Source: an uncultured Actinomycetes bacterium | GTDB lineage: Bacteria; Actinomycetota; Thermoleophilia; RBG-16-64-13 | Reading direction: 5' to 3' | Assembly: GCA_963713545.1 (NCBI GenBank) | Contig: CAVQME010000001.1 | Coordinates: 587,346-651,345 of the forward strand | Length of the DNA: 64,000 nt | Shown: piece by piece, positions 1-64,000 of the stretch | Layout: each line of letters starts with the position of its first letter | How positions within the stretch are numbered: position 1 is the first letter of the stretch | Program-made: the position numbers and the translations under genes | The notes under the pieces: model-generated | What the model was told of the DNA's origin: nothing | Seen by the model: the letters and a program-made list of their open reading frames with translations, nothing else | Database searches by the model: none

Positions 1-180
1 TGGCAGTCACCTCGATACCGGGCTGCGCCGCCTTGAGACCGAGAGCCAGGTCGAGAGCCCGAGCGCTTCCGGGATCGGTCTCCCGCACCAGCCACTCTTC
101 GCGCACGCGCCCGCTGCGCGGGTCGCGCTCCGGAGGGATACGCACATCCGCGCCCAGCTCCAGGAAGACGACCACCTTCA
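1..180 (-). CDS. etfB: Electron transfer flavoprotein beta subunit EtfB/FixA (N-terminal 60 aa; gene runs off the left window edge)
   Basis: The reverse-strand ATG at ~178-180 gives MKVVVFLELGADVRIPPERDPRSGRVREEWLVRETDPGSARALDLALGLKAAQPGIEVTA, a typical EtfB N-terminus. The gene lies downstream of fixX on the same strand. It is not in the ORF track because it is truncated. Confidence 0.7.
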
Positions 181-250
181 TCGGCCTGGTCCGCGAGCGG
201 ACGCCGGCAAGGCGTGCGCCCCGGCGGCCATCGGAGCCGCCGGCCGAAGA

Positions 251-526
251 CTACGTGAGGCGGAAGCGCACACCATACCCTCCCTGGGGGTAGTGCCAGT
301 CGAGAGCTTCACGGTCGCATAGGAGCAGGCAGGTCCCGCATTCGAGACAGGCCTCATACGCGAACTCCACCCGGGCCCGTTCCTCGCTCCAGGTATAGCA
401 GCGAGCCGGACAGGCAAACGTGCAGGCCCGATGCGTGCAACTCTGACACACGTCCGCGTTCAGCCGGATGTGCGCCTCGGGGTGGATCCGGTAGCTCACC
501 AGATCAAACAGTTCGTCCACTACCAA
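251..526 (-). CDS. fixX: Ferredoxin-like protein FixX
   Basis: 91 aa with a Cys-rich 4Fe-4S ferredoxin-like pattern (CQSCTHRACTFACPARC ... CLECGTCLLLC). It overlaps the end of fixC by 7 nt. Confidence 0.8.
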   Translation of the reverse strand: MVVDELFDLVSYRIHPEAHIRLNADVCQSCTHRACTFACPARCYTWSEERARVEFAYEACLECGTCLLLCDREALDWHYPQGGYGVRFRLT

Positions 527-1989
527 AGGAACGCCCTCCCTCCTTGGAACAGATCAGCCAGGAGCTGCCGCATCGTCAGCTCGTCCTTCACTGCCCGACG
601 GCCCAGACGGCCGATCTTCTCTTTGGGGTCGCCGTCAGAACGATAGAGGTCCTCCATGAGCGCGCTCACCACCCGGGGATAGACCGTGAACAGACGGTCC
701 TCGTGTAGGAAATCGATGGCCCGGCCGAAGGTGGCAAGATCGCGCAGGACGAAGCTCTTCTTGAGCTCCTCCCCGTATCCTCCGAGGCGGGACGCGGAGA
801 CGTCGCCGTCAGCCAGCGCTGCTGCCCCGACCTGAGCGGCCACCAGACCCGAGGTCATGGCCAAGTTCATCCCTTCCTGGGTCAGGCCGTTCGTGTAGCA
901 GAAGCCGGCGGCGTCGCCCGCGACCAGGAGCCCCCCCGTAGATAGTTGCGGGATCATGCGCAACCCCGCTTCCGGGAGCAGATGGGCCGAGTATTCGATC
1001 AAGCGGGCCCCCCGAAGCAACGAAGCCACCGGGCTCGAGGCCACAAAGCGCTCCAGCAGTTCGTAGGGCGGGATACCCCGGGTCTTCAGAGAGTCGAGGT
1101 GCATCACCAGACCGACGGAGAGGGTCTCGGTCTGGGTGTAGATGAAGCCCCCGCCGCGGATGCCCTCCGTGCAGCCAAGGAACTCCTGTGTGGCCCCTTC
1201 CCGGCCGACCAGGCCGAAGCGCTCATTGATCTCTTCCTCGGTCAGGCGGTAGAGAGCCCGGACCCCAAGCGCTACCTGTTCGGGTTTGAAGCCCCCGTGC
1301 AGCCCGGCCTCCTGGGCGAGGAACGAAAGCGTCCCATCGCAGGCGATTACCAGAGGAGCCTCGACCATATCGTCGAGCCCCGCCACCCACACTCCCTGCA
1401 CGGTTCCGGCGCGCTTCACGAGGCCTTCCGCCCGGCAGCCGGTGAGCAGGGTCACGCCCTCTTCGACAGCGCGCTCCGCGTACCAGCGATCAAAATGGGG
1501 GCGGAACAGGGTGAAGCCGGTCAGGGTACGGTCGGAGGTCGAGCCGGCGCCCGCCGCGGGTCGGTCGGAATCGGAGTTGGCCTGGAAGACAAGAGAGGTG
1601 GAGGAGCTCTCGCCCATTAGTGAGAGCACCCGCTTGTTGACGGCCCGCTCCCAGGGCGCCCGCTCCCAGAACCCTGGCACCAGCTCCTCCGGGACCGGAC
1701 AGTAGGCCATCATCCCACCAAACATGTTCTTGGCCCCGGGGTACTCACCCCGCTCGAGGAGAAGGACCTTAGCCCCCTTCTGCGCTAGGCCCAGGGCCGC
1801 GCTGGTGCCGGCCGGGCCGGCCCCGACCACGATGGCGTCGAAGCCGCTGGGGATGGAGGCAGCGGATACAGCCGCTCCAGGAGCCGGGGCGCCGCGGGCA
1901 GGGGCGCCGCGAACCGTGGCGCCGCCGACCGTCGCCTCAGCGCCGGCGGCCACGCTGCTAGCGGGGCTCTTCGGGCCCGACGGGGGCAT
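520..1989 (-). CDS. fixC: ETF-quinone oxidoreductase FixC (FAD-dependent)
   Basis: FAD-binding GxGxxG (IVVGAGPAGTSAALGLAQKGAKVLLLERG) and full-length similarity to the FixC/ETF-QO family. The ~55-aa Ala/Gly-rich N-terminal extension suggests the true start is an internal GTG near 1953. Confidence 0.8.
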   Translation of the reverse strand: MPPSGPKSPASSVAAGAEATVGGATVRGAPARGAPAPGAAVSAASIPSGFDAIVVGAGPAGTSAALGLAQKGAKVLLLERGEYPGAKNMFGGMMAYCPVPEELVPGFWERAPWERAVNKRVLSLMGESSSTSLVFQANSDSDRPAAGAGSTSDRTLTGFTLFRPHFDRWYAERAVEEGVTLLTGCRAEGLVKRAGTVQGVWVAGLDDMVEAPLVIACDGTLSFLAQEAGLHGGFKPEQVALGVRALYRLTEEEINERFGLVGREGATQEFLGCTEGIRGGGFIYTQTETLSVGLVMHLDSLKTRGIPPYELLERFVASSPVASLLRGARLIEYSAHLLPEAGLRMIPQLSTGGLLVAGDAAGFCYTNGLTQEGMNLAMTSGLVAAQVGAAALADGDVSASRLGGYGEELKKSFVLRDLATFGRAIDFLHEDRLFTVYPRVVSALMEDLYRSDGDPKEKIGRLGRRAVKDELTMRQLLADLFQGGRAFLW

Positions 1990-3019
1990 CCCGCCACTCC
2001 TTGATCTTCGAAACGAGCGCCGGCAATACCGCCTCCAGGTCGGCTACATAGCCGACATCGGAGAACTGGAAGATGGGAGCCCGCGCGTCTCGGTTGATGG
2101 AGAGAACCCGGTCGGCCTTCTGCACCCCGGCCATGTGGTGAGGCGAGCCCGAGATACCGAGGGCGAGGTACAGCTCGGGAGTGACCGTCTTGCCAGTCTG
2201 GCCGATGAGCCGCTCTTTGGGGAGACGGCCATCGTCGACCACGGGCCGGGTCGCCCCCACCGAGCCCGCGAGGAGGTCAGCGAGTTCCCGCGCGGCGGCC
2301 AGAAGGTCGTCGCTCGCGCTGCCCGAGCCGGCGGCCACGATGCGTTTGGCATGGGCCAGGTCTACGGTCCGCGGGTCCGGTGGGATGGTCTCGAGATGAC
2401 GAACGCGCGGGTGCTGATCTGGCGCCCCGGATGCGTCCTGCGCCGGGCCCTCGATCTCCAGGACTTCCAGAATAGGCAGGCCGTCTGGGAAAGAGTCCGA
2501 CTCATCCATTCCCGTGAGGTCGAGAGTCGCCACCGGAATGAAGCCGGCCTGGGGTTCGATCTCCTGCTCGAGCCAGCCGCCGTAGACCGGCTTCACAAAC
2601 ACGAGGGAACCTCCTCGCACCTGCAGGTCGCTGCAACTAACCACCGCCCCGGAGCCCAGCCGGTGCGCCAGCAGGGGCGCGAGCTCGCGGCAGACATCGG
2701 TGTCGGCCATCACCACGGCCACCGGCTTCGCGTGCTCCACGAAGGCCGCCAGAGCCGTCGCGACCACCTCCGGGTCGATCTCGACCCCGGCTCGCCATGT
2801 GACGAATCGGGGCGTCGCGCCCAGCTCGCGAGCCAGACGCACGCCCTCGGCGAGAATGACCGTGCCTCCCGTTACCGTGGCCTCTCCAGCGCCGCGTTCC
2901 TTCTCCCGGGGCTCGACCACCACCAGGAGGGCGCGCGCGCCGCCCACGTCGGCGCCGCTCGTCGAGGCAGCCGCGGCGGCCGCCGGCGTGGGCGTCACCC
3001 TATCCGCCGCCCCGCTCAC
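1958..3019 (-). CDS. etfA: Electron transfer flavoprotein alpha subunit EtfA/FixB
   Basis: C-terminal FAD-binding signature LYLALGISGSPHHMAGVQKADRVLSIN. The GTG start overlaps the TGA of the upstream oxidoreductase (GTGA). Confidence 0.85.
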   Translation of the reverse strand: MSGAADRVTPTPAAAAAASTSGADVGGARALLVVVEPREKERGAGEATVTGGTVILAEGVRLARELGATPRFVTWRAGVEIDPEVVATALAAFVEHAKPVAVVMADTDVCRELAPLLAHRLGSGAVVSCSDLQVRGGSLVFVKPVYGGWLEQEIEPQAGFIPVATLDLTGMDESDSFPDGLPILEVLEIEGPAQDASGAPDQHPRVRHLETIPPDPRTVDLAHAKRIVAAGSGSASDDLLAAARELADLLAGSVGATRPVVDDGRLPKERLIGQTGKTVTPELYLALGISGSPHHMAGVQKADRVLSINRDARAPIFQFSDVGYVADLEAVLPALVSKIKEWRDAPVGPEEPR

Positions 3020-4965
3020 ACGCGCTTCCCGGCCATATAGCCTTCGTGGATGGCCATATCCACCTTGCGGGGGGCCACGCAGTCGCCGATGCGGTAGAGC
3101 TCGGACACCTTGCCCTTAAGGGCGAAGTAGAGGTCCTCGCAGGCGTCGTTCCCCATGGCGGTGACGATGCTGTCGTATCCGGAGAAGACGTCCCAGACAT
3201 TGGAATAGACGTTGAAGCCGTGCACCTCCAGACCCTTGATCTCCATGACGGCGAAGTCGGGCGTGAAGGTCACCCCCTTCTGGAGCAACCGCTGTCGGGT
3301 GAGGTACAGATCCTGGGACGGCCCCAGGTCGGATCCCACGAAGAGGCTCGAGGTGACCACGTGCACGGTCTTGCCCAATTCGGCCAGGAACTCGGCGGTG
3401 GCTGTTGCCTGGTGGTGACCGTCATAATCGATGAGAAGCACCCTTTCGCCCAACTCCGCCTCGCCCCTTAGGACCTGCCACACGTTGAAGACCCCCGGGC
3501 CGTCGGCGCCCGCCACCGGGCTCGTTTTGGGGCGCGATCCCGTGGCCACGATCACCGCGTCCGGCTCCCGCTCGAAGATGAACTCCGGCGTGACCTCCAC
3601 GCCCAGTTCCACCGGTACCCCCAGATGGGCGAGTTGGTTGCGCTCGTTGCGGACGATCACCCCGAACTCATCTCGGCCTGCGCCCTTCGCCGCCAGGAGC
3701 ACCTGGCCGCCCAGCTCCCCGGCCTGCTCATAGAGGGTCGCTTGGTGCCCCCGCAGAGTGGCGATCTTGGCCGCCCACATGCCTGCCGGACCACCGCCCA
3801 CGACCATGACCCGCTTTTTCCTCAGAGCCGGGCGCAGATGGCGCTCACCTTCAATGTCCTCGCAACCCACCGACGGGTTCTGCACGCAGCCGATCGTCTT
3901 GTTGAGACCCACCCGGCCGTAGCAGTTCTGGTTGCAGGCGATGCAGTAGCGGATCTCTTCGGTTCGGCCCTCCCGGGCTTTGCGGGCAAAATCGGGGTCG
4001 GCGATCTGCCCGCGGACCACCCCGATCATGTCGGCCTGCCCCTCGGCGAGTACCCGTTCCGCGAGGGCCGGGTCGTTGATGCGCCCGGTGGCGAAGACCG
4101 GGAGTGTCGCCACCTCCTTGATGCCGGCGGCCAGCGGGACCGCATAGCCCAGCGGCATGTGCATGGGACCCCCGACCAGATAGAGGTTGTAGAAGGTGGC
4201 GAGGGTCAAGTTGAAGTAGTCCAGGTGCCCGGTCGCTTGAAGGCGCTGGGCGATCTGTTTCGCGTCCTCAAGGGTGAGGCCCCCGGGGATGAGCTCGTCG
4301 GCGCACAGGCGCACTCCCAGGGTATAGTCGGCCCCCACCGCTTCTCTCACCGCGGCGATCACTTCGAGAGCGAAGCGAAGCCGATTATCGAACTCCCCCC
4401 CGTATTCGTCGCCGCGGTAGTTGGTGAGCGGCGACATGAACTGGCGGACCAGCGAGCTGTGCCCGAACTGTAGCTCCACTCCGTCGAAGCCACCCTCGCG
4501 CACGTGGGTCGCCGACCGGGCGAAGTACTCCACCACTTCCCGGATGTCTTCGATCTCCATGGCCTTGGGGGTCTCCCGGTAGAGCACGTCCGGCACGGGG
4601 GACGGTGCCCACACCGGCAGACGAGAGAGGCTACCGCTGCACTGCTGCCCGTTGTGGTTGAGCTGGGCGAAGATGCGCGTCTCGAACGCGTGCACCGCCT
4701 GCGTGAGCCGCTTGTAGCCGGGGATGACCTCCGGGTGGAACGCCTCGATCAGGTGCTCGTAGGCCCGGTCGGTGGGATGGACCGACTGCTCCTCGGTGAT
4801 GATCAGGCCCGCCCCGCCCCGAGCGCGGGCGGCCAGGTAGCCCGTCAGCCGGTCGGTGGGCAGCCCGTCGTCCGCCAGGTTGGTGAGATGGGCGGAGAAG
4901 GAGATGCGGTTGGGCACCGTCACCCGCCCGATCTCCAGGGGGCTGAAGAGGTGGGGGAACTGCAT
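3016..4965 (-). CDS. FadH/OYE-family Fe-S flavoprotein (2,4-dienoyl-CoA reductase / trimethylamine dehydrogenase-like), mycofactocin-system-associated oxidoreductase
   Basis: 649 aa. It has an N-terminal OYE TIM-barrel FMN domain, a CxxCxxC...C [4Fe-4S] motif (CIACNQNCYGRVGLNKTIGCVQNPSVGC) and a C-terminal FAD/NAD(P) domain (VMVVGGGPAGMWAA). The gene immediately follows mftC with an RBS inside the mftC 3' end. Confidence 0.8.
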   Translation of the reverse strand: MQFPHLFSPLEIGRVTVPNRISFSAHLTNLADDGLPTDRLTGYLAARARGGAGLIITEEQSVHPTDRAYEHLIEAFHPEVIPGYKRLTQAVHAFETRIFAQLNHNGQQCSGSLSRLPVWAPSPVPDVLYRETPKAMEIEDIREVVEYFARSATHVREGGFDGVELQFGHSSLVRQFMSPLTNYRGDEYGGEFDNRLRFALEVIAAVREAVGADYTLGVRLCADELIPGGLTLEDAKQIAQRLQATGHLDYFNLTLATFYNLYLVGGPMHMPLGYAVPLAAGIKEVATLPVFATGRINDPALAERVLAEGQADMIGVVRGQIADPDFARKAREGRTEEIRYCIACNQNCYGRVGLNKTIGCVQNPSVGCEDIEGERHLRPALRKKRVMVVGGGPAGMWAAKIATLRGHQATLYEQAGELGGQVLLAAKGAGRDEFGVIVRNERNQLAHLGVPVELGVEVTPEFIFEREPDAVIVATGSRPKTSPVAGADGPGVFNVWQVLRGEAELGERVLLIDYDGHHQATATAEFLAELGKTVHVVTSSLFVGSDLGPSQDLYLTRQRLLQKGVTFTPDFAVMEIKGLEVHGFNVYSNVWDVFSGYDSIVTAMGNDACEDLYFALKGKVSELYRIGDCVAPRKVDMAIHEGYMAGKRV

Positions 4966-4969
4966 GGAC

Positions 4970-6070
4970 TTAAGCTACCTCCTTCGCGGGCACCAGCGTG
5001 GCGGCCGTCGCCGCGCGCAGGCACTCCGGGTCGGGCTGGTCCAGGGACTGGGTGAGGAAGTACGCTACCGCCGGGCAGCCGCCGTGGCAGACGGAGAAGC
5101 GGTCGCAGATGCGGCACGAGTCGACCTCGAGCTCCCGAAACCGCTGGAGCACCGGCGACGATTGGAAGATCTTCTCGAAAGGCTCGAGCGTCACGTTGCC
5201 GGCGAGAAACGCGGGATGGCAGAGGAAGGCACAGGGATAGACGCCGCCATCCGGCGCAACGGCGCAGGTCATCTTGGCCGCGCCGCACATGTCCAACCCC
5301 AGAGTCCGGCGGCTCTGCGGAGTGAGTGAGAAGAACGAGTCGCCGGTCAGGATCTCCGGGTGGTCTCCGAGGAAGCTGGAAAGCGCAAGAAGCTGGTCCC
5401 GGGTCAAGCGGTAGTCCTCCCAGCTCGCGCAGCCGGCTCCGGAGGGGCGGAAACGCGAGAGCCGGGTTTTGGCCCCGTAGCGGCGGGCGAGCCGATCGAA
5501 GTCGGCGATCTCGCCGGCGTTCGGGCGGGTGACCACCATGTTCAGGCTGAAGTCGGGGTAGTCCCGTTCGGCGAGAAGCTCGACGCCGGCGAGGATGCGG
5601 GCGAAGGTCCCGGCCCCCCGGATGCCGTCGTTGGTCTCGGCGCAGGCGCCGTCCAGGCTCACCTGCAGGTAGACGGGCGCCATCCTCAGCAGCTCATCGA
5701 CGAGAGAGTCGGCGAGCACCGTCCCGTTGGTGCTGACGCAGGTGGTGATGCCCTGGGAGTGGCAGTAGGCGAGGATGTCGAGAAAGTCGTCCCGCAGGAA
5801 AGGCTCCCCGCCTCCGAAGTTGATCTGGAAGATCTCCATGCGGGCCAGCTCGTCGATGAGCGCCCGGCATTGCTGAAGGTCGAGCGCACCCCCGCCCCGG
5901 CCGAGAGGGTCGTCGCTCCGCAACCCGTTCCCGCCCGGCGTTTCGCCGCCAAGTCCAGCGCGCACTCCGGCAGAGAGGCAGTGGGTGCAGCGGAGGTTAC
6001 ACGCCTGGGTGATCTCCCACGTGACGTTGACCGGCGCGCGAAGGGGGGTGCTACTCAGCCTGTGTGGCAA
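4970..6070 (-). CDS. mftC: Mycofactocin radical SAM maturase MftC (radical SAM + SPASM)
   Basis: CxxxCxxC radical SAM motif (TQACNLRCTHC) and a Cys-rich C-terminal SPASM domain. It directly follows mftB with overlap. Confidence 0.85.
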   Translation of the reverse strand: MPHRLSSTPLRAPVNVTWEITQACNLRCTHCLSAGVRAGLGGETPGGNGLRSDDPLGRGGGALDLQQCRALIDELARMEIFQINFGGGEPFLRDDFLDILAYCHSQGITTCVSTNGTVLADSLVDELLRMAPVYLQVSLDGACAETNDGIRGAGTFARILAGVELLAERDYPDFSLNMVVTRPNAGEIADFDRLARRYGAKTRLSRFRPSGAGCASWEDYRLTRDQLLALSSFLGDHPEILTGDSFFSLTPQSRRTLGLDMCGAAKMTCAVAPDGGVYPCAFLCHPAFLAGNVTLEPFEKIFQSSPVLQRFRELEVDSCRICDRFSVCHGGCPAVAYFLTQSLDQPDPECLRAATAATLVPAKEVA

Positions 6071-6338
6071 CGATCAGGCCCCTATCGACAAGGTTCTCAA
6101 GCAGTCGCCTTACTGCCGCACGCCGGCCACCCCGGAGCGCCCCTACGTGGAGAACACGGTCCGGTCCGGCGAAAGGCGGGGGCGTTAGAGCGTCGCCGGA
6201 GCGCACGAACGTCAGCTTGGTGGAGCGGGTGTCGTAGAAGAGCAGCCCGAAGCTTTCGCGTCGCACCCGGACCCAGTCCGGTACGAGATACGTGGTCGCT
6301 GGCAGCAGATCGAACCCGGCGTCGTCAGTAGACGCCAC
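6051..6338 (-). CDS. mftB: Mycofactocin precursor-binding chaperone MftB (PqqD/RRE family)
   Basis: 95 aa with the RRESFGLL motif, corresponding to the MftB 'RPExFGAL' signature. It overlaps the end of mftA and the start of mftC. Confidence 0.8.
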   Translation of the reverse strand: MASTDDAGFDLLPATTYLVPDWVRVRRESFGLLFYDTRSTKLTFVRSGDALTPPPFAGPDRVLHVGALRGGRRAAVRRLLENLVDRGLIVATQAE

Positions 6339-6450
6339 AGATCCCGTCCACGGCCAGGTCTTCGACCTCGATCTCTTCGAGGACCAGCGGCTCCTCGGGA
6401 GGGGCCGGGCATGGGGTGGCGGCTAGGACATCATCGCTTCTGGCATACAT
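6325..6450 (-). CDS. mftA: Mycofactocin precursor peptide MftA
   Basis: MYARSDDVLAATPCPAPPEEPLVLEEIEVEDLAVDGICGVY ends in the hallmark ...DG(M/I)CGVY-COOH. A GGAGGG RBS lies upstream. This is an internal start within the ORF-track entry 6325..6513. Confidence 0.8.
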   Translation of the reverse strand: MYARSDDVLAATPCPAPPEEPLVLEEIEVEDLAVDGICGVY

Positions 6451-6484
6451 ATGTTCCCTCCGTGAGGTCGGGCGCCTCAGTGCG

Positions 6485-7594
6485 TCAGTCCCATTCACAG
6501 ACCCAGCGCCCACCGAGTTGACGCCGCTCCATCTTCTCGGCGATTTCGTTGATATCCTCGAGCTTGAACTTGCCCGCGATTATCTTGTCCAGTTTCATCT
6601 CCCCGGTCATGGCCAAATCGATCAGCTTGGGTATGTCGTCTTTGGTGGAGATAGAACCGTAGAGCCCTCCGATCATCGCCTTCTGCTGCAGAGCCATGAA
6701 GGTCAGGGGCATGGGGGCCACCTGATCCTGGGGCATGATCCCGACGACCATGAGGCGACCGGCCATCCCAAGGGCCCACCAGGCCTGCACCAGAGCACCT
6801 GGGTCCCCGCTGCACTCGAAGATGAAATTCGCCCCCCCGCCGGTCAACTCTTGGACGATGGGCACGGGATCCTCGGTCGAGTTGCAGATGAAGTGGGTAG
6901 CCCCCAACTCGAGGGCGATCTCACGCCGGGACTCCTCTAGGTCCACGGCGATGAGAGGATTGGCTTGGCGCATCTTCGCCGCCCGGAGCGTGTTCTGGCC
7001 AACGCCCCCCAGCCCCCACACGGCTACCTTGTCCCCGGGCTGGACGTTGGCCAGCTTGGTCACCGTCCCCCAGCCCGTGGGAACGCAGCAGCTCATCAAG
7101 GCGCCCCATTCGAGCGGCACGTCCTTGCGCAGTGGGACGAGGGAATCTTCAGGGACCACGGTGTAGTCCGAGAAGCCGGACACGAAGTTGCCGTGCAGGA
7201 CCGGGTTGCCCTTGGCATCCCTCATGCGGGTGGTGCCGTCGAGCATGGTGCCCCCTACGAAGTACTGGAAGTTGCCTGAGCATACGTTGCCCAGACCACG
7301 ACGGCACTCGGGGCAATCACCGCAGGGGCACATCCAGGCGCTCGCGACATGATCGCCCACCTTGACCCGGGTCACGCCCTCGCCGATGGCCTGGACCACC
7401 CCGGCGCACTCGTGACCGGCCACCATCGGCAGAGCCATATAGATCCGGCCCTTGAGATTGCTGAGGTCGCTGTGGCAGTAGCCCGTGTACTGGTACTTGA
7501 CGAGAGCTTCGCCGGCCTTCGGCGGATCGAGTTCCAGTTCTTCGATGCTGTAACCCTTGTTGACTTCGCGCAGGATAGCGGCCCTGATCTTCAC
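6485..7594 (-). CDS. Zn-dependent alcohol dehydrogenase, NDMA-dependent / mycofactocin-associated (Rxyl_3153-type)
   Basis: 369-aa MDR-family ADH with GHECAG, GDHV, catalytic Zn Cys/His and the GLGGVG NAD motif. It is encoded immediately 5' of mftA on the same strand. Confidence 0.8.
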   Translation of the reverse strand: MKIRAAILREVNKGYSIEELELDPPKAGEALVKYQYTGYCHSDLSNLKGRIYMALPMVAGHECAGVVQAIGEGVTRVKVGDHVASAWMCPCGDCPECRRGLGNVCSGNFQYFVGGTMLDGTTRMRDAKGNPVLHGNFVSGFSDYTVVPEDSLVPLRKDVPLEWGALMSCCVPTGWGTVTKLANVQPGDKVAVWGLGGVGQNTLRAAKMRQANPLIAVDLEESRREIALELGATHFICNSTEDPVPIVQELTGGGANFIFECSGDPGALVQAWWALGMAGRLMVVGIMPQDQVAPMPLTFMALQQKAMIGGLYGSISTKDDIPKLIDLAMTGEMKLDKIIAGKFKLEDINEIAEKMERRQLGGRWVCEWD

Positions 7595-7822
7595 TTGCGT
7601 TCCCCCTTCGCCGTGGCTCTAGTCGGCGCTCGCCCGGAAGCGTCGGTAGTACTCCGAACACCCGCGGACATCCGTTACCGAGCGCAAGACGCCCGCGGCA
7701 TGCCCCCTTACATTACCATCGCGACGGGCCCGCGAGTAGACTGCCACCACGCCCTAGCAGCCATCTCCGGCCGAGCCCCGCCCCCGCGGTCGGCAGTATC
7801 GCCGCTTCACCATGCTCCGGCC

Positions 7823-8194
7823 TCACCGGCGGCGGCGCCTTAGGCGCCGCGCCTCTCCTACCCGGAGGGTCAACCCTTCAGAATCCATGTGTTCCAGGAG
7901 CGCCTGCGCATACCGGCGGGAGGTGCCAAGCAGATCCCGGGCTTCAGCCAGGGTCAGCTGATCCGCCTCCTCCATGGCCGTTACCAGCCGGCCGATCAGA
8001 TCGTCCAGGCGCTCCGGTGGATAGTAGAGGTCTTCGCCCACCTTGACCAACCGGCCCTGACGCACCAAGGCGTCGACGATCCTCTTCGCGTCGCGCACAA
8101 CGAGTCCCGCCGCGGCGGCCGCCACGGTCACGCTCGGAGTCTCGGCGGCGCGTTCGGCGCTATCACCGTCGTGAACTGCGCCAGCAGGCTCTCG
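7823..8194 (-). CDS. selB: SelB C-terminal winged-helix fragment (frame-shifted continuation of selB)
   Basis: Only the last ~110 aa of ORF 7823..9064 look protein-like (GLVVRDAKRIVDALVRQGRLVKVGEDLYY...TSRRYAQALLEHMDSEGLTLRVGEARRL). The Arg-rich N-terminal part of that ORF is out-of-frame junk. Confidence 0.55.
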   Translation of the reverse strand, partial: REPAGAVHDGDSAERAAETPSVTVAAAAAGLVVRDAKRIVDALVRQGRLVKVGEDLYYPPERLDDLIGRLVTAMEEADQLTLAEARDLLGTSRRYAQALLEHMDSEGLTLRVGEARRLRRRRR

Positions 8195-9876
8195 ATCGCT
8201 CCCGCCTGCACATCGTCGGGCATTGCGGCGGCCCCAGCCCAGCGGAAGCCGTGCTCCGTTCGGACAACCTCCCCAGCCGTCTGCAGTCTCTCGAGGGCCG
8301 CGTCCAGGGCGAGCCATTCCTTGCCGCCGGACAGCTCTCTCCGCAACTCGCCCAAGGTCAGATAAGGATTCAGCGCATCGGTGGCAGCCCGCTCGCGCAG
8401 AGCCGTGAGGGCGACGTCGGTCAAGGCCAATAGCGAAGGCCCGTGGAATAAGCGAAGGTTGGCCGCCGTCGGTTCCGCCGCAGGTTCCGCCGCCGCCCCA
8501 GCCACGGTCTGGGCCCCGGGTGACCGTGCCGCGCCGTGCTGGTGGCGACAACCGCGGCCGCGGCCGTCCGCCAGCAGGCCGTTTACGGCCGCGCCGATCT
8601 CCGTTCGGCCGAATCGCCACAGATAGGGACTGTCCTCCAGTCTCCGGCGCGTGAGGGCCGATGGGAACGATTCTTCGAGCAACAAGGCGGCGATGAGGTC
8701 CGGTGGTCCTTCCTCCAGCAAGGCCAGGCGGTCGTGCCATCGAGGTCCGGTGCCGTGCTTGTGCGGCGCGGGATCGATCACTCGGCCCCCGCCAACGGTG
8801 GCGACAGGAGTCACCGAGCGCACGATGAACTGGTCTCCGGGATAAACAAGAGCGCGCTCCTCGAACCGCACCTGCGCATAGCAGGAGTCCCCGGGCTCCA
8901 GAGAATCGCGGTCGGCAAGCACGAATTTGGCAAGGATCTCCGCCGTGCCGTGGTCCACCCGCGCGCGTGAGACGCGGGGCACGGGGCCGGGTGCCTCCGG
9001 CAGCAGAGTCAACCGCACATCGGCCAGGTAGGTCGGCTCGATGACAGGGTCCTTCACCACCCATTGCCCGCGATCGAGCTCATCACGGTCGACCCCGGTC
9101 AGACTGAGCGCAACCCGCTGCCCACCGGCAGCCGCTGCCACCTCACGATCGTGTACCTGGACGCTCCTCACCCGCACCTCCCGCAGCTCGGCCGGACCCC
9201 GGGCGGTCCGGGGAGGGAGGATCGCGACCGTGTCTTCGGCGCTGAGACTCCCAGACCACAGCGTGCCGGTGACGACCGTGCCGATGCCCTTGAGGGAGAA
9301 GACCCGGTCTATGGGCATACGGGTGGCTGGGTATGCGGGGCGCGGCGGTACCGCCGCGCCCAGACGGTCGAGAGTAGCCACCAGTTCAGGCAACCCGTCG
9401 CCGGTCACGCCGCTCACCAGCACTATGGGAGCATCACCGTAGGGGGTAGCGGCGAGTAGGTCCTCCACGTCGGCCCGAGCCAGTTCGGCCAGGTCGGGAT
9501 CGACCATGTCGATCTTGGTGAGGGCGACCATCCCAGAGGGGATACCGAGCAGTTCGATGATGTGCAAGTGCTCACGGGTCTGCGGCATGACCCCGTCGTC
9601 GGCCGCCACCACCAGCATGAACAGGTCGATGCCCGTGGCGCCGGCCACCATGGTCTTGACGAAGCGCTCGTGCCCCGGTACGTCTACCACGCTCAGATGC
9701 CGGCCGCTCGGCAGCACCAGTTCGGCGAAGCCTAATTCGATGCTGATGCCCCGGGTCTTCTCCTCCTTGAGCCGATCGGTATCCCGGCCGGTCAAGGCTT
9801 TGACGAGGGTGGTCTTGCCGTGATCGATGTGCCCGGCGGTACCCAGGGTCAGAGGGACGCACGGCTCCCCCCGCAT
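8128..9876 (-). CDS. selB: Selenocysteine-specific elongation factor SelB (frameshifted; C-terminal WH domains continue in another frame to 7823)
   Basis: The G-domain [11 protein letters not shown]...DVPGHERF...TKID is followed by EF-Tu-like domains II/III and winged-helix repeats. The last ~110 aa, including the SECIS-binding WH4 (LTLAEARDLLGTSRRYAQALLEHMDSEGLTLRVGEARRL), are found in the frame of ORF 7823..9064. Confidence 0.8.
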
Positions 9877-9882
9877 CCGCAG

Positions 9883-11448
9883 TCACAGTACCGCCCCGGG
9901 CAACGATCGGCCGGCGTCACCAACCGCCATACCCACCAGCCGCTCGATGGCCCAGACGACGCTCTCGGCCGCAGGCTCGACCTCGCTCTCGGCCAGAGTC
10001 AGCACGTCCAGATGGAGACTGTCTTGGGACACGCGGGCCACCACGGGGATGGGGGCCCGGCGCAGGAGCGCTTCGAGCGCCGAGACCGTGGGGACTACCG
10101 CCCGTGTAGCTCCCGTATCCGCGGCCGCCGCCGACCCTCCGGGACCTCCGGCCACTCCCGCCGGCCGGGCAGATCCCCCTTGTGCTCCGCTCTGGACCGG
10201 TTGTTCCGGGAACCTGATGCGGACGGCATGCGAAGGCAGTTCCACCAGAGGCATCGAGCCGCCGCCGGCCCGAGCGCTCGACTCTTCCACTTCGAGAATG
10301 AAGCCGTCGCCGCAACGCCGCTCGATGGCCGCCTGCAGAGCCGCGGCCAGCGCGCCCGTCTCCGCCGCGGTCCGGCTGAGGTAGCGCAGTGTCGGGATCT
10401 CCTCGCGGGCCCTCTTGGGATCCTGATAGAGGCGAAGGGTCGCCTCCAAAGCCGCCAGCGTCATCTTATCCAGCCGCAGGGCGCGCGCCACCGGGTGTTT
10501 CCGCAGTCGGTCGATCACGTCGGCGCTGCCGAGCAGGATCCCGGCCTGGGGTCCCCCCAACAGCTTGTCCCCGCTGAAACAGACGACGTCCACGCCCGTC
10601 CGCAGCGACGCCGCCACCGATGGCTCTCCAGAGAACGCGTCGAGCTCGTAGAGCGCTCCACTGCCCAGGTCGTCGGCGACCGGCACTCCCCGGCGGCGGC
10701 CTAGATCCACCAATTCGGCCAGATCGGCTTCCTCGACGAAGCCAAGGATCCGATAGTTCGAGGTATGCACCCGCAGCAGCAAGGCGGTATCAGCCGTGAT
10801 GGCGGCTTCGTAGTCCGATATCCGGGTGCGATTGGTGGTCCCCACTTCCACGAGGCGGACGCTTCCGGCCCGCATGATCTCGGGCAGCCGGAAGGACCCG
10901 CCGATCTCGACCAATTGTCCCCTCGAGACGAGGACCTCCCGCCCCGAGGCCAGCGCCATCAGGAGGAGCAGCATCGCCCCTGCGTTGTTGTTGACCGCGA
11001 AGGCGGCTTCCGCCCCGGTCAGCCGAGTGAGCAGGGTCTCGACATGGATTTCCCGCCGGCCGCGTGTGCCTTCCTCGAGATCGTACTCCAGGTTGCTGTA
11101 CGAACGGGCCACTTCGACCACGCGCTCCACCGCGGCTTCGGCCAGGCAAGAACGGCCCAGGTTGGTGTGGACCACCACCCCGCTCAGGTCCAAGACCCGC
11201 CGCAGGCCGGGCTCAGCCCACGACTCCAGGATGACGGTCATCTCCGCCACGATCTTTTCCGGCGCGCCAGCGCCGCTCGTCGTCTCGCCCGCGATGATCG
11301 CCTGCCGGGCCGCTTCCACCGCCGCCCGAGCCGCCTCCACCACCTGTAGCCGCGGGTAGCGCTCCAGGAGCGCGAGCGCCGCCGGCCGGCTCGTCAGTTC
11401 CTCTACCGACGGGAGATCGCGCAGTGCCTTCTGCCTCGTGTCGTCCAT
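9883..11448 (-). CDS. selA: L-seryl-tRNA(Sec) selenium transferase SelA
   Basis: PLP-dependent SelA family with conserved blocks NLEYDLEEGTRGRR, VNNNAGAMLL and FSGDKLLGGPQAG. The likely start is MDDTRQKAL at 11448. The gene ends 7 nt before selB. Confidence 0.8.
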   Translation of the reverse strand: MDDTRQKALRDLPSVEELTSRPAALALLERYPRLQVVEAARAAVEAARQAIIAGETTSGAGAPEKIVAEMTVILESWAEPGLRRVLDLSGVVVHTNLGRSCLAEAAVERVVEVARSYSNLEYDLEEGTRGRREIHVETLLTRLTGAEAAFAVNNNAGAMLLLLMALASGREVLVSRGQLVEIGGSFRLPEIMRAGSVRLVEVGTTNRTRISDYEAAITADTALLLRVHTSNYRILGFVEEADLAELVDLGRRRGVPVADDLGSGALYELDAFSGEPSVAASLRTGVDVVCFSGDKLLGGPQAGILLGSADVIDRLRKHPVARALRLDKMTLAALEATLRLYQDPKRAREEIPTLRYLSRTAAETGALAAALQAAIERRCGDGFILEVEESSARAGGGSMPLVELPSHAVRIRFPEQPVQSGAQGGSARPAGVAGGPGGSAAAADTGATRAVVPTVSALEALLRRAPIPVVARVSQDSLHLDVLTLAESEVEPAAESVVWAIERLVGMAVGDAGRSLPGAVL

Positions 11449-11513
11449 CTCCGCCTCCTTCAAGACGCCGACGCCCGGTGAGGCCCCCTGGGTGCGTCCC
11501 TCGCTCCCCGCTC

Positions 11514-12536
11514 CTACTTCTCCCGTTCCAGGAAGAAGTCTGCCATCGACTCGAGGACATCGCGGGCAGGTGAGACGCGTAGACCGGCGAGACATTCCCG
11601 CGCCTCGCCGATGAGCGCCCGGGCTCGTGCCCGGGCGAAACCTATCGAGTCATACTTGTTCAGCAGCTCCAGCACCTCCGCGGCGTGGCCAAGGGTCTTG
11701 CCGTGCCCCAACCGCAGTATCTCGATCAGCCGTTCTCGGTCGGCCGGCTCGGCCACGGTGAGGCAATGGATCACCATGAGCGTCCGCTTGCTCTCGAGGA
11801 CGTCGGTGAGGTAGTCCTTGCCCATGGTGTCGACGTCGCCAAGGATGTTGAGAAGGTCGTCCTGTATCTGAAAAGCGATGGAGGAGCTCTTCCCAAAGCC
11901 TTCGAGCGCTTCTCTCTCGCTGTCCGTCGCCCCGCCGATGATCGCTCCCACCTTGACCGGAGCGATCCCGGAGTAGTAGCCGGTCTTGCCGAGCGCCATA
12001 CGCAGGTAATCGTCCAGAGTGAGCTCGTATACATCGTCCCGTACCCAGCCCACATCAAGGGCCTGACCCTCGACGGTGCGGGCGCTCATCTCGCCGATGA
12101 CGTCCAGGACAGCCAGCTTGGTGGCGTCGTCGAGCTGTGGATCGCGCACGACGATAGTGCACACCAGACCCAATGCATAGTCGCCGGCGTTGATGGCGAG
12201 GGGCACGCCGTGCAAGATATGCGCGCACTTCTGGCCGCGCCGCAGGAGACTCGCGTCCATGATGTCGTCGTGGATCAGAGCGGCCGCATGGAAGAACTCG
12301 ATCGCACACCCTGCGGATAGGGCCTTGCGCGGCTCGCCGCCCACCGCTTCGCACGCCACCATGGCCATCGCCGGTCGAGCCCGCTTGCCACCGCGGACTA
12401 TGAACTCGTCCAGGATGCCGTAGAGGTAGGTGTGAAGAGCACTGCCCTCGGGGACCCCGGCCAGGTAGGCGTGCAACCGCTCGTCGATAACGGGGGTGAC
12501 CGAGGTCAGATAGTCGATGAAGAGATCAACGCCCAT
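11514..12536 (-). CDS. Polyprenyl diphosphate synthase (geranylgeranyl/farnesyl diphosphate synthase family)
   Basis: First Asp-rich motif LIHDDIMD and second motif FQIQDDLLN in a trans-isoprenyl diphosphate synthase fold. The internal start MGVDLF is preferred. Confidence 0.8.
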   Translation of the reverse strand: MGVDLFIDYLTSVTPVIDERLHAYLAGVPEGSALHTYLYGILDEFIVRGGKRARPAMAMVACEAVGGEPRKALSAGCAIEFFHAAALIHDDIMDASLLRRGQKCAHILHGVPLAINAGDYALGLVCTIVVRDPQLDDATKLAVLDVIGEMSARTVEGQALDVGWVRDDVYELTLDDYLRMALGKTGYYSGIAPVKVGAIIGGATDSEREALEGFGKSSSIAFQIQDDLLNILGDVDTMGKDYLTDVLESKRTLMVIHCLTVAEPADRERLIEILRLGHGKTLGHAAEVLELLNKYDSIGFARARARALIGEARECLAGLRVSPARDVLESMADFFLEREK

Positions 12537-12687
12537 GGGCTCCCGCTGTGTTTCGTCCTCGCGCCCCGCTGCCTGACACCGGCCGAGTATCCCAGCCGCC
12601 GCCCTGCCGGGCTCTCGCCCTGACGACGATAGCATACGGGCGGTCGGGGCCGGTCACAAGCACGTGTGGGCTTTGCCTATCCGGCCG

Positions 12688-12804
12688 TCACAAGCGCTTC
12701 TTCCTGATCTTGCCGCTCACCGCCAGAGCAAGGAGCGCGCCGATGATCATGAGGATGATCGAGACCGTGTAGGTGGTACGCATCGCATGGGCAAAAGACT
12801 CCAT
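12688..12804 (-). CDS. Small hydrophobic peptide (38 aa; MESFAHAMRTTYTVSIILMIIGALLALAVSGKIRKKRL)
   Basis: Short ORF with a GGAGGTG RBS, one TM helix and a basic tail. It is below the ORF-track size cutoff and sits between the sortase and polyprenyl synthase genes. Confidence 0.3.
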   Translation of the reverse strand: MESFAHAMRTTYTVSIILMIIGALLALAVSGKIRKKRL

Positions 12805-12966
12805 GCCACCGGGTCACCTCCGCCTTCCCACTAGTCTCTCCAGGCCCTCGAGGAAATGACGGCAGGACTCATCGTCCATACCCGTCAATGACTCCTCCAC
12901 TTCGGCCCGGGGAAAGCAGACGATGTGCGCAGGTCAAGTGGCGCGGAGGCGCCGATCTCGTGAGAA

Positions 12967-13989
12967 CTAGCCCTGCGGCTCAATGAGCTTGAAGCCGACC
13001 AGATCCCCCTGCACCACGATGCGCTGCTTCGCGCTATACAAGGGATGGCACGCGGCCAGTGAGACCTGCTCTCGACCCAGCTGAGCGACCTCGTCCACCT
13101 CGTCGGGATACACGATGATGACTCGGGTCACCGTGTAACGGGCGACAGCATAGGGGAGCACCAGGTCGATCTCGTCACCGACCTCCACCTTGTTGAGCCT
13201 GAGAAAGGGAGCGCCGTAGGTGGTGCGGTGCCCCGACACCACGAAATTGCCCCCTTGCCCTGGGAACGGGGTCTCCGGCCAGTGCCCCGGCCCCTCGCGC
13301 AGATCGCCCTTCCCCGTACCCTCCACCATGATCACGTCCAGCCCGATGCTGGGGATCAAGATCTGGCCGATGGGTTCGCCTGTCTGACCGCCCACAGACC
13401 GTTCGAAATCATCGGCGGCTGCTTTGAAAGCGGCCAGCACCGCGAGCCGCTCAGCCTCGGCCGCCGCTGCTGCCGCCGCGGCAGCCTGCGCGGCCGCGAC
13501 ATCCGGGTCTATGGTCGTGGTCGTGGTGGACTGGAGGGCGTGCTCGCCCTTGACTTCGACCGGAATGAAGTCGGTCGCGTCTAAGGCCGCACTCGAAGCG
13601 GCCAGCTGCGGGTTTTCCCTCTCCAGTTGCTGCCGCAGCTCTCGCTGCTCGTACCAGGTGTAGCCCCACGTCCCCACCGGATAGGCGAGAAGGAGCACGC
13701 CGGCGATGATCATCGCGTCGGCCAGCCAGCGCTTCCACGATCGACGCCTCCAGAAGGACCGGCGTGGCGCAGGCCCAGTCGGGGCAGGCCCGGTCGGGGC
13801 AGGCCCGTCAGGCGCCGCGTCCGTCTGGAGCGTCACATGCCCATCAGGCGCTGCCTCCTCCGGCGGCCCCGCCGTCTCGGGCGTCGTGTCCGGCTTGTCT
13901 GCCACGTCTTCCCCCATGGTGAGCAAGAGTATATCCCGCTCTTTTCGGCCCGGCTCGGGCAACAGACCCGCACGTCCAGAGTGGTTCAC
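12967..13989 (-). CDS. Class E sortase (transpeptidase)
   Basis: N-terminal TM segment and a sortase catalytic domain with conserved His (VVSGHRTTYGAPF) and the TLxxC Cys motif (VSLAACHPL) plus downstream Arg. A Pro/Ala-rich linker is typical of actinobacterial SrtE. Confidence 0.7.
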   Translation of the reverse strand: MNHSGRAGLLPEPGRKERDILLLTMGEDVADKPDTTPETAGPPEEAAPDGHVTLQTDAAPDGPAPTGPAPTGPAPRRSFWRRRSWKRWLADAMIIAGVLLLAYPVGTWGYTWYEQRELRQQLERENPQLAASSAALDATDFIPVEVKGEHALQSTTTTTIDPDVAAAQAAAAAAAAAEAERLAVLAAFKAAADDFERSVGGQTGEPIGQILIPSIGLDVIMVEGTGKGDLREGPGHWPETPFPGQGGNFVVSGHRTTYGAPFLRLNKVEVGDEIDLVLPYAVARYTVTRVIIVYPDEVDEVAQLGREQVSLAACHPLYSAKQRIVVQGDLVGFKLIEPQG

Positions 13990-14075
13990 GCAGGCGTGAG
14001 TTGCTCGTGCCTCTTGTATCGTCCTATGATGGAGTCCTGTTTAGTCCGCGATTCGCTAGGATCGAGAGGGCCAGC

Positions 14076-15536
14076 ATGATCATCCGACCTGTCATCCTCG
14101 CGGGAGGTTCCGGCACCAGGCTGTGGCCGGCATCCCGGCAGCGCCATCCCAAGCAACTGCTCGCTCTAACCGGTCCGGAGTCGCTCTTGCAGGAGACCGC
14201 CACCCGCCTGCGAGGCTTCCCCGTGGGGACGGTCGCCGATCCCGTGGTGGTGACGAACGAGGAGTACCGCTTCATCGTGGTCGACCAACTGCGAGAAGTG
14301 GGCGTCGGAGCGCCGCAGGTCGTGCTGGAACCGGTGGGCCGCAACACAGCTCCAGCTTTGACATTGGCCGCACTCTTGCCCACCGACCCTGACGGCGACC
14401 CGATCCTCCTCACCATGCCGTCCGACCATCTCATCGGCAATATCTCCGCCTTCCATACCGCCGTCGCTGAAGGAGCTGAGCAGGCTCAGAAGGGCATGGT
14501 CGTCACGTTCGGCGTGGTGCCCGATCGACCTGAGACAGGCTACGGCTACATCCGAGTGGGACAGCCGGCACCCGCGGCACCAACGGCTCGCGTCCTTTCC
14601 GGCTTCGAGGAGAAGCCCGACCTGGAGACAGCCGAGAGCTATCTCGCGGGCGGCGATCACCTCTGGAACAGCGGCATATTCATGATGAAGCGCTCTGTGT
14701 GGCTAGCGGCCCTGGAACACTACCGACCTGCCATCAGCGCGGCCTGCCGGAAGGCCGTGGACGGCGCCAAGATAGACGGTCCTTTCGTGCGCCTGGGCAA
14801 GGCCGCCTTCACAGCCTGCCCTTCCGAATCCATCGACTATGCGGTGATGGAAGAGCTCGGCGCTTCCCCCACCGAGACCCAGGCGGTGGTAGTGCCGCTC
14901 GACGCCGGCTGGTCCGACGTCGGGAGCTGGCAGGCCATCTGGGCGGTCTCGGCCAAAGATGCATCCGGTAACACCACCCGGGGGGAGGTTGTGCTCGAGG
15001 ATACCCGAAACACGCTGGTGCACGCCTATTCGCGCTTGGTGGCGGTACTCGGCGGCGAGGATCTGGTGGTTGTCGAGACCGCCGATGCCGTTCTGGTGGC
15101 TGGTTCGGACAAGGCCGCCGATCTCAAGAAGCTTGTCGCTCGAGTCCAAGACTCCGACCCAGACCTTACTCTGAGCCACCGCCGAGTGCACCGTCCGTGG
15201 GGGCGGTTCGAATCCATCGACAGCGGGGAACGCTTCCAGGTGAAGCACATCGTGGTCAACCCGGGAGCCAGTCTGAGCCTTCAGTATCATAGGCGCCGGG
15301 CGGAGCATTGGGTGGTGGTCCGTGGGATCGCCGAGGTGACCGTCGGCAACCGGGTCTTCCGACTGACGGCGGACGAATCCACCTACGTACCCTTGGGCAC
15401 CCCCCACCGCCTTGCCAACCCCGGGCCGGAGCCTCTAGAGATCATCGAGGTGCAATCGGGCGAGTATCTGGGAGAGGACGACATCGTCCGCCTGGAGGAC
15501 AACTACGGGCGCATCGATCTCGTCGCGGAGCCCTAG
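14076..15536 (+). CDS. manC: Mannose-1-phosphate guanylyltransferase / mannose-6-phosphate isomerase (bifunctional ManC/CpsB type)
   Basis: N-terminal nucleotidyltransferase motif ILAGGSGTRLWP and a C-terminal cupin MPI domain (HRRVHRPWGRFESI...HHRRAEHWVVV). The internal start MIIRPVILAGG is preferred. Confidence 0.85.
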   Translation: MIIRPVILAGGSGTRLWPASRQRHPKQLLALTGPESLLQETATRLRGFPVGTVADPVVVTNEEYRFIVVDQLREVGVGAPQVVLEPVGRNTAPALTLAALLPTDPDGDPILLTMPSDHLIGNISAFHTAVAEGAEQAQKGMVVTFGVVPDRPETGYGYIRVGQPAPAAPTARVLSGFEEKPDLETAESYLAGGDHLWNSGIFMMKRSVWLAALEHYRPAISAACRKAVDGAKIDGPFVRLGKAAFTACPSESIDYAVMEELGASPTETQAVVVPLDAGWSDVGSWQAIWAVSAKDASGNTTRGEVVLEDTRNTLVHAYSRLVAVLGGEDLVVVETADAVLVAGSDKAADLKKLVARVQDSDPDLTLSHRRVHRPWGRFESIDSGERFQVKHIVVNPGASLSLQYHRRRAEHWVVVRGIAEVTVGNRVFRLTADESTYVPLGTPHRLANPGPEPLEIIEVQSGEYLGEDDIVRLEDNYGRIDLVAEP

Positions 15537-15609
15537 AACTCTTTTCAGAATGAAGCCGCGGCCGCCTAGTGCGCCCTGGGCGGCACGATAGTGCGTCCTC
15601 GGTCCCGCA
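15537..15609. repeat. Dispersed repeat copy 1 (core ...AACTCTTTTCAGAATGAAGCCGCGGCCGCCTAGTGCGCCCTGGGCGGCACGATAGTGCGTCCTCGGTCCCGCA)
   Basis: About 66/70 nt identical to 50396..50469, with a related copy at 25068..25140. It starts exactly at the manC stop codon and contains GC-rich palindromes (CCGCGGCCGCC / GGCGGC). Confidence 0.6.
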
Positions 15610-15623
15610 CTATCTCCGGCTCG

Positions 15624-16400
15624 CTACCAGCCCCTTCTTGTGCGCCTACGCCAGGAGGGACGTCTCTGGGACGGCATGACCGCCGCCGGCCTACCTCCTG
15701 TCAGCACCATGCCTGGGTTGACACGGACGAGCATGTCCGCCTCCTCAGCGGACAGCATGCCGCGCAAGGTCCCTACGGCCGGGGCCAGCGTCCAGCTGGA
15801 GCGACGATGAGAATGGGCGTCTGACGCGATAAGGCTCATGTCTCCCCGGGAGAGGTGGCGATAGAACGCCTGCTTGCTGGCGCGGCCGAAGTCACCGTTC
15901 AGGCTGGCGGCAGTGCCCTGGGCCACTGCGCCCGCGTCCAGGCACTTGGTGAGCAGATCGGGAGTGCGCTGTATCCGGTCGTTTCGTTCGGGATGGGCGA
16001 GCACCGGCAGAAGGCCCTCCGTGCGCAGGCGAAAGACCGTCTCGACCGCGTATACCGGCCAGCCCCAATGGGGTACCTCGATAAGGAGAGCGCCCCCGCT
16101 TCCCTCGATCGCGAGTGGTTCGAGCTCCATCCTACCAAGCGTCGCTACTACGTCCAGGCTCACCTCGAAACCGAGCACAAGGTCCAACTCGATGCCGGCT
16201 TCGGTCATAGCCGTTCTGAGCGACTGGATCTCCTCCTGTGCCCTGCCGACGAACGAGAGATCCAACTCTCTCAAGTGGGGGGTGCAGACCACGATTGTGG
16301 TCCCCACAGCCATGGCCTCGGTGGCCATCTTCAGACTTGTCCGAAGGTCGGGAGAGCCGTCGTCCAGTCCAGGAAGAAGGTGGGAATGAGTGTCGATCAT
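15624..16400 (-). CDS. Protein-tyrosine phosphatase, CpsB/CapC (PHP-domain, YwqE-like)
   Basis: Begins MIDTHSHLLPGLDDG, the metal-binding PHP motif of CpsB-type Tyr phosphatases. 258 aa. Confidence 0.75.
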   Translation of the reverse strand: MIDTHSHLLPGLDDGSPDLRTSLKMATEAMAVGTTIVVCTPHLRELDLSFVGRAQEEIQSLRTAMTEAGIELDLVLGFEVSLDVVATLGRMELEPLAIEGSGGALLIEVPHWGWPVYAVETVFRLRTEGLLPVLAHPERNDRIQRTPDLLTKCLDAGAVAQGTAASLNGDFGRASKQAFYRHLSRGDMSLIASDAHSHRRSSWTLAPAVGTLRGMLSAEEADMLVRVNPGMVLTGGRPAAVMPSQRRPSWRRRTRRGW

Positions 16401-16563
16401 CCTGCAGGCGAGTCCTCCTCAAGATCCGGCCTCAACTAGTTAGGCCTCAGAGCCGAAAATTAGTACAGGAACCCGGGTGGGCTTCGGCCTGCTGCACGTT
16501 TCCATGCGAACGCGGGGCGGGCGGTTTGCCTTTCCCAGGGTTCCGCGTTAGCGGATAGTATAT

Positions 16564-18174
16564 ATGGATGTGCTGCGCGGACTCCAGGAAGGGTGGATGG
16601 AGATGCCAGAGCTATTTGGGAATCCCTACGTACTGCCGGCCGTCATCGTGGTCGTCTTGCTGCTGGTGCTGCTGCTCATCGTGATGATGCGCAAACGTCG
16701 AGGCACGAGCCAGAGCGAAGTCCGGTCGATGGAACGAGTAGCGGCTCCGCCTGCAGGACCCGCGGCGGCAGCCAGCATCATGCCTATGGCCGCCGCCGAC
16801 TCGCAGCCGGGACCCTTACCGAGTCAAGCGCCGAGTCAAGCCACGGGAGCGCCGGACACATCCCTCGTCCCCCAGCCTCAATCCCCTGCGGCGGCCGCTC
16901 AGCCCGTTGTCGCAAAAGAGCGCCCCGCACCTGTCACGCCTGTTGCCAAGGCAACCAAGTTCCCGGAGCGTGCGGCACTCAACGACGATCCGCTGCGGGC
17001 CGTCATTCTCGACATCGTGCACGGATGGGGCGACCTGACCAGCGAGGACACCAACCGCCTCAACCTGTTCCGGGCGGACAAGGTCTTGGCTGCCGCCGAG
17101 GCGATCGACCTCCCGAAGGAAGACGCGGGCGGCGGCTACGCCCGCACCCGTTTGCTGCAGATACGGAAGTACGCGGCCGACAAACAGCTCCAGCAGAAGC
17201 CCCCCGAAGCCGCGCCCGAGGTGCAACCGTCAGGAGTGGAACCGGTGCTCACAATGGAGGCAGTGGAGACCGATCCCGAGGAGACCGCGACTCTGGTAGC
17301 CGAGGTCGAGCAGACCCCGAGTCAGGAGACCCGGGCCGAGGAACTTGCCGCGGGAGAGCCCCAGCCCGAAGGACCGCCACCTTCGTGGGAACTGCCTCAG
17401 CCGACGGAACACCTTGCCGGCGCCGGTCTGGCGACCGCGGCCTTCGCAGCTACGCCCCACGACGAGAAGATCGAAGACCGCCTGAGCTTGGAGAAGGAGC
17501 TCGGCGAGGATGAGGGCGAGTGGACGCAGTCGGCGGAGCCGATCGTGATACCACCGTGGCCCGAGGAGTCAAGGCCTGAGGAGTCTGTGGCGACGTCTCC
17601 GTGGCCGGAGGATTCGCAGCCCGTCGAGACGACCGCGTCGTCGCCGTGGCCGGAGGAGTCGCAGCCTTTGACGCCGGCCACAGCTTCTCCTTGGTCGGAG
17701 GAGCCGACGGGTTGGGATATCGACGAGCCACCGGTCCTAGAGGAGGTCCCGGTCGAGTTGGACGATGAGCAGCCTCTGCCGGCGGCGGCGGTCGCCGACA
17801 TAGGACCTGCTGCCGCAACCGCAGCTACCGCGATCACCGAGGAGACGACGCCGGTGCAGGACATCACCGACCAGTTCCAGGCGCCTGATGATTCCCTTTC
17901 GACTCTGCATGGCAGGGTGAGGACCGCAGAGGAGCTCATGGCCCTGCCCGCAGGCGATCAAGCCGACATGCTCGCCTTCCTGGAGCCGCCTGAACTCGCA
18001 CGCGTATTCGAGGCCAGCGAAGATCGAAGGCTCAAGAAGGGGGTGATCGACGTCCTTGAGAACCTCGGTTCCCCCGGGTCTCTGGACGTGCTTCGCCGCT
18101 GCCTTGACGACGCAGACCCGGAGATGCAGGTCTACGCTCTGGACGCCGCAGACCGGCTTCTAGGAGTAGAGTAG
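16564..18174 (+). CDS. Membrane-anchored acidic repeat protein with C-terminal HEAT-like repeats (hypothetical)
   Basis: N-terminal TM helix, an acidic Pro-rich region with three SPWPE(E/D)S repeats, and a C-terminal HEAT/PBS-lyase-like segment (VIDVLENLGSPGSLDVLRRCLDDADPEMQVYALDAADRL). An alternative start MEMPELF at 16597 has a GGAAGGG RBS. Confidence 0.5.
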   Translation: MDVLRGLQEGWMEMPELFGNPYVLPAVIVVVLLLVLLLIVMMRKRRGTSQSEVRSMERVAAPPAGPAAAASIMPMAAADSQPGPLPSQAPSQATGAPDTSLVPQPQSPAAAAQPVVAKERPAPVTPVAKATKFPERAALNDDPLRAVILDIVHGWGDLTSEDTNRLNLFRADKVLAAAEAIDLPKEDAGGGYARTRLLQIRKYAADKQLQQKPPEAAPEVQPSGVEPVLTMEAVETDPEETATLVAEVEQTPSQETRAEELAAGEPQPEGPPPSWELPQPTEHLAGAGLATAAFAATPHDEKIEDRLSLEKELGEDEGEWTQSAEPIVIPPWPEESRPEESVATSPWPEDSQPVETTASSPWPEESQPLTPATASPWSEEPTGWDIDEPPVLEEVPVELDDEQPLPAAAVADIGPAAATAATAITEETTPVQDITDQFQAPDDSLSTLHGRVRTAEELMALPAGDQADMLAFLEPPELARVFEASEDRRLKKGVIDVLENLGSPGSLDVLRRCLDDADPEMQVYALDAADRLLGVE

Positions 18175-19107
18175 AGCCTCGCGCAAGCCGCGAGTACGCG
18201 CGACTATCTCGGCACCATCGAGCCCGGCACGCCAGGCCACGAAGGCACATCGCTTCTCAAGATCGAGGGGTTGATCCCACATGGCGTCGCCGGCCAGGGT
18301 GGCGGCTCCCCCTCCTGCCTCCGTGAGGATCACCAGGCCGGCCGCCAGGTCGACCGAGCGAGACCGAACAGCTGCCACCAGGATGTCGGCCGCCCCTGTG
18401 GCCACGTAGCAGAGGGCAAGAGCCAGCGACCCGATCTGACGCACGCGCATGTCCTGACTTCGGCCCACGGCGCCCATGGCGCTCAGATCGTGGAACCGGA
18501 AGTGATGACGGTCGGGCCGACCAGCCTCGAGTAGGATCACTTCTACCAGAGCGTTCTTGAAACGCTGGGGATCGAGCGTCACCCCCGGCTCTCCGGCTGA
18601 GAGCACCCCCGATCCCTTGACTGCGCTGAATACGTTCGGCCGTAGGTAGTCCTCGATGTAGCCCACGCGGACATCACCCATATTCGGACCGTCGGCCACC
18701 CCGATGGAGACGCAGAAAGGCGAAAGGCCACGCTTGGCGTTGAGACTGCCGTCCACGGGATCGACCACCACCAGCCACTCCGCGTCGGAGGGGCCGCTGA
18801 TACCGGCTTCCTCGGACACCAAGCGACACGGGAACGGAGCCCGAGCGGCCAGAACGTCCTGGATAGCTTCCTCGCAGACACGATCGAGCTCGAGCGTGCG
18901 ATCGCCACCTGCCCCCCGCCCGAGGGCTACCCTACCGGGTGCTCTGCCAAAGAGGGGCTGGATCGCTTCCTTACCCGCAGACGCCATCTGCTCGACGCAT
19001 GAAAGCCACCGGGCGTCGGCCTCTGACATCGACCGGGTCGTCGGGGTGTCTTGCTCTGCTGGATCTGGCGTAGTCGAGCTCACACTGCCCAAAATACCAC
19101 CCATCAT
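18160..19107 (-). CDS. Inositol monophosphatase family protein (SuhB/ImpA-like)
   Basis: IMPase motifs VVVDPVDGSLN and WDxAAG-like AGLVILTEAGG. The long N-terminal part of ORF 18160..19437 is Arg/His-rich junk, so the internal start MMGG with a GGGGAG RBS is preferred. Confidence 0.65.
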   Translation of the reverse strand: MMGGILGSVSSTTPDPAEQDTPTTRSMSEADARWLSCVEQMASAGKEAIQPLFGRAPGRVALGRGAGGDRTLELDRVCEEAIQDVLAARAPFPCRLVSEEAGISGPSDAEWLVVVDPVDGSLNAKRGLSPFCVSIGVADGPNMGDVRVGYIEDYLRPNVFSAVKGSGVLSAGEPGVTLDPQRFKNALVEVILLEAGRPDRHHFRFHDLSAMGAVGRSQDMRVRQIGSLALALCYVATGAADILVAAVRSRSVDLAAGLVILTEAGGGAATLAGDAMWDQPLDLEKRCAFVAWRAGLDGAEIVARTRGLREALLYS

Positions 19108-19131
19108 CTCCCCTGAGTTACCATAGCCCCG

Positions 19132-20028
19132 ATGAAGGTTCCCCGAGATCACCCGCCGCGCGGCGTGCCGCGCCCGCTCTGTTGGGCTGCCGCCGCGGGA
19201 GCAGCCGCGACAGGCTATATGGTCTTCGAGGCTCAGTGGGTGCAGTGCCGCGAGGCAGACCTTGAAGTACCCGGCCTGCCCTCTGTGTGGTCGGGCCTGC
19301 GCGTCCTTCACCTCTCGGACGTGCATGCAGGTCTCTTCCCGACGAACGAGCGCAGCCTCGAGAAGGTGGTGCAGTGGGCGGTCCCCCGCGCCCCTGACCT
19401 GGTGCTTCTCACCGGCGATATGCTCGGTGACCCTCACCGCAGCAAGAGGGTACTCGAAATGCTCGCTCGGCTAGAGCCGCCCCTCGGCACGTTCGCCGTC
19501 ACCGGCAATCACGAGTACGGCATCGGCAAGGACCCTCTGGCGCGCCCCCGCGATACGAGCCATCTGTGGGAGCAGGCGGGGATCACACTACTTGCCGACC
19601 GATGTGTGTCTCTGCCGGCACGGAAAGGCCGCCATATCATCCTCTGCGGGGCCGACCACCTGACCGGCGGATTCGGGCTCCTCGACAACACCGGAACACG
19701 CAACCGGGACGACGCTCCACGGCTTGGGTCGGACGAAGGTTTCCTGGCTGGCGACTTCCCCGTGCTCCTCAGCCACGAGCCTCCACCCTCGGATTCACCT
19801 CTCGCCCGGCTCTTCCCCCTGGCATTTTCCGGCCACACCCATGGAGGTCAACTGCGAGTACCGGGTCCAGAGGGGTTGGCGCCTATACACCGAGAGGGAG
19901 GCGAGTACCTGGCGGGCGTGCATACCTGGGGCGAGGGCCGGCTGGTCGTTTCGCGCGGGGTGGGCACCAGCTTTCTACCCTTCCGTCTGCTCACTCGGCC
20001 GGAGGCGAGCCTGTGGCGATTGGTATAG
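19132..20028 (+). CDS. Metallophosphoesterase (calcineurin-like, YkuE/YaeI family)
   Basis: Motifs HLSDVH, LTGDML, GNHE and SGHTHGGQ. Confidence 0.75.
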   Translation: MKVPRDHPPRGVPRPLCWAAAAGAAATGYMVFEAQWVQCREADLEVPGLPSVWSGLRVLHLSDVHAGLFPTNERSLEKVVQWAVPRAPDLVLLTGDMLGDPHRSKRVLEMLARLEPPLGTFAVTGNHEYGIGKDPLARPRDTSHLWEQAGITLLADRCVSLPARKGRHIILCGADHLTGGFGLLDNTGTRNRDDAPRLGSDEGFLAGDFPVLLSHEPPPSDSPLARLFPLAFSGHTHGGQLRVPGPEGLAPIHREGGEYLAGVHTWGEGRLVVSRGVGTSFLPFRLLTRPEASLWRLV

Positions 20029-20082
20029 AATTGCACCGACGACCCCAGCACATCGGGTAATGCGTTCGAACAGGGGGCTTCG

Positions 20083-20499
20083 ATGAGTCAGCCGCAGGAT
20101 GAGCGGATGTCCGGAGACCTGCCGGTCACTCCGACACCCTACGAAGAGACGAGACCCGCCGTCTCCCACGAGGTGGTGGCAACGTATGTTGCCGACGCTG
20201 CCCGCTCCGTTCATGGCGTCGTTGATCTTCACGCCTCTCCGTGGAAAGGCCTCTCGTCTCGCGTGCGTGAGACGCATACGGGAGGAGTGCTCATACGGGA
20301 GTCGCAACCAGGGACAGTGGACGTGGAGATACACGCCCGGGTGGCCTGGGGCGTGGTGATACCCGAATTGGCTCGCCAGGTCGAAGACGCCGTACGCAGC
20401 AGAGTGAACGGACTCCTCAATCTCGACCTTGGGAACGTCACCCTTTTCGTCGACGAGATAGCCGGACCGATGGAGGGCGGTGACTCGCAGGAGGGCTAG
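20083..20499 (+). CDS. Asp23/Gls24 family envelope stress protein
   Basis: 138 aa with the characteristic Asp23 architecture (VVATYVADAARSVHGVV ... VDVEIHARVAWGVVIPELARQVEDAVRSRV). Confidence 0.7.
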   Translation: MSQPQDERMSGDLPVTPTPYEETRPAVSHEVVATYVADAARSVHGVVDLHASPWKGLSSRVRETHTGGVLIRESQPGTVDVEIHARVAWGVVIPELARQVEDAVRSRVNGLLNLDLGNVTLFVDEIAGPMEGGDSQEG

Positions 20500-20504
20500 G
20501 CATC

Positions 20505-21212
20505 GTGCCCGACTACCTACCGCTTTGTGCTTCTCGGCAGGACCTCTTGCCGCCCGCTTGTCGCTCGTGCGCCTGGTGGCAGACCTCGAGCGGAGGGCGG
20601 GACCGCGCCGTCGCTGTCGAAGAGAGGCGCCACCAGTGGATGGTGGCGGTCGAATCCAGCTGGGGTAGTCCAGGACTTCTCCTCCAGAGAGCCGAGCCAG
20701 GTGTGCCATCCGGCCAATCATCGTCCGAGAAGCTCACGGGCGCGAACGATCAGACTTCTCCTTCGCCCGATCTCGCGACTGCTGCATCGATACACTACGC
20801 CCCGGCGACGGCCCTCCCGAGGTTGCGGAACCTGCCGTTCGCTCCTCTCGGTCCTGACGCGGTGCTCCTCTTCTGCCTTCGGTCGGAGGAGGACCAAGCT
20901 GATCTTCAGGCCAAACGCGTCATGCAGAAGGCGCTTGGGCAGCTGAAGGATCGAGGAGTCCAGGAAGTGTATGCCTTTGCCGGCCACTTCGGCAGCCCCG
21001 AGGATAACGGGCGGTGTGAGTTCTTCTCTCTCGACTTCCTGGAAGCCAACGGTTTTCGGCATGTCCGAGACAACGGGGACATCTATCTGATGCGCGCCGA
21101 CCTGCGGGGTCTGCTCTCCCTCATAGGCCAGGTAGAAACCGCGGTCAGGCGGGCGCTCCGTAACGATCCCACTCCAAGTCCCGCCGCCTGGACGCACCGC
21201 GGGACGTCATGA
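20505..21212 (+). CDS. Hypothetical protein (possible acyl-CoA N-acyltransferase-like C-terminal half)
   Basis: 235-aa ORF with coding-like GC3, immediately downstream of the Asp23 gene. No clear family assignment. Confidence 0.4.
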   Translation: MPDYLPLCASRQDLLPPACRSCAWWQTSSGGRDRAVAVEERRHQWMVAVESSWGSPGLLLQRAEPGVPSGQSSSEKLTGANDQTSPSPDLATAASIHYAPATALPRLRNLPFAPLGPDAVLLFCLRSEEDQADLQAKRVMQKALGQLKDRGVQEVYAFAGHFGSPEDNGRCEFFSLDFLEANGFRHVRDNGDIYLMRADLRGLLSLIGQVETAVRRALRNDPTPSPAAWTHRGTS

Positions 21213-21219
21213 GCCCGCC

Positions 21220-22656
21220 ATGAGGCGGCACCTGCAGCGCAGCGGCTCGCGTGCCGTAGATCGCGGTCCGGGGCGGCGGTCGCGCTACCGCGCCGTGCGG
21301 CTGGCGGCGGCCGTGGCCCTGGTGTCGCTGGCTTGCCTGGCGGCATTCGCTCTCGTGGGGTCACAGGAACCGCCGGCGGCGGTGGCTGCGGAGGCCGGGC
21401 TGGCTGAGGCCCCCGTCTGGGTCACGCAGGTCAAAGGTATCGTCGATCCGGCCATGGCGAGTTACTTGGTCAAGACCATGAAGCAGGCCGCCGAGGCTCG
21501 GGCGGCCGCACTCGTCGTCGAGCTAGATACCCCCGGCGGCCTCGACACCGCCATGCGCGACATCATCCAGGCCCAGCTCGACTCGCCCATACCGATCGTC
21601 TTATACGTCTACCCCGAGGGGGCGCGGGCGGCCTCGGCCGGCGTCTACATACTCATGGGCTCCGACGTGGCGGCGATGGCACCGCAGACCAATCTGGGAG
21701 CGGCGACCCCGGTGTCGCTCGGCGGGGAGATGGACGACGTCATGAAGGCCAAGGTCACCAACGATGCCGCCGCGTACATCTCCGGCCTGGCCTCCAATCA
21801 TGGACGCAACGCCGAGTGGGCCGAGCAGGCCGTGCGAGAATCGGTGTCGCTCACTGCCGAGGAGGCTCTGGCCAAGGGGGTGATCGAGTTCGTCGCCGCC
21901 GACCTTCCCACCCTTCTGCAGGATGTCGACGGCTACGTGACCACGCCCAAGGGCCTCACCCTGCACACCGCCGGGGCCCCGGTCGAGGAAGTCAGCATGG
22001 GCTGGATCCAGCGCTTCCTCCACGCCATCGCCAACCCCGATATCGCCTACATCCTTATGATCATCGGGATCCTGGGCATCATCACGGAGCTCAGCACCCC
22101 CGGTCTGGGAGGTGCGGGGATAGGAGGGGTCATAGCCTTGCTTCTGGCCTTCTACTCCTTCCAGGTACTTCCCGTCAGCCTGGTGGGGATAGCCCTGGTG
22201 GTGCTGGCCATGATCCTGTTCGTCGCCGAGATCAAGATCCAGAGCCACGGGGTCCTGGGGATCGGGGGAGCCGCCGCGCTGATCGCCGGCGGTCTCCTCC
22301 TGTTCGATACCTCGTCTTCCTTTCTCAAGGTCAGCTGGCCGGTGCTTATCACAGCCACGGTCTTCGCCGTCGTCTTCTTCATGCTCGTTATCCGAGCGGT
22401 CGCGAAAGCCATGCGCCGGCCCCCCGCCACGGGGACCTCGACTCTGGTGGGAGCGGCCGGCGTGACGGTCTCACCTCTCGGTCCGCAAGGCCAGGTGAGG
22501 CTGCGGGGAGAGACGTGGAAAGCCCGTACCGAGGGAGAGGACCTGCTTAAAGACGAACGGATAGAGGTACTAAGAGCAGAGGGGCTCACGCTCGTCGTGC
22601 GCCGGGCGAGTACGGCGGACGGCGACACCGAAGAGAAACCGAACCAGGGGACGTAA
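21220..22656 (+). CDS. NfeD-family membrane-bound serine protease (ClpP-class) partner of stomatin
   Basis: N-terminal ClpP-like protease domain (LVVELDTPGGLDTAMRDII...SAGVYILMGSD), a central multi-TM segment and a C-terminal OB-fold. It is followed by an SPFH gene. Confidence 0.8.
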   Translation: MRRHLQRSGSRAVDRGPGRRSRYRAVRLAAAVALVSLACLAAFALVGSQEPPAAVAAEAGLAEAPVWVTQVKGIVDPAMASYLVKTMKQAAEARAAALVVELDTPGGLDTAMRDIIQAQLDSPIPIVLYVYPEGARAASAGVYILMGSDVAAMAPQTNLGAATPVSLGGEMDDVMKAKVTNDAAAYISGLASNHGRNAEWAEQAVRESVSLTAEEALAKGVIEFVAADLPTLLQDVDGYVTTPKGLTLHTAGAPVEEVSMGWIQRFLHAIANPDIAYILMIIGILGIITELSTPGLGGAGIGGVIALLLAFYSFQVLPVSLVGIALVVLAMILFVAEIKIQSHGVLGIGGAAALIAGGLLLFDTSSSFLKVSWPVLITATVFAVVFFMLVIRAVAKAMRRPPATGTSTLVGAAGVTVSPLGPQGQVRLRGETWKARTEGEDLLKDERIEVLRAEGLTLVVRRASTADGDTEEKPNQGT

Positions 22657-22665
22657 GGAGACGTC

Positions 22666-23430
22666 ATGGATGTAGGCACGATAGCAGTGATCGTGATCGT
22701 GGTGATCGTGGTGATCATCATATTGGCCTCGGCGATCAAAGTCTTCCCCGAGTACCAGCGCGGTGTGATCTTTCGCCTGGGGCGCCTGATGCCGCCCAAA
22801 GGGCCGGGCATCTTCCTCATCATCCCCATCGTCGACAAGGTGGTGCGCGTGGACCTGCGTACCATCACTATGGACGTGCCGGCACAGGAGGTAATCACTA
22901 AGGACAATGTCCCGGGCAAGGTGAACGCCGTCGTCTACTTCCGGGTCATCGATCCGTCGAGATCGGTAGTCGAGGTGCAGAACTACATCGCCGCCACCTC
23001 GCAGATAGCCCAGACCACGTTGCGAAGCGTCCTCGGCCAGTCCGACCTGGACCACCTGCTCACCGAGCGGGACAAGCTGAACGCCCGGCTGCAGGAGATC
23101 ATCGACGAGCAGACCGACCCCTGGGGTGTGAAGGTCAGCATCGTAGAGATCAAGGACGTCGAGATTCCTGCCAGTATGCAGCGGGCGATGGCCCGGCAGG
23201 CCGAGGCCGAGCGGGAACGTCGGGCCAAGGTCATCGCCGCCGAGGGCGAGTTCCAGGCTTCGGAGAAGCTTTCCCAGGCCGCCTTGGTGCTCTCGAAGAC
23301 CCCGGCCGCTATTCAGCTTCGCTATCTCCAGACCCTCGCCGAGATCGCCACCGAGAAGAACTCCACTACGGTCTTCCCGATCCCCATCGATCTGATAGAG
23401 ATGTTCATGAAGAAGCATTCCGATACCTAG
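22666..23430 (+). CDS. SPFH/band-7 stomatin-like protein (slipin)
   Basis: N-terminal TM helix plus SPFH domain ([13 protein letters not shown]...[21 protein letters not shown]) and a coiled-coil tail. AAGGAG RBS. Confidence 0.85.
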
Positions 23431-23535
23431 GCCTCTGTCCCTTGTCTCCGTGAGGGTCGTTCGCCAGCCGTGCTAACCCGCGTCTCCATCGCCCTTCCGG
23501 AAGAGTCGCACCTGCGCAGCCGAAGTCCATCAGGC

Positions 23536-23605
23536 GCCGCGGCCCCATCACCCTCGAGGGAGGAGTCGTACAACGCAGCCGGAACGAGGGTGATGGGGCC
23601 GCGGC
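23536..23605. terminator. Long perfect hairpin (21-bp stem GCCGCGGCCCCATCACCCTCG / CGAGGGTGATGGGGCCGCGGC, 28-nt loop)
   Basis: Perfect inverted repeat 105 nt downstream of the stomatin stop and ~35 nt upstream of tRNA-Ala. There is no U-tract, so the terminator role is inferred. Confidence 0.35.
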
Positions 23606-23639
23606 CACTGTGCTATAAATACGCGATTGTGCGTCGACT

Positions 23640-23712
23640 GGGGGTATAGCTCAGTTGGGAGAGCGTCGCGTTCGCATCGCGAAGGCCAGGGGTTCGAATC
23701 CCCTTACCTCCA
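23640..23712 (+). tRNA. tRNA-Ala (anticodon CGC)
   Basis: Cloverleaf GGGGGUA/UA/GCUCAGUUGGGAGAGC/G/UCGCG-UUCGCAU-CGCGA/AGGCC/AGGGG-UUCGAAU-CCCCU/UACCUCC/A. It has the G3:U70 alanine identity pair and the T-loop GTTCGAATC. CCA is not encoded. A TATAAAT -10-like box lies at 23614-23620. Confidence 0.85.
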
Positions 23713-23748
23713 CTCCTTCCCTCCCTTGTCGGCCGTCCTCATGAAGGG

Positions 23749-24162
23749 GTGACCACCGTGCCTCTCATCGAGATCAGAGTCTCCTCCCCGGCACGCGAGG
23801 TGCTGGTGGATATCAGCGACAGGGTCCAGCAGGCCGTCACCCAGTCCCATCCGACACTGAGCGGCATGGTGAGCATCTTCGTGCCTCACACCACCGCCGG
23901 CGTCACCATCAACGAGGGCGCCGATCCCTCCGTGGCCCGCGATATCGTCGAGGGCCTTGCCCGCCTCGTCCCCCGCGAGGCCGCCTATCGTCATAGCGAG
24001 GGGAATTCCGACGCGCACATCAAGGCGAGTCTCGTAGGCAGCAGCGTCGCGGTCCCCGTGGAACAGGGACGGTTGCGGCTTGGCACGTGGCAGAGCATCT
24101 ATCTGGCCGAATTCGATGGTCCTCGCACCCGGCGGGTATGGATAGTGCCCGCGCCTGCGTGA
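23749..24162 (+). CDS. YjbQ/UPF0047 family protein (secondary thiamine-phosphate synthase-like)
   Basis: 137 aa with the conserved UPF0047 pattern (HTTAGVTINE...GNSDAHIKASLVGSSVAVPV...LGTWQSIYLAEFDGPRTR). Confidence 0.7.
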   Translation: MTTVPLIEIRVSSPAREVLVDISDRVQQAVTQSHPTLSGMVSIFVPHTTAGVTINEGADPSVARDIVEGLARLVPREAAYRHSEGNSDAHIKASLVGSSVAVPVEQGRLRLGTWQSIYLAEFDGPRTRRVWIVPAPA

Positions 24163-25121
24163 GCCCCGGGACGTCCGGGGCCGGCCCTCAGAACGGTCCC
24201 GGTTCGGAGCTGGGCGAGGCGGTGGAGGAGTTCATCCGAGATCAGCTGAGCAGTCCGGAGATCAACAATCTCGGCCCGGGCACCGACGGGAAGGCCTGGG
24301 ACGGCGTCCTGTTGGGGTTCTCCAGCGGAGCAGACGAGCTCTACGAGTTCCTCAAGGAGCACATCGGACCGTTCCACTGGACGCCGGCCGAAGCCTTCGC
24401 CCTGGGCACGTCGACGGACCGGCCGGTGTCTGGCCCAGAAGATGCGGCCGATGCCTCAGCGGGCGAGCTGACGGTGATCAGTTGGGCCCTCTGTCAGACC
24501 GAGAGTGCCAAAGCTGCGAACCGGGCGGAGACCCTGATGCCGTCGGAACCATGGGCGCGATCCCGGATCTTCGGGCAGAACTGCAATCGCCGCCTGCACA
24601 AGGCGCTCGTCCAGATGCTCGCCGACCTTGGATACGAGGCCGTAGCCCCCGGGTTGCTCCGGCAGTGGGCCGAGGAGTCCTCTCCCCGGTTCGGAAGAGC
24701 ATGTACTTGGTCCGAGCGTCACGTAGCCCATATCTCTGGTCTGGGGACCTTCGGTCTGTCGGGTGGGCTGATCACCGAGCGGGGGCAGGCGGTCAGATTC
24801 GGATCGGTGGTAGTCCGCGCGCAGATCCCGGTCACCCTGCGGCGCTATACCGACCCCTTCGCCTACTGCCTCTTCTTTGCCCGAGGCACCTGCGGGGCTT
24901 GCGCGCGTCGCTGCCCTGTCGGGTCGATCAGCGAGGATGGTCGCGACAAGGCAGCCTGTGCCACACATCTCATTCCGGTGAGCGAAGAGTTCGTCAAGCA
25001 GGAATACGGTTTCGACGGTTACGGGTGCGGTCTCTGCCAGACCAAAGTGCCCTGCGAATCGGGCATCCCCAAGAACTCGTTTCAGAATGAAGCGCCGCCG
25101 CTGGGTCCGCCGAGAGTCTAG
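24087..25121 (+). CDS. Epoxyqueuosine reductase QueG-like [4Fe-4S] protein
   Basis: QueG/DUF1730-like core (HISGLGTFGLSGGLITERGQAVRFGSVVV) plus 4Fe-4S Cys clusters (CGACARRCP, CGLCQTKVPC). The last 17 aa are contributed by repeat copy 2. The true start may be MDSARAC at 24138. Confidence 0.5.
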   Translation: MAEHLSGRIRWSSHPAGMDSARACVSPGTSGAGPQNGPGSELGEAVEEFIRDQLSSPEINNLGPGTDGKAWDGVLLGFSSGADELYEFLKEHIGPFHWTPAEAFALGTSTDRPVSGPEDAADASAGELTVISWALCQTESAKAANRAETLMPSEPWARSRIFGQNCNRRLHKALVQMLADLGYEAVAPGLLRQWAEESSPRFGRACTWSERHVAHISGLGTFGLSGGLITERGQAVRFGSVVVRAQIPVTLRRYTDPFAYCLFFARGTCGACARRCPVGSISEDGRDKAACATHLIPVSEEFVKQEYGFDGYGCGLCQTKVPCESGIPKNSFQNEAPPLGPPRV

Positions 25122-25140
25122 ACGCTCAGTCCCGGACCTC
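25068..25140. repeat. Dispersed repeat copy 2 (divergent; AAGAACTCGTTTCAGAATGAAGC...TCAGTCCCG)
   Basis: It shares the 5' block (A)ACTCGTTTCAGAATGAAGC and the 3' block TCAGTCCCG with copies 1 and 3. It overlaps the 3' ends of two convergent genes and encodes their last codons and stop codons. Confidence 0.45.
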
Positions 25141-25990
25141 AGTCTCCCCATCAGGGCCGTCTTCACCGGAGCCGGCCGGCGGCCAGTCTGGACCTTCGCC
25201 CTCGTAGTAGTCGACTCCCAGTATCGGAGCCGAGCCCTGCACCACCGCTGCCAGCCGCCTGCGCCGGCGCCATAGTATGCCCCGCCAGACAGCCAGTCCC
25301 AGCAACAGCACCCAAGCGGCCACCTCGAGTACCTGACCGACTGTGTTGGCCGCCGTACGCCCGTAGGTGAGAGTCACGTGGCTTTCGGTGGGGATCACCA
25401 TCATGAACGAAGGAGAAGCCAGATAGGGTCCGTCGGCTCCCTCGACGTGCCAGTTGGGGAAATAGGAGACCTTGATCCAGTGCGGCTGCCCGATGGCCGT
25501 GGTGTCGAACGAGAGGCTTTCGTTCTCCATCAGCTCTCCGATGACACGGCCCTCGGCGACGATGGGTTCCGCAGGGGGAATCGCGGCCTCATCAAGAGGT
25601 ATCTGGGTGAACTGTTGGAGCGCCTCGTCCCCATTATCGAGGACGATCGGGGTGTCGAGGGCGGATTCGTTGAGATACCAGTCCACGGCCATATCGCGCC
25701 ATTCGTTCACCTCGATGTCGACCTTCACCGGCTTGTTCTTCATCACTTCGACATAGCCGGTGGTGCCGATGATGCGGAAGACGTTGTAATCACCGAAGGT
25801 CGCCAGAAGCTCAGCCCGTGAGTCGGCCTGCAGAGCGCTGACGACCTCCGGCGAGAACGCGAGCAGATAGGGGATGTCCATGAGTTGCAGCCGGGTGATC
25901 CCCTGAGCCACATCAAGCGAGGGGTAGGTGACCCCGATGATGGCGTTGCTGGGCTGCTTGGAGAGATAGGCCTGATTGATGAAGTGGAAG
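25126..25990 (-). CDS. C-terminal extracytoplasmic domain + terminal TM of the same membrane protein (frame-shifted continuation)
   Basis: The reading frame of ORF 25126..25911 stays open upstream of its annotated Met (…FHFINQAYLSKQPSNAIIGVTYPSLDVAQGITRL…) and overlaps the end of the 25913..27403 frame. The shift lies near the CACGGCGCCC run at ~25990. Confidence 0.5.
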
Positions 25991-27403
25991 GGCGCCGTGA
26001 TACGAAGCCTCCATCAAGGTGCCTTCCATGGTGGGAAGCTCGGTCCAGTAGGGAATGATCTCGAAGGCGCGGGGGGTGCCGAACTCGTCGATCTTGTCCC
26101 CGTGCTCCACCATCACCCGGCCCGGAGGGTCGAGCGTGGCTATGAACTGGTTGATGGAGTTGTATTGCTCCCAGTTGGTCTTGCCTTCGTAGCCGGAGTA
26201 GTTCCACCTGATCCAGCCTGCGGCGGTGGTGCTCGTCACTATGATCACCGCTCCCAGCACGATCGCGACCACTGGTACGTAGATCCTGCGGGCGTTGATC
26301 CCCCGCAACCGGAAGAGGTCGCGCATCATCACCGTGAAGGGACGGATCAGCCAGGTGGCGCCATATGCAGCCCAGAAGTGAAGCGACACATAGAAGAACG
26401 GCAGGATCCGGGCGTTCCACAGACGACCGTTCGGAAGCACCCAGAAGAGCACGAGGGTGATGAAGGTGATCCAGGCCAGCGGGAGCAGCTTCTTCTCCTT
26501 GCGGGCGACGGCATACGCCATCCCTATCAGGCCAAGGGTCGCGACGGGCAGCAGTTGTAGCGGCAATAGGTCGCCGAGCGAGTCCAGCTGGTCCCAGGCC
26601 ATGTGCGCCGTCCACTCCAGATTCGAGGCGAAAGGCAGCGACCAGAAAGCGGTCAAGCAGAAGCCCACCGCAGCCACCGCAGCCATGTAGCCAAGAGAAC
26701 GCCAGCGGGGGATCACGAGCAAGAGCCCGGGGATGATGCAGACCAGCGCGATGGTGGTCACGATGTGCGAGAGGACGAGAGCCATCAGAATCAGGCAGTT
26801 GAGGACGAAGAGCATGTTGAAATGAGGCTTCTCCATCCCCCGGTACATAGTGCCCAGGAATAGGAACACCAGGGCGAAGCTCAGCATGTAGCCGAATTCG
26901 CCCGCCAGCGTGCTGAGGATGTTCCCCCCGTAGATGGAGTAGCTCTCCATGAGCAGGAAGATCAACGCGAAGACGGCAGCAAAGATGGGGAAGGGACGCC
27001 GCACCCGCCACAGCCGACCCATCGCGTAGGCGGCTGCCGGCAGAGCGAAGACCCCCAATACGGTGCCGATCTTGAAGGCCACTTCGTAGGCCATGAACCA
27101 GTCCATGATAGCTATGAGCAAGAACGGGAAGGGGAAATAGAACGTCAGCATGGGCATGCCGGCGTACCAACCGGGCGCCCAGCCGGTCAAACGGAAATGG
27201 GGTAGCAGCTCCTGGATGAGGTACTGCGCGGGGTAGTGATGCGCGCCTGTGTCGCCGCCGGCGGTGGTAGTGATACTGAAGAGGAGGTTGGGCCGATAGA
27301 AGATGAGCAGGGTCGTATAGATCGCCAGGAATGCCAGCAGGGTGGGGACCCAGTCCCAGATGCTTCCCTTCTCGACCAGGTCCTCTCGCTTAGGGTCCAG
27401 CAT
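25913..27403 (-). CDS. Large polytopic membrane protein, N-terminal part (GT-C-like glycosyltransferase candidate; frameshifted)
   Basis: About 12 TM helices; a YfhO/GT-C-like topology is inferred. Together with the adjacent downstream ORF it forms a ~758-aa protein with a periplasmic C-terminal domain and a final TM helix. It lies in a GtrA / GT2 / membrane-GT cassette. Confidence 0.55.
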   Translation of the reverse strand: MLDPKREDLVEKGSIWDWVPTLLAFLAIYTTLLIFYRPNLLFSITTTAGGDTGAHHYPAQYLIQELLPHFRLTGWAPGWYAGMPMLTFYFPFPFLLIAIMDWFMAYEVAFKIGTVLGVFALPAAAYAMGRLWRVRRPFPIFAAVFALIFLLMESYSIYGGNILSTLAGEFGYMLSFALVFLFLGTMYRGMEKPHFNMLFVLNCLILMALVLSHIVTTIALVCIIPGLLLVIPRWRSLGYMAAVAAVGFCLTAFWSLPFASNLEWTAHMAWDQLDSLGDLLPLQLLPVATLGLIGMAYAVARKEKKLLPLAWITFITLVLFWVLPNGRLWNARILPFFYVSLHFWAAYGATWLIRPFTVMMRDLFRLRGINARRIYVPVVAIVLGAVIIVTSTTAAGWIRWNYSGYEGKTNWEQYNSINQFIATLDPPGRVMVEHGDKIDEFGTPRAFEIIPYWTELPTMEGTLMEASYHGALPLHQSGLSLQAAQQRHHRGHLPLA

Positions 27404-28208
27404 TCCCCTCCTTCCACAAGATCAGCCGTAACTGTAGCAGCCCCCACATGGTACGCGGTATGCGACGTACTATAGACGAACGCGGTTTCCTTTTCTCCTC
27501 CACCGTTACCGGCAGAGCCTTGACCCTTATACCACCGCGCCGGGCCCGGATGATGAGCTCTGTATCGAACAGATCCCGGGTCCTCACCGTTCGAGGGGCG
27601 TAGCGCTCGACTACCTCGCGGCGCAGAACCTTCATGCCATGAGTATCGTCCATGCGGGGGTCGAACAATAGCCTGAGGATAGTGGTGAAGCCCAGCGACA
27701 CCAGGTGACGGGCAGGCGAGCGCCGGTCCTCCGCGCCCTCTACGAGCTTGCTGCCGACCACCACCCCGGCCCCGGAGGCCGCCATCAGGTCGCCGGCGGC
27801 CAGCATGAAGCGGACGTCGTGGAAATCGATGTCGAAGTTGACGATCAGATCGCCCCGGCTGGCGAGCATCCCAGCCTTCATGGCGGCCCCGTAGTCCGGC
27901 ACAGGGACGCGGAGGACGCGAAGGCGAGGGTTTTCACGGGCCAATGTCTCAGCGATCGCAGGACATTCGTCGACGCTACCGTTCTCTGCCAGAAGTAGCT
28001 CGTAGTCGACCCCCCGAGCGTCCAACCCCCTCACGAGCTCGGCCACCTCGTCGGCGAGACACTCGGCCTCGTTGTGGATCGGGATGACTATGGAGTACTC
28101 GGGTGCTGCGCCCGGCTGCGGGCTTGGCGGCGGCGTCGCGCCCCCGGGCACGAGCGTCGCGCCCGACTCGCATCCGCGGCCGCGGTCCCGGCCGGCCGGC
28201 TCACTCAT
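27390..28208 (-). CDS. GT2 polyprenyl-phosphate glycosyltransferase (DPM1/GtrB-like)
   Basis: GT-A fold motifs (YSIVIPIHNEAE; the DxD-containing NFDIDFHD). Its ATG overlaps the gtrA-like stop (ATGAGTGA). Confidence 0.8.
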   Translation of the reverse strand: MSEPAGRDRGRGCESGATLVPGGATPPPSPQPGAAPEYSIVIPIHNEAECLADEVAELVRGLDARGVDYELLLAENGSVDECPAIAETLARENPRLRVLRVPVPDYGAAMKAGMLASRGDLIVNFDIDFHDVRFMLAAGDLMAASGAGVVVGSKLVEGAEDRRSPARHLVSLGFTTILRLLFDPRMDDTHGMKVLRREVVERYAPRTVRTRDLFDTELIIRARRGGIRVKALPVTVEEKRKPRSSIVRRIPRTMWGLLQLRLILWKEGNAGP

Positions 28209-28617
28209 CGCGCCCTCTCTTCAACGCCGTATGTCGGAAGGCCAAGTAGCGGCTGCCCAAGAAGTTCCAGGCCACGGATATCACGGCAGCGACGAACGCC
28301 TTGCCCATCCGCACGTACCACGTCCCCGAGTCGATCCAAAGCCCGAGCAGGGTGAAGGCCACCACGTTCACAATCAGCGGAGGGATATTGACGGCGAAGA
28401 ACACGCCGAACTCGCGCCAGCCCCGTCCCGAGCCACGCGCGCTGAACGTCCAGTACTTGTTCCAAACGAAGCTGTTGCAGATCCCGAGCACATATGAGAT
28501 CGCCTTGGCGGCTACTTCGGGCATTCCCGGGATCAACGACAAAAGGTAGAAGGCCACAAGATCGACGGCCGTGTTCGTCACGCCCACGAGGATGAAGCGG
28601 ACCGCTTGTCCGGCCAT
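28201..28617 (-). CDS. GtrA-family membrane protein (polyprenyl-P-sugar flippase-like)
   Basis: 139 aa with 4 TM helices and the GtrA signature (RFILVGVTNTAVDLVAFYLL ... NKYWTF). The internal start MAGQAVRF is preferred. Confidence 0.7.
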   Translation of the reverse strand: MAGQAVRFILVGVTNTAVDLVAFYLLSLIPGMPEVAAKAISYVLGICNSFVWNKYWTFSARGSGRGWREFGVFFAVNIPPLIVNVVAFTLLGLWIDSGTWYVRMGKAFVAAVISVAWNFLGSRYLAFRHTALKRGRDE

Positions 28618-28866
28618 GCGGTCGCGCCGCAGGAAGGCAGGCACCACGCGCTGGTACCACGGCTCCTGCGTCACGGGACTCGGCTCTTTACCGGAAAGCG
28701 CTGAGACAGGACTCACGATCCCCCGACCATCGCAGTGATTCGGCCTGCCGGAGGCAAGCGGTCTATATGCTAACATCCCTCAGTCCTCCAGTGGCCCGGA
28801 GATACGCGTGCGACAAGCTACCATCGGCCGATGATGTCTCCTCTTGACTCCCAAGGAACGGCCCCG

Positions 28867-30372
28867 ATGAGGGTGGCCTTCCGGACTATCGGCTGCAAAC
28901 TCAACCAGTGTGAGACCGCCCAGATGCAGGAATCCCTGTCCGCTTCGGGCTACCGGCTGGTGGACTGGGAGCAGCCCGCCGACATCCGCGTCATCAACAC
29001 ATGTACGGTGACGGCCAAGAGCGACCGCACGTGCCGGCGCGAGATACGGCTTGCCAGACGCCTCGACCCCGGCTGCACCGTGGTGGCCACCGGCTGCTAC
29101 GCCCAAGTCGCCCCGGAAGCCGTGGCGGAGATCCCGGGAGTCGACCTGGTATTGGGCAATATCGACAAGCTGCGTTTGGGAGGATTCCTCGACGGCCATC
29201 TCGTATCGCGGCCGGTCGCGTCCGACGGCGTCGGGACGGCCCCGGCCGCCGGCGGAGCCTCCGTCGCACCGACGCGTGTCTCTGTATCGCCCTATACCGA
29301 TCATCCCGAGTTCGAAGGTGAGTTCTTCACGCATTTCTACGGCTACACCCGGGCTTTTCTCAAGATCCAGACAGGCTGCGATTCGCGCTGCGCCTACTGT
29401 GTCATCCCCCTGGCCCGGGGCCCGGCCCGCAGCATGCCCAAAGCCGACGTCCTTGAGCAAGTCCGCCTGCTGGCGGCCCGAGACCACCGGGAGGTGGTGC
29501 TCACCGGGATCAATCTGGGTAGCTGGGGCAGAGACAGCGGCGACGGTTCTCTGGCCGACCTGATGGCGCTCCTGATCGAGCACGGAGACATAGCGCGCTA
29601 CCGCCTGAGCTCCATCGAGCCCATGGAGGTGGACGAGGCTCTTCTGGACGTTATGGAGCAGGCCGGTGACAGGGTCGCACGGCATCTCCACCTGCCCCTG
29701 CAGAGCGGGTCTGATGCCGTGCTCAGGCGGATGGACCGGCCCTATGCCGCCGGCGAATACCTGAATGTCCTCTGCGGCCTGGTCGGCCGCCTCCCGGACG
29801 CCGCTGTCGGGGCCGACGTGATCGTGGGCTTCCCGGGCGAGACCGAGAGGGAGTTCGAGGAGACCTATTCCTTCATCGAGCATGCGCCTCTCACCTACCT
29901 TCACCTATTCAGTTACAGCGACCGGCCGGGCACTCCCGCCTCGAGCATGTGCCCGAAGGTCGATCCCGAGGTGATCCACGAGCGTAGTGTGCGCTTGCGC
30001 GAGTTAGGAGAGCGTAAGAGCGCGTCGTTTCGCGGGATGCTCGCTGGGACCGAGCAAAGAGCTCTGGTCCTCAAGGAGCGGACGACCGGGGGCAAGCTCG
30101 TGGGGTTGACCGGAAACTACCAGGAAGCGCTATTGCAGGGGGACGATACCCTCATGAACCGGTTCGTCAGGGTGAAGATGAGCCGCGCGCTCGCGGATGG
30201 CCGTTGGGAGACAGCTTTCGTGCGCGAGGAGCCCCTGGACGGCGAGGGACCCAAGCCGGTGAAGGCGTCCCTCCCGGGCAGCCGTCGCGGGGCCGGCGCC
30301 GAGTCCCGGGCGCCAGGCCCGGCAGGGGCTCGCCCCGAGTGTCGGGCGCCGAGCAGGGCCAGGGTCCGATGA
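28867..30372 (+). CDS. mtaB: tRNA methylthiotransferase MtaB-like (radical SAM; UPF0004-radical SAM-TRAM)
   Basis: N-terminal MTTase domain ([11 protein letters not shown]), radical SAM CxxxCxxC (CDSRCAYC) and a C-terminal TRAM-like domain. The internal start MRVAFRT is preferred. Confidence 0.75.
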
Positions 30373-30947
30373 GAGCCGTAGTGCAGCGGGTGAACCGGGC
30401 TTCTGTGATCGTCGACGACCACGTGGTGGGCGAGATCGGTGAGGGCCTGCTGATCTTTGTGGCGGCGGGCAGATACGACGTGACGGCACCCAACCCCGGA
30501 AGTGCCGGGGCGAGCGGGGAGCCGCAAGGGGAGCCGAGAGGCATCGCGGCGCGGTGCAGTGCGCAGGCGTCCGCGCTGGCCGAGAAAGTCGCCAACCTGC
30601 GCATCTTCCCCGACGCGGAAGGCAAGTCGAATCTGTCGCTGCTCGACACGGGGGGTGCCGCTCTGGTGATAAGCCAGTTCACGTTGTACGCGGACTGTCG
30701 CCGAGGCCGGCGGCCGTCCTTCACCGACGCTGGTGACCCCGGTCCGGCCGAGGCCGTAGTGGAAGAGTTCCGCCTGGCACTGGAACGGCTGGGGGTACCC
30801 ACGGCCGCCGGGCGGTTCGGAGCCCACATGACAGTCTCGCTTGTCAACGATGGCCCGTACACCATCATCCTAGACACTGAAGAGCTTGCCCGGCCCCGAA
30901 GAGAAGCCGATGGCCGTAGACCCGGCGCGATCCCCGACCGTCCCTGA
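30369..30947 (+). CDS. dtd: D-aminoacyl-tRNA deacylase Dtd (with ~30-aa insertion)
   Basis: MRAVVQRV...[21 protein letters not shown]...[11 protein letters not shown]...RPSF...[16 protein letters not shown] matches Dtd. Its start overlaps the mtaB stop (ATGA). Confidence 0.75.
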
Positions 30948-31842
30948 GGAGACCGACGTGCACCTGCCCGACTACCACACACACACCGTACGCTGCGGGC
31001 ACGCTTCCGGACATCCCGGCGAGTACGTGGAGGCTGCCCTGGCAAAGGGTCTCATGGCGATCGGTATCGCCGATCATATCCCTCTCCTACCCGAGCGCGC
31101 ACCCGAACTGTCCATGCATGCCTGCGAGTTGGGCGACTACGTGGCCGAGGTGCAAGGGCTCAAGGCAAGCTTCCCCGACTTCGTCCTCCTCGGCGTCGAA
31201 GCCGACTACCGTCCGCATACCGTCTCGGAGATCCGCTCCCTCCTCGACAGCCATCCGTTCGACTACGTGATCGGGAGCGTCCACCATCTGGGCGCCTGGG
31301 GCTTCGATGATCCCCGCCAGATGGACGGGTACTCGGAGCGTGAGATCGACGACGTGTGGGTCGAGTATTTCGAGTTGGTCGGGGATGCAGCCGAATCCGG
31401 GCTCTTCACCATCCTGGGCCACCTGGACCTGGTCAAGAAGTTCGGCTATCGGCCCACCCGGACCCTGGATGTCGAGCTCGACCGCCTGACCGACCGGGTG
31501 GCGAGAGCCGGTGTCTTGGTGGAGATCAACACCGCCGGGCTGTACAGGCCGGTGGGTGAAGCCTATCCCACCCTGGACATCCTCCGCCGCCTGTGCGAGG
31601 CAGGAGTGGCCGTCACCTTTGGCTCCGACGCCCACCAACCACGAGAAGTGGGCCGCGATTTCGATCATGCAGCCGGACTGGCCCAGGCGGCCGGGTACAC
31701 TGAGTTCGCTTCACTGGTGAGGCGACCCGAGGGCGGACGGGCGCAGGTGGTCTCGAACCACTTCGGCGCTCCGGCCGCGTTCGCGGACCGGCGTTCTTCG
31801 GCCGCTTCGTCCTCAGCCTCCGGAGACGCTCCGCGCCCGTGA
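30910..31842 (+). CDS. hisK: Histidinol-phosphatase, PHP family (HisK/HisJ)
   Basis: PHP metal-binding motifs DYHTHT...C.HA and GSDAH, with the HisJ-like fold. Confidence 0.7.
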
Positions 31843-32762
31843 GAACGGCCGTCATCTTCAATCCTCAGGCCGGGAAGGAGCGCGGCGACGTCATAGCCTC
31901 AAAGGTGGAGCAGCTACTGACCGGCCGGGGTTTCCAGGCGGAGCTCTATCCCACGCAGGCTCCCAACGACGCCAAAGTCATCGCCCAGAGGCTCGCCAGC
32001 GAGGCGGACATCGTCGTGGCCGTGGGCGGAGACGGCACCATCAACGAGGTGGTGAACGGCCTGGCCTGCGCAGGTGGCGCCGTCGCCCCAAACGCCGCAG
32101 ACGTCCCTGGCGAGCGCCGCTGCAAGGCCGCTCTCGGCATCGTACCCGCCGGTACGGTGAACGTACTCGCCCTGGAGCTGGGCATACCGTTCGAGACCGA
32201 AGCGGCCTGCGACATCGTCGCCGCGGGGAAGGAGATGCTCTTAGATCTGGGGAAGGTCAACGACCGCCGCTTCACTCTCATGATGGGAGCCGGCATCGAC
32301 GCCCTCACAGTGCGGAACATCGACCTTCGCGCCAAGAGGCGCTTCAGGGGGCTAGCCTTCGTAGGCACCGGCCTGAAGACCGGCTTCGTCGACCGTCCTC
32401 CCGTTTTTCTGACGCATGTGAACGGCCGGGACTATCGGACCACTTTCGTCGTCGCAGGGAACGCCCGCAACTACGCAGGCCGCTTCGGTATCACTCCCGA
32501 AGCAGACCCCACCGACGGCATATTGGACCTGATGCTTTTCACCGGAACTACCCGGTCCAGTCTGGCCGTCTTCTGGATGGAAGTGCCGAGAGGTCTGCAT
32601 ACGCGCAATCCTAGTGTCATCTCTCTGCACGCGACACGGGCAGAGCTGACTGCTCTGGACGATGAGGATACGGTATGGTTCCAGACTGACGGCGAACTGG
32701 CCGGTAGCCTGCCCGCCTCAGTCACTATCGATCACCACGCACTGAGAGTGCTGGTACGTTGA
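31839..32762 (+). CDS. Diacylglycerol kinase-family lipid kinase (YegS/DagK-like)
   Basis: DAGK catalytic domain motif VVAVGGDGTINEVVNGL, N-terminal IFNPQAG, and overall YegS-like length. Confidence 0.75.
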   Translation: MRTAVIFNPQAGKERGDVIASKVEQLLTGRGFQAELYPTQAPNDAKVIAQRLASEADIVVAVGGDGTINEVVNGLACAGGAVAPNAADVPGERRCKAALGIVPAGTVNVLALELGIPFETEAACDIVAAGKEMLLDLGKVNDRRFTLMMGAGIDALTVRNIDLRAKRRFRGLAFVGTGLKTGFVDRPPVFLTHVNGRDYRTTFVVAGNARNYAGRFGITPEADPTDGILDLMLFTGTTRSSLAVFWMEVPRGLHTRNPSVISLHATRAELTALDDEDTVWFQTDGELAGSLPASVTIDHHALRVLVR

Positions 32763-32784
32763 CGAACGGAACGGAGAAGGAGAC

Positions 32785-33432
32785 ATGACGAAAGCAGCAC
32801 GAAAGGGAGTAATCCTAGTCCTGGTCCTGATGGTACTCGCCGCCACGGTCGTAGCCGCCGTGGGGTGCTCGTCCTCACAAGGCGAAGCCACGACAACCGC
32901 CGCCGCAGTCAGTTCCGACACGACCCAGGCTGGGAGCTCCACCACCGGCGCCTCTGACTCCGATGCACCCGAGAGGCTCGTGGTAGGGGGGAAGAGCGCT
33001 GAAGAGTACGAGGCTGCTTTGCCCGATCTCGAGAAAGCCGTCCAGGCTGCCCCCGACGACCTCAAAGCCCTCCAGGAACTTGCCATCGCCCAATACAACA
33101 CGGGCAGATATGAACAGGCAGTCGCAACGTACCAGAAGATGCTCCAACTCAAGGACGACGCCTTCACTCGCAACAACTACGGCAATGTATTGCGTGACTG
33201 GAAGAAGCTCGACGAGGCCAAAGCGGAATACGAGAAGGCGATCTCGATGGATTCGACGCTGGCCACGGCTTACGTGAACCTGGCGTCGGTCCTCGCTTCC
33301 GAGGGGGACGTAGCCGCGGCCCTGGAAGTCTTGGACCGCGGCCTCCAAACCATCACGGGAGAAGACAAGACACGGCTGGAGAGCTTCAAAGAGAAGCTGA
33401 CCGCGGCGACGGCCTCGACCACGACCACCTAG
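32785..33432 (+). CDS. TPR-repeat lipoprotein
   Basis: Signal peptide with lipobox AAVGC, a Thr/Ser-rich linker and 3-4 TPR repeats. Confidence 0.65.
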   Translation: MTKAARKGVILVLVLMVLAATVVAAVGCSSSQGEATTTAAAVSSDTTQAGSSTTGASDSDAPERLVVGGKSAEEYEAALPDLEKAVQAAPDDLKALQELAIAQYNTGRYEQAVATYQKMLQLKDDAFTRNNYGNVLRDWKKLDEAKAEYEKAISMDSTLATAYVNLASVLASEGDVAAALEVLDRGLQTITGEDKTRLESFKEKLTAATASTTTT

Positions 33433-33524
33433 CAGGGCGGCAGTCGACGCGCGGGGCCCGGGGCGAGAGATCGGGGCCGACCGACCCCTCCGAGGGTCGT
33501 CGGCGCCCGGGACCTACGATCCTG

Positions 33525-34142
33525 GTGATCGCGGTAGCGGCGATACTGGTGGCGGCCATCGCCCTGCTTGTCGGCAGCCTCACGGACGACCCGGCCGATA
33601 CCGAAGCAATGCTGGGTGGCCCGCTCGTCTCCGCGGTGACGGGCACCACCGACCGACTCACCGAGGAAGAGATGGCTTCCGCGCCCACTATCGAACCGGC
33701 CCCAGGGCGTCTACAGCCCGCGGAGGAGCAGTGGACCGCCCTCCTGCCCAGACTGCAGGAGCTAGCCGACGGAGATCCCGACGACGTCAACGTCCAGCGC
33801 AAACTGGCCCTTGCCTACTACAACCTAGGCCGTCTCGACGACGCCGCCACGATCTACGAGCGCCTGCTCGCGGTGGAGGAAGACGCCGTCCTTCGCAACC
33901 GCCTCGGCAACACCTTGCGCGACATGGGCGACGAGAAGGGTGCCGAGACCGCTTATCGCAAGGCGATCACTGACGATCCCACTGTGGCTCCACCCTACCT
34001 CAACTTGGCGGAACTGCTGTGGCGCCAGGGTCGAGACGATGAGGCGCTGGCCGTGATCGATCAAGGACTGGCGGCAGTGTCCGAGGAGAACAAGGCCAGA
34101 CTCGAGGCGGGGCGACAGGTGCTGACAGCTTTACGCGACTGA
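33525..34142 (+). CDS. TPR-repeat protein (paralog of upstream gene)
   Basis: N-terminal TM/signal. The TPR region aligns with that of 32785..33432 (LGNTLRDMGD vs YGNVLRDWKK; LAVIDQGLAAVSEENKARLE vs LEVLDRGLQTITGEDKTRLE). Confidence 0.6.
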   Translation: MIAVAAILVAAIALLVGSLTDDPADTEAMLGGPLVSAVTGTTDRLTEEEMASAPTIEPAPGRLQPAEEQWTALLPRLQELADGDPDDVNVQRKLALAYYNLGRLDDAATIYERLLAVEEDAVLRNRLGNTLRDMGDEKGAETAYRKAITDDPTVAPPYLNLAELLWRQGRDDEALAVIDQGLAAVSEENKARLEAGRQVLTALRD

Positions 34143-34214
34143 CCCCAGCCGCGCGTCGACGAGCGGCAAGCCGATCCCGGGGGCGTTGGTCCCGGGATCG
34201 TGTGAAGCCAGGAG

Positions 34215-35006
34215 GTGCCTGCCGTCGCAGATAGGGCAGACGGGAGAAGCTACCAGGAAACGATGTCCGGGCGGAACGAGCGAGACGACCAAGGGCGCCG
34301 CGGACGGACCGAGCCGACCTGCGACCCACGAAGAGCGCTCATTCTGGTCGTTGTCTGTCTGCTGCTCTGCGCGGTAACGGGCTGCGCCTTGCCCGGCGGG
34401 CACCCATCCGCGGATTCGCTCCGGAAGGAGGCTATCGGGTGGATGGAGGGCGCACCCTGTGAAGGCTCGGTGAAGGAGAGCGCCACCGATTCCTGGGTCA
34501 TCGGTGAGGGCGGAAGCCTTGTTCAGTGGCGGAGCGCCGGACCGTGGGAGTGGACTTACCACGACGATTCGGGGGCGTTCTACCTCTACGATCCTCGCCA
34601 CCACGACGCCCCGCCTGTCGTCATCGCCAAAGACTGGCTCGAAACGGAGGGAGCGTACGAGCAGGTGGCTCCGATCGTCGATGCTCTTGCCGATTCTCTG
34701 GCAACGTGCCCCTATGCCGTGCTGAAGGCGGGCGAGGTGATCAATCCCCTGGTCTTTGAGTCCGACGACGGTGAGGCCTGGTACTGCTCGGCCCAAGCGC
34801 TGTTGACCGACGTGCTGAAGCCCTACTTCCCGAGGCAAGTGGTGGAGAAGCTCTCGGCCCGCGACCCGGACGGCTACCTAAACGTCGGCTTCTACGTCAC
34901 CAAGGACACGCGGGCCCTGCAGACGACGCAGATACGCCAGGAACCGTCGCCACCCGCTCCCGAGATCGTCTGCACCTGGATCCGGCTCGGCCCGTCGGGT
35001 GCCTAG
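34215..35006 (+). CDS. Hypothetical lipoprotein
   Basis: Hydrophobic signal peptide with lipobox AVTGC, then a soluble domain without recognisable motifs. The start may be MSGRNERDD at 34263. Confidence 0.5.
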   Translation: MPAVADRADGRSYQETMSGRNERDDQGRRGRTEPTCDPRRALILVVVCLLLCAVTGCALPGGHPSADSLRKEAIGWMEGAPCEGSVKESATDSWVIGEGGSLVQWRSAGPWEWTYHDDSGAFYLYDPRHHDAPPVVIAKDWLETEGAYEQVAPIVDALADSLATCPYAVLKAGEVINPLVFESDDGEAWYCSAQALLTDVLKPYFPRQVVEKLSARDPDGYLNVGFYVTKDTRALQTTQIRQEPSPPAPEIVCTWIRLGPSGA

Positions 35007-35048
35007 GCCAGCGATCCCGATTCCGGGGTCCCCGCGCCGCGACCGAGC

Positions 35049-38000
35049 TCAGGAGGCACGCGCGACCTCCACCGTCACCGGCAGTCCGTTGACCTTCAGG
35101 TCTTCCCGGAACCAATTCTCCGCGTCCCCTGGAGCGGCGCCGGCGCCGTTTTCCGCGGCGGCGGTGGCACCGCTTACAGCCGCGGCGGCGGTTTCGTCGA
35201 CCGCGTCCTGCCCGGCCACCTCCAGACTCACGGCCAGGGTCTCTTTCTTCACCCAGTCGCCGTGCGCTGCCAGCATGTCCGCGACCTCCGCAGGACCGGC
35301 GATACGCAGGTGGATGCGATCGTCGATCTCGAAGTCAGCGGCTTTGCGCGTGTTCTGGATGTGATGAACGAGCTCGCGAGCCAGACCCTCGCGCAGCAGC
35401 TCAGGAGAGAGCCGGGTGGAGATGGCGACAGCGATCGCACCCTCGCGCTCGACCTGGAAGCCTTCCCGCTCGCTGGTCTCCACAACGAAGTCGTCGGGGC
35501 TGAACTCGTAGTCGTGGCCCTGCACCTTCACCGTCACCGAGTGACCGCCAGCCAGCCGGTCTCCGGTCTCGTCCGCCGGGAGGGCGGCCACGGCCGCCGC
35601 GACCGCGGGCATGTTCTTGCCGAACTTCGGCCCAAGAGTACGGTAATTAGGCTTGACGACGTAGCTCACCAGCTCGCTCGCCGATTCCACGTATTCGATA
35701 GCTTTCACGTTGAGCTCTTCGGCCACGACGGCAGCCAGGCTCTGGACGGCCACACGCTCCTTGTCCCGAGAGGCGACCACGGCCACCTCGATCGGCTGGC
35801 GGGTCTTGATCTGGGCGGAATTACGGGCGGCACGTCCAAGGTTCACCACTTGCCGCGCGACCGCCATCCGGAAGGAGAGATCTTCGTCGACAAGGGCTTC
35901 GTCGGCGACGGGCCAATCCACAAGATGCACGGACTCCGGCACTTCCGGCAAACGCTCGGCCACCAGGTTCCGATAGAGCTCCTCGGCCAGGAACGGCGTG
36001 AAAGGCGCGAGAACCTCCGCCAGCGTCACCAGGCACTCGTTCAACGTGAGGTAGGCGGCGATCTTGTCCTGGTCGGCTTCGCTCTTCCAGAAACGGCGGC
36101 GACTCCGGCGCACATACCAGTTGGAAAGCTCATCGACGAACTCGGCGATGGCGCGCCCGGCGCCGAAGGCATCATAGGCGTCGAGCTCCGCGGTCACCTT
36201 CTTCAGGAGCAACTGGAGGTCCCCGATGATCCAGCGGTCCATCAGAGTGCGTTCGGCCACGGGCACGTGATGCTCCGCCGGGTCGAAGCCGTCGATATTG
36301 GCATAGAGCGTGTAGAACGAGTAGGTGTTCCAGAGAGTGAGCATGAACTTGCGGACCACCTCGTCCACATTCTCCGGCCCGAAGCGGCGAGGGAACCAGG
36401 GGGAACTGACGGTGAACAGGTACCAGCGCAGGGCATCGGCGCCCTGCTTGCCGAGGATGATCCAAGGATCTACCACGTTGCCCAGGCGCTTGGACATCTT
36501 GCGACCCTCGCCGTCCAGGATATGACCCAAGCACAGAACGTTTCGGTAGCAGGTGTGCCCGCTGAGCAGGGCGCTGATGGCAAGGAGGCTGTAGAACCAT
36601 CCCCGAGTCTGGTCGATGGCCTCACAAATGAAGTCCGCCGGGAACCGTCTCTCGAACGTCTCATGATTCTCGAACGGATAGTGCCACTGCGCCACCGGCA
36701 TCGAGCCCGAGTCGAACCAGGCATCGATAACAGCCTCGACCCGGCGGGCTTCGGCCCCACACTCGGGGCAGGCAAACGTGATCTGATCCACGTACGGCCG
36801 GTGGAGCTCCAGGTCGGAGAGATCAAGGCCGGTGAGCTGGCTCAACTCGGTTCGGAAGCCGACCACCGTGTCATGTCCGCTAGGGCAGCGCCACACGGGC
36901 AGAGGCGTGCCCCAGTAGCGGTCCCGGGAAAGCGACCAGTCGATGTTGTTCTCCAGCCATTTCCCAAAGCGCCCGTGCTTGAGATGCTCGGGATACCATG
37001 TGATCTCTTCGTTGGCCGCAAGCACGGCGTCCTTGCGCGCGGTGGTGCGCACGTACCAGGAGGATCTGGCGTAGTAGATGAGAGGCGTGTCGCAGCGCCA
37101 GCAGTACGGGTAGTTGTGCTCGTAGAGCTCGCGGCTGTAGAGCAAGCCGCGGAAATCGAGGTCGTCCATGATGCCGGCGTCAGCGTCCTTGACGAACACA
37201 CCCGCCCACGGAGTGATCTCGGCGGTGAAGCGGGCCTCCTCGTCCACCGGCATGACGACCGGCAGGTCATTGGCCTGGCCCGCGATCATGTCGTCGGCCC
37301 CGAAGGCGGGAGCGATGTGAACGATGCCGGTCCCCTCATGGGTGGCCACGAAGTCGCCGGCGATCACGCGCCAGGCCGGCTTGTCCGGCTCGACGAAATC
37401 ATAGGGAGCCCGGTAATGGCGTCCCACCAGCACCGAGCCCGCGAAGGTCTCCTCCACGACTGCGTCGGGGCCGAGAACAGCGGCAACAAGGTCGGCTGCC
37501 AGAATCAGAAACTCGCCTCCTAAGCGAGCGCGGGCGTACTTGATGTCGGCACCCACTGCCGCCGCTACGTTGGAGATGAGGGTCCACGGGGTGGTGGTCC
37601 AGACCAAGAGGCTGATCGGCAGACCATCCTGAGTCGCGTCCGCCTCCGAGGCCGGGGCGCCGTCGCCACCGCCGTCTGTCGCGGCGCCGACCACAGCGCC
37701 GACCGGCACATAGCCCGCCGGGTACAGTGGAAACCGCACGTAGACCGAGGGATCCGTGACCATCTGATATCCGGATGCGACTTCGTGCGACGACAGGGCG
37801 GTGCCGCAGCGGGGGCAGTAGGGCACTACCTTGTACCCTTCGTACAGAAGCCCCTGTCTGTCGAACTCCGAAAGGATCCACCAGACCGACTCGATGTACT
37901 CGTTGCTCATGGTCATGTACGGGTCGTCCAGATCGAGCCACATGCCTATCCGCTCGGTCATGCGGTTCCATTCGTCCACGTAGGCGGTCACCGACTCCCT

Positions 38001-38369
38001 GCACAGCCGATTGAACTCGGCAACACCGTAGGCCTCGATCTGCTCCTTGTGATCGAAGCCGAGTTGTCTCTCGATCTCCAGCTCCACCGGCAGGCCATGG
38101 CAGTCCCACCCCGCCTTACGGCCCACGAAGTAGCCGCGCATGGTCTTGTAGCGGGGATAGATGTCCTTGAACACCCGGGCCAGCACATGATGGACACCAG
38201 GCTTGCCGTTAGCCGTCGGAGGACCTTCGTAGAACACCCACTCGGGATTGCCGGCGCGCAACTCGAGGCTCTTCTCAAAAATGCGGCGTTCCTTCCACCA
38301 GGCCAGGATCCGCTCCTCGAGGGCGGGGAAACTCTGCCCTGTGTCCACGTGCCGATAACGACCTGCCAT
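35049..38369 (-). CDS. ileS: Isoleucine--tRNA ligase (IleRS, long type)
   Basis: Class I aaRS HIGH-like (PTANGKPGVHH) and KMSKS (KMSKRLGN) motifs, with CP1 editing and a C-terminal Zn-binding region. The internal start MAGRYRH has a GGAGGG RBS. The 1138-aa ORF-track N-terminus would overlap the T-box terminator. Confidence 0.9.
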   Translation of the reverse strand: MAGRYRHVDTGQSFPALEERILAWWKERRIFEKSLELRAGNPEWVFYEGPPTANGKPGVHHVLARVFKDIYPRYKTMRGYFVGRKAGWDCHGLPVELEIERQLGFDHKEQIEAYGVAEFNRLCRESVTAYVDEWNRMTERIGMWLDLDDPYMTMSNEYIESVWWILSEFDRQGLLYEGYKVVPYCPRCGTALSSHEVASGYQMVTDPSVYVRFPLYPAGYVPVGAVVGAATDGGGDGAPASEADATQDGLPISLLVWTTTPWTLISNVAAAVGADIKYARARLGGEFLILAADLVAAVLGPDAVVEETFAGSVLVGRHYRAPYDFVEPDKPAWRVIAGDFVATHEGTGIVHIAPAFGADDMIAGQANDLPVVMPVDEEARFTAEITPWAGVFVKDADAGIMDDLDFRGLLYSRELYEHNYPYCWRCDTPLIYYARSSWYVRTTARKDAVLAANEEITWYPEHLKHGRFGKWLENNIDWSLSRDRYWGTPLPVWRCPSGHDTVVGFRTELSQLTGLDLSDLELHRPYVDQITFACPECGAEARRVEAVIDAWFDSGSMPVAQWHYPFENHETFERRFPADFICEAIDQTRGWFYSLLAISALLSGHTCYRNVLCLGHILDGEGRKMSKRLGNVVDPWIILGKQGADALRWYLFTVSSPWFPRRFGPENVDEVVRKFMLTLWNTYSFYTLYANIDGFDPAEHHVPVAERTLMDRWIIGDLQLLLKKVTAELDAYDAFGAGRAIAEFVDELSNWYVRRSRRRFWKSEADQDKIAAYLTLNECLVTLAEVLAPFTPFLAEELYRNLVAERLPEVPESVHLVDWPVADEALVDEDLSFRMAVARQVVNLGRAARNSAQIKTRQPIEVAVVASRDKERVAVQSLAAVVAEELNVKAIEYVESASELVSYVVKPNYRTLGPKFGKNMPAVAAAVAALPADETGDRLAGGHSVTVKVQGHDYEFSPDDFVVETSEREGFQVEREGAIAVAISTRLSPELLREGLARELVHHIQNTRKAADFEIDDRIHLRIAGPAEVADMLAAHGDWVKKETLAVSLEVAGQDAVDETAAAAVSGATAAAENGAGAAPGDAENWFREDLKVNGLPVTVEVARAS

Positions 38370-38454
38370 CAACCCTCCTCGTCGCAGCCATCCCCGGGCG
38401 AAGCCGACACTGGCGCGTCCGGCACGCACCGCCGGTGGTGCCCCATCGCGCAGC

Positions 38455-38870
38455 CTACTCCACAAACAAAATACGCCCCGTCCCGCGCTGCGCCTGCCGG
38501 CGGACCTCGCCGGGGCGCTCGTCGGGTTCCACGACCATCGGAGGATGCATCGGCGGCCGCCAGATCACCGCCGGCGATCGCCGCTCACCTGTCCGCCGAC
38601 TTCTCTTCGCGGAACCGGAGCGCGTAGGGACGGGACGTTACCCGCGGTACCACCCTACTTGGCCGTGGGCAGCCGCGCCCCGAGGCGCCGGCTGCGCTTC
38701 TCCCGGTAGCACCACATCTCTGCGGCGCCGCCCGGGGCAGCCCCCTCAGCGGACGCTCCACCCGTTAGATCGACCATCCGGCCAGGTCCACTGGGTGCGA
38801 GCCTAGCGCTGCCTTCCCCGCTCATGTAACCTAGCGGAGCCGGCCGGCTCGACCGTTCGAGTGGCGGCTC
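38455..38870 (-). promoter_or_regulatory. T-box riboswitch leader of ileS (antiterminator T-box motif + intrinsic terminator)
   Basis: The reverse-strand sequence contains the canonical T-box AGUAGGGUGGUACCGCGGG (forward 38641-38659). About 120 nt downstream there is a GC hairpin (GCCCCG...CGGGGC, forward 38476-38519) followed by UAUUUUGUUUG. This lies ~90 nt upstream of the ileS start. Confidence 0.7.
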
Positions 38871-39071
38871 GGGGATGATATTCGCGTGCTGATTCCCACC
38901 GGGCTTGCACCGTCCCCGGCTCGCTCGCGGGAAGCGCAGCGCCTACTCGTTCCCGTCATCGCCTTGGTGCTGGCGTAGTCTAGTGGGATGCAGGACAAAC
39001 TTCAAGGACCGGGCCTCCCGGCAGCGGATACAGAGGAGGCGGGTCGCGTGGGCAGATTCCAGGGGGCTTCG

Positions 39072-39650
39072 ATGTCACGCAAGTGGATAGTCATCATCGC
39101 GGTGCTGGCCTTGGACCTCATCATCGCGATCACGGTGGTGGCGATCGTGCTCGACCGGGAGCGCGACGAAGCCCGGCGAGCCGCCGCGATCGCCGCCACC
39201 TCGACCACGGGCGTCTCCTCCCCTTATGACTTCACCGAACTCCCTGATGAAGTCGACCTCGATGTCATCGAAGACGCTTCGTTCGTCAGCATCCTCGTCC
39301 CAAACGAGACCGGCGAGCTCACCAGTTACGGGGTCAGCATGGACCTACCGGCGGCAAAGGCGCTCGCCGACGCTGTCCGTGACGCGCATGAAGTGGACGC
39401 CCAGACGGCTGCGACTATTGCCGGGACCGCCTCGACCAGTGACGATCGGACGGGCACCGGTACAGCCGACACCGACCCTGCGGGCGCCGGCGTGGCAGGC
39501 GCCGCCCTCACCTTCGTCCTCCCCGGCCGGGAGACTCTGACCTTCCTCATGGACCTGGATCAGGGGCTCATCGCCAGGGAAGGCCGGGCCTGGCAGATCG
39601 ATGGTGACCTCCAAGCTCTGGTGCAGGCGGCAACGGCAAGTCCGGGTTAG
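39072..39650 (+). CDS. Hypothetical membrane-anchored protein
   Basis: One N-terminal TM helix (IVIIAVLALDLIIAITVVAIVL) followed by an Ala/Thr/Asp-rich domain. The internal start MSRKW is preferred over the ORF-track start 38988. Confidence 0.45.
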   Translation: MSRKWIVIIAVLALDLIIAITVVAIVLDRERDEARRAAAIAATSTTGVSSPYDFTELPDEVDLDVIEDASFVSILVPNETGELTSYGVSMDLPAAKALADAVRDAHEVDAQTAATIAGTASTSDDRTGTGTADTDPAGAGVAGAALTFVLPGRETLTFLMDLDQGLIAREGRAWQIDGDLQALVQAATASPG

Positions 39651-40112
39651 ACGAAGAGGCTCGGGCCCCGCTGTTTCCAAGACGTCCGGTTTTCACGCCT
39701 TCGCCGATCCTCCCCGCCCGCGTGACGGCACCCACAACGGGGGCCGAGGTGTCATCCGTGTCTCTAGCAGGGTAAAATGCTCCGGGACACCATCGCGTGG
39801 AGCGATTCATGTTCTATTTCGAAACAGGCGCCCCTGCGCGTCCCCGACCCCCCCAGGTGATCGCAGCGATCCCGGGGGAGCTATGCGACGTGGCCGTCAT
39901 CCCGGGCCGGGTAGCGTGCGCGATCTTCGTCAGTTCGGAGTCTCACCGACGGTCTGGAACCTCCGGAACCGCGTCGGTACGTCTTAGCATCGGCCGTGCC
40001 GCTGCCGGGACCGGTGGAAAAGAGCATGTCGGAATGCACACGGCCATCGAGGCACTTCTAAACATAGCGCGCAGGCCCGCCGACTGCCGGCTCACAGAAT
40101 GGGAGAGGCATC

Positions 40113-41246
40113 ATGCCCGATAGGATATTCGGCCCTGCCGACGCGGCCACGTCGGCCGCCGGCTCCAGCGAAGCGTTCGCGACCACAGATGCTGCTTTTT
40201 TTGGCCAGGTGATCGCCACCGAGCCGGCCGGTCCAACGGTCACGGCCAGTCCCTCCACCACCGCGGGGGGGCCGGGCATGACCGTTCTGCAAGACGAGGA
40301 GATGCAGGACGTCGCCCGCAGGGCCGCGCGCATCGCGGGCGGGATCGGTTCCGTCATCTTGGGCAAAGAGGAGGTCATCCGGGCCTGCGTCGTCGCGCTT
40401 CTGGCGGGAGGCCACGTCATCGTGGAGGACTTCCCCGGCGTGGGCAAGACCCTCCTCGCCAAAGCCTTAGCCCGCTCCATCGATTGCAGCTTCGCCCGCA
40501 TCCAGTTCACTCCCGATCTGCTGCCGAGCGACGTCACCGGTGTCAGCGTCTTTAACCAGAAGAACGGGGAGTTCGAGTTCCGTCCCGGTCCCATCTTCGC
40601 CAACATCGTGCTGGCCGACGAGATCAACCGCGCCTCGCCCAAGACCCAGTCGAGCCTGCTTGAATGCATGGAGGAGCGCCAGGCCACCATCGACAACGTC
40701 ACTCACGCCATACACCCACCGTTCATGGTGATCGCCACCCAGAACCCCATCGAGTACGAAGGCACATACCCGTTGCCCGAAGCCCAACTCGACCGTTTCA
40801 TGATGCGGCTCAGCCTTGGCTATCCCTCGGCGGAGGCCGAAGAGGCCATCATCCACGAGCAGACCTCGCACAACCCCTTGGCCGAACTGAGCCATGTAGT
40901 CGACGGGTCCGAGGTGCTGACAATGACCCAGGCGGTCACCCGGGTGCGCGTCGCTCCCTCTCTGCGCCGGTACGTGGTCGACATCATGGCAGCGACCCGT
41001 CAGCAGCGTGATGTATACCTGGGAGCAAGCCCGCGGGCAGGTATCGCCCTCACCCGAGCCGCCAAGGCCCTCGCTTTGTTGCGAGGCCGGGATTTCGTGG
41101 TACCCAAAGACATCAAAGACCTGGCGGTACGCTGTCTGGCTCACCGCATCATGCTCGCCCCGGATGCCAAAGTCCGGGACGTGAGCCCCGAGAGTGTCGT
41201 GACCAAGCTGCTCGAGACGGTGCCGGTTCCTCAGGGCGGCGCTTAG
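40113..41246 (+). CDS. MoxR-family AAA+ ATPase
   Basis: Walker A GVGKT and Walker B LADEINR in the MoxR/RavA subfamily. GGGAGAGG RBS. Confidence 0.85.
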   Translation: MPDRIFGPADAATSAAGSSEAFATTDAAFFGQVIATEPAGPTVTASPSTTAGGPGMTVLQDEEMQDVARRAARIAGGIGSVILGKEEVIRACVVALLAGGHVIVEDFPGVGKTLLAKALARSIDCSFARIQFTPDLLPSDVTGVSVFNQKNGEFEFRPGPIFANIVLADEINRASPKTQSSLLECMEERQATIDNVTHAIHPPFMVIATQNPIEYEGTYPLPEAQLDRFMMRLSLGYPSAEAEEAIIHEQTSHNPLAELSHVVDGSEVLTMTQAVTRVRVAPSLRRYVVDIMAATRQQRDVYLGASPRAGIALTRAAKALALLRGRDFVVPKDIKDLAVRCLAHRIMLAPDAKVRDVSPESVVTKLLETVPVPQGGA

Positions 41247-41249
41247 CCC

Positions 41250-42653
41250 ATGCCTCGTCCTACCGGCCGCGGCTTCGCCCTGCTGGGCCTCGCCGCCGCG
41301 ACCTATCTGGCCGGGCGGGTGGTCGGCACCTGGGAGCTGTACCTCTTTGCCTTCGCTTTCCTGGCCGCGGTGATCATCTCCTGGCTGCTGGTCCTGGCGA
41401 CCGGCCGCCGCATCCACGTCACTCGCAAGGTCACGCCTGAGCGACCCGTGGCGGGTGACGAGCCCGAGATGAGTCTCCTTGTCGAGAACACCTCCTTCTT
41501 CCCCGGGCCGCATCTCACGCTGCGGAATCAGCTGGCGGGCTTGAGCTCGGGAGATCTCGAACTGGAAGTGGAGAGTCTCGTCCCCCGTGGGGACAAGATG
41601 GTCAGGACCCGCATGGGCCGGGTCAATCGCGGAGTCCACGTGCTCCCGGCGGCCCAGGCCGTAGCCGAAGACCCCCTGGGGATCGCGAGCGCAGTGCACA
41701 GAGTCAGCGCTCCGTTGCCCGTGACGGTGTATCCGCGTGTCGCGATGCTCGACTCCTGCGTGCTCTACCCGGAGATAGGCCTTAAGCACGATTGGGGAGG
41801 CCGGTATGGTCTGCCTTCCCCGGGGGCGTCCGAGTTCAAAGGCATCCGGCCGCACCAGCCCGGCGAACCGCTCAGTCACATCGACTGGAAGAGCACGGCC
41901 AAGACAGGGATCCTCATGCTGCGCGAGATGGAGGAGCCCGCCGGCGCGGACATCACCCTGCTTCTGGACGGCACCGCCCAGCAAGTGGTGGGGGAGCCGC
42001 CCCACAGCAACTTCGAGTTGGCGGTGCGCGCCACGGGTAGTATCTCCGACTTTGCCCTGCGCGCCGGCCGAGGGGTCAGTCTTCTGCGCCACGAGCACAG
42101 CTGGCGGCAGACGCGGCTCACAGCCGATGGAGGCGGACGCCGCAGTCTGATGGAGGTGCTGGCCGAGGCGCGACCCAACGCCTCGGCTCCTCTGGTCAAT
42201 GCTTTGCGCCACCTGAGGGTCGAAGCGCGCCAGCTGCTCCGCTCCCAGACGGTGACCGTGGTGAGCTTGTCCCTGGATCATCAGCTGGTCCGTACGCTCA
42301 TCGGCCTGCGAGAAGACGGCATGCGCCTGAGCTTCCTTTACATCGTGGGGGCATCATTCACCGGGGCAGAAGCCCGCACCGGGGCGGGCACCGGCTCCTC
42401 CATACTGCCGTTCCTGCCTCCGCGCGACCTGGCCGGTGGCTTGCCGGCGAGACCGCCGCAGGCCACGATTCAGTCCGAGCCAAGTCCGCTGACCGGCGTG
42501 GCGGCCCAAGGCCAGCTTCCCGTGGAGTCCCGGGCCCTACTACTCTCACTCTCCTCGGCCGGTATAGGCTGCCTGACACTCGGTCACGGTGACGACTTGT
42601 TCCGGGCCTTGTCGTTCCGGGGCACCGGCCGTAAGCGAGCGAGCGCCTTGTGA
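41250..42653 (+). CDS. DUF58 domain protein (vWA-like MoxR partner)
   Basis: N-terminal TM helices and the DUF58 core (HIDWKSTAKTGILMLREMEEP). Positioned between MoxR and the transglutaminase. Confidence 0.75.
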   Translation: MPRPTGRGFALLGLAAATYLAGRVVGTWELYLFAFAFLAAVIISWLLVLATGRRIHVTRKVTPERPVAGDEPEMSLLVENTSFFPGPHLTLRNQLAGLSSGDLELEVESLVPRGDKMVRTRMGRVNRGVHVLPAAQAVAEDPLGIASAVHRVSAPLPVTVYPRVAMLDSCVLYPEIGLKHDWGGRYGLPSPGASEFKGIRPHQPGEPLSHIDWKSTAKTGILMLREMEEPAGADITLLLDGTAQQVVGEPPHSNFELAVRATGSISDFALRAGRGVSLLRHEHSWRQTRLTADGGGRRSLMEVLAEARPNASAPLVNALRHLRVEARQLLRSQTVTVVSLSLDHQLVRTLIGLREDGMRLSFLYIVGASFTGAEARTGAGTGSSILPFLPPRDLAGGLPARPPQATIQSEPSPLTGVAAQGQLPVESRALLLSLSSAGIGCLTLGHGDDLFRALSFRGTGRKRASAL

Positions 42654-42674
42654 GACGGCTGAGATGAGGAGCCT

Positions 42675-44954
42675 GTGAAGGCCGTACCCAGAATCCTGTA
42701 TCTGCTCTGCTTCGTGGGCTTGGCGCTGGTTGCGGCCCTCGCGCTCAACGCGGTCGTGCGCCCTTCCATGGTGAACATCTTGCTGCGCACGGTGGTGGTC
42801 GCTGCGCTCTTCGGCGCACCCGGGCTCATCTACCGCAGGCTCTGGCCGCTCAGTTTGGCGCTGCTCCCGATAGGAGCCTACCTTCTCATACGCACCATCA
42901 TTCCGGTTCCCACGGAGGTCGACGGCCTGGGCGGGCAGTACCACTTCTATATCGAGCAGCTTCGCCTGGGCGCGAACGCGTACCTCACCCAGATCTTCCC
43001 GCTCAGCTCCATCGACGCGCCGGAGCTTCCCCTCTTGCTGGCATTCTGCGTCTACTGGCTGGTCGGCGCTGCTGCCTTCCTGTCCCTGGGTCTACGCAGG
43101 CCTGTCCCCGGGATAGCGCTGATGATCCTGCTGCTGGGCTTCGGTCTCACGGTCGATGGCACCATTCGGGTACTGTGGTCGGCACTGCTCTTTCTCGTAC
43201 TGGCGGCATGCCTGCTTGTCCTCTCCCGCGGGCTCAAGCGGGAGGGGTGGAAGCTACGAGAGGTCGTGGCCGGAGGCGCAGTGGGCGTGGTCGCCTCGCT
43301 GCTTGCCCTGCTGCTGCTGGGAGCGGCCCCGTCGGCCGCCGCCACTCCCTGGCAGGACTGGCGCACCTGGGATCCCTTCCGGCAGGGTCCCTCGGCTTAC
43401 ACGTTCAACTGGCTGCAGCAGTACGGTGACCTTCTTGACCCAGCAAAAGATACGGTGATCATGAAGGTTGAATCACCTTCTCCGTCGTACTGGCGCGCCA
43501 ACGCCCTTGAGACCTTCACCGGCAACGCATGGACCGCCGCCCAGGCCTTCCTCGATGGCCTGGAACAGACGCAAAGCGATAGTACGTACGTCTATTCGCT
43601 CCGGTCGGCTGAAACGCCCACTCCTCCAGGGGTGAAGGTGACCCAGACCTTCCAGGTGCAGTCGGTCTATAGCAACTACTTCTTCGTCGGAGGCGACCCG
43701 CTTTCGCTCGCGATAGATCAAGATCTCGTCCTTCGTACCAACGATACCCGAGCCATCCACTCCAACAGAGCCGTGGGGCCCACCTTCGCCTACACGGTCA
43801 CCGCGGTCGTCCCCGATCTGGAGCCTACCGATGTGGTCGGCAAGGGCAGAGACTACCCCGAATCAGCGAGAGACTACCTGGTGCTCCCCTTCCCGCGGGT
43901 GGAGCAGATCGAGGGTCCCGACAAAGAAGCCACTTGGCGGAGCACCGTTCCCGATAACACCCCGGAGGGTCGGGAGTGGGTCGATCTCTACGCCCTCAAC
44001 CGACAGATCGTCGGCAACGCGACCGATCCCTACGAGGTCACCCTTCGCATCGAGCGGTACCTCCGGGACCCGAGATACTTCGAGTACTCCCTCACTCCGC
44101 CGGCGAGCGACTACTCGTCCTCCTTCTCCGCCTTCCTCTTCGACACGCGTTCCGGCTACTGCCAGCACTTCGCCGGAGCTATGGCCCTCCTTCTTCGCTA
44201 CAACGCAGTCCCCGCCCGGGTGGCGGTGGGGTTCACCGGCGGAGAAGAGGGAGATCGGAACACCTACATCGTGAGCACGAACAACGCTCACGCCTGGGTG
44301 GAGGTCTACTTCCCCGAGGTGGGTTGGGTGGCCTTCGACCCCACGCCGGGAAGGAACCTTCCCACCGCTACCTCCTCCAGCAACCCGAGGTTCATCAACC
44401 CCTTCGTCGAAGAGGGGAGCGCCGGGCAAGGACCGGTGACGACTATGCCGCCTCGAGAGAACATCCCCGAGGACCGGCCGAGCGGCGGCGCTGCAGCGGA
44501 CGCCGGAGGACGGGGATGGCTTGCCAGCGCCCCCTGGGTGCCCTGGGTAGCAGGGCTGGCCGTGCTCCTGATCGCCTGGCCGGTCGGGCGCAGCCTTTGG
44601 CGCAAGCGTCGTCTCGAGCGCGGTCCCCTGGATCAGCGGCTGCAGGCCTCACTGGCTTTGCTCCGAGGCGAGATGGCCGACTACGGTATGGCCGTGGCCC
44701 CATCGTGCACGCTCGAAGAGACACTGGCGATCCTCGAGATCAAGCTCGGCACCGAACCCGACCCCGTTCTTGTTGCCCGCACCGACGCCATACTGTTCGG
44801 GGGATATCACGCCACCCGGGCGGATGTCGACCGGGCCGAGATGGTGCGCAAGGACGTAGTCGCCCGACTGCGCAAGCGCCACGGGTGGGTGCGGACAGGG
44901 GCGACGTGGTACGGTGTGCCGCGATTGGCCTCCCTGAGCGGGCCGGGAGCGTGA
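42675..44954 (+). CDS. Transglutaminase-like membrane protein (TgpA-like; DUF3488 + transglutaminase core)
   Basis: Multi-TM N-terminal region and a periplasmic transglutaminase core with catalytic Cys (SGYCQHFAGAMALLLRY). Confidence 0.8.
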   Translation: MKAVPRILYLLCFVGLALVAALALNAVVRPSMVNILLRTVVVAALFGAPGLIYRRLWPLSLALLPIGAYLLIRTIIPVPTEVDGLGGQYHFYIEQLRLGANAYLTQIFPLSSIDAPELPLLLAFCVYWLVGAAAFLSLGLRRPVPGIALMILLLGFGLTVDGTIRVLWSALLFLVLAACLLVLSRGLKREGWKLREVVAGGAVGVVASLLALLLLGAAPSAAATPWQDWRTWDPFRQGPSAYTFNWLQQYGDLLDPAKDTVIMKVESPSPSYWRANALETFTGNAWTAAQAFLDGLEQTQSDSTYVYSLRSAETPTPPGVKVTQTFQVQSVYSNYFFVGGDPLSLAIDQDLVLRTNDTRAIHSNRAVGPTFAYTVTAVVPDLEPTDVVGKGRDYPESARDYLVLPFPRVEQIEGPDKEATWRSTVPDNTPEGREWVDLYALNRQIVGNATDPYEVTLRIERYLRDPRYFEYSLTPPASDYSSSFSAFLFDTRSGYCQHFAGAMALLLRYNAVPARVAVGFTGGEEGDRNTYIVSTNNAHAWVEVYFPEVGWVAFDPTPGRNLPTATSSSNPRFINPFVEEGSAGQGPVTTMPPRENIPEDRPSGGAAADAGGRGWLASAPWVPWVAGLAVLLIAWPVGRSLWRKRRLERGPLDQRLQASLALLRGEMADYGMAVAPSCTLEETLAILEIKLGTEPDPVLVARTDAILFGGYHATRADVDRAEMVRKDVVARLRKRHGWVRTGATWYGVPRLASLSGPGA

Positions 44955-45012
44955 ACGAGATCCCGACCTTCTCGCCACGCCACACTCCAAGCGGCTGATA
45001 TACAATAACGCC

Positions 45013-45333
45013 ATGCCTACCATCAGGGACAAGACCAAAGACAAGACCGCGAAGCAGCTACCGGTCTTCTCCCGGGCTCGCTGCAAGCGCTGCGGCATCT
45101 GTAGTCATTTCTGTCCGGTAGAAGCCCTTGCGGTCGAACCGGACGGCATGCCCTATCTGGCAGATGCGGATGCCTGCACCTCGTGCGCACTCTGCTCGGA
45201 CATGTGCCCCGATTGGGCCATATATCTGACAGCCGCCGGGGAAGACGCGTTGCATCGCGAGCAAGCGCTGGCGGCTGAGACCGGAGTGGACGCAACCGGA
45301 CTCTTGGATCCCGCCGATCACGAGCGAGATTGA
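45013..45333 (+). CDS. 2x[4Fe-4S] ferredoxin
   Basis: Two CxxCxxCxxxCP motifs (CKRCGICSHFCP, CTSCALCSDMCP). Confidence 0.75.
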   Translation: MPTIRDKTKDKTAKQLPVFSRARCKRCGICSHFCPVEALAVEPDGMPYLADADACTSCALCSDMCPDWAIYLTAAGEDALHREQALAAETGVDATGLLDPADHERD

Positions 45334-45352
45334 GCGACCGGGCGAGGACCCC

Positions 45353-46540
45353 ATGGAAGAAGCCATCTACCTCGACCACGCTTCCACCACTCCTGCCGAC
45401 CCCGTGGTGGTCTCGGCCATGCTGCCGTGGTTCACAGAGGGATTCGGAAACCCCTCCACTGTGTACAGCCTGGGTCTTGACGCTGCGCATGCCGTCCAGC
45501 AGGCGCGAGAATCCATCGCCGGGTCCATCGGCGCCGAGCCCGAAGAGATCTACTTCACAAGCGGTGGCACCGAGTCGGACAACTGGGCGGTACTGGGGAC
45601 GGCCGAGGCTCAGCAGAAGAAAGGCCGCCACCTGATCACCTCCAGTATCGAGCATCACGCGGTGCTCGAGAGCATGGAGTATCTGGAGAAACGCGGCTAC
45701 GAGGTCACCCGGGTACCCGTGGATGGCGGTGGTCTCGTCGATCCGGAAGAGGTGCGCCGGGCGATCCGCCCCGATTCGATCCTTGTCTCGATCATGCACG
45801 CCAACAACGAGGTAGGGACCATCCAACCGATTGCCGAGATCGGCCGAGTGACCCGCGAGGCCGGGGTCCTTTTCCACGTCGACGCCGTCCAAACATCCGG
45901 CAAGCTCCCGCTCGACGTCAAGGAGCTGGGGGTCGACATGCTCTCTATGAGCGCCCACAAGTTCTACGGCCCCAAGGGCGTGGGGCTCATGTACCTGCGC
46001 AAGCGCACCCGCATCACCCCCCTCCTGCACGGCGGAGGCCAGGAAAAGGGCCGACGAGCGGGCACTCATAACGTACCCGGGATCGTAGGGATGGCGAAAG
46101 CACTCGAACTTGCCGGGGCCCGAATGGGTGACGACGCGGTCCGTGAAGCCGCTCTCCGCGACCGCTTGTGGCAGGGCTTGGAAGCCGATATCGAGTCAAT
46201 ATACCTCAACGGCGACCCTGTACGGCGCCTGCCAGGCAATCTCAACGTGCGGCTCGACGGGATCGAGGGCGAGTCGATGATCCTGATGCTCGACATGGAA
46301 GGCATCTGCGTATCCTCGGGTTCCGCCTGTACCACAGGGTCGCTGGAACCGAGCCATGTCTTGTTGGCCCTCGGCATCCCCGCTGAGCACGCGCACGGCT
46401 CTCTGCGCATCACGCTGGGCCGCAGCACGACCGTCGACCACATCGAGAAGTTCATAAGGGTGTTCCCGCCCATTGTCGCCAGACTGCGGGAGATGTCGCC
46501 CATCTGGTGCGCCAATTGCGTCTGCAAGCAAAGGACCTGA
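45353..46540 (+). CDS. nifS: Cysteine desulfurase (NifS/IscS class I)
   Basis: PLP Lys in SAHKFYGPKGVG and the active-site loop SSGSACTTG. N-terminal YLDHASTTP. Confidence 0.9.
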   Translation: MEEAIYLDHASTTPADPVVVSAMLPWFTEGFGNPSTVYSLGLDAAHAVQQARESIAGSIGAEPEEIYFTSGGTESDNWAVLGTAEAQQKKGRHLITSSIEHHAVLESMEYLEKRGYEVTRVPVDGGGLVDPEEVRRAIRPDSILVSIMHANNEVGTIQPIAEIGRVTREAGVLFHVDAVQTSGKLPLDVKELGVDMLSMSAHKFYGPKGVGLMYLRKRTRITPLLHGGGQEKGRRAGTHNVPGIVGMAKALELAGARMGDDAVREAALRDRLWQGLEADIESIYLNGDPVRRLPGNLNVRLDGIEGESMILMLDMEGICVSSGSACTTGSLEPSHVLLALGIPAEHAHGSLRITLGRSTTVDHIEKFIRVFPPIVARLREMSPIWCANCVCKQRT

Positions 46541-46541
46541 T

Positions 46542-46916
46542 ATGTATTCCGAACTCGTGATGGAGCACTTCCGCAATCCTCGCAACATGGGCGTTATCGA
46601 GGATGCCGACGGCGTCGGCGAGGTGGGGAACCCCCAGTGCGGCGACATGATGCGCATCACCATCAAAGTCAAGGACGAGACGCTCGAAGACATCAAGTTC
46701 CAGACCCTGGGATGCGGAGCCGCGGTGGCCACTTCCAGCATGGTCACCGAGATGGCCAAGGGCAAGAAACTGGATGAGGCCATGGAGATCACCAACAAGA
46801 CCGTCGCAGAGGCCCTTGGAGGACTCCCCCCCGCCAAGATGCATTGCAGCAACCTGGCCGCTGATGGGCTCCAGGCCGCCATCGAGGACTACCGCGCCCG
46901 GCAGGCTGCCAAGTAA
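46542..46916 (+). CDS. nifU: Fe-S cluster assembly scaffold NifU/IscU-like
   Basis: Conserved Cys triad (GNPQCGDMM, LGCGAAVATS, HCSNLA). The internal start MYSELVMEHF abuts the nifS stop. Confidence 0.85.
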   Translation: MYSELVMEHFRNPRNMGVIEDADGVGEVGNPQCGDMMRITIKVKDETLEDIKFQTLGCGAAVATSSMVTEMAKGKKLDEAMEITNKTVAEALGGLPPAKMHCSNLAADGLQAAIEDYRARQAAK

Positions 46917-47040
46917 CTCCGGCGTAGCCCGCACTCGGGCGCGCCGCGCCTGCGGGCGCCCCGGCTGGAGTCGCCAGACCCCAAGGCGCGACGGCGCCGG
47001 ACGCGGCACACCGAGGCGCAACACCCCCAGGCGCGACGGC

Positions 47041-47607
47041 GTGATCCCCCATGTGTCACTGGCGGCGATCCTCCTGATCTCAGCCATCCTCGCGTTCACG
47101 ACGTGGTACCTGGTGGGGTGCGCTGGAGAGGTAACGCCGCTTGCCCGAGCGGGAGACCGATTGGAGAACGACGCCGCCCTGTCCGCCGATCTCGATGGCG
47201 ACGGCATCGGCGAACGGGTGATGGTGGAGGGAGCGTCTCGCCGCCTGATCATAGACGATGGCAAAGACCTCTATCGCAGCCGGGAGAAGTGGCGGGTAGC
47301 CGAAGCCTGCCTGGGCGACACCGACGGCAACGGCGTCCTCGAAGTAGTAGCCCTTCTCGATGATTCAAACGGGCGTCACCTGGGCCTTATTGCCTACATG
47401 GGCGATGAGTACCGTGAACGTCTCGTGACCAGCGTCCTAAGCCCCCGTCCGCTCTCGCTGCAAGTCGTCCCGGGCCACGACGCGGCTGCCTCCGCGGACT
47501 TGGTCCTCCTCGAGGAAGAATCCGCCTCGTCGGTGAGCGGCGTTCAGACCACGACCTATCGCTGGAACGGTTTCGGTTTCACGGCCCTCCGGCCGTCGAC
47601 CCCTTGA
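47041..47607 (+). CDS. Hypothetical lipoprotein
   Basis: GTG start, signal peptide with lipobox LVGC, then a 160-aa domain. The upstream part of ORF 46774..47607 is GC-rich repeat DNA. Confidence 0.45.
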   Translation: MIPHVSLAAILLISAILAFTTWYLVGCAGEVTPLARAGDRLENDAALSADLDGDGIGERVMVEGASRRLIIDDGKDLYRSREKWRVAEACLGDTDGNGVLEVVALLDDSNGRHLGLIAYMGDEYRERLVTSVLSPRPLSLQVVPGHDAAASADLVLLEEESASSVSGVQTTTYRWNGFGFTALRPSTP

Positions 47608-47743
47608 TCGCTCGTGGGCACAGGAGCTGTAACCAGATCGTTACAGGTCCGTGGCGGCGACGTGACATTGACGCGCGAGCATAGTAGGTGGACATGTACG
47701 TGGCCTTTGAGTGGCAAGGTTCTGACGGGAGAGGGGGACGGCC

Positions 47744-50071
47744 ATGGAGCGCACACAGACCGGTCCGGCATCAGACAGACGACGCCTGCTCCAGCTGCGT
47801 TCGCCACTCCGACATCTGGGCACGCGACCTGGCGGCGCGACAGGCCTCGCGTCCGTCTGCGCACTCCTTGCTCTGAGTCTCGCCATCGTTGGCTGCACTG
47901 ACGCGGGATCCCCCACCACCGCATCCGGCCCCTCCGGAGGCGCGGCCCCCGTGGTCACGAGCGAAAGCCCTTCCACCAGCACCTCCGGCCCGGCCGGGAC
48001 CGCCACGTCCGGAGGAGTCGCGCCAGCCGTTTTGACCGGCCCGTACAAAGAGCCGGATTACTTGGATCCTCAGCCGGTGGACCTGACCTCGATCTCCAAT
48101 CTCGACAAGGCGGGTCTGTCCGACGCCGAGAAGCAGGTGCTGGCGCGGCAGAGCTTCGTGGCCGTGGCCGAGCCGCCCGAGGAGGGGTCCTGGAAGTTCT
48201 GGCAGGTCTACGAGGCCGCCCGCTACGCCGGCCTACCCCTGTTGGTGACCACCGACTCCGTCCTCAATACCTATCACGGTCTTTTCGATACCCTGCTCCA
48301 GCGGATGGAGGAGGCAGCGCTGTTCGAGCAGGCCGTTACTATGACGGAGGCCTTGTACTCTGCCGCCTCCGACCAATTGAATGCCGCGACCGACCCCACA
48401 GTCAGGGAAGAGGCCGGCCTCAACATGGCCTACTTCGCCGTCGCGAAGGCGCTGCTGACAGGCACGAACCAGCTCCCCGGCATAGTCACGGGAGAGGGAG
48501 CGGAGACGTTGAGAGCCGCCCTCGACCTTGCCGACAAGGAGGTCGCCTTGATCGAGGCGGCCGGCGGTACCGAAGAGTCCCCCATCCTCGGTTACACCGA
48601 AGACTACAGCCAGTACAAGCCGCGCGGTCACTACACCCGCAGCGAGACCCTCCAGCGTTACTTCAAAGCGATGATGTGGTTCGGCCACACGGGCTACTTC
48701 ATCAATCCGCGCAGCCCGGACATCACCGAAGAGGAGGCGGCCAGCCTGACCCGGCGCGCCATCCTCATCGCCTCGTCCCTGAACGGCTCGACCAAAGAAG
48801 CGTGGCAGGCGATCTACGAACCCACGAGCTTCCTGGTCGGCCGGGCAGATGATCTGACCGTCGACGATATGCGGCAGGTGCTGCAGCAGGTGTTCGGCAC
48901 GGCCCAGCCCGCCCCAGACGACCTTGCCGACGCCGGGAAGATCGCGACCGTCCGGGGGGAACTGAACAAGCTCCCCGCTCCCAAGATCCTCTCGGCCGTG
49001 GTCCGCGCGCCGGGCGATACCGAGAACCGCGAGGAGAACGAGCGCAGCTTCCGGGTCATGGGACAGCGCTACATCCCCGACTCCTACGCCTTCCAGCAAC
49101 TGGTGTGGGCCTACGTGGGCGAAGAGCAGCCACCCGAGGCGAAACGCGACCTTCCCATGGGTCTCGACATAATGACGGTGCTCGGCAGCGACCAGGCCTA
49201 TAGGCTAGAGACAGAAGACTACGACCAAGATCGCTACACGAACTGGGAGCAGCAGATCAAAAAGGTGAACGGCGAGTTCGTGGCGCGCACCGCCGATCTG
49301 TGGCCGGCGAACCTCTACACCGGCTGGCTCGAGTCCCTGCAACGCGTGATGGCGTTCCCGGCCGACGGCGCCCCCGACTTCATGAAGTCCCGGGTGTGGG
49401 CCCGCAAGAGCCTGAACGTGGCCCTGGGCAGTTGGACGGAGCTGCGGCACGACACCATCCTCTACGCCAAGCAGTCGGTGACCGCGGAAGGTGACGGAGG
49501 CGAGAAGCCGAAGGTAGCGGGATACGTGGAGCCGTATCCGGCCTTCTACGCCAAGATCGCCGAGTTGGCCACCACGCTGCGTCAAGGCCTCCTCGACTAT
49601 GGCTTGATCGATTCCGAATCCGCCAACAAGTTGGAGATGATGATCGAACTGGCCGACACCTTGGCCACGATCGCCGAGAAGGAGTTGGCGGGCGAGGAGC
49701 TCACCTTGGACGAGGAGGCGACGATTGCCGGGTACGGACACTATCTGGAGACCCTGGAGCAGTTCGACGACGAGGTGGAGGGGCGGACGCTCTCACCCAC
49801 GGCCGAGAAAAGCCCGCTGGCAGCCGACGTGCACACCAGCTACAACTCCGACCTGGCGTTGGAAGAGGCGACCGGGTATCCACTTGTCCTGTACACAGCC
49901 TTTGAGCTTGGCGGGAAGCTGCAGCTGTTCGCCGGAGCCTCTTACGCCTATTACGAGTTCACCGTCCCTCTGGCAGAACGGCTCACCGACGAGGAGTGGG
50001 TGGCACAGCTGGACTCCGGCCAAGCCCCCCCACGCCCCGCCTGGACCGACGAGTGGATCGTGGGGGACTAA
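47744..50071 (+). CDS. DUF3160 family secreted lipoprotein
   Basis: Tat-like RRRLLQL plus lipobox IVGC, a Ser/Thr/Gly-rich linker, and the DUF3160 signature (PRGHYTRSETLQRYFKAMMWFG). Confidence 0.7.
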   Translation: MERTQTGPASDRRRLLQLRSPLRHLGTRPGGATGLASVCALLALSLAIVGCTDAGSPTTASGPSGGAAPVVTSESPSTSTSGPAGTATSGGVAPAVLTGPYKEPDYLDPQPVDLTSISNLDKAGLSDAEKQVLARQSFVAVAEPPEEGSWKFWQVYEAARYAGLPLLVTTDSVLNTYHGLFDTLLQRMEEAALFEQAVTMTEALYSAASDQLNAATDPTVREEAGLNMAYFAVAKALLTGTNQLPGIVTGEGAETLRAALDLADKEVALIEAAGGTEESPILGYTEDYSQYKPRGHYTRSETLQRYFKAMMWFGHTGYFINPRSPDITEEEAASLTRRAILIASSLNGSTKEAWQAIYEPTSFLVGRADDLTVDDMRQVLQQVFGTAQPAPDDLADAGKIATVRGELNKLPAPKILSAVVRAPGDTENREENERSFRVMGQRYIPDSYAFQQLVWAYVGEEQPPEAKRDLPMGLDIMTVLGSDQAYRLETEDYDQDRYTNWEQQIKKVNGEFVARTADLWPANLYTGWLESLQRVMAFPADGAPDFMKSRVWARKSLNVALGSWTELRHDTILYAKQSVTAEGDGGEKPKVAGYVEPYPAFYAKIAELATTLRQGLLDYGLIDSESANKLEMMIELADTLATIAEKELAGEELTLDEEATIAGYGHYLETLEQFDDEVEGRTLSPTAEKSPLAADVHTSYNSDLALEEATGYPLVLYTAFELGGKLQLFAGASYAYYEFTVPLAERLTDEEWVAQLDSGQAPPRPAWTDEWIVGD

Positions 50072-50083
50072 GATCGTACTCGC

Positions 50084-50374
50084 TTAGGCGCCCGGCGCGG
50101 CCCGGGCGATGATGGCCGTACCTTCGATGCCGAGCCGTAGCTGAAATGACACCGGTCCGGCCTCGGCCGCAATCAGTTCGAGCAGAGCATCGCGCGCGGC
50201 TCGGATGATGGCGTACTCATCCCGCTCCAGCCGGGCCGCGACCGCTGAGTCGACTCCCACCATCGATCGGCACCAGGTCTCACCCGAGTAGATCACGTCG
50301 AAAGTGACCGTGTAGGCGTCCGGTGTGTCGCCGTCCACGATCGACACGAGTTCGACGTCCATGAATATGGTCAT
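50084..50374 (-). CDS. Hypothetical small protein (~96 aa)
   Basis: Coding-like GC3. The internal start MTIFMDVEL is preferred, because the ORF-track start lies inside the repeat element. Confidence 0.4.
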   Translation of the reverse strand: MTIFMDVELVSIVDGDTPDAYTVTFDVIYSGETWCRSMVGVDSAVAARLERDEYAIIRAARDALLELIAAEAGPVSFQLRLGIEGTAIIARAAPGA

Positions 50375-50395
50375 GCCGGACGCTCCGCGGACTAA

Positions 50396-50557
50396 CAACT
50401 CGTTTCAGAATGAAGCCGCGGCCGCCTAGCGCGCCCTGGGCGGCACGATAGTGCGTCCTCAGTCCCGCAAATAGCGCTGCTATTCGCGCTCCCTGCGTCC
50501 TTCTCTGGCGCGTGCCCAGCACGTCCCTGGCGGCGGAGCTTCATTCTAAAACGAGTT
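50396..50557. repeat. MITE-like copy 3 of the dispersed repeat, with terminal inverted repeats AACTCGTTTCAGAATGAAGC ... GCTTCATTCTAAAACGAGTT
   Basis: The 5' 74 nt are near-identical to copy 1. The right end is the inverted complement of the left end. The element fills the whole intergenic space between the nrdJ stop and the small ORF. Confidence 0.6.
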
Positions 50558-53500
50558 CTAGGCGCACTTGGAATAGCCGCACGAACGGCAGACTACGCAC
50601 CCGCCCTCGTGCTCCACCGCTCCGCCACAGTCGGGACAGGCGCCCTGCGCCAGCGCTATGGGGATCTCCAGCTGACCCACGGTCTTGCCGCCGTTGCCGC
50701 TGGCGAGGTGGTACTTGTCGGCCAGAGCCTTGCCTATGGCGTCGGGGCAGGAAAGTATCTGATTGGGCCCGAATCCGAGCGGCACATGGCAGCGGATGCC
50801 CTTGAGCTGCTTGACGATCTTGTCGGGCGGAACCCCGTAGCGGAAGGCCAGGGAGATCAGTCGGCCGATAGCTTCGGTGGACGCCGAGGCGCAGCCCCCG
50901 GCCTTGCCCATATTTGCGAAGACTTCCCTGGGGCCGAAGTCGTCTTCGTTGACGGTGACATACAGACTGCCGCACCCAGTCACCTTCTCCCGAGTCTCTC
51001 CGCGCAGCACGGGAGAGCGACTAGGCCGTACCGGCATGACAGCGGTACCCTGGGGGCCGAGCTCCATCTGCACGGCCTGGCCGGTCTCGGCTCCCTTGCG
51101 CTTCACCTCGCCGATGTTCAGCACCTGCTCCTGCCGGGAGCCATCGCGATAGATGGTGACCCCTTTGACCCCGAGTTCGTAGGCGAGTAGGTAGACGCGC
51201 TCCACGTCTTCGGGCCGAGCCTGGTTGGGGAAGTTGACCGTCTTGGACACGGCGTTGTCGACGTCGTCTTGGAAAGCGGCCTGCATGCGGATATGCCATT
51301 CAGGAGACACGTCGTGGGCAGTGACGAATACCTTCTTGAGGTCCTCGGGCACGTCCATGTCGTGCAGCCCGCCGATAGTCGCGATGCTCTTCATGAGGTC
51401 GTCTGAGTAGAGACCGCGCTGCTTGAGCACCTCCTCGAGCGCTGGATGGGCCTCGGGAAGCTCGGTGTTATCCATCACGTTGCGGATGAACGCCAGGGCG
51501 AAAATAGGCTCCACTCCGCTGGAGCAGCCGGCGATGATAGAGATAGTGCCGGTTGGAGCGATAGTGGTGAGGGTGGCGTTGCGCACCTCCCTAACCTTGG
51601 CCTTCCAGGTGCTGCTCTCCCAGTTGGGGAAGACTCCCCTGTCGCGCGCCAGGTCTTCCGAGGCCTTGATGGCCTCCTCGTGGACGAAACCCATCAGCTC
51701 ATGCGCGAGCTTGATGGCGCCGTCGGAATCGTAGGCGATGCCAAGCTCTACCAGCATGTCGGCCCACCCCATGACCCCCAGCCCGACCTTGCGGTTTCCT
51801 TTGGTCATCCTATCGATCTCGGGCAAGGGATACCGGTTCATGTCGATGACGTTATCGAGGAAATGGACGCCGGTGCGCGTCACCCGGCGGAGGCGCTCCC
51901 AATCCACGGCGCCGTCCTTGACCATGACGGCGAGGTTGATGGAGCCGAGATTGCAGCTTTCGTAGGGCAGAAGAGGTTGCTCACCACAGTTTGATATGAC
52001 GATACCATTGCCGATGAAGGAATGGGTCAGGGGTTCGGTCAGATCAAAGACCGCTTCAACGCCTTCGGGAACGACTGCTTCCACACGCGCGACGAACCGC
52101 TCCGAGTAGGGTCCGCGTTTGTAGCCGGCGACCGTCCGAGTCAGCGCGGCCATCTTCGCCCTGCTCAAGAACCCGACCTCGTCCGCGAAGCGGAGGAGGC
52201 TCCCACTGGCGACATGCAGTTCGTGAACCGGACGCACCTGGTATCGCTTCATACCTCCCTTGCCGTCGGGCAGCAGGGCGGTATCCCGTCCCCTCTTACG
52301 GTCTCGGAAGATTCGGCTGAAAATGCCAAAGTTGAGCAGGATGCGCTGTACATCCTGCAGCAAGTCGAGACCGACCGAGGTCAAACGCACCGCACGTCCG
52401 TTGCGAGGCTGGTCTAGCACAGTCCCATCCGCAGTAAACAAGGCCTGCAAGAATCCGCGCTGCATATCCTCACAACCCCACAAGACCGGCTCGGGTACCA
52501 GCAGTTTCTCGTCGACCAGACCGTACTCCTCGGCGATCTCGCGCAGCCGCACCGATTGGACCCGGGTCTCGTTTCGTTCAGCCACGGCGACACCCGTGCT
52601 CGAGCAGGCGCCACCGCGCGAGGGACGCACCACCGCCTCCACCGCCCGGCGGAAGGCGGGGGCAAGCTCTTGCTCCTCGCCCCAGAACGAGAGCACCGCC
52701 CGGTCGGATTTGACCGTGCCGTCGCCCACCAGCCAGCCCAGGACTCGTCCCAGTTCCAGTGAGCCTTCGCTGCCAAACCCCCCTTTGCGGTTGAGCACGT
52801 GCACCTCGTCCCCGATGACGAGGTCGCCCGCCGGCACCCACCCCCGTTCAGTCATGATCTTGTGATCGGGCGTCACCCGGATCTCGTAGCCCTCCCTGGT
52901 GGTGACCCGCACCACCTGCTTGTCGCCGCTATAGAACACCGGTGACGCGTCGACCAGAGATCCAACGGCCGCCCCGCGGGTCCCTCCCCCGGCTGCCTTC
53001 TTGGTCGCACCCGCCGCCATGCGCCCATCGACCGTGGCCTGGACCGATTCGCCATTCAAGAAGAGGTCGAGGGCGCGCACCAGTCCCCAGCCGGTGTAAA
53101 CCAGGGTGTCCCCGGTAATGCAAGGGTTGGTCGACTCGATCTCACCCAGCTTCGGCGTGGGGTTGTCCCGATTCAGCCGATCTAGAAAGACGATGCCCGG
53201 CTCGCCGTTCTTCCAGGCCAGTTCGACGATGAGATCGAAGATCTGGCGGGCGTTCAACCGCCCTACCTCAGTCATATCCCGGGGGTTCCGCAACGCATAG
53301 TCCTCGCCCGCCAGCACCGCTCCCATGAACTCCTCGGTGACCCCCACGGAGATGTTGAAGTTGTTGAGAATATGCTCGTCTTCTTTGGCCCGGATGAACT
53401 CCACGATATCGGGGTGGTCGACCCGCAATATGCCCATGTTGGCACCCCGGCGCGTGCCTCCCTGCTTGATGGTCTCTGTGGCCATGTCGAACACCCGCAT

Positions 53501-53974
53501 GAACGACACCGGCCCACTCGCCACACCCATGGTGGAGCGGACCAGATCGTTCTTGGGGCGCAACCGGCTGAAGCTGAATCCCGTGCCCCCACCCGACTGA
53601 TGCACCAACGCGGCGTCGCGGATCGCGGTGAAGATGGAATCCATGCTGTCCTCAACCGGCAGGACGAAGCAAGCGGACAGCTGCTGTAGCTCGCGCCCTG
53701 CGTTCATGAGAGTCGGCGTGTTGGGCAGGAACTCCAGTTGCGCCATCACCTCGAAGAACTCGGAGACGGTGGCATCGAGAGAGGCATCGGGATGGTAGGT
53801 GAGGTCGGCTTGGGCAATGTTCTCCGCCACCCGCGCGAACATGTCCGCGGCACTCTCGAGAGGTTCACCACTCTCGGTGCGTTTCAAGTACCGCCTCTGT
53901 AGGACCTTCTTGGCACTAGGGGAGAGCCTCTTGTCCAACTCGGCCGCAGCAGCACTCAGTTCAGCGACGGTCAT
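50558..53974 (-). CDS. nrdJ: Adenosylcobalamin-dependent ribonucleoside-triphosphate/diphosphate reductase, class II (NrdJ), intein-containing
   Basis: The extein (~760 aa) has the class II RNR catalytic motif NPC|GEQP interrupted by an intein, and a C-terminal Zn-ribbon (CPDCGG...CVVCRSCG). It is preceded by nrdR. Confidence 0.9.
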   Translation of the reverse strand: MTVAELSAAAAELDKRLSPSAKKVLQRRYLKRTESGEPLESAADMFARVAENIAQADLTYHPDASLDATVSEFFEVMAQLEFLPNTPTLMNAGRELQQLSACFVLPVEDSMDSIFTAIRDAALVHQSGGGTGFSFSRLRPKNDLVRSTMGVASGPVSFMRVFDMATETIKQGGTRRGANMGILRVDHPDIVEFIRAKEDEHILNNFNISVGVTEEFMGAVLAGEDYALRNPRDMTEVGRLNARQIFDLIVELAWKNGEPGIVFLDRLNRDNPTPKLGEIESTNPCITGDTLVYTGWGLVRALDLFLNGESVQATVDGRMAAGATKKAAGGGTRGAAVGSLVDASPVFYSGDKQVVRVTTREGYEIRVTPDHKIMTERGWVPAGDLVIGDEVHVLNRKGGFGSEGSLELGRVLGWLVGDGTVKSDRAVLSFWGEEQELAPAFRRAVEAVVRPSRGGACSSTGVAVAERNETRVQSVRLREIAEEYGLVDEKLLVPEPVLWGCEDMQRGFLQALFTADGTVLDQPRNGRAVRLTSVGLDLLQDVQRILLNFGIFSRIFRDRKRGRDTALLPDGKGGMKRYQVRPVHELHVASGSLLRFADEVGFLSRAKMAALTRTVAGYKRGPYSERFVARVEAVVPEGVEAVFDLTEPLTHSFIGNGIVISNCGEQPLLPYESCNLGSINLAVMVKDGAVDWERLRRVTRTGVHFLDNVIDMNRYPLPEIDRMTKGNRKVGLGVMGWADMLVELGIAYDSDGAIKLAHELMGFVHEEAIKASEDLARDRGVFPNWESSTWKAKVREVRNATLTTIAPTGTISIIAGCSSGVEPIFALAFIRNVMDNTELPEAHPALEEVLKQRGLYSDDLMKSIATIGGLHDMDVPEDLKKVFVTAHDVSPEWHIRMQAAFQDDVDNAVSKTVNFPNQARPEDVERVYLLAYELGVKGVTIYRDGSRQEQVLNIGEVKRKGAETGQAVQMELGPQGTAVMPVRPSRSPVLRGETREKVTGCGSLYVTVNEDDFGPREVFANMGKAGGCASASTEAIGRLISLAFRYGVPPDKIVKQLKGIRCHVPLGFGPNQILSCPDAIGKALADKYHLASGNGGKTVGQLEIPIALAQGACPDCGGAVEHEGGCVVCRSCGYSKCA
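51989..53122 (-). mobile_element. Intein (378 aa) with LAGLIDADG homing-endonuclease domain inserted at the NrdJ active-site Cys
   Basis: It begins CITGDTLV after ...ESTNP and ends ...GIVISN followed by the C+1 Cys of CGEQPLLPYESCNLG. Two LAGLIDADG-like blocks are present: LGWLVGDGTV and LQALFTADGTV. Confidence 0.8.
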
Positions 53975-54432
53975 CTGATTCCCTCTTTCGCAAGTTGTTC
54001 AAGTTCCTGTTTAAATCCCTCGATGCTGTCGAACTGCCGGTAGACTGAGGCGAAGCGGATGTAGGCCACCAGATCCACTCCCTGCAGGCGCTCGAGCACC
54101 ATCTTACCGACCCGCTCGGACGTCACTTCGTACGCCGACTCCTCGCGCAATTCCCGCTCGATATCGGCGACGACGGCCTCCAGAGTCTCCAGCGGCACGT
54201 TCCGCTTCGCGCACGCCCGCATGAGCCCATGCAGCAGCTTGTCCGCATGGAAGAGCTGCGTGCTCCCGTCGCGCTTCACCACGGTGATGGGGATCTCTTC
54301 GATCTTCTCGTAGGTGGTGAAACGCTGGCCACAGCCGACGCACTCCCTCCGCCGGCGGATGGCTTCCTTGCTCTCGGTCTCGCGCGAGTCGATCACCTTG
54401 CTGTCGGGAAACCCGCAATACGGGCAGTTCAC
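53971..54432 (-). CDS. nrdR: Transcriptional repressor NrdR
   Basis: N-terminal Zn-ribbon CPYCG...CVGCGQRF and ATP-cone (VVKRDGSTQLFHADKL). It overlaps the nrdJ start. Confidence 0.9.
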   Translation of the reverse strand: MNCPYCGFPDSKVIDSRETESKEAIRRRRECVGCGQRFTTYEKIEEIPITVVKRDGSTQLFHADKLLHGLMRACAKRNVPLETLEAVVADIERELREESAYEVTSERVGKMVLERLQGVDLVAYIRFASVYRQFDSIEGFKQELEQLAKEGIR

Positions 54433-54523
54433 AGCCCCCCGTTTCCTCAGAAGTACGGCCGACGATGCCGACCCCCACCAGCGTACGCGCGGCTGGCTCC
54501 TCTTGGCGGGCTCCAGCGCAAGT

Positions 54524-54571
54524 GCACAATATGTGGTGTACTGGGGAATCCTACCACCCTATATATCGTTA
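54524..54571 (-). promoter_or_regulatory. Tandem NrdR boxes upstream of nrdR-nrdJ
   Basis: Two 16-bp palindromes match acaCwAtATaTwGtgt (GCACAATATGTGGTGT at 54524-54539; ACCCTATATATCGTTA at 54556-54571). They are spaced 32 bp apart, 90-140 bp upstream of nrdR. Confidence 0.6.
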
Positions 54572-54713
54572 CCGCAAGTCCTGCAGCAGCGTTGTCCCTC
54601 GCTTCTCGCAAGCGGAACCGGAAACGCCCTCTGTACGCTCTGAGCGCCCTTCCGGCCCTGAGTCGAGTCTCGTTCGCGCTCTAGGACTGGACTCGCCGAC
54701 GAGAGCCCGGCAT

Positions 54714-55592
54714 AATCCAAGCGTGGATGAACTTCTGCTTGTCGTCGAGGACGACCCCTCGCTGCGCCAGGTCATCACCTTGGGCCTGCAGGGCGAGGGA
54801 TACCGGGTGGTGACCGCGGAGGACGGTCTGTCGGCCTTGGTTGCCTTCGCCGAGCACCGGCCGGACCTAGTGTTGCTCGACATCATGCTGCCCGGCCTGG
54901 ACGGTTTCGAGGTCTGCCGGGAGCTGCGCAAGACCTCGCTCGTCCCAGTCATCATTCTCACGGCTCGGTCGTCCACTGTGGACGTGGTGGTCGGGCTCGA
55001 GTCAGGTGCTGACGACTACGTGACGAAGCCGTTCGAGTTCCCCGAGTTGAATGCCCGGGTGCGGTCGGTGCTGCGCCGCGCTTCGACAAGGACCGCCGCG
55101 GAGGACGCGGCGGCAAGCGCAAGAGCTGCGACCGGCGCGTCGGGGACGACCGAAGGTGTGGCCGGTGCCGCCGCCAGCGTCGCGCTCGGGCTCGTAGGCG
55201 ACGCCGCGACCGGGTCCAACACCGGCGTCCAGGCCGGGTCATCAGCCGACGCTGGGCCTGCAGTTGCGCCCGTCACCCCGCCGCTTACGCTCGGTCCTCT
55301 CACCATAGACACAGCCGCTTACCGCGTGATGCGAGGCGGCGACGAGATCCCCCTCACGGTGACCGAGTTCCGCCTTCTCTACGAGCTGGCCCGTCATGTC
55401 GGACAGGTGCTCACCCGTGACCAACTTCTCGAACTGGTGTGGGGCTACACCTATCTGGGCGACAGCCGTCTTGTGGATGTCCATGTGCAACGCCTGCGGA
55501 CGAAGATCGAGGAGGATCCGAGTCACCCACTGCTGATCCTCACGGTGCGGGGGGTCGGCTACCGGGCAGACCCTCCCGGGGGTGTGTCGTGA
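54714..55592 (+). CDS. OmpR/PhoB-family response regulator (with long Ala/Gly/Thr-rich interdomain linker)
   Basis: Receiver domain (LLLVVEDDPSL...LVLLDIMLPGLDG...KPF) and a winged-helix trans_reg_C domain (LTVTEFRLLYELARH...RLVDVHVQRLRTKIE). A GTG start at 54714 is preferred, because the longer ORF-track N-terminus overlaps the NrdR boxes. Confidence 0.8.
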   Translation, partial: NPSVDELLLVVEDDPSLRQVITLGLQGEGYRVVTAEDGLSALVAFAEHRPDLVLLDIMLPGLDGFEVCRELRKTSLVPVIILTARSSTVDVVVGLESGADDYVTKPFEFPELNARVRSVLRRASTRTAAEDAAASARAATGASGTTEGVAGAAASVALGLVGDAATGSNTGVQAGSSADAGPAVAPVTPPLTLGPLTIDTAAYRVMRGGDEIPLTVTEFRLLYELARHVGQVLTRDQLLELVWGYTYLGDSRLVDVHVQRLRTKIEEDPSHPLLILTVRGVGYRADPPGGVS

Positions 55593-55635
55593 TCGACGAG
55601 GTTCGCCCCGCGCGCCGGGTCTTTGGGACCGCTTG

Positions 55636-57160
55636 ATGACGGGCACATTCCGCAGGCGTTCCGGGGCGCGGCATTCCCTGCAGCGCCGCGTGGCCTTCAT
55701 CTTCACAGCCGCGGTGGTCATCACTGCCCTGGCGCTCGCGCTGTCCGCGTACTTCATCATCAAAACCGCTCAGGACGACGAAGCTCTCGACAAGGCCCTT
55801 GCCCAGACGCGCTTCAATCTGTTCCTGGCCGACTCGATGCTCCCCACGGACCCTGAATCAGCCGACTACAACGAGCTTCTGGACGCCTTCCAGATCCGTG
55901 GCGACTTCGCGACCTTGATCGAAGCAGGCGATGAGATCTACGTGTCGGGGCCCCAAGTTGATCCAAGCTTGATCACGCCGGAGTTGGCCGCCAAAGTCGA
56001 TGAGGGCCGTATCGGCTACCAGATGATCGAGATGGCCGGTGAGCCCACCATCGCCGTCGGGGGGCAGGTCCGCTCGCCTGACCTCGCATTCTATTTCTTC
56101 TACCCCCAGGGAGCCCGGCAAGAGGAGTTGGCGCGACTACGTACCATCCTCATCATCGGGGGGATCGTGCTCGCGGTCCTGGGAGCCATCGCCGGGTACT
56201 TGCTGGCCCGCCGCCTCCTGAAGCCGGTGCAGGACGCCAGCAAGGCGGCAGTACGGATGTCCAAGGGTGACCTCGACATCAGACTGCCGGTCGGGACCGA
56301 TGAGTTCGGGATACTGGCGGACTCCTTCAACCGAATGGCTGAGAACCTTCAGGCCAAGATGCTCGATCTGGAGGCTGGCCAAGCCCGGGAGCGCCGTTTC
56401 GTCGCCGACGTGACCCATGAGTTGCGCACTCCCGTTTCCGCCCTTGTCGGGGAAGCCTCTCTGCTCAAGGCTCGGCTGGAGATGAACCCCCAGGGCTGCC
56501 CGCCTGAGATCGCCCAGCTCGCACTGCTCGTGAGCAACGACATCTCCCGCCTGCGCGAGCTGGTGGACGACCTGTTGGAAATAAGCCGTCTGGAAGCTCA
56601 GGCGGCCGAAATCGTCATCGAGATGGTGGATATCGAAGCCTTTCTCACCCAGTTGGTCGACGCGCATGGATGGTCGGGTACTGCCGGCGTCACGGTCACT
56701 ACCAAGGCCCTCTCCGGCGCGAAGGTCGCGACTCCAGCCACCATGAGTGAGCAAGACATTTCAGGCGTTCCCGGCGGTATGAGCTTCCCTTATGCCATCC
56801 GCACCGACAAGCGCCGGCTCGAACGAATCGTCGTCAACCTTGCGGAGAACGCCCTGCTCCACGGCCGAGCGCCCGTCCGCATCGAGCTCCGGCGCGTGGG
56901 CGTCGCTGCGGATGGCGGGACGCCTCCCTCAGCAGATCTGGTCCGGATCGCCGTGACCGATAGCGGTCCGGGGATACCCGAAGAGCACCTGCCCCACGTG
57001 TTCGATCGTTTCTACAAAGCCGACCCGAGTCGATCGAGCAGCCGTGGAAGCGGGTTGGGCCTGGCGATAGCCCGCGAGAATGCTCGTCTCTTGGGGGGGA
57101 GCTCACCGTCTCCAACGTCCCTGGCGGTGGGGCCCGTTTCGTGCTGACACTGCCCGCGTA
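55636..57160 (+). CDS. Sensor histidine kinase (TM-HAMP-HisKA-HATPase_c), C-terminus frameshifted at a G7 run
   Basis: H-box ADVTHELRTPVSAL and N/G boxes. After the GGGGGGG run at 57093-57099 the conserved ending ...LGGELTVSNVPGGGARFVLTLPA* continues in the +2 frame, with stop ~57160. Confidence 0.75.
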
Positions 57161-57194
57161 GGACGGCCGCACGCTGCCCCACCCTTCCCCGCCG

Positions 57195-57295
57195 CGCCTC
57201 GCCTCTGGCCCTGCGCCGCCCCCGCTCTGCGCCGTTCCGCGCCCTGCGCCGCCCCTCGCTCTGCGCCGTTCCGCACCCTGCGCCGCCCCGCGCTT
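57195..57295. repeat. Tandem 33-bp GC-rich direct repeat (2 copies + partial) CTCTGCGCCGTTCCGC(G/A)CCCTGCGCCGCCCC
   Basis: Visible direct duplication in the intergenic region between the kinase and the GerMN gene. Confidence 0.5.
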
Positions 57296-57439
57296 GGTCC
57301 GGAGGTCAACTCGGCGTCTCTTCCCCTTCTGTAACACGATCGTTACCTGATAGCGGCAGGTTCGTGACGTCAGGGGTCAAATATGGACTTGAACGAGAGC
57401 GGGCCCGCGAAGGATGCGGGTCAGAAGGAGGGAGAAACG

Positions 57440-58459
57440 ATGAGATCCTTGCCGGATGATGAATCGACGCGGATCCGCCGGCGTGATTCGAGGAGAAGAT
57501 CCCGGGGGAGCAGAATCCCGCTCATCATCTTGGTCGGTCTATTGATCGTGGTGCTTGCGGGGATCGTCGGCGCGATCGGTGCATGCGGGTATGGCGATGA
57601 TATCGGTGACGGAGGCACGGTCAGCACCACTGAAGGCCCTCAGACCACGGTCACGGAGCCCCCAGAGGAGTCGACGACCACGACTGCTTCCACGTCGACT
57701 ACCACTCCGAGCGAGTCGACGACCACTACAACAGCCACGCAGGGTTCGATGACTGTCAACGTCTACTACTCCCGCGACGAGATGATATGCGCGGCTGCCC
57801 GGGTCATACCTAAGACCCAGCAGGTTGGCGCCGCCGCCATGAAGGCCCTGCTCGAAGGTCCAACCGACGTGGAAGAAGAGGCGGGCATGGTCACCAACAT
57901 CCCCGCCGGCACCACCTTCCTGGGTCTCTCCATCGATGATGGGGTCGCCACCGTTGACCTTTCTAAGGAGTATGCCTCCGGCGGCGGCAGTCTCTCGATG
58001 ATGATGCGACTGGCCGAGGTCGTCTTCACCCTGACTCAGTTCCCGACGGTCGAAGGCGTCAATTTCAAGCTCGATGGTGAGCCGATCGACGTGCTCGGTG
58101 GAGAGGGCCTGATCCTGGATCATCCGATGAGCCGGGCCGACTACGAAGACCTGTCTCCGGCCATCCTGGTGGAGTCCCCCACCGTCGGCAACACGGTCGG
58201 CAGCCCGCTGCGCGTCAGAGGGACGGCCAACGTTTTCGAAGCGGTCTTTCGCATCAATATCGTCGACTGGGACGGCCTCATCATCGCCGACGAGGTGGTG
58301 ACCGCCAGCTCGGGCACGGGGACCAGGGGTACCTTCGACGTGACGATCCCGTTCACCGTCGGATCTGCCGGCCGGGGAGCGCTTATCGTGTTCGCCGAGT
58401 CTCCCAAAGATGGTTCCCCCACCAATGTGATCGAGATACCGTTGCGGCTCGAGAAGTAG
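57440..58459 (+). CDS. GerMN-domain / Gmad2 Ig-like lipoprotein
   Basis: TM/signal with C in ...GAIGAC, a Thr-rich linker, a GerMN domain (VYYSRDEM...AMKALLEGPTD...VDLSKEY) and a C-terminal Ig-like Gmad2 domain. The internal start MRSLPDD has an AAGGAGGG RBS. Confidence 0.65.
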   Translation: MRSLPDDESTRIRRRDSRRRSRGSRIPLIILVGLLIVVLAGIVGAIGACGYGDDIGDGGTVSTTEGPQTTVTEPPEESTTTTASTSTTTPSESTTTTTATQGSMTVNVYYSRDEMICAAARVIPKTQQVGAAAMKALLEGPTDVEEEAGMVTNIPAGTTFLGLSIDDGVATVDLSKEYASGGGSLSMMMRLAEVVFTLTQFPTVEGVNFKLDGEPIDVLGGEGLILDHPMSRADYEDLSPAILVESPTVGNTVGSPLRVRGTANVFEAVFRINIVDWDGLIIADEVVTASSGTGTRGTFDVTIPFTVGSAGRGALIVFAESPKDGSPTNVIEIPLRLEK

Positions 58460-58592
58460 AGACACCCCGCAGCTCGAGAGACAGAGGAGCCCCCTATCTC
58501 GCTTGAGCCGCCCCGACCCGGGGACCCCCGGCCTGCCCCGGCCGGCCCCGGGGGGCGGCTCGTCCGCGTTCAGGGCCACATCGAAGCCACCC

Positions 58593-61499
58593 TTACGTGC
58601 GTCGGCGGCCACCCGCTTCACCAGCCCGGCGGGCCCGCTGATAGCTTTGGAATACCAGCGTGGCTTGGACACGGCTCGTCACCCCGAGTTTTCGATAGAC
58701 GTGGTTCGAGTGAGTCTTGACCGTCTTCTCCGTGATGACCAGCTTGTCCGCGATCTGTTTGTTGGGCATACCCAGCGCGATCAGCTTGAGGACCTCTCGC
58801 TCACGGTCCGTGAGAGTCTCGATGCCGGCGAATGTAGCGGGACTCGGTCGCCCGGTGGGACTCAAGTAGGGAACGTCCGCCGGCCCGCTCAGACTCCGTC
58901 GCGGCGGTCCGAGTGAGACGTCGGTGGGATAGGTCTTGCCTTCTGCCAAACGATGGAAATAGGTCTGAAGGCGCTCCGGAAGCCTGGGCACGATGTCCTC
59001 GCGCACGAAAGACCCGGCGTCGAATCGATCGCAGAGCGCCAGGATCGGCACAGCCACCCGCGCTTCCTGGCTGAAGAAGTGGACATGTCCGTGCTCGCGC
59101 GCTAGACGCATGCACTCCACCAGGGAGCGGGCGGCCTCGTGCTCACGCCCCGCGCGAGCATAGAGCCAGCCGAGGTAGAAGAGACCCGGCGTGAGTGAGC
59201 TCATGAGGCCCCAACGGCGGCTGAGCCGCACGGTCTCTTCAAGAGAGGCGCGGGCCTCGTCCTCACGCCCGAGCACCGCCAGGTCCGTGCCCACCGCCGT
59301 CTGCGCCCGCACCTTCTCGAACGCGGCCAAACGGTTCTTTTCCACGATCTCGAGCGCGATCTGGTGATGCTCCATGGCGCGCCTCGCGTTCTTGTTCCGG
59401 CGGCACAGATCGCCAAGCATTTCCTCGGCCCAGAAGCAGGCTTCGGCATCACCAGCCTCAGTCGCCAGTGTCTGGGCCTCCCGGATCTTTGAGAGCGCGA
59501 GTCGGTAGTCCCACCCAGCTACCGCCACGGCAGCCTGATTGAGCGCGCTCGATGCCTCCATCCAGGCGTAACCGCGACTTCGGATGAGCTCAGCGCATTC
59601 GACGGCACGTTGCCGAGCGAACTCGTAGTCGCCAGTCATGTACGCGAGGATCGTGATTCCATTGAGAGCCATCGCATATGATGGGCTCCCGGATCCTGCG
59701 CCGCCAGCCATGGCCCTCTCGACCCACTGCCTGGCCAAACGGTAGTGTCCGAGGGAGTAGAACAGCCGTGATCTATGAAAGTGAACGCGCTGGGTCAAAT
59801 AGAGGCGGTCGGTGGTCGGTGCCAAAGCAAGCGCCCGCTCCCAGTCTTCCACCGCCTCATCCCAGCGGCAGAGGCTCACGAGCACGTTTCCTTCCGCTAC
59901 AAGCGTCTCCACCTTTTCCCGGCGAGAGCTGGCCAACGACCGGCAGCGGGTCAGAACTGCCAGACTCTTCTCCCAGTATCCCTGATTGTAGAGGCAGAAG
60001 GCGGAACCCAGGAGGACCGGCAGGAGCCCCTCTTTGTCCCCGGAGGCCGAAAGCAGACGAGCCGCCCGCTCGTAGAGAGCCGCCGCATCTGCGTATTCCG
60101 CCTGCTGCTGCAGGATCCGGGCTTTTGCAGCCAACAGCCATGGATCGAGTGCATCCGCCGCATCGTCGGTCGACGGGATGAGATCGAGCCAGTCATCCCG
60201 CGCAAGGTGAACCGCTGCGTTCAGAGAGGAGAGCACGAGCGATCGGAGTGGTAGTGCGGCGTCCTGTAGATGTCCGGCCCTCAGACAGAGCGAGGCCGCG
60301 TGATGATGCTCGCCCACCCGATTCAGATGCTCCGCCGCCCGACGTATCAGGTCGTGTCCCTCTTCGCTCTGGCGCGCTTGGCGCTCGGCGAAGCCACGCA
60401 CAAGAGGGTGAATGCTGTAGCTGTGACGACCCAGGCGTGTTACCAGGAATCCCCGAGAAACAAGCTCCTCCAGAACGACCTGTGCCAGACCGGGGGGACC
60501 GGGTAGGAAGGTCTCGTCTCGAGGGAAGAGTACCCGGGGAAGAAGGGCAGCGCCGAGCATCACCTCTGCAGCCTCAGAGTCGAGTGCCGAGAGGATATGC
60601 CGCTCCAGATAGACGCTCACATCGCGCCCGCCGGCGATCACGCCCAGGATGTCCTTCCGACCGATATCGCCCCCGTGTGCAAGCAGGTGCTGGCCGAGCA
60701 ACACCAGCGCTGCGGGCCAGCCCTCGGTCAAACGCCAGAGCGCCCGGGCATCGGATGACTGAAGCTGCACCCCCCAGTTCTGCCGAGCCCAGGCTGTGAC
60801 CTCGCGGGGAGTGAGGCGCAACTCTCTGCTCCGAAGTTGCACCAACCGGCCCCCTAGATTGACGCTGTCGAGCAGGAAGGGCACCCGTCGACGGGACGAT
60901 AGGAGAAGGGTCCACCCCGGGGGTAGACCTCGAGCAATAAGCTCCAGTGCGCCGACGACCTGGGCGGAGGAGTCGACAAGGTGCAGGTCGTCGATCGCAA
61001 TCAAGGTCGCCCCGTCCCCGCAAGCCGAAATGAAGTCCTGCAACTCGGCAGTCATCTCCAAGACGGTCTCGTCGCCTTGCTCGCGGCCGGCCCATCCCAA
61101 AGACACTGATGAACGCCGCTCGGGGACCGCCATGCCCAGACCGGTCATCAGATAGGAAAGGAAGCGGATGGGATCGCGGTCATTCTCGTCGAGAGAGTAG
61201 TAGACCGAGCGACCTTCCGTTGAGGAGAGCAGGTCTACTATGAACGCGGTCTTTCCGTAGCCCGGTCCGGCGACGAGATAGACGACGCCTCCGGCGAGTA
61301 CGGGTCGGACCAGAGCCTGTAACCGTGGCCGACTAAGCACAAAGCCCTGGTGGGGAAGGCTGAGCTTGGCCGTGAGTATCCGGGCCCGATGTTCTCCTGG
61401 ACCAGACAGTGACGTCACCTCCGGATCGCCTTGGCGCCCGCCGAGCACAGGACCGGCGCAAACGGCATCATTGCCGGAAGCCAGAGTATCAACGTCGCT
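58593..61499 (-). CDS. Large ATP-dependent LuxR-family transcriptional regulator (LAL/MalT-like STAND NTPase + TPR + LuxR HTH)
   Basis: Walker A VAGPGYGKTAF, a central TPR-like repeat region, and a C-terminal LuxR HTH (LTDREREVLKLIALGMPNKQIADKLVITEKTVKTHSNHVYRKLGV). The internal start MSDVDTL has a GGGGAG RBS. Confidence 0.8.
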   Translation of the reverse strand, partial: SDVDTLASGNDAVCAGPVLGGRQGDPEVTSLSGPGEHRARILTAKLSLPHQGFVLSRPRLQALVRPVLAGGVVYLVAGPGYGKTAFIVDLLSSTEGRSVYYSLDENDRDPIRFLSYLMTGLGMAVPERRSSVSLGWAGREQGDETVLEMTAELQDFISACGDGATLIAIDDLHLVDSSAQVVGALELIARGLPPGWTLLLSSRRRVPFLLDSVNLGGRLVQLRSRELRLTPREVTAWARQNWGVQLQSSDARALWRLTEGWPAALVLLGQHLLAHGGDIGRKDILGVIAGGRDVSVYLERHILSALDSEAAEVMLGAALLPRVLFPRDETFLPGPPGLAQVVLEELVSRGFLVTRLGRHSYSIHPLVRGFAERQARQSEEGHDLIRRAAEHLNRVGEHHHAASLCLRAGHLQDAALPLRSLVLSSLNAAVHLARDDWLDLIPSTDDAADALDPWLLAAKARILQQQAEYADAAALYERAARLLSASGDKEGLLPVLLGSAFCLYNQGYWEKSLAVLTRCRSLASSRREKVETLVAEGNVLVSLCRWDEAVEDWERALALAPTTDRLYLTQRVHFHRSRLFYSLGHYRLARQWVERAMAGGAGSGSPSYAMALNGITILAYMTGDYEFARQRAVECAELIRSRGYAWMEASSALNQAAVAVAGWDYRLALSKIREAQTLATEAGDAEACFWAEEMLGDLCRRNKNARRAMEHHQIALEIVEKNRLAAFEKVRAQTAVGTDLAVLGREDEARASLEETVRLSRRWGLMSSLTPGLFYLGWLYARAGREHEAARSLVECMRLAREHGHVHFFSQEARVAVPILALCDRFDAGSFVREDIVPRLPERLQTYFHRLAEGKTYPTDVSLGPPRRSLSGPADVPYLSPTGRPSPATFAGIETLTDREREVLKLIALGMPNKQIADKLVITEKTVKTHSNHVYRKLGVTSRVQATLVFQSYQRARRAGEAGGRRRT

Positions 61500-61608
61500 C
61501 ATTTCTTTCTCCCCGTCTGAGAAGACGCACATCGGGAACGTCGAACTCGGAGCCAGGGCGGCGGCTTCCACCGACCGCCGCCCCAAGCCTGTCGGGCCTA
61601 CCCTGCGC

Positions 61609-61896
61609 TCAGAGGTACTCCAACCGTTTGGCCACAACAGACACCGCCTTGCGTTCCTCTCCGTCCTTCTCGTAGACGTCTTGACGGAGCGAGCCTTCGA
61701 CGGCTATCCGCCGGCCTTTGCCAAGGTGGTCGCCTGCGGCCTCGGCCTGCGAGTTCCAGGCCTTGATCCGGAAGAAGTCCGCCTCTTCGGCGTTGCGATC
61801 GACTGCCAGAATGAAGCTGCTCACCTTCGACCCGCCATTCACCTCCTTGACCTCCACGTCGGTGGCCAGACGGCCGATCAGGTGCACGCTGTTCAT
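61609..61896 (-). CDS. ssb: Short single-stranded DNA-binding protein (OB-fold SSB, no acidic tail)
   Basis: MNSVHLIGRLATDVEVKEV...FFRIKAWNSQAEAAGDHLGKGRRIAVEGSLRQDVYEKDGEERKAVSVVAKRLEYL fits a 95-aa SSB OB-fold. Confidence 0.6.
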   Translation of the reverse strand: MNSVHLIGRLATDVEVKEVNGGSKVSSFILAVDRNAEEADFFRIKAWNSQAEAAGDHLGKGRRIAVEGSLRQDVYEKDGEERKAVSVVAKRLEYL

Positions 61897-62143
61897 AGGA
61901 CCCTCCTCTTCTCGCGGTTGCCGCCAAGCTGGGTCCCGGACCGGCGCCCATCGGCTTGCGCCCCTCACGGCGCCTGCCGGTCCGGGAGATGCAGCGTAGC
62001 CGCAGGGGGAGCAACGGCGAATACAACCAAAGGTGGAAATCGAGCCCGGATAAGCCAGCAAACTTGCGGGGTGAGCGCTTACCCGCTACAATATGCGCCC
62101 AGGGGATGAGCGCTTGCCCCGAACAACACTGGAGGTCAAGGTG

Positions 62144-63085
62144 TCAGTGATACGGACCGACAAGCTCAGTCGGCACTTTGGTGATGTGATCGCACTCCGC
62201 GAGCTAGACCTGGAGATCACTGGTCCGGGGGTGATCGGTTTGGTCGGCCCCAACGGCTCCGGCAAGTCGACATTGATCAGACTGCTTCTCGGGCTGATCA
62301 GGCCGACAAGCGGTGGGGCGACCGTCTTCGATTCGCCCATCTCCCATCCCGGGAAGTATGCGCACCGGGTCGGAGCTCTCATAGAGAGCCCCGCCTTCGT
62401 TCCCTCGCTCTCGGCACGAACCAACCTGCGCTCGCTGGCGCGTCTCCGCGGCATCTCCAACACCCGGGTCGAGGAGGTGCTTGCGATCGTCGGCCTACTC
62501 GATAGGAGCAAGGAACCGGTGAAGAGGTTCTCGCTAGGCATGAAGCAGCGGTTGGGGATCGCCGCTGCCTTGCTCCCCGACGCCGAACTCCTTGTGCTCG
62601 ATGAACCGACCAACGGCCTCGACCCTGCCGGCATCGTGGAGATGAGACAGCTGCTGCGCTCTCTGGGAGACCAGGGACGAACAGTGATCGTATCCTCCCA
62701 TCTCTTGAGCGAGATCGAGGCCGCCTGCGACAGCCTGGCCATCGTCCGCTTCGGGCAACTCCTCTTTTCGGGTCCCCTCGCTGACCTGGTCTCCCGGGCA
62801 GGAGAGAGCATCGAGATCGCGCCGGAACATCCGGCCGACGTCGACGGCCTCGCGGAGGCCCTGCGAGCCGGGGGCTGGAAGGCATCGGTGGTACTGGACG
62901 AGGTCCATGTTTCGGCCCCGGTCTCCAGGTCGGCCGACGTCAACCGGGCCGCGGCCGAAGCGGGGATCGTCCTGCGCGTACTGCGGCCGCGAGAAGCCAG
63001 CCTGGAGGAGGTGTTCCTGCGAATGACCGGCACGGAATCGGGTGACAACGGCCGCCCGGCGACCCAACTGGAAGAGGTGGCGTGA
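62144..63085 (+). CDS. ABC transporter ATP-binding protein
   Basis: Walker A GPNGSGKST, the ABC signature (LSLGMKQRLGIA) and Walker B LLVLDEPTNGLD. Confidence 0.85.
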   Translation, partial: SVIRTDKLSRHFGDVIALRELDLEITGPGVIGLVGPNGSGKSTLIRLLLGLIRPTSGGATVFDSPISHPGKYAHRVGALIESPAFVPSLSARTNLRSLARLRGISNTRVEEVLAIVGLLDRSKEPVKRFSLGMKQRLGIAAALLPDAELLVLDEPTNGLDPAGIVEMRQLLRSLGDQGRTVIVSSHLLSEIEAACDSLAIVRFGQLLFSGPLADLVSRAGESIEIAPEHPADVDGLAEALRAGGWKASVVLDEVHVSAPVSRSADVNRAAAEAGIVLRVLRPREASLEEVFLRMTGTESGDNGRPATQLEEVA

Positions 63086-63876
63086 TGCTGCGCGAGTTCC
63101 GTTGCGAATGGACCCGACTGATGAGCCGCAACTACATCCTCGGGGGTATCGGCCTGATGGCCGCGTTGGGACTCGTCGTGACATTCATCGTCTTCTTCAC
63201 CGCGACCGCGGACTCGGGGGTGACGATGCCGGGCGGCCCGAGCGTGTCGGTGTCAACACTGGAGGCCCCCGATGGCATGTTCGCGGGACTGAAGCTGGCG
63301 TCCAACATGTGGGGACTCGTGGCCCTCGTGGTATGGGCCATCTTCGCCTCTTCTGACTACTCGAACGGCCTGATACGGCTGCTCGTCCAGGCCCAGCCCA
63401 ACCGTCTGAAACTGTTCGGTGGCAAGGTGGTCGCCCTCGTGCTGTTCACGTGCATCGCCACCCTCGCGACAACCCTGCTCGTGTTGATCGCCTCCCCCGC
63501 TGTAGCGGGAGCAACAGGGATATCGGCGGAGGCGTGGCGCACGGATATCGCCCAGACCCTCCTCAATGGCTATCTGCATCTGACTCTCGCGGCCCTCATG
63601 TGGGGGTTCGTCGGGCTCTTCGTCGGAGTCATGACGCGAAGCACGGGACTCTCCATCGCCGTGGGGATTGGCTACCTACTGGTGTTCGAGATGGTGCTGA
63701 CTCTATTGCTGGACAGTGGGGCCAAATGGCTTCCCGGATCTTCCTTCGGGACCGTGGCGGCGGGAGGGACAGATGACATGTCATTCGCCACAGGCCTGAT
63801 GGTGGCCGTCGGATATGTGGTCGTCACGCTCGTGATAGCGACGGTCACGTTCCGGCGGCGGGACATCACAGCGTGA
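63082..63876 (+). CDS. ABC-2 family transporter permease
   Basis: Six predicted TM helices. Its start overlaps the stop of the ATPase gene (ATGA-type). Confidence 0.7.
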   Translation: MMLREFRCEWTRLMSRNYILGGIGLMAALGLVVTFIVFFTATADSGVTMPGGPSVSVSTLEAPDGMFAGLKLASNMWGLVALVVWAIFASSDYSNGLIRLLVQAQPNRLKLFGGKVVALVLFTCIATLATTLLVLIASPAVAGATGISAEAWRTDIAQTLLNGYLHLTLAALMWGFVGLFVGVMTRSTGLSIAVGIGYLLVFEMVLTLLLDSGAKWLPGSSFGTVAAGGTDDMSFATGLMVAVGYVVVTLVIATVTFRRRDITA

Positions 63877-63915
63877 GCCGTGCCAGACAAGCCGAGACGG
63901 CCTGAAGGAGGTCCC

Positions 63916-64000
63916 GTGAATCCGACGCCAACAGATACCCGTCCGACCCGCCAGGCTCTGATGGACGCGGCCCTCACGGTATTCGTAGAGCGCGGTTTCG
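63916..64000 (+). CDS. TetR-family transcriptional regulator (N-terminal fragment, continues beyond window)
   Basis: GAAGGAGG RBS, then GTG and VNPTPTDTRPTRQALMDAALTVFVERGF, a TetR HTH-like N-terminus. Confidence 0.5.
   Translation, partial: MNPTPTDTRPTRQALMDAALTVFVERGF

Follow-up and report, generated by a model that had tools for sequence, protein, structure and literature searches.

A 163-bp non-coding repeat of Gaiellales/Thermoleophilia actinobacteria, very probably a MITE family, and its placement at stop codons

The window considered here (the whole stretch of DNA analysed, 64,000 nt from an uncultured Actinomycetes bacterium) contains several short stretches of similar sequence that adjoin gene ends. 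A sequence-only reading had taken them as a dispersed family of three ~70-nt repeats, at 15537-15609, 25068-25140, and 50396-50469, and had offered a small mobile element, a REP-like element, or a structured RNA as possible identities. Two questions follow: what the repeat is, and why it lies where genes stop. Very probably it is a 163-bp non-coding MITE family, spread through soil actinobacteria of the Gaiellales/Thermoleophilia group. The family appears to be undescribed (no account of transposable repeats in Gaiella or its relatives turned up in full-text literature searches), although the element type itself, the bacterial MITE, is well known, and the finding changes no general concept.

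Anatomy of the element and its copies in the window

The 20-mer AACTC(G/T)TTT(C/T)AGAATGAAGC occurs four times in the 64-kb window, at 15537(+), 25074(+), 50397(+), and 50538-50557(-), where about 0.01 occurrences would be expected by chance. The fourth of these, inverted and adjoining the TAG stop codon of a ribonucleotide reductase (RNR) gene, had been missed in the earlier count of three; with it, the supposed third copy becomes a complete element with terminal inverted repeats.

This complete copy is 163 bp long (50396-50558, +), lies between the RNR stop codon and the next minus-strand gene, and matches a 35-copy model over model positions 2-162 (nhmmer, E=1.3e-43). Its left terminal inverted repeat is CAACTCGTTTCAGAATGAAGC (50396-50416, +) and its right one, in the minus-strand reading, GAACTCGTTTTAGAATGAAGC (50538-50558, -). 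The two copies of the target-site duplication are TAA on the left (50393-50395) and, one base different, TAG on the right (50559-50561; CTA on the minus strand); the TA of the latter and the terminal G of the right repeat together make the RNR stop. Internally there is a central hairpin, CGCAAATAGC-GCT-GCTATTCGCG (50466-50488), which is the portion of the element that covaries between copies. On its 5′ side lies the motif GCGTCCTC (50453-50460, +), which occupies invariant columns of the 35-copy alignment, and on its 3′ side the near-invariant CCCTGCGTCCTT (50491-50502, +), a direct repeat of GCGTCCT. For the family as a whole, the unit is 161-165 bp (modal 163) with 21-nt terminal inverted repeats GAACTCGTTTCAGAATGAAGC, its ends opening with GAACTCGTTTCAG..., and a 3-bp target-site duplication (TAA, TTA, TCA, TGA) stands on either side of it, inside a C-TWA-G context.

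The RNR gene itself (50558-53974, -) is of the class II type, with an intein containing a LAGLIDADG homing-endonuclease domain and with a C-terminal TSCPD domain.

The copy at 15536-15609 (+) preserves 73-74 nt from the left side of the element, taking in the end, the inner stem, and the GCGTCCTC motif (nhmmer E=1.7e-16, model positions 1-80). The match stops where the central hairpin begins, and the copy is thus a truncated half; a second element end was looked for nearby and not found. Its identity with 50396-50469, given earlier as about 94%, is borne out at 70 of 74 positions (94.6%) with the first base included, or 70 of 73 (96%) without it. The shared terminus TC(A/G)GTCCCG proposed for the family, on the other hand, is only the point at which this copy was truncated, the complete element running on from 50396 to 50558. 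The convergent ManC-like and CpsB-like genes are 87 nt apart, and the half copy occupies most of this spacer, beginning directly at the TAG stop (15534-15536, +) of the ManC-like ORF (14001-15536), which is composed of the TA of the flanking triplet CTA and the element's first G.

The third site is of a different kind. A lone 21-nt element end (25073-25093, +; 0 mismatches) lies in frame near the 3′ end of an epoxyqueuosine-reductase-like (Fer4) gene (24087-25121, +; here called queG-like), and gives the C-terminal tail of its product seven element-encoded residues, NSFQNEA. In a protein alignment, queG-like homologues end ...VPCESGIPK-PLRxxxx*, while the window protein and P0001, a metagenome protein 91% identical to it, end ...GIPK-NSFQNEA-PP(L/P)GPPR(V/A)* (the window tail reads K-NSFQNEA-PPLGPPRV*). 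At the DNA level, comparison with two syntenic relatives (L074 and L075), which are empty sites with no 21-nt insert in the queG-like gene, shows exactly the 21-nt element end as extra sequence in the window, after CCCCAA. What had been read as a divergent copy at 25068-25140 is therefore element DNA only at 25073-25093; the remainder corresponds, in alignment with the insert-free relatives, to the gene's own 3′ tail. Likewise, the claim that every copy starts at or near a stop codon holds for the copy at the ManC-like TAG but not here, where the element end is read through in frame. As the net insert is 21 nt, the reading frame has been kept. The most likely history is that a full element inserted near the 3′ end of the queG-like gene and that all but one end was then deleted.

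Next to this gene, two adjacent ORFs in different frames (25126-25911 and 25913-27403, both -) correspond to one 756-aa PTPS_related gene in L074 and L075; the split in the window is a frameshift, marking a pseudogene or else an error in the sequence. At its C-terminal end the gene overlaps the rearranged region beside the lone element end.

The in-frame remnant recalls the Rickettsia palindromic elements (RPEs), which are likewise small palindromic repeat pieces found in frame within protein genes (PMC2229807). RPEs, however, insert whole and add 30-50 residues, whereas here there is a seven-residue remnant in one gene, the queG-like one, of an element that is otherwise intergenic and, unlike RPEs, has target duplications.

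Dispersal, target site, and candidate transposase

An exact scan for the 20-mer, with one genome per species, returned 72 stretches, of which 70 came from 27 MAGs labelled Gaiella, Gaiellales, Thermoleophilia, or uncultured Actinomycetes, with up to 10 in a genome. The other two were in A+T-rich Leptospiraceae and Clostridium DNA, had no likeness to the element outside the 20-mer, and are probably chance matches. When elements with two ends were counted, mismatches in the ends being allowed, 58 were found; 44 were 161-165 bp long (29 of them exactly 163 bp), and 12 were short internal-deletion derivatives of 53-128 bp. There are still shorter remnants, of 49 bp in L018 and 27 bp in L029, so that the sizes run from a modal 163 bp down through derivatives of 27-128 bp, which retain both ends; none has coding capacity, and the element is too short to encode a transposase. 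Across 35 aligned copies the 21-nt ends are nearly invariant. A 73-bp derivative is present at several different loci in two MAGs, from which it follows that the ends and a few inner bases are sufficient for spread.

None of the 72 loci has flanks that match those of the three window copies, although six copies in MAG MFD05942.bin.1.358, whose flanks are unrelated, are 96-98% identical to the element itself. Empty counterparts can be seen for the RNR site as well as for the queG-like gene. RNR gene 3′ ends were fetched from metagenomes (80 loci); in about 25 contigs, with RNR C-termini 84-95% identical to the window's and ending ...YSKC(A/S)*, the stop codon is followed after 10-100 nt by the same small ORF that in the window lies beyond the element. 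An element profile search of the 80 fetched loci gave no match. The window RNR site is thus a filled one. An exact-match metagenome search for the predicted empty site of this copy (CTCCGCGGACTARGCGCACTTGGA) found none.

With terminal inverted repeats, 3-bp target duplications, and many copies that have unrelated flanks and, at the RNR and queG-like genes, empty as well as filled sites, the small mobile element of the sequence-only reading is the option that prevails; the prospect that these might be the only copies, with unconserved termini, is clearly put to rest.

The small ORF downstream of RNR (50084-50374, -; MTIFMDVELVSI...FDVIYSGETWCRS...) has no Pfam match. About 25 metagenomic relatives keep it in this place directly beside RNR, and it is therefore probably a genuine gene linked to RNR.

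Two other loci deserve mention. In a Thermoleophilia MAG (FR_37; L057, positions 1-8000), five or six diverged copies sit in the spacers of an ffh-trmD-lepB-rnhB region, unusually dense in element copies and probably co-transcribed. In L062, at about 4240-4330, a truncated element copy has beside it A+T-rich DNA, which contrasts with its G+C-rich surroundings, includes a short direct repeat (ATATTTGCTCCAAGC, twice), and lies upstream of a lipoprotein-like ORF.

The position of imperfect palindromes of 60-160 bp right after stop codons might also bring to mind integron attC sites, or other targets of site-specific recombinases at the 3′ ends of gene cassettes. We consider this extremely improbable: attC sites would lie at the ends of cassettes, in arrays beside an integrase, with no target duplication, while the neighbours here are housekeeping genes in conserved synteny (RNR, ManC, queG-like, ffh-trmD-lepB) with no cassette arrays, target duplications are present, both orientations occur, and it is the element alone that distinguishes empty from filled sites.

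The target duplication is best seen over the whole set of paired elements. Identical 3-mers stand on both sides of 22 of the 58 (TAA 8, TTA 7, CAA 3, TCA 2, TGA 1, TAG 1); when the right flanks were shuffled, the mean was 7.4 matching pairs, and 22 was never reached in 100,000 trials (P<1e-5). Inverted-type flank matches number 0 of 58. In the remaining 36 the duplication is imperfect, most being off by one base. Outside the ends the consensus reads C (75%), T (75%), W (84%), A (80%), followed by the element's G (80%), and in T-N-A pairs the middle base is equal on both sides (A-A 8, T-T 7; A-T or T-A 0). The matching triplets, the lack of inverted-type matches, and the agreement of the middle base indicate a direct 3-bp duplication and not a longer inverted repeat. 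A 5-bp (CTWAG) duplication was also considered, and was rejected since the outer positions can differ despite identical inner triplets (L068, L065, L017, L037, L002).

These data bear on what kind of enzyme might move the element. One candidate is a transposase of the IS630/Tc1-mariner type, with a TA target in CTAG, as for RUP, in place of one of the IS5 type. Many flanks do contain TA, and CTAG-type junctions are common; 20 of the 58 gene-adjoining ends have a stop made of xTA plus the element's G, and six pairs with TAA on the left and TAG on the right would fit a TA duplication with one further base. However, a MITE of this type should duplicate the TA dinucleotide, and what is found includes exact duplications without TA (TCA twice, TGA once, CAA three times) and a triplet whose middle base is itself duplicated, as the A-A and T-T counts above show; in addition, the end sequence resembles that of an IS5-family element (IS1237, below). 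We judge an IS630-type origin to be improbable.

REP-like elements are a second candidate, in the form of REP/REPIN sequences or palindromic elements derived from IS200/IS605, moved as single-stranded DNA by a Y1 (HUH) transposase. REPs are short palindromes mobilised by RAYT-type enzymes, and the present element, hairpin-rich, intergenic beside gene ends, and in many copies, has something of their character. Elements of the REP/IS200/IS605 type, though, insert 3′ of a fixed tetra- or pentanucleotide, and have neither terminal inverted repeats in the DDE sense nor target duplications, while here the 21-nt ends are symmetric and the 3-bp direct duplication is significant, making the REP-like option of the sequence-only reading very unlikely.

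As a third candidate, and the preferred one, we infer a transposase of the IS5 family, from the type of duplication together with the match of the end sequence to one published insertion sequence. A 3-bp TNA/TWA duplication is expected of IS5 derivatives, and TAA, TTA, TCA, and TGA predominate here. The ends of IS1237, from the actinobacterium Leifsonia xyli, are GAGGTGGTTTCAGTAGTCG, and its target duplication is TTA/TAA (PMC2516522, Table 1); targets of 3 nt are typical of the IS1031 group (PMC2516522). The element end agrees with that of IS1237 at 11 of 19 positions, in a single post hoc comparison, and GA..T.GTTTCAG is common to both at the same offset from the terminus. Mobilisation by an IS1237-like transposase is thus a lead suggested by sequence likeness, and not a demonstration.

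Searches for the partner itself gave nothing. End pairs 400-6000 bp apart and enclosing an ORF, as an autonomous copy would have, were sought in the window and 155 loci (about 880 kb) with relaxed end patterns, including the IS1237-like GR..T.GTTTCA, and none was found; nor was there an IS1237-like transposase beside the element ends in this set. The ORFs of the copy-rich L057 locus are housekeeping genes (ffh, trmD, lepB, rnhB) with no transposase, and BLAST searches of plasmids, with the element or the IS1237 end as query, yielded nothing useful. The element has every testable structural feature of a bacterial MITE except for an identified partner insertion sequence.

The proposed mechanism is accordingly that of a non-autonomous, cut-or-copy DNA transposon of about 163 bp, whose 21-nt GAACTCGTTTCAGAATGAAGC ends would be recognised by a DDE transposase encoded elsewhere, putatively of the IS1237/IS1031/IS427 type in the IS5 family. 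Insertion would involve a 3-bp staggered cut at C-TWA-G, with duplication of TWA. Internal deletion is common in long hairpins, and decay by this route may have given rise to half copies, such as that at 15536-15609, and to lone ends, such as that at 25073-25093.

Several known elements are comparable. Closest in general plan are Correia/NEMIS of Neisseria and RUP of Streptococcus pneumoniae, which are likewise non-coding and some 100-160 bp in length; their terminal inverted repeats measure about 20-26 nt, and their target duplications are short. They, too, have many dispersed copies, mostly intergenic and near genes, form a long hairpin by 5′-3′ pairing when transcribed, and often lack an autonomous partner (PMC2229807). 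They differ in duplicating TA and in being A+T-rich, while the Gaiellales element duplicates 3 bp (TWA/TNA) and is G+C-rich inside; it also has, as they do not, a covarying central hairpin with invariant GCGTCCT motifs, and there is no known IHF site or RNase III processing for it. IS1237/ISLxx6 of Leifsonia xyli (IS5 family, IS427/IS1031-like) has the same 3-bp TTA/TAA duplication and comes from the same phylum, Actinomycetota, but is 899 bp long and carries a transposase gene, while the Gaiellales element has no coding capacity (PMC2516522).

From a different domain of life, the eukaryotic Tourist-type MITEs (PIF/Harbinger, relatives of IS5) are small and hairpin-forming, duplicate a 3-bp TWA, and prefer genic neighbourhoods. 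The likeness here is one of features, with no sequence relationship shown.

Placement at gene ends

Among 134 element ends, 58 (43%) coincide with the stop of an open frame that is 100 codons or longer. For random positions in this DNA (67% G+C) the corresponding figure is 1.5%, and for unoccupied TNAG, CTNAG, TWAG, or CTAG sites it is 10-30%. The stop is the duplicated triplet itself at 33 of the 58 ends (TAA 24, TGA 7, TAG 2); at 20 it is a TAG formed from the TA of the triplet and the terminal G of the element, and at the other 5 it overlaps the junction at another offset. In the window, two genes have stops built with an element base in this way, the ManC-like gene (TAG, 15534-15536) and RNR (TAG, 50558-50560, on the minus strand). 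Contact with one or more gene stops is seen in 30 of 45 full-length copies; ten of these lie between convergent genes and adjoin both stops. The element turns either end to the gene at random (A end only in 10, B end only in 10, both in 10).

We would explain this adjacency by a concentration of the target at stop codons in G+C-rich genomes, together with the survival of harmless insertions. In genomes of about 65-67% G+C, A/T-rich target sites lie disproportionately at stop codons; a duplicated TAA or TGA, or TA plus the element's G, rebuilds the stop on either side and on either strand. As the duplication regenerates a stop on either strand, both neighbouring genes are left intact. Insertions at gene ends, being harmless, would survive, and those within genes would presumably be purged.

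Genes meet the element in two frames, either as TAA or TGA and then GAA CTC GTT TCA GAA TGA, or as TA+G and then AACTCG.... The peptide NSFQNEAAAA*, earlier put forward as encoded by the element, belongs to just one of these and is not a general product. A tmRNA/ssrA-like degradation tag was considered as a role for it, and was rejected because the element is met in two different frames and in both orientations. Both the placement at stop codons and the in-frame remnant in the queG-like gene are expected consequences of the target preference.

The element offers a clean natural example of how target preference and purifying selection together can bring a transposon exactly onto stop codons where the genome is GC-rich; through the duplication, one gene or both of a convergent pair keep the stop. 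In practical terms, the family will recur across genomes of the Gaiellales/Thermoleophilia, an abundant but poorly studied soil lineage, where it is an annotation hazard (spurious C-terminal extensions of the NSFQNEA... kind, shifted stops, assembly breaks), and where the presence or absence of copies could serve in strain typing.

The central hairpin and a possible host function

There remains the structured RNA option. The complete copy gives a long rod on folding, whichever strand is taken: the MFE is -78.9 kcal/mol for one and -94.2 kcal/mol for the other, and the z-scores relative to shuffles are -5.9 and -7.9. In a structural alignment of 35 full-length copies from many MAGs, the ends never vary and the inner rod is only moderately kept, while in the central hairpin (helix 5; 50466-50488 in the window) seven of nine pairs have changed on both sides, with 94% of cells paired; the direct motifs GCGTCCTC and CCCTGCGTCCT flanking it are invariant or nearly so. 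A purely selfish element constrained only at its ends does not predict a covarying hairpin and invariant GCGTCCT motifs, and since derivatives without the centre have spread, transposition alone does not obviously explain why the centre is conserved.

The hairpin and its flanking motifs suggest some role besides transposition; of all the element's features, the conserved central hairpin alone could conceal something more. The element might, for example, be mainly a structured RNA (or single-stranded DNA) module that has been selected for what it does for the host at the 3′ ends of mRNAs, as a hairpin that stabilises or terminates them or as a platform for protein binding; mobility would then be only its means of delivery. 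In favour of such a role are the long-rod fold (z = -5.9 and -7.9), the compensatory changes in seven of nine hairpin pairs, the two invariant pyrimidine-rich GCGTCCT motifs beside the hairpin, and the spread of 73-bp derivatives without the centre, which leaves room for some factor other than transposition to conserve it; the L057 copies, moreover, fill the spacers of a probably co-transcribed ffh-trmD-lepB-rnhB region.

Against it, a search of 50330-50630 with Rfam found no match even at E<=10 (over the whole window, the sole Rfam 15 match at the gathering threshold was a tRNA-Ala), and a simple scan for intrinsic terminators and promoters found no pattern. The orientation of the element relative to the adjoining gene is random, so that only a strand-symmetric function, whether of the RNA or of the DNA, is possible, and about 25 relatives do without the element at the RNR site. 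Covariation, too, has another potential source: in quasipalindrome correction, hairpin-templated mutation keeps quasi-palindromes paired without selection, and the paired changes seen here could have arisen in this way. Of the proposed structured RNA, then, the long hairpin fold and the covarying central stem hold up, while the lack of an Rfam match and of any orientation bias speaks against it, and we allow only a small chance that this is what the element mainly is.

A related and similarly doubtful proposal is that the 163-bp form is a strand-symmetric module (the covarying hairpin and two GCGUCCU motifs) that acts as a mobile 3′-UTR cassette and is in part maintained by the host. Such a cassette would be, for instance, a stabiliser or terminator of mRNA 3′ ends, or a binding platform for a protein or of an anti-Shine-Dalgarno-like kind; if so, a transposon would be delivering a functional module precisely onto stop codons.

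Some further repeats in the window may be recorded here. About 30 nt upstream of the tRNA-Ala(CGC) gene (23640-23713) there is a 26-nt inverted repeat, 92% complementary and with a 28-nt loop (23531-23610). Tandem repeats with a 17-nt period (CCCCCGCTCTGCGCCGTTCCGCGCCCTGCGCCGC and variants) occupy 57219-57286. Finally, at 17555-17675 there are three tandem repeats with a 45-nt period (CGTGGCCGGAGGAGTC...) within an ORF (16564-18174) that has a weak HEAT-repeat match, the period being such that a 15-residue peptide is repeated.

Follow-up and report, generated by a model that had tools for sequence, protein, structure and literature searches.

The window, by which we mean the whole stretch of 64,000 nucleotides that was analysed, contains an nrdJ-like gene and, downstream of it, a small conserved ORF, both read from the minus strand (Table 1). 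The gap between the two is 183 nt. An inverted-repeat element and its target-site duplication take 50393–50561, and 18 nt, including a GGAG, lie between the duplication and the ATG of the small ORF. The Pfam search of the 96-aa small ORF found no family, and exact-protein look-ups gave no record for either the window NrdJ or the small ORF. The nrdJ-like gene encodes a protein of 1138 aa with a LAGLIDADG intein at roughly 51990–52925 (−). The homologues closest by extein identity, P0021 (98%) and P0023 and P0024 (94%), are intein-free proteins of 760 aa, and the more distant homologues P0001–P0020 carry the intein; thus, the intein is polymorphic among close relatives. Beyond the small ORF, a 775-aa DUF3160 gene (47744–50071, +) stands between a NifU/IscS pair and the small ORF. 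In L079 and L080 the small ORF leads directly to NifU, and the P0026 contig has DUF3160 at the same place.

The 20-mer AACTCGTTTCAGAATGAAGC is found at 50397–50416 (+) and its reverse complement, with one mismatch, at 50538–50557; the window reads ..GGACTAA C AACTCGTTTCAGAATGAAGC .. GCTTCATTCTAAAACGAGTT C TAGGCGC.. across the element. With up to three mismatches, the 20-mer has four sites in the window against 0.01 expected (100 shuffles), the remaining two being at 15537 and 25074. The sequence-only reading described a unit at 50396–50557 with 20-bp inverted repeats. The sequence is as described and the inverted arms are present; however, comparison of other copies with the window copy places the true ends one base further out, at 50396 and 50558. 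The element is therefore 163 bp and not 162 bp, and the true arm length is 21 nt, with 20 of 21 positions complementary in the window copy. The terminal base of the left inverted repeat is C in the sub-family of the window and G in most other sub-families.

The same reading had the right repeat ending in the nrdJ TAG. The stop, at 50560–50558, does touch the element, and the overlap is a single base, the terminal G. It also placed the ORF-track start of the small ORF inside the element, and this is borne out: the mechanical start is a TTG at 50398, and the orthologues begin at the ATG equivalent to 50374 (MTIFMD..). The gene model is corrected accordingly, with the small ORF starting at 50374 and not at 50398. 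The element has no conserved ORF of its own, and the frames that open at the ATG within the repeats are interrupted or out of register from one sub-family to another.

Table 1 Features of the element, its neighbours and the other copies in the window (A1, alignment of the full-length copies, with copy 3 oriented as the window + strand)
Feature	Position	Strand	Remarks
Complete copy (copy 3), very probably a MITE	50396..50558	.	163 bp; alignable over its whole length with 76 further distinct full-length copies
Left terminal inverted repeat, CAACTCGTTTCAGAATGAAGC	50396..50416	+	A1 columns 2–21 conserved 90–100%
Right terminal inverted repeat, GAACTCGTTTTAGAATGAAGC (minus-strand reading)	50538..50558	−	The nrdJ stop has its third base in the terminal G (50558)
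Left copy of the 3-bp target-site duplication	50393..50395	.	TAA on +, TTA on −; position from clean filled/empty pairs and the family flank pattern
Right copy of the 3-bp target-site duplication	50559..50561	.	TAG on +, CTA on −; one of its 3 bases differs from the left copy
nrdJ-like class II ribonucleotide reductase gene, with intein	50558..53974	−	Pfam Ribonuc_red_lgN/lgC, TSCPD, LAGLIDADG_3, Intein_splicing
Small conserved ORF downstream of nrdJ	50084..50374	−	96 aa; synteny and N-terminus kept in L079, L080 and L203
Central hairpin, CGCAAATAGC / GCTATTCGCG	50465..50489	.	A1 columns 75–83 pair with 95–103; stem covaries between sub-families
Unpaired block GCGTCCTCAGTC, first copy of the GCGTCCT direct repeat	50453..50464	+	Invariant or near-invariant A1 columns; unpaired in the consensus fold
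Unpaired block CTCCCTGCGTCCTT, second GCGTCCT copy	50489..50502	+	Conserved; unpaired in the consensus fold
Copy 1, remnant (left 74 nt of the element)	15536..15609	+	70/73 identical to copy 3 over 15537–15609, then similarity ends
Copy 2, 29-nt terminal remnant	25073..25101	+	Inside the 3′ end of ORF 24087..25121 (+)

Target site and the empty nrdJ site

The flanks of the family have the form 5′-C TNA G/AACTCG...CGAGTT/C TNA G-3′. In the sub-family of the window (MAGs of 62–66% GC), CGAGTT is invariably followed by G and not C. Therefore, the base at this place is part of the element, as is, by symmetry, the G that precedes AACTCG; with the terminal bases assigned in this way, the duplication is 3 bp. 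In 22 of 58 copies the 3-mers on the two sides of the element agree, as judged by the middle N of TNA, for which 2000 shuffles average 7.5 and reach at most 16. Two filled sites also have clean empty counterparts. L070 reads ..ggcca-TAA-[163 bp]-TAA-gcgacc.. against ..ggcca-TAA-gcgacc.. in the empty orthologue L161, and L123 reads ..gggc-TGA-[178 bp]-TGA-gcgacg.. against ..gcgc-TGA-gcgacg.. in the empty L116. Target-site duplications, which the earlier reading had named as a check on its proposal, are thus present in the family. The commonest mismatch between the two copies of the duplication is TAA/TAG, with ten cases. A 2-bp TA duplication at CTAG, of the IS630-like kind, was considered for this mismatch and rejected, as the end of the element that carries the extra base varies and the two clean empty sites show 3 bp.

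We collected NrdJ homologues and compared their contigs at the junction between nrdJ and the small ORF. A comparison with empty sites in relatives had also been suggested, and such sites exist: the nrdJ locus is without the element in L078 (98% extein identity), L079, L080 and L203. The L078 junction, GCGCCTAG/TCTGCGG (more fully, ..AAGTGCGCCTAG/TCTGCGGGGCGTCCGGC..), equals the window flanks minus the insert. Its empty site is GCGC-CTA-GTCT, and the minus strand of the window is ..AAGTGCGCC-TA-[G AACTCG...CGAGTT G]-TTA-GTCCGCGGAGCGTCCGGC-ATG; the excess of the window over L078 is exactly the element and one copy of the duplication. L079, L080 and L203 keep the pair of nrdJ and the small ORF with unrelated spacers of 28–84 nt, and in the gene map of P0026 only 56 nt separate the two genes, which leaves no room for the element. 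Given these empty sites, the insertion is specific to the lineage of the window. The tail of L078 resembles a decayed second element by eye, but the local alignment scores are weak.

The sequence-only reading proposed insertion at a TAG/CTA target. The target is instead the TNA of C-TNA-G, with its 3-bp duplication; the TAG itself stands as a rebuilt codon, composed of TA from the duplication and the terminal G of the element. The element inserted at ..GCC-TA-G.., where nrdJ ends, and the duplicated TA and the terminal G re-created the TAG and left the end of NrdJ (..CGYSKCA) unaltered. The last base of the nrdJ stop codon is thus transposon-derived. The insertion also placed 166 bp more between nrdJ and the small ORF, which now follows a hairpin of about −100 kcal/mol; the TAG-to-ATG spacing is 17 nt before the insertion and 183 nt now. 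The duplication of the window copy is imperfect (CTA versus TTA on the minus strand), and this mismatch may be either a later substitution or have originated at insertion.

Distribution, size classes and relatives of the family

In a scan of one genome per species, the 20-mer was found in 77 stretches, 70 of them in 27 GC-rich MAGs that are labelled Gaiella, Gaiellales, Thermoleophilia or Actinomycetes. The other seven stretches are in low-GC genomes, where the rest of the element is absent, and are read as chance matches. The 20-mer is also found in at least 120 soil metagenome contigs, and many of these contigs stop inside the element. Further copies with the same inverted repeats, whose absence would have spoken against the sequence-only reading, are therefore numerous in both MAGs and soil metagenomes.

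When a few mismatches are allowed and the arms are counted with the terminal base, 85 arm pairs are spaced 161–165 bp, and further size classes occur at 53–61, 73–74, 128 and 177–179 bp. The 77 distinct full-length copies align end to end with a mean column identity of 80%. One orthologous site holds a 161-bp element in L119 (4870–5030) and a 60-bp version in L177 (1171–1230), which shows that the short classes are internal deletions arising in place. By sequence identity, the family has apparently been active recently: the copies of L009, L040 and L045, at unrelated loci of the MAG CAWDXC01, are identical over 163 bp, four further CAWDXC01 copies differ by 1–4 bases, and the window copy differs from the identical trio at 4 of 163 positions. 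A separate observation is that L059 (JAOSKU010000001.1, Thermoleophilia bacterium FR_37) carries four diverged copies of the family within 5 kb (765–5870), one of which (5677–5860) has altered termini. Such diverged copies mean that exact-match scans undercount the copies per genome.

The inverted repeats, the duplications, the empty sites and the many other copies support the MITE-like character first proposed for the unit, and 50396–50558 is very probably one copy of a non-autonomous DNA transposon (MITE).

The same ends are also found on longer units, in L086 (1144–1761, 618 bp), L096 (340–1125, 786 bp) and L151 (729–1441, 713 bp). L086 and L096 have CTTAG flanks on both sides, and the right end and flank of L151 are more degenerate. 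Each of the three units contains one ORF for a small signal-peptide protein, followed by a GC-rich terminator-like hairpin; the Pfam search of these passenger proteins found no family.

Both other repeats of the window are truncated, decayed remnants of the element, and one of them appears to encode a protein tail. A ManC-like gene (14001..15536; Pfam NTP_transferase, MannoseP_isomer) ends in TAG, and the G of this stop is the first base of copy 1. Copy 2 is read in frame as ..K NSFQNEAPP.. and then for seven more codons, with the stop 18 nt further on, in an ORF of 344 aa that has a weak 4Fe-4S match (Fer4_16). The remnant appears to supply some of the final 16 residues (NSFQNEAPPLGPPRV) of this ORF, the C-terminus of which may be transposon-derived.

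Some further features of the window were recorded. SelB-like (GTP_EFTU and Beta-barrel_SelB) and SelA (selenocysteine synthase) genes adjoin at 8128–11595 (−), and this adjacency implies selenoprotein synthesis. The sole tRNA is tRNA-Ala(CGC) at 23640–23713. Three tandem 45-nt units (17555–17675) lie inside ORF 16564..18174, which has no Pfam family, and a 17-nt periodic CCGC-rich repeat is located near 57219–57286.

Stop codons, fold and conserved centre

An incoming long ORF with high third-position GC faces 45 of 116 element ends. Of these 45 ORFs, 33 stop inside the duplication or the terminal base, and five more run on to a TGA inside the repeat. Counted from the first A of AACTCG, the stops lie at −4 (TAA or TGA), −3 (TAG) and −2 (TGA). 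A stop is found at an end in 46 of 82 distinct loci (56%) and at both ends in 13, where the element takes up precisely the interval between two convergent genes. Left ends are abutted by a gene in 26 cases and right ends in 33, with no strand preference. For comparison, the other CTNAG sites of the window overlap a stop in 7 of 125 cases, 100 being coding and 18 intergenic; among the non-coding sites alone, the fraction is 7 of 25 (28%). The target holds TAA, TGA or T-TAG, and the insertion rebuilds the stop. Thus, the bias toward stop codons arises largely because the target is often a stop codon, the element rebuilds it and insertions inside genes are lost, a last step that we infer. In genomes of 65–72% GC, the TNA of CTNAG would often coincide with a stop codon (TAA-G, TGA-G or T-TAG); insertions there would be neutral and those inside genes would be purged, so that copies would accumulate at stops. 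A signal for stop-codon read-through or recoding was also considered, prompted by the 20-mer after TAG and its reading as NSFQNEA in copy 2. This was ruled out, as the motif follows TAA, TGA and TAG alike, occurs on either strand and has duplications at its borders.

Folding of the window copy gives −100 kcal/mol (z = −6.4). RNAalifold on A1 gave an almost empty consensus of −2.6 kcal/mol, owing to central indels; we therefore built the whole-length hairpin from per-sequence folds and counted its pairs on A1. In this hairpin, 84.5% of cells are paired, compared with 31–44% with slid partners. Pairs changing on both sides number 29 against 20.4 ± 2.3 in shuffles (0/500), and the corresponding cells number 215 against 74; A1 is composed of related sequences, so that the shuffle control overstates significance and the slid control is the safer one. 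The covariation of the central hairpin is illustrated by column pair 77/101 (36 copies with GC, 32 with CG) and by column pair 80/98 (25 copies with AU, 23 with CG, 23 with GC). The near-invariant unpaired blocks around it, GCGTCCTC(A/G)GTC and CTCCCTGCGTCCTT, are direct and not inverted repeats. With this strong conservation and its covarying stem, the centre is under more constraint than a passive element would require, which counts against a plain MITE.

It is conceivable, though we consider it unlikely, that the mobile element has also been co-opted, with the hairpin and the central module serving as a 3′-end or intercistronic RNA element or as a site for a host protein. On the same low footing, the role at the RNA level would be that of a stabiliser, a processing site or a bidirectional attenuator. 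A co-opted role would explain the retention at gene ends, and it agrees with the stability of the window copy, with the covariation that supports the whole-length fold, with the two invariant unpaired GCGTCCT blocks around a covarying hairpin and with the 56% of copies that abut a stop codon. However, the abutting genes show no orientation bias, the orthologous sites manage without the element, and relatedness among sequences can by itself lift them above shuffle controls, even where no structure exists. The 28% of non-coding CTNAG sites that overlap a stop mean that target choice and selection explain most of the bias. Regarding known RNA elements, Rfam 15 gave only a tRNA above the gathering threshold in the whole window and no match at E ≤ 10 over 50300–50650, and no promoter-like or terminator-like site was found at the element.

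A related suggestion, to which we give a similarly small chance, is that the central module and the whole-length fold-back are under selection for a function of their own, with a mobiliser that possibly lacks matching ends. The module could be a bidirectional intercistronic or 3′-end RNA module, or a landing pad for a host factor or transposase. A transposase without matching ends would, if real, explain why none was found, and the relatives with passengers would then turn the family into a small vehicle that delivers genes for secreted proteins in soil Actinobacteria.

The proposed mobilising enzyme and known systems

A non-autonomous transposon of the kind preferred here would be moved by a DDE transposase acting in trans, which would bind the repeats and make a 3-bp staggered cut. 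The search for a cognate transposase family, also suggested by the sequence-only reading, found none in the window or in 1.3 Mb of loci. The Pfam scan of 51 likely window genes contained no transposase. The 64 unpaired arms have no adjoining transposase and no recurrent protein beside them; they are contig ends or decayed copies beside ordinary genes. A tblastn search of the 1.3 Mb of loci with an IS5-type consensus and two actinobacterial IS5-family transposases returned nothing, and long inverted pairs of the repeat core were absent except for the arms of separate MITE copies in L059. With the element as query, plasmid blastn gave one chance-level match only and the viral contig scan gave none.

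As judged from the target and the repeat ends, the mobilising enzyme is most likely a member of the IS5 family (IS427/IS1031-type), as that of IS1237 of Leifsonia is. IS1237 of Leifsonia xyli, an IS5-family element and the only lead that we located in the literature, has the repeats GAGGTGGTTTCAGTAGTCG and a TTA/TAA duplication (PMC2516522, Table 1). A 3-bp duplication and a GA/GG start of the repeats are described for IS1237/ISLxx6 (PMC2516522), and both are found in the element, with its 3-bp TNA/TWA duplication and its terminal bases GA. The actinobacterial host is a further point of likeness. Aligned with GAACTCGTTTCAGAATGAAGC, the IS1237 repeats share GA at positions 1–2 and GTTTCAG at 7–13, in total 12 of 19 bases, and differ at the other seven. 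IS1237, at 899 bp, is autonomous and encodes a transposase; the window element has no such gene. The IS5-family elements L201 and L202 (Streptomyces and Corynebacterium) have unrelated ends of the GGG(C/T)C..GTCC type. The element would work like an IS5-family derivative and is a putative member of the family, the assignment resting on the duplication and the 12/19 match to published repeat ends.

Spread as a REP/REPIN-type palindrome by a RAYT (Y1, IS200/IS605-like) in place of a DDE enzyme is highly improbable. The element is a short intergenic hairpin repeat with many copies and no adjoining transposase, as such palindromes are; however, the filled/empty pairs show precise 3-bp target duplications, and Y1 transposases are not known to make such duplications. 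Moreover, the element has 21-nt inverted repeats in a single 163-bp unit and not doublets of 20–40-nt palindromes, and the 5′ GTAG tetranucleotide conserved in REPs is absent from it. A stable fold between two co-oriented genes would also suit an ordinary intergenic hairpin or terminator specific to the lineage, or an inverted repeat that arose by chance, but an immobile sequence is already refuted by the distribution of the 163-bp unit over dozens of unrelated loci in 27 genomes, by the duplications and by the filled/empty pairs, with a repeat expected 0.01 times by chance in the window and no terminator-like site. An integron attC and an NrdR box were set aside on inspection, as their sequence patterns do not fit.

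The preferred reading, a MITE, places the element beside several known systems. Correia/NEMIS (Neisseria), RUP (Streptococcus pneumoniae), ERIC and QMITE1/2 (Coxiella) are likewise units of 100–200 bp with inverted repeats and a short duplication. They share with it the many dispersed, mostly intergenic copies, the long-hairpin transcripts, the internally deleted size variants and a presumed mobilisation in trans. The element differs from them in its unrelated sequence, in its host clade of uncultured Gaiellales/Thermoleophilia, in a terminal base that re-creates a stop and in its strongly conserved centre. The duplication of Correia and RUP is TA, and that of the element is the 3-bp TNA. Tourist MITEs and PIF-Harbinger elements (e.g. 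mPing) have a 3-bp TWA/TNA duplication in an extended palindromic target and an IS5-related DDE transposase; however, they are eukaryotic, need two proteins and are unrelated in sequence. MICs (e.g. MIC231 of Bacillus cereus) are units bounded by inverted repeats that carry passenger genes and no transposase. The relatives in L086, L096 and L151 are like them in carrying a passenger, and the window copy has none.

Bacterial MITEs are described in general in a review (PMC10969869). The family appears to be previously undescribed, a statement that needs a fuller literature check: we found no published description of it and none of mobile elements of Gaiellales/Thermoleophilia, and two recent surveys, PMC10969869 and PMC11602168, mention neither these groups nor the family.

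In kind, the element is an ordinary bacterial MITE. What raises it above the routine is the insertion that rebuilds stop codons, the constrained centre and the cargo-carrying relatives. It adds a widespread MITE family to the Gaiellales/Thermoleophilia, which are abundant soil bacteria and almost entirely uncultured, and the metagenome contigs that end within the element identify it as a practical cause of assembly breaks. In a GC-rich genome, the TNA target and the stop-rebuilding terminal G would let the transposon park harmlessly at gene ends.

Follow-up and report, generated by a model that had tools for sequence, protein, structure and literature searches.

A probable class 1 intein with a penultimate serine at the radical cysteine of a class II ribonucleotide reductase from an uncultured actinobacterium

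The nrdJ gene in the window (the whole 64-kb stretch of actinobacterial DNA that was analysed) raises the following question: what is the extra sequence that makes its product 1138 amino acids long instead of about 760, and how could an active reductase arise from it? The first-pass annotation had attributed this excess to a 378-aa intein at 51989-53122, starting with Cys and ending in IVISN. The exact translation agrees and places the gene on the minus strand: the segment consists of exactly 378 stop-free codons (CITGDTLVYT...SFIGNGIVISN) within an nrdJ frame of 3417 nt that runs without interruption in the ORF list, and its removal leaves a NrdJ of 760 aa (1138 - 378), close to the 759 positions of the best-matching family model. 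The gene and its surroundings are laid out as follows.

50558-53974, minus strand: nrdJ precursor ORF, class II (B12-dependent) ribonucleotide reductase with one probable intein; 1138 aa, 123.7 kDa (ORF list, Pfam, NCBIfam)
53123-53974, minus strand: N-extein, residues 1-284, ending in ...IESTNP; Pro(-1) codon at 53123-53125
51989-53122, minus strand: probable intein, Cys1...Ser377-Asn378; 378 aa, 41.0 kDa, nrdJ residues 285-662
50558-51988, minus strand: C-extein, residues 663-1138 plus stop, starting with Cys+1 (51986-51988)
53971-54432, minus strand: nrdR, regulator of RNR genes (NCBIfam TIGR00244 NrdR, E 1.3e-56)

Host gene and insertion site

The nrdJ product matches the Pfam families Ribonuc_red_lgN, Ribonuc_red_lgC and TSCPD. 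Its best NCBIfam model is NF006417 (B12-dependent RNR), which scores 1159.9 bits against a cut-off of 961 bits and aligns in two stretches flanking the insert; TIGR02504 (NrdJ_Z) follows with 721.5 bits (cut-off 399.95 bits). With these family models above their curated cut-offs and the N-x-C-x-E loop present, the protein belongs to class II NrdJ. Thermotoga maritima NrdJ matches the host protein at E 1e-122, and the C-extein terminates in a tail with six cysteines; a Cys-rich C-terminal domain of NrdJ has been described (PMC5704485).

The stop codon of nrdR shares bases with the start codon of nrdJ (ATGA), and thus both genes lie in one operon. This operon is otherwise normal and has NrdR-box-like palindromes upstream. 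An Rfam scan of the whole window at gathering thresholds returned one tRNA only; no cobalamin riboswitch or further RNA family was matched around nrdJ. A second ORF of 1138 aa (35049-38465) was considered as an nrdJ duplicate and rejected: its sequence motifs are those of isoleucyl-tRNA synthetase, and the equal length is coincidental. Public copies of the nrdJ product are either unnamed or called only 'ribonucleoside-diphosphate reductase alpha chain', and its database relatives are mostly fragmentary ORFs; the annotation value of the present analysis is that the gene can be recorded as an intein-containing nrdJ with a mature product of 760 aa.

At the junctions, the N-extein ends in ...KLGEIESTNP and the C-extein begins with CGEQPLLPYE; the intein directly follows Pro(-1) and directly precedes the Cys of the N-P-C-G-E loop. 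Cys+1 aligns with chain residue 322 of T. maritima NrdJ (1xje/1xjk, loop N320-P-C322-G-E324), which is known as the thiyl-radical cysteine, and on this alignment Cys+1 of the C-extein is the thiyl-radical Cys of the NPCGE loop. The claim that the insertion falls exactly at the catalytic cysteine is therefore borne out by the IESTNP/CGEQPLL junctions, and the description of the site as a classic hot-spot holds as well. The point directly N-terminal to the catalytic Cys is the most frequent RNR intein insertion point (Dassa et al. 2009, PMC2677866), and the SPbeta bnrdE gene is interrupted there too. In our sample of 80 related nrdJ loci, 33 bear an allelic intein between TNP and CGE, with an identical TNP/C junction, and the 47 intein-less loci read IESTNPCGEQPLL contiguously. 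The NF006207 model, built for the Pyrococcus-type intein-containing NrdJ, aligns without a break from residue 131 to residue 791, spanning the two junctions, and so has its intein at the same place. The site is thus known, as is the kind of intein; the sequence from an uncultured Thermoleophilia-like actinobacterium is new, and current understanding is unchanged.

Architecture of the insert and related inteins

The elements recognised within the insert are listed below in the order of translation.

53084-53122, minus strand: splicing block A (CITGDTLVYTGWG), with the Cys1 nucleophile codon at 53120-53122; TIGR01445 intein_Nterm covers residues 1-91
52850-52891, minus strand: splicing block B (GYEIRVTPDHKIMT), TxxH with Thr84 and His87 (33-sequence alignment A1)
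52118-52768, minus strand: LAGLIDADG homing-endonuclease domain, about intein residues 119-335, boundaries approximate (Pfam LAGLIDADG_3, model)
52712-52753, minus strand: first LAGLIDADG motif (LGRVLGWLVGDGTV) with putative catalytic Asp134 (alignment A1)
52418-52459, minus strand: second LAGLIDADG motif (RGFLQALFTADGTV) with putative catalytic Asp232 (alignment A1)
51989-52060, minus strand: splicing blocks F and G (VEAVFDLTEPLTHSFIGNG-IVISN) with Asp360, His367, Ser377 and Asn378 (DnaB mini-intein alignment)

Block A begins with Cys1 (CITGDTLVY) and is recognised by TIGR01445. Block B contains Thr84-Pro-Asp-His87, with His87 invariant and Thr84 at least 90% conserved among the 33 sequences of alignment A1. 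At the other end, Asn378 is followed by Cys+1, and the C-terminus aligns with that of the DnaB mini-intein (...FDLTVPGLHNFVANNIIVHN). The penultimate position (block G:6) is occupied by Ser377, codon TCA, rather than His, as the first-pass annotation had stated. The two dodecapeptide blocks that it had named are also present in the translation, LGWLVGDGTV at intein residues 128-137 and LQALFTADGTV at 225-235. A conserved acidic residue stands at the end of each motif (LGWLVGD134G and ALFTAD232G); in the same alignment G133, D134, G135 and D232 are each at least 90% conserved, and G233 is invariant.

Family searches with the insert give matches that chance cannot plausibly explain (Pfam LAGLIDADG_3, E 1.3e-20, and Intein_splicing, E 4.4e-11; NCBIfam intein_Nterm, E 1.9e-9), and a PDB sequence search returns the DnaB, RecA and RadA inteins. 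The AF2 model of the intein (pLDDT 91.9, pTM 0.91) has a Gly/Ala-rich low-confidence loop at residues ~36-58, which most other alleles lack. Its top Foldseek matches are the intein homing endonucleases 7qsu, 1dq3, 2cw7 and 1vde, with E-values of 2.8e-18 for the TliVMA intein and 5.3e-16 for PI-PfuI (an RNR intein), and PI-TkoII and PI-SceI are also matched. A HINT fold is thus indicated both by Pfam Intein_splicing and by the match of the model to intein crystal structures. The endonuclease domain of the model has an alpha/beta pattern and, taken alone, matches I-DmoI structures (TM of target ~0.62-0.66); the matches to I-DmoI and to the endonuclease domains of PI-PfuI and PI-SceI point to the pseudo-dimeric alpha-beta-beta-alpha-beta-beta-alpha fold.

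We are therefore confident that a canonical class 1 intein has been inserted at the best-known RNR intein site and that a LAGLIDADG homing endonuclease is embedded in it. The first-pass annotation had left room for a non-intein domain without the extein Cys; aligned with the 33 allelic inteins at the same site, the locus keeps this Cys, and the family matches identify the insert as an intein. A non-intein or bacterial intein-like (BIL) domain is rejected on the same footing, given Cys1, the TxxH motif, the terminal Asn, Cys+1, the precise and conserved site and the contiguous intein-less alleles.

It is instructive to compare this intein with known systems. It shares with the RIR1 inteins (InBase; Dassa et al. 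2009, PMC2677866) the N-x/C-x-E insertion point, the Cys1/Cys+1 class 1 chemistry and a LAGLIDADG endonuclease, and differs from most RIR1 alleles in having Ser for the penultimate His and the Gly/Ala-rich loop. The metagenomic NrdJ-1 split intein likewise has a class II NrdJ host and uses the same active-site loop, but lies one residue closer to the C-terminus, behind the Cys, is encoded by two genes and has a free-standing endonuclease (Dassa et al. 2009, PMC2677866). Mycobacteriophage class 1 inteins (Kelley et al. 2016, PMC5050341) resemble it in the replacement of the block G His and in the block F His (here His367), but these are phage-borne and occupy other host proteins and other insertion sites. 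In two-part fold, HINT plus LAGLIDADG, the model is like PI-PfuI (1dq3), TliVMA/PhoVMA, PI-TkoII and PI-SceI (E 2.8e-18 to 5e-12, TM ~0.55-0.63, 10-18% sequence identity); these enzymes are all larger (454 aa for PI-PfuI, 537 aa for PI-TkoII), and their extra DNA-recognition/stirrup regions are not evident in the 378-aa intein. The annotated bnrdE intein of the Bacillus phage SPbeta (NC_001884), reportedly described by Lazarevic et al. in 1998, matches with 29% identity and 100% length coverage (E 8e-34). With the NrdJ intein it shares the site by the catalytic Cys (SNL/CSE), the domain order and the absence of a penultimate His (SPbeta ends in ...VTGN), but it differs in its class Ib NrdE host, its residence in a Firmicutes prophage, its Leu at -1, its penultimate Gly and the low identity.

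Penultimate serine and splicing

The C-terminal pair among 34 alleles is SN in eight, AN in two and GQ, AQ or HQ in four, so that the Ser is no oddity of one sequence. The TCA codon of Ser377 is three substitutions from CAY, and the Ser codons of the other Ser alleles (TCG, TCC, AGT) are at least two; at such distances from His, Ser377 is no sequencing slip. The relatives L003 and L005 also have Ser at this position, and L014 has Ala. The dN/dS values, which are rough because dS is near saturation (0.9-1.4), are 0.075-0.09 for the exteins, 0.11-0.19 for the endonuclease domain and 0.20-0.31 for the HINT-N splicing part, and the low extein values indicate that the host gene stayed functional. 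We reject the interpretation of Ser377 as a pseudogene trait or sequencing artefact on the codon distance, the Ser/Ala state of the relatives and the purifying selection on the exteins. The penultimate Ser is thus recurrent and has long been maintained in this intein allele, and hence provides no evidence against splicing.

A penultimate His is a common helper in Asn cyclisation and no absolute requirement for it. Splicing does occur in phage inteins that have Gly, Lys or Ser in its place, and a block F His is proposed to compensate (PMC5050341); splicing without it is also credited to Chen, Benner & Perler 2000 in the passage of PMC5050341 that cites them. Cellular inteins of actinobacteria usually have this His (Kelley et al. 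2016, PMC5050341), which makes the Ser/Ala clade atypical for its phylum. By analogy, the block F His367 probably substitutes for the missing residue. Because Ser or Ala has persisted in the clade while the exteins were under strong purifying selection, the intein very probably splices despite Ser377. A Pro at -1 is unfavourable for the first acyl shift, and for the allelic Mth RIR1 mini-intein with its native Pro-1, work attributed to Evans et al. 1999 reportedly saw poor splicing in E. coli. Splicing may thus be slow or condition-dependent owing to Pro(-1), and a second RNR gene, possible outside the 64-kb window, weakens the case for obligatory splicing.

The steps that we infer, from splicing itself to the role of His367 and the endonuclease activity, would run as follows. 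Along the lines of established intein chemistry, the 123.7-kDa precursor would be translated and its HINT domain would fold; the bond between Pro(-1) and Cys1 would undergo an N-S acyl shift through Cys1, helped by Thr84 and His87 of block B; and Cys+1 would attack the resulting thioester to give a branched intermediate. Asn378 would then cyclise to a succinimide and free the 41-kDa intein, with His367 and Asp360 of block F probably taking over the help in cyclisation in the presence of Ser377 at the penultimate place. An S-N shift would finally join IESTNP to CGEQPLL, yielding active NrdJ of 82.8 kDa. Cys+1 would thus have a double role, as splicing nucleophile first and radical carrier later, which implies that the unspliced precursor would be no active reductase. 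The endonuclease (Asp134, Asp232) would cut an intein-less nrdJ at the joined site 5'-...ACCAACCC/TGYGGNGAGCA...-3', and repair of the cut allele would copy the intein in (homing). The locus adds to the inteins lacking a penultimate His a natural Ser-Asn C-terminal variant, long kept in a probably essential gene, and this variant is of possible interest for engineering intein cleavage rates.

Endonuclease, inheritance and alternative readings

An intact endonuclease is plausible from the sequence, since both putative catalytic Asp residues are present and the domain is under purifying selection; this selection could, in turn, be due to a folding need for splicing rather than to DNA cleavage. 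For cleavage of intein-less alleles and homing, the signs are indirect: the presence/absence polymorphism in close relatives and the low dN/dS of the domain. Splicing may be intact in an intein whose endonuclease is inactive, late in the homing cycle, when the element is fixed, empty targets are gone and the domain is kept only for a folded insert. We regard this as possible but somewhat doubtful. Long vertical residence is suggested by the intein clade (the window intein, SN; L003, SN; L014, AN), which mirrors the extein clade; the GC and GC3 of the intein (0.645 and 0.77), near those of the exteins (0.61-0.63 and 0.81), give no sign of recent arrival; and the degenerate first motifs of close allelic inteins (L002 LGAGT, L004 VGDSA, L008 VGEST, L024 VAGGR) show that decay occurs in the family. 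Here, however, both motifs keep their Asp (GDG, ADG), the dN/dS of the domain is no higher than that of HINT-N, and targets are still available in intein-less relatives.

Could the intein instead have been co-opted as a post-translational switch, with splicing, and hence RNR activity, gated by redox or another signal? Possible routes are a Cys1-Cys+1 disulfide, or an Asn cyclisation slowed by Ser377 with build-up of precursor until conditions permit. The insert parts the radical Cys from its loop, so that precursor and product differ absolutely in activity; in phage inteins, residues other than His at the penultimate position have been shown to modulate how fast splicing proceeds (PMC5050341); other inteins, such as that of RadA, are documented to splice conditionally (PMC4513877); and the loss of His is maintained across the clade. 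We nevertheless consider a switch unlikely, as the same pattern would be expected if the element were purely selfish and occupied a conserved site, close relatives do without the intein and Cys1/Cys+1 is the commonest intein nucleophile pair. The more specific proposal that the clade's intein is a conditional gate on dNTP synthesis, in which Ser/Ala, Pro(-1) and Cys1/Cys+1 make splicing slow or redox- or cofactor-dependent, is quite unlikely; if true, active NrdJ would be released under permissive conditions only. A dead, non-splicing HINT-like domain or a pseudogene, with NrdJ inactive, is most implausible: the missing His, the Pro at -1 and a frameshift inside the intein of the nearest relative, L005, would fit it, but the frame is uninterrupted here, Cys1, Thr84, His87, Asp360, His367, Asn378 and Cys+1 are all present, the exteins (dN/dS ~0.08) are under strong purifying selection, diverged relatives retain the Ser/Ala state, the nrdR-nrdJ operon is intact, and the L005 frameshift, coming from a long-read MAG, may be an assembly error.

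For the class 1 intein that we favour, a recent horizontal arrival is without support, given its base composition and the mirrored trees. Allelic inteins within Actinomycetota are 50-78% identical, and in the actinobacterial clade the intein appears to be an old resident that has passed mainly by vertical descent and has now and then been lost precisely. Close Thermoleophilia-like genomes, some with and some without it, illustrate such persistence and loss neatly: the close relatives L021 and L033, with 87.6% and 84.6% extein identity, are intein-less, and the site in L021 reads 5'-GGCGAGATCGAGTCGACAAATCCA/TGCGGCGAGCAACCTCTACTTCCC-3'.

The NrdJ intein and its insertion site

To define the insert in the class II (B12-dependent) ribonucleotide reductase (RNR) gene nrdJ, we translated the precursor reading frame and compared it with protein families and with related loci. 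The first-pass annotation had read the insert as a LAGLIDADG intein at the catalytic cysteine, and this reading is supported by the family matches, the exact boundaries, the allelic inteins and the alignment of residue Cys+1. The two features are:

50558..53974, minus strand: nrdJ precursor ORF, 1138 aa, from the ORF list
51989-53122, minus strand: intein, 378 sense codons on translation, CITGDTLVYTGW...THSFIGNGIVISN

Translation returned the annotated insert length (378 aa) and flanks (IESTNP and CGEQPLL), the insert being bordered by ...KLGEIESTNP on the N-side and CGEQPLLPYE on the C-side. Pfam models matched the whole protein as Ribonuc_red_lgN, Ribonuc_red_lgC and TSCPD, with LAGLIDADG_3 and Intein_splicing inside the insert. 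The top NCBIfam model, NF006417 (B12-dependent RNR, 759 positions), matched in two stretches, one on either side of the insert, and scored 1159.9 bits; NF006207 aligned to residues 131-791 as a single stretch spanning both junctions, indicating that this model contains an intein at that position too. The insert alone matched intein_Nterm and the intein parts of the intein-containing DnaB, GyrA, RecA and Pyrococcus-type NrdJ models (NCBIfam), and a PDB sequence search found the DnaB, RecA, RadA and VMA inteins. The exact precursor sequence is already public, on a 725-kb contig, named merely RNR alpha chain.

Among 80 nrdJ loci, scanned with one genome per species, 47 are uninterrupted (...IESTNPCGEQPLL...) and 33 carry an insert of 354-416 aa precisely between TNP and CGE; the intein boundaries are therefore exact. 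The 760-aa spliced NrdJ matched T. maritima NrdJ (1xje/1xjk, E about 1e-122), with Cys+1 aligned to chain residue 322 in N320-P-C322-G-E324. This residue is the thiyl-radical cysteine of RNR, with its counterpart in N437/C439/E441 of E. coli NrdA. Phage SPbeta bnrdE has an annotated intein that is homologous to the window intein from end to end (29% identity, E 8e-34) and occupies the equivalent site of a class Ib enzyme, between SNL and CSE. The window intein belongs to the well-known family of RNR inteins that occupy the catalytic-cysteine site. It combines HINT and LAGLIDADG domains in the standard arrangement and departs from the textbook case only in its penultimate Ser and its origin in an undescribed actinobacterial lineage. 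Dassa et al. (2009, PMC2677866) describe this position as the one where RNR inteins occur most often. Among bacterial proteins, RNR ranks second in intein richness (PMC4760082).

A second intein was observed further upstream, in the N-terminal part of nrdJ, in three of the related loci (L023, L024 and L028) and, by ORF length, in L026, L029 and L038. Each of the first three has two Intein_splicing stretches, and L024 and L028 also match LAGLIDADG_3 twice; these two-intein proteins are 1550-1720 aa long. The window NrdJ itself ends in a tail with six cysteines (50558-50640, minus strand), which resembles the electron-delivering zinc-binding Cys-rich domain of many class II RNRs (Loderer et al. 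2017, PMC5704485).

Splicing residues and the penultimate serine

Of the residues used in splicing, the intein keeps Cys1, Thr84 and His87 of block B, Asp360 and His367 of block F, and Asn378, and Cys+1 follows it; the single departure is Ser377, as annotated from the first pass, where the block G His is expected. This is an already known type of variation, recurrent among the allelic inteins: across the window intein and 33 allelic inteins, the C-terminal dipeptide is HN in 20, SN in 8, AN and GQ in 2 each, and AQ and HQ in 1 each, and metagenomic protein matches show the same range. The penultimate Ser codons are TCA, TCG and TCC, with AGT in an archaeal allele, indicating at least two origins of this residue; all are at least two substitutions away from His. 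In neighbour-joining trees the window intein clusters with those of L003 (SN) and L014 (AN), a grouping mirrored in the extein tree, so that His was lost before these three lineages split.

The extein dN/dS between the window and its SN/AN relatives is 0.075-0.09. The host gene is thus kept under strong functional constraint, which requires that the insert be excised. Splicing proceeds well in phage inteins whose penultimate residue is Gly, Lys or Ser, and a block F His is proposed to substitute for the missing one (PMC5050341). Judged from its sequence, the window intein very probably splices; that it conditionally gates RNR activity seems to us highly improbable.

Gln replaces the terminal Asn in the allelic inteins of L023, L028, L031 and L032, and the SPbeta intein (L081) ends in Gly-Asn, indicating that C-terminal chemistry is unusually variable at this single insertion site.

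Endonuclease domain and persistence of the intein

The AlphaFold2 model of the intein (33 homologues) has a pLDDT of 91.9 and a pTM of 0.91, and its first Foldseek matches in the PDB are intein homing endonucleases (TliVMA, 2.8e-18; PI-PfuI, 5.3e-16; PhoVMA; PI-TkoII; PI-SceI), with the central domain matching I-DmoI. The sole poorly modelled part, around residues 41-58, falls in a Gly/Ala/Lys-rich loop (RMAAGATKKAAGGGTRGAAVGS..., residues about 36-58, window 52949-53017). This loop sits between splicing blocks A and B; most alleles are without it, and a comparable, longer insert occurs only in the close relative L003.

Both LAGLIDADG-type motifs of the first-pass annotation were found, at intein residues 128-137 and 225-235, with aspartates Asp134 and Asp232 in place and conserved at 90% or more within the family; in some relatives (L002, L004, L008, L024) the first motif is degenerate. 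The endonuclease domain was modelled with high confidence, and comparison with three to four relatives gives it a dN/dS of 0.11-0.19, a value read with dS near saturation and not worse than that of the splicing domain. Because of this saturation, and because selection may act on folding and not on cleavage, we regard an active endonuclease as no more than likely on these sequence grounds.

The closest genomes are metagenome-assembled genomes (MAGs) of uncultured Thermoleophilia and Actinomycetota.

Identity of related nrdJ loci to the window locus
L005: extein about 93-96%; intein 78%
L014: extein about 88%; intein 68%
L003: extein about 83-87%; intein 74%
L021: extein 87.6%; no intein
L033: extein 84.6%; no intein

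The intein-less L021 and L033 are nested among intein-bearing loci in neighbour-joining trees, and the GC content (0.645) and GC3 (0.77) of the intein are near the extein values. This nesting and composition fit an intein that has long been resident and is now and then lost precisely (or re-invades), and do not fit a recent transfer.

In L005 (3853-4996), the closest relative, a long-read MAG, the intein is split across two frames near intein residues 25-27, so that the nrdJ ORF is broken. This may be an assembly indel and not a real pseudogene. Similarly truncated ORFs, P0020 and P0100 (263-kb contig), occur in the protein databases.

The nrdR-nrdJ operon and neighbouring DNA

Directly upstream of nrdJ lies nrdR (53971-54432, minus strand; TIGR00244, E 1.3e-56), with a stop codon that overlaps the start of nrdJ. 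Two imperfect palindromes, with 31 bp between their starts, lie upstream of nrdR:

54555-54570, minus strand: imperfect 16-bp palindrome, AACGATATATAGGGTG
54524-54539, minus strand: imperfect 16-bp palindrome, ACACCACATATTGTGC

These resemble tandem NrdR boxes and may be such; if they are, the nrdR-nrdJ operon would be autoregulated. A scan of the window found no riboswitch near nrdJ.

A stop-to-stop ORF at 35049-38465 (minus strand) has the same length as nrdJ, 1138 aa. We rejected a duplication of nrdJ here: sequence motifs identify an isoleucyl-tRNA synthetase, and the equal length is a coincidence. The 775-aa protein encoded at 47744-50071 (plus strand) begins with a signal/lipoprotein-like segment, includes a linker rich in Ser, Thr, Pro, Gly and Ala, and has no NCBIfam match at E <= 0.001. 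The ORF at 54465-55592 (plus strand) encodes an OmpR/MtrA-type response regulator whose receiver and DNA-binding domains are joined by an Ala/Gly-rich linker of about 60 residues; the family match begins only at residue about 91, and the true start probably lies downstream of the listed one, which makes the ORF overlap the nrdR promoter region.
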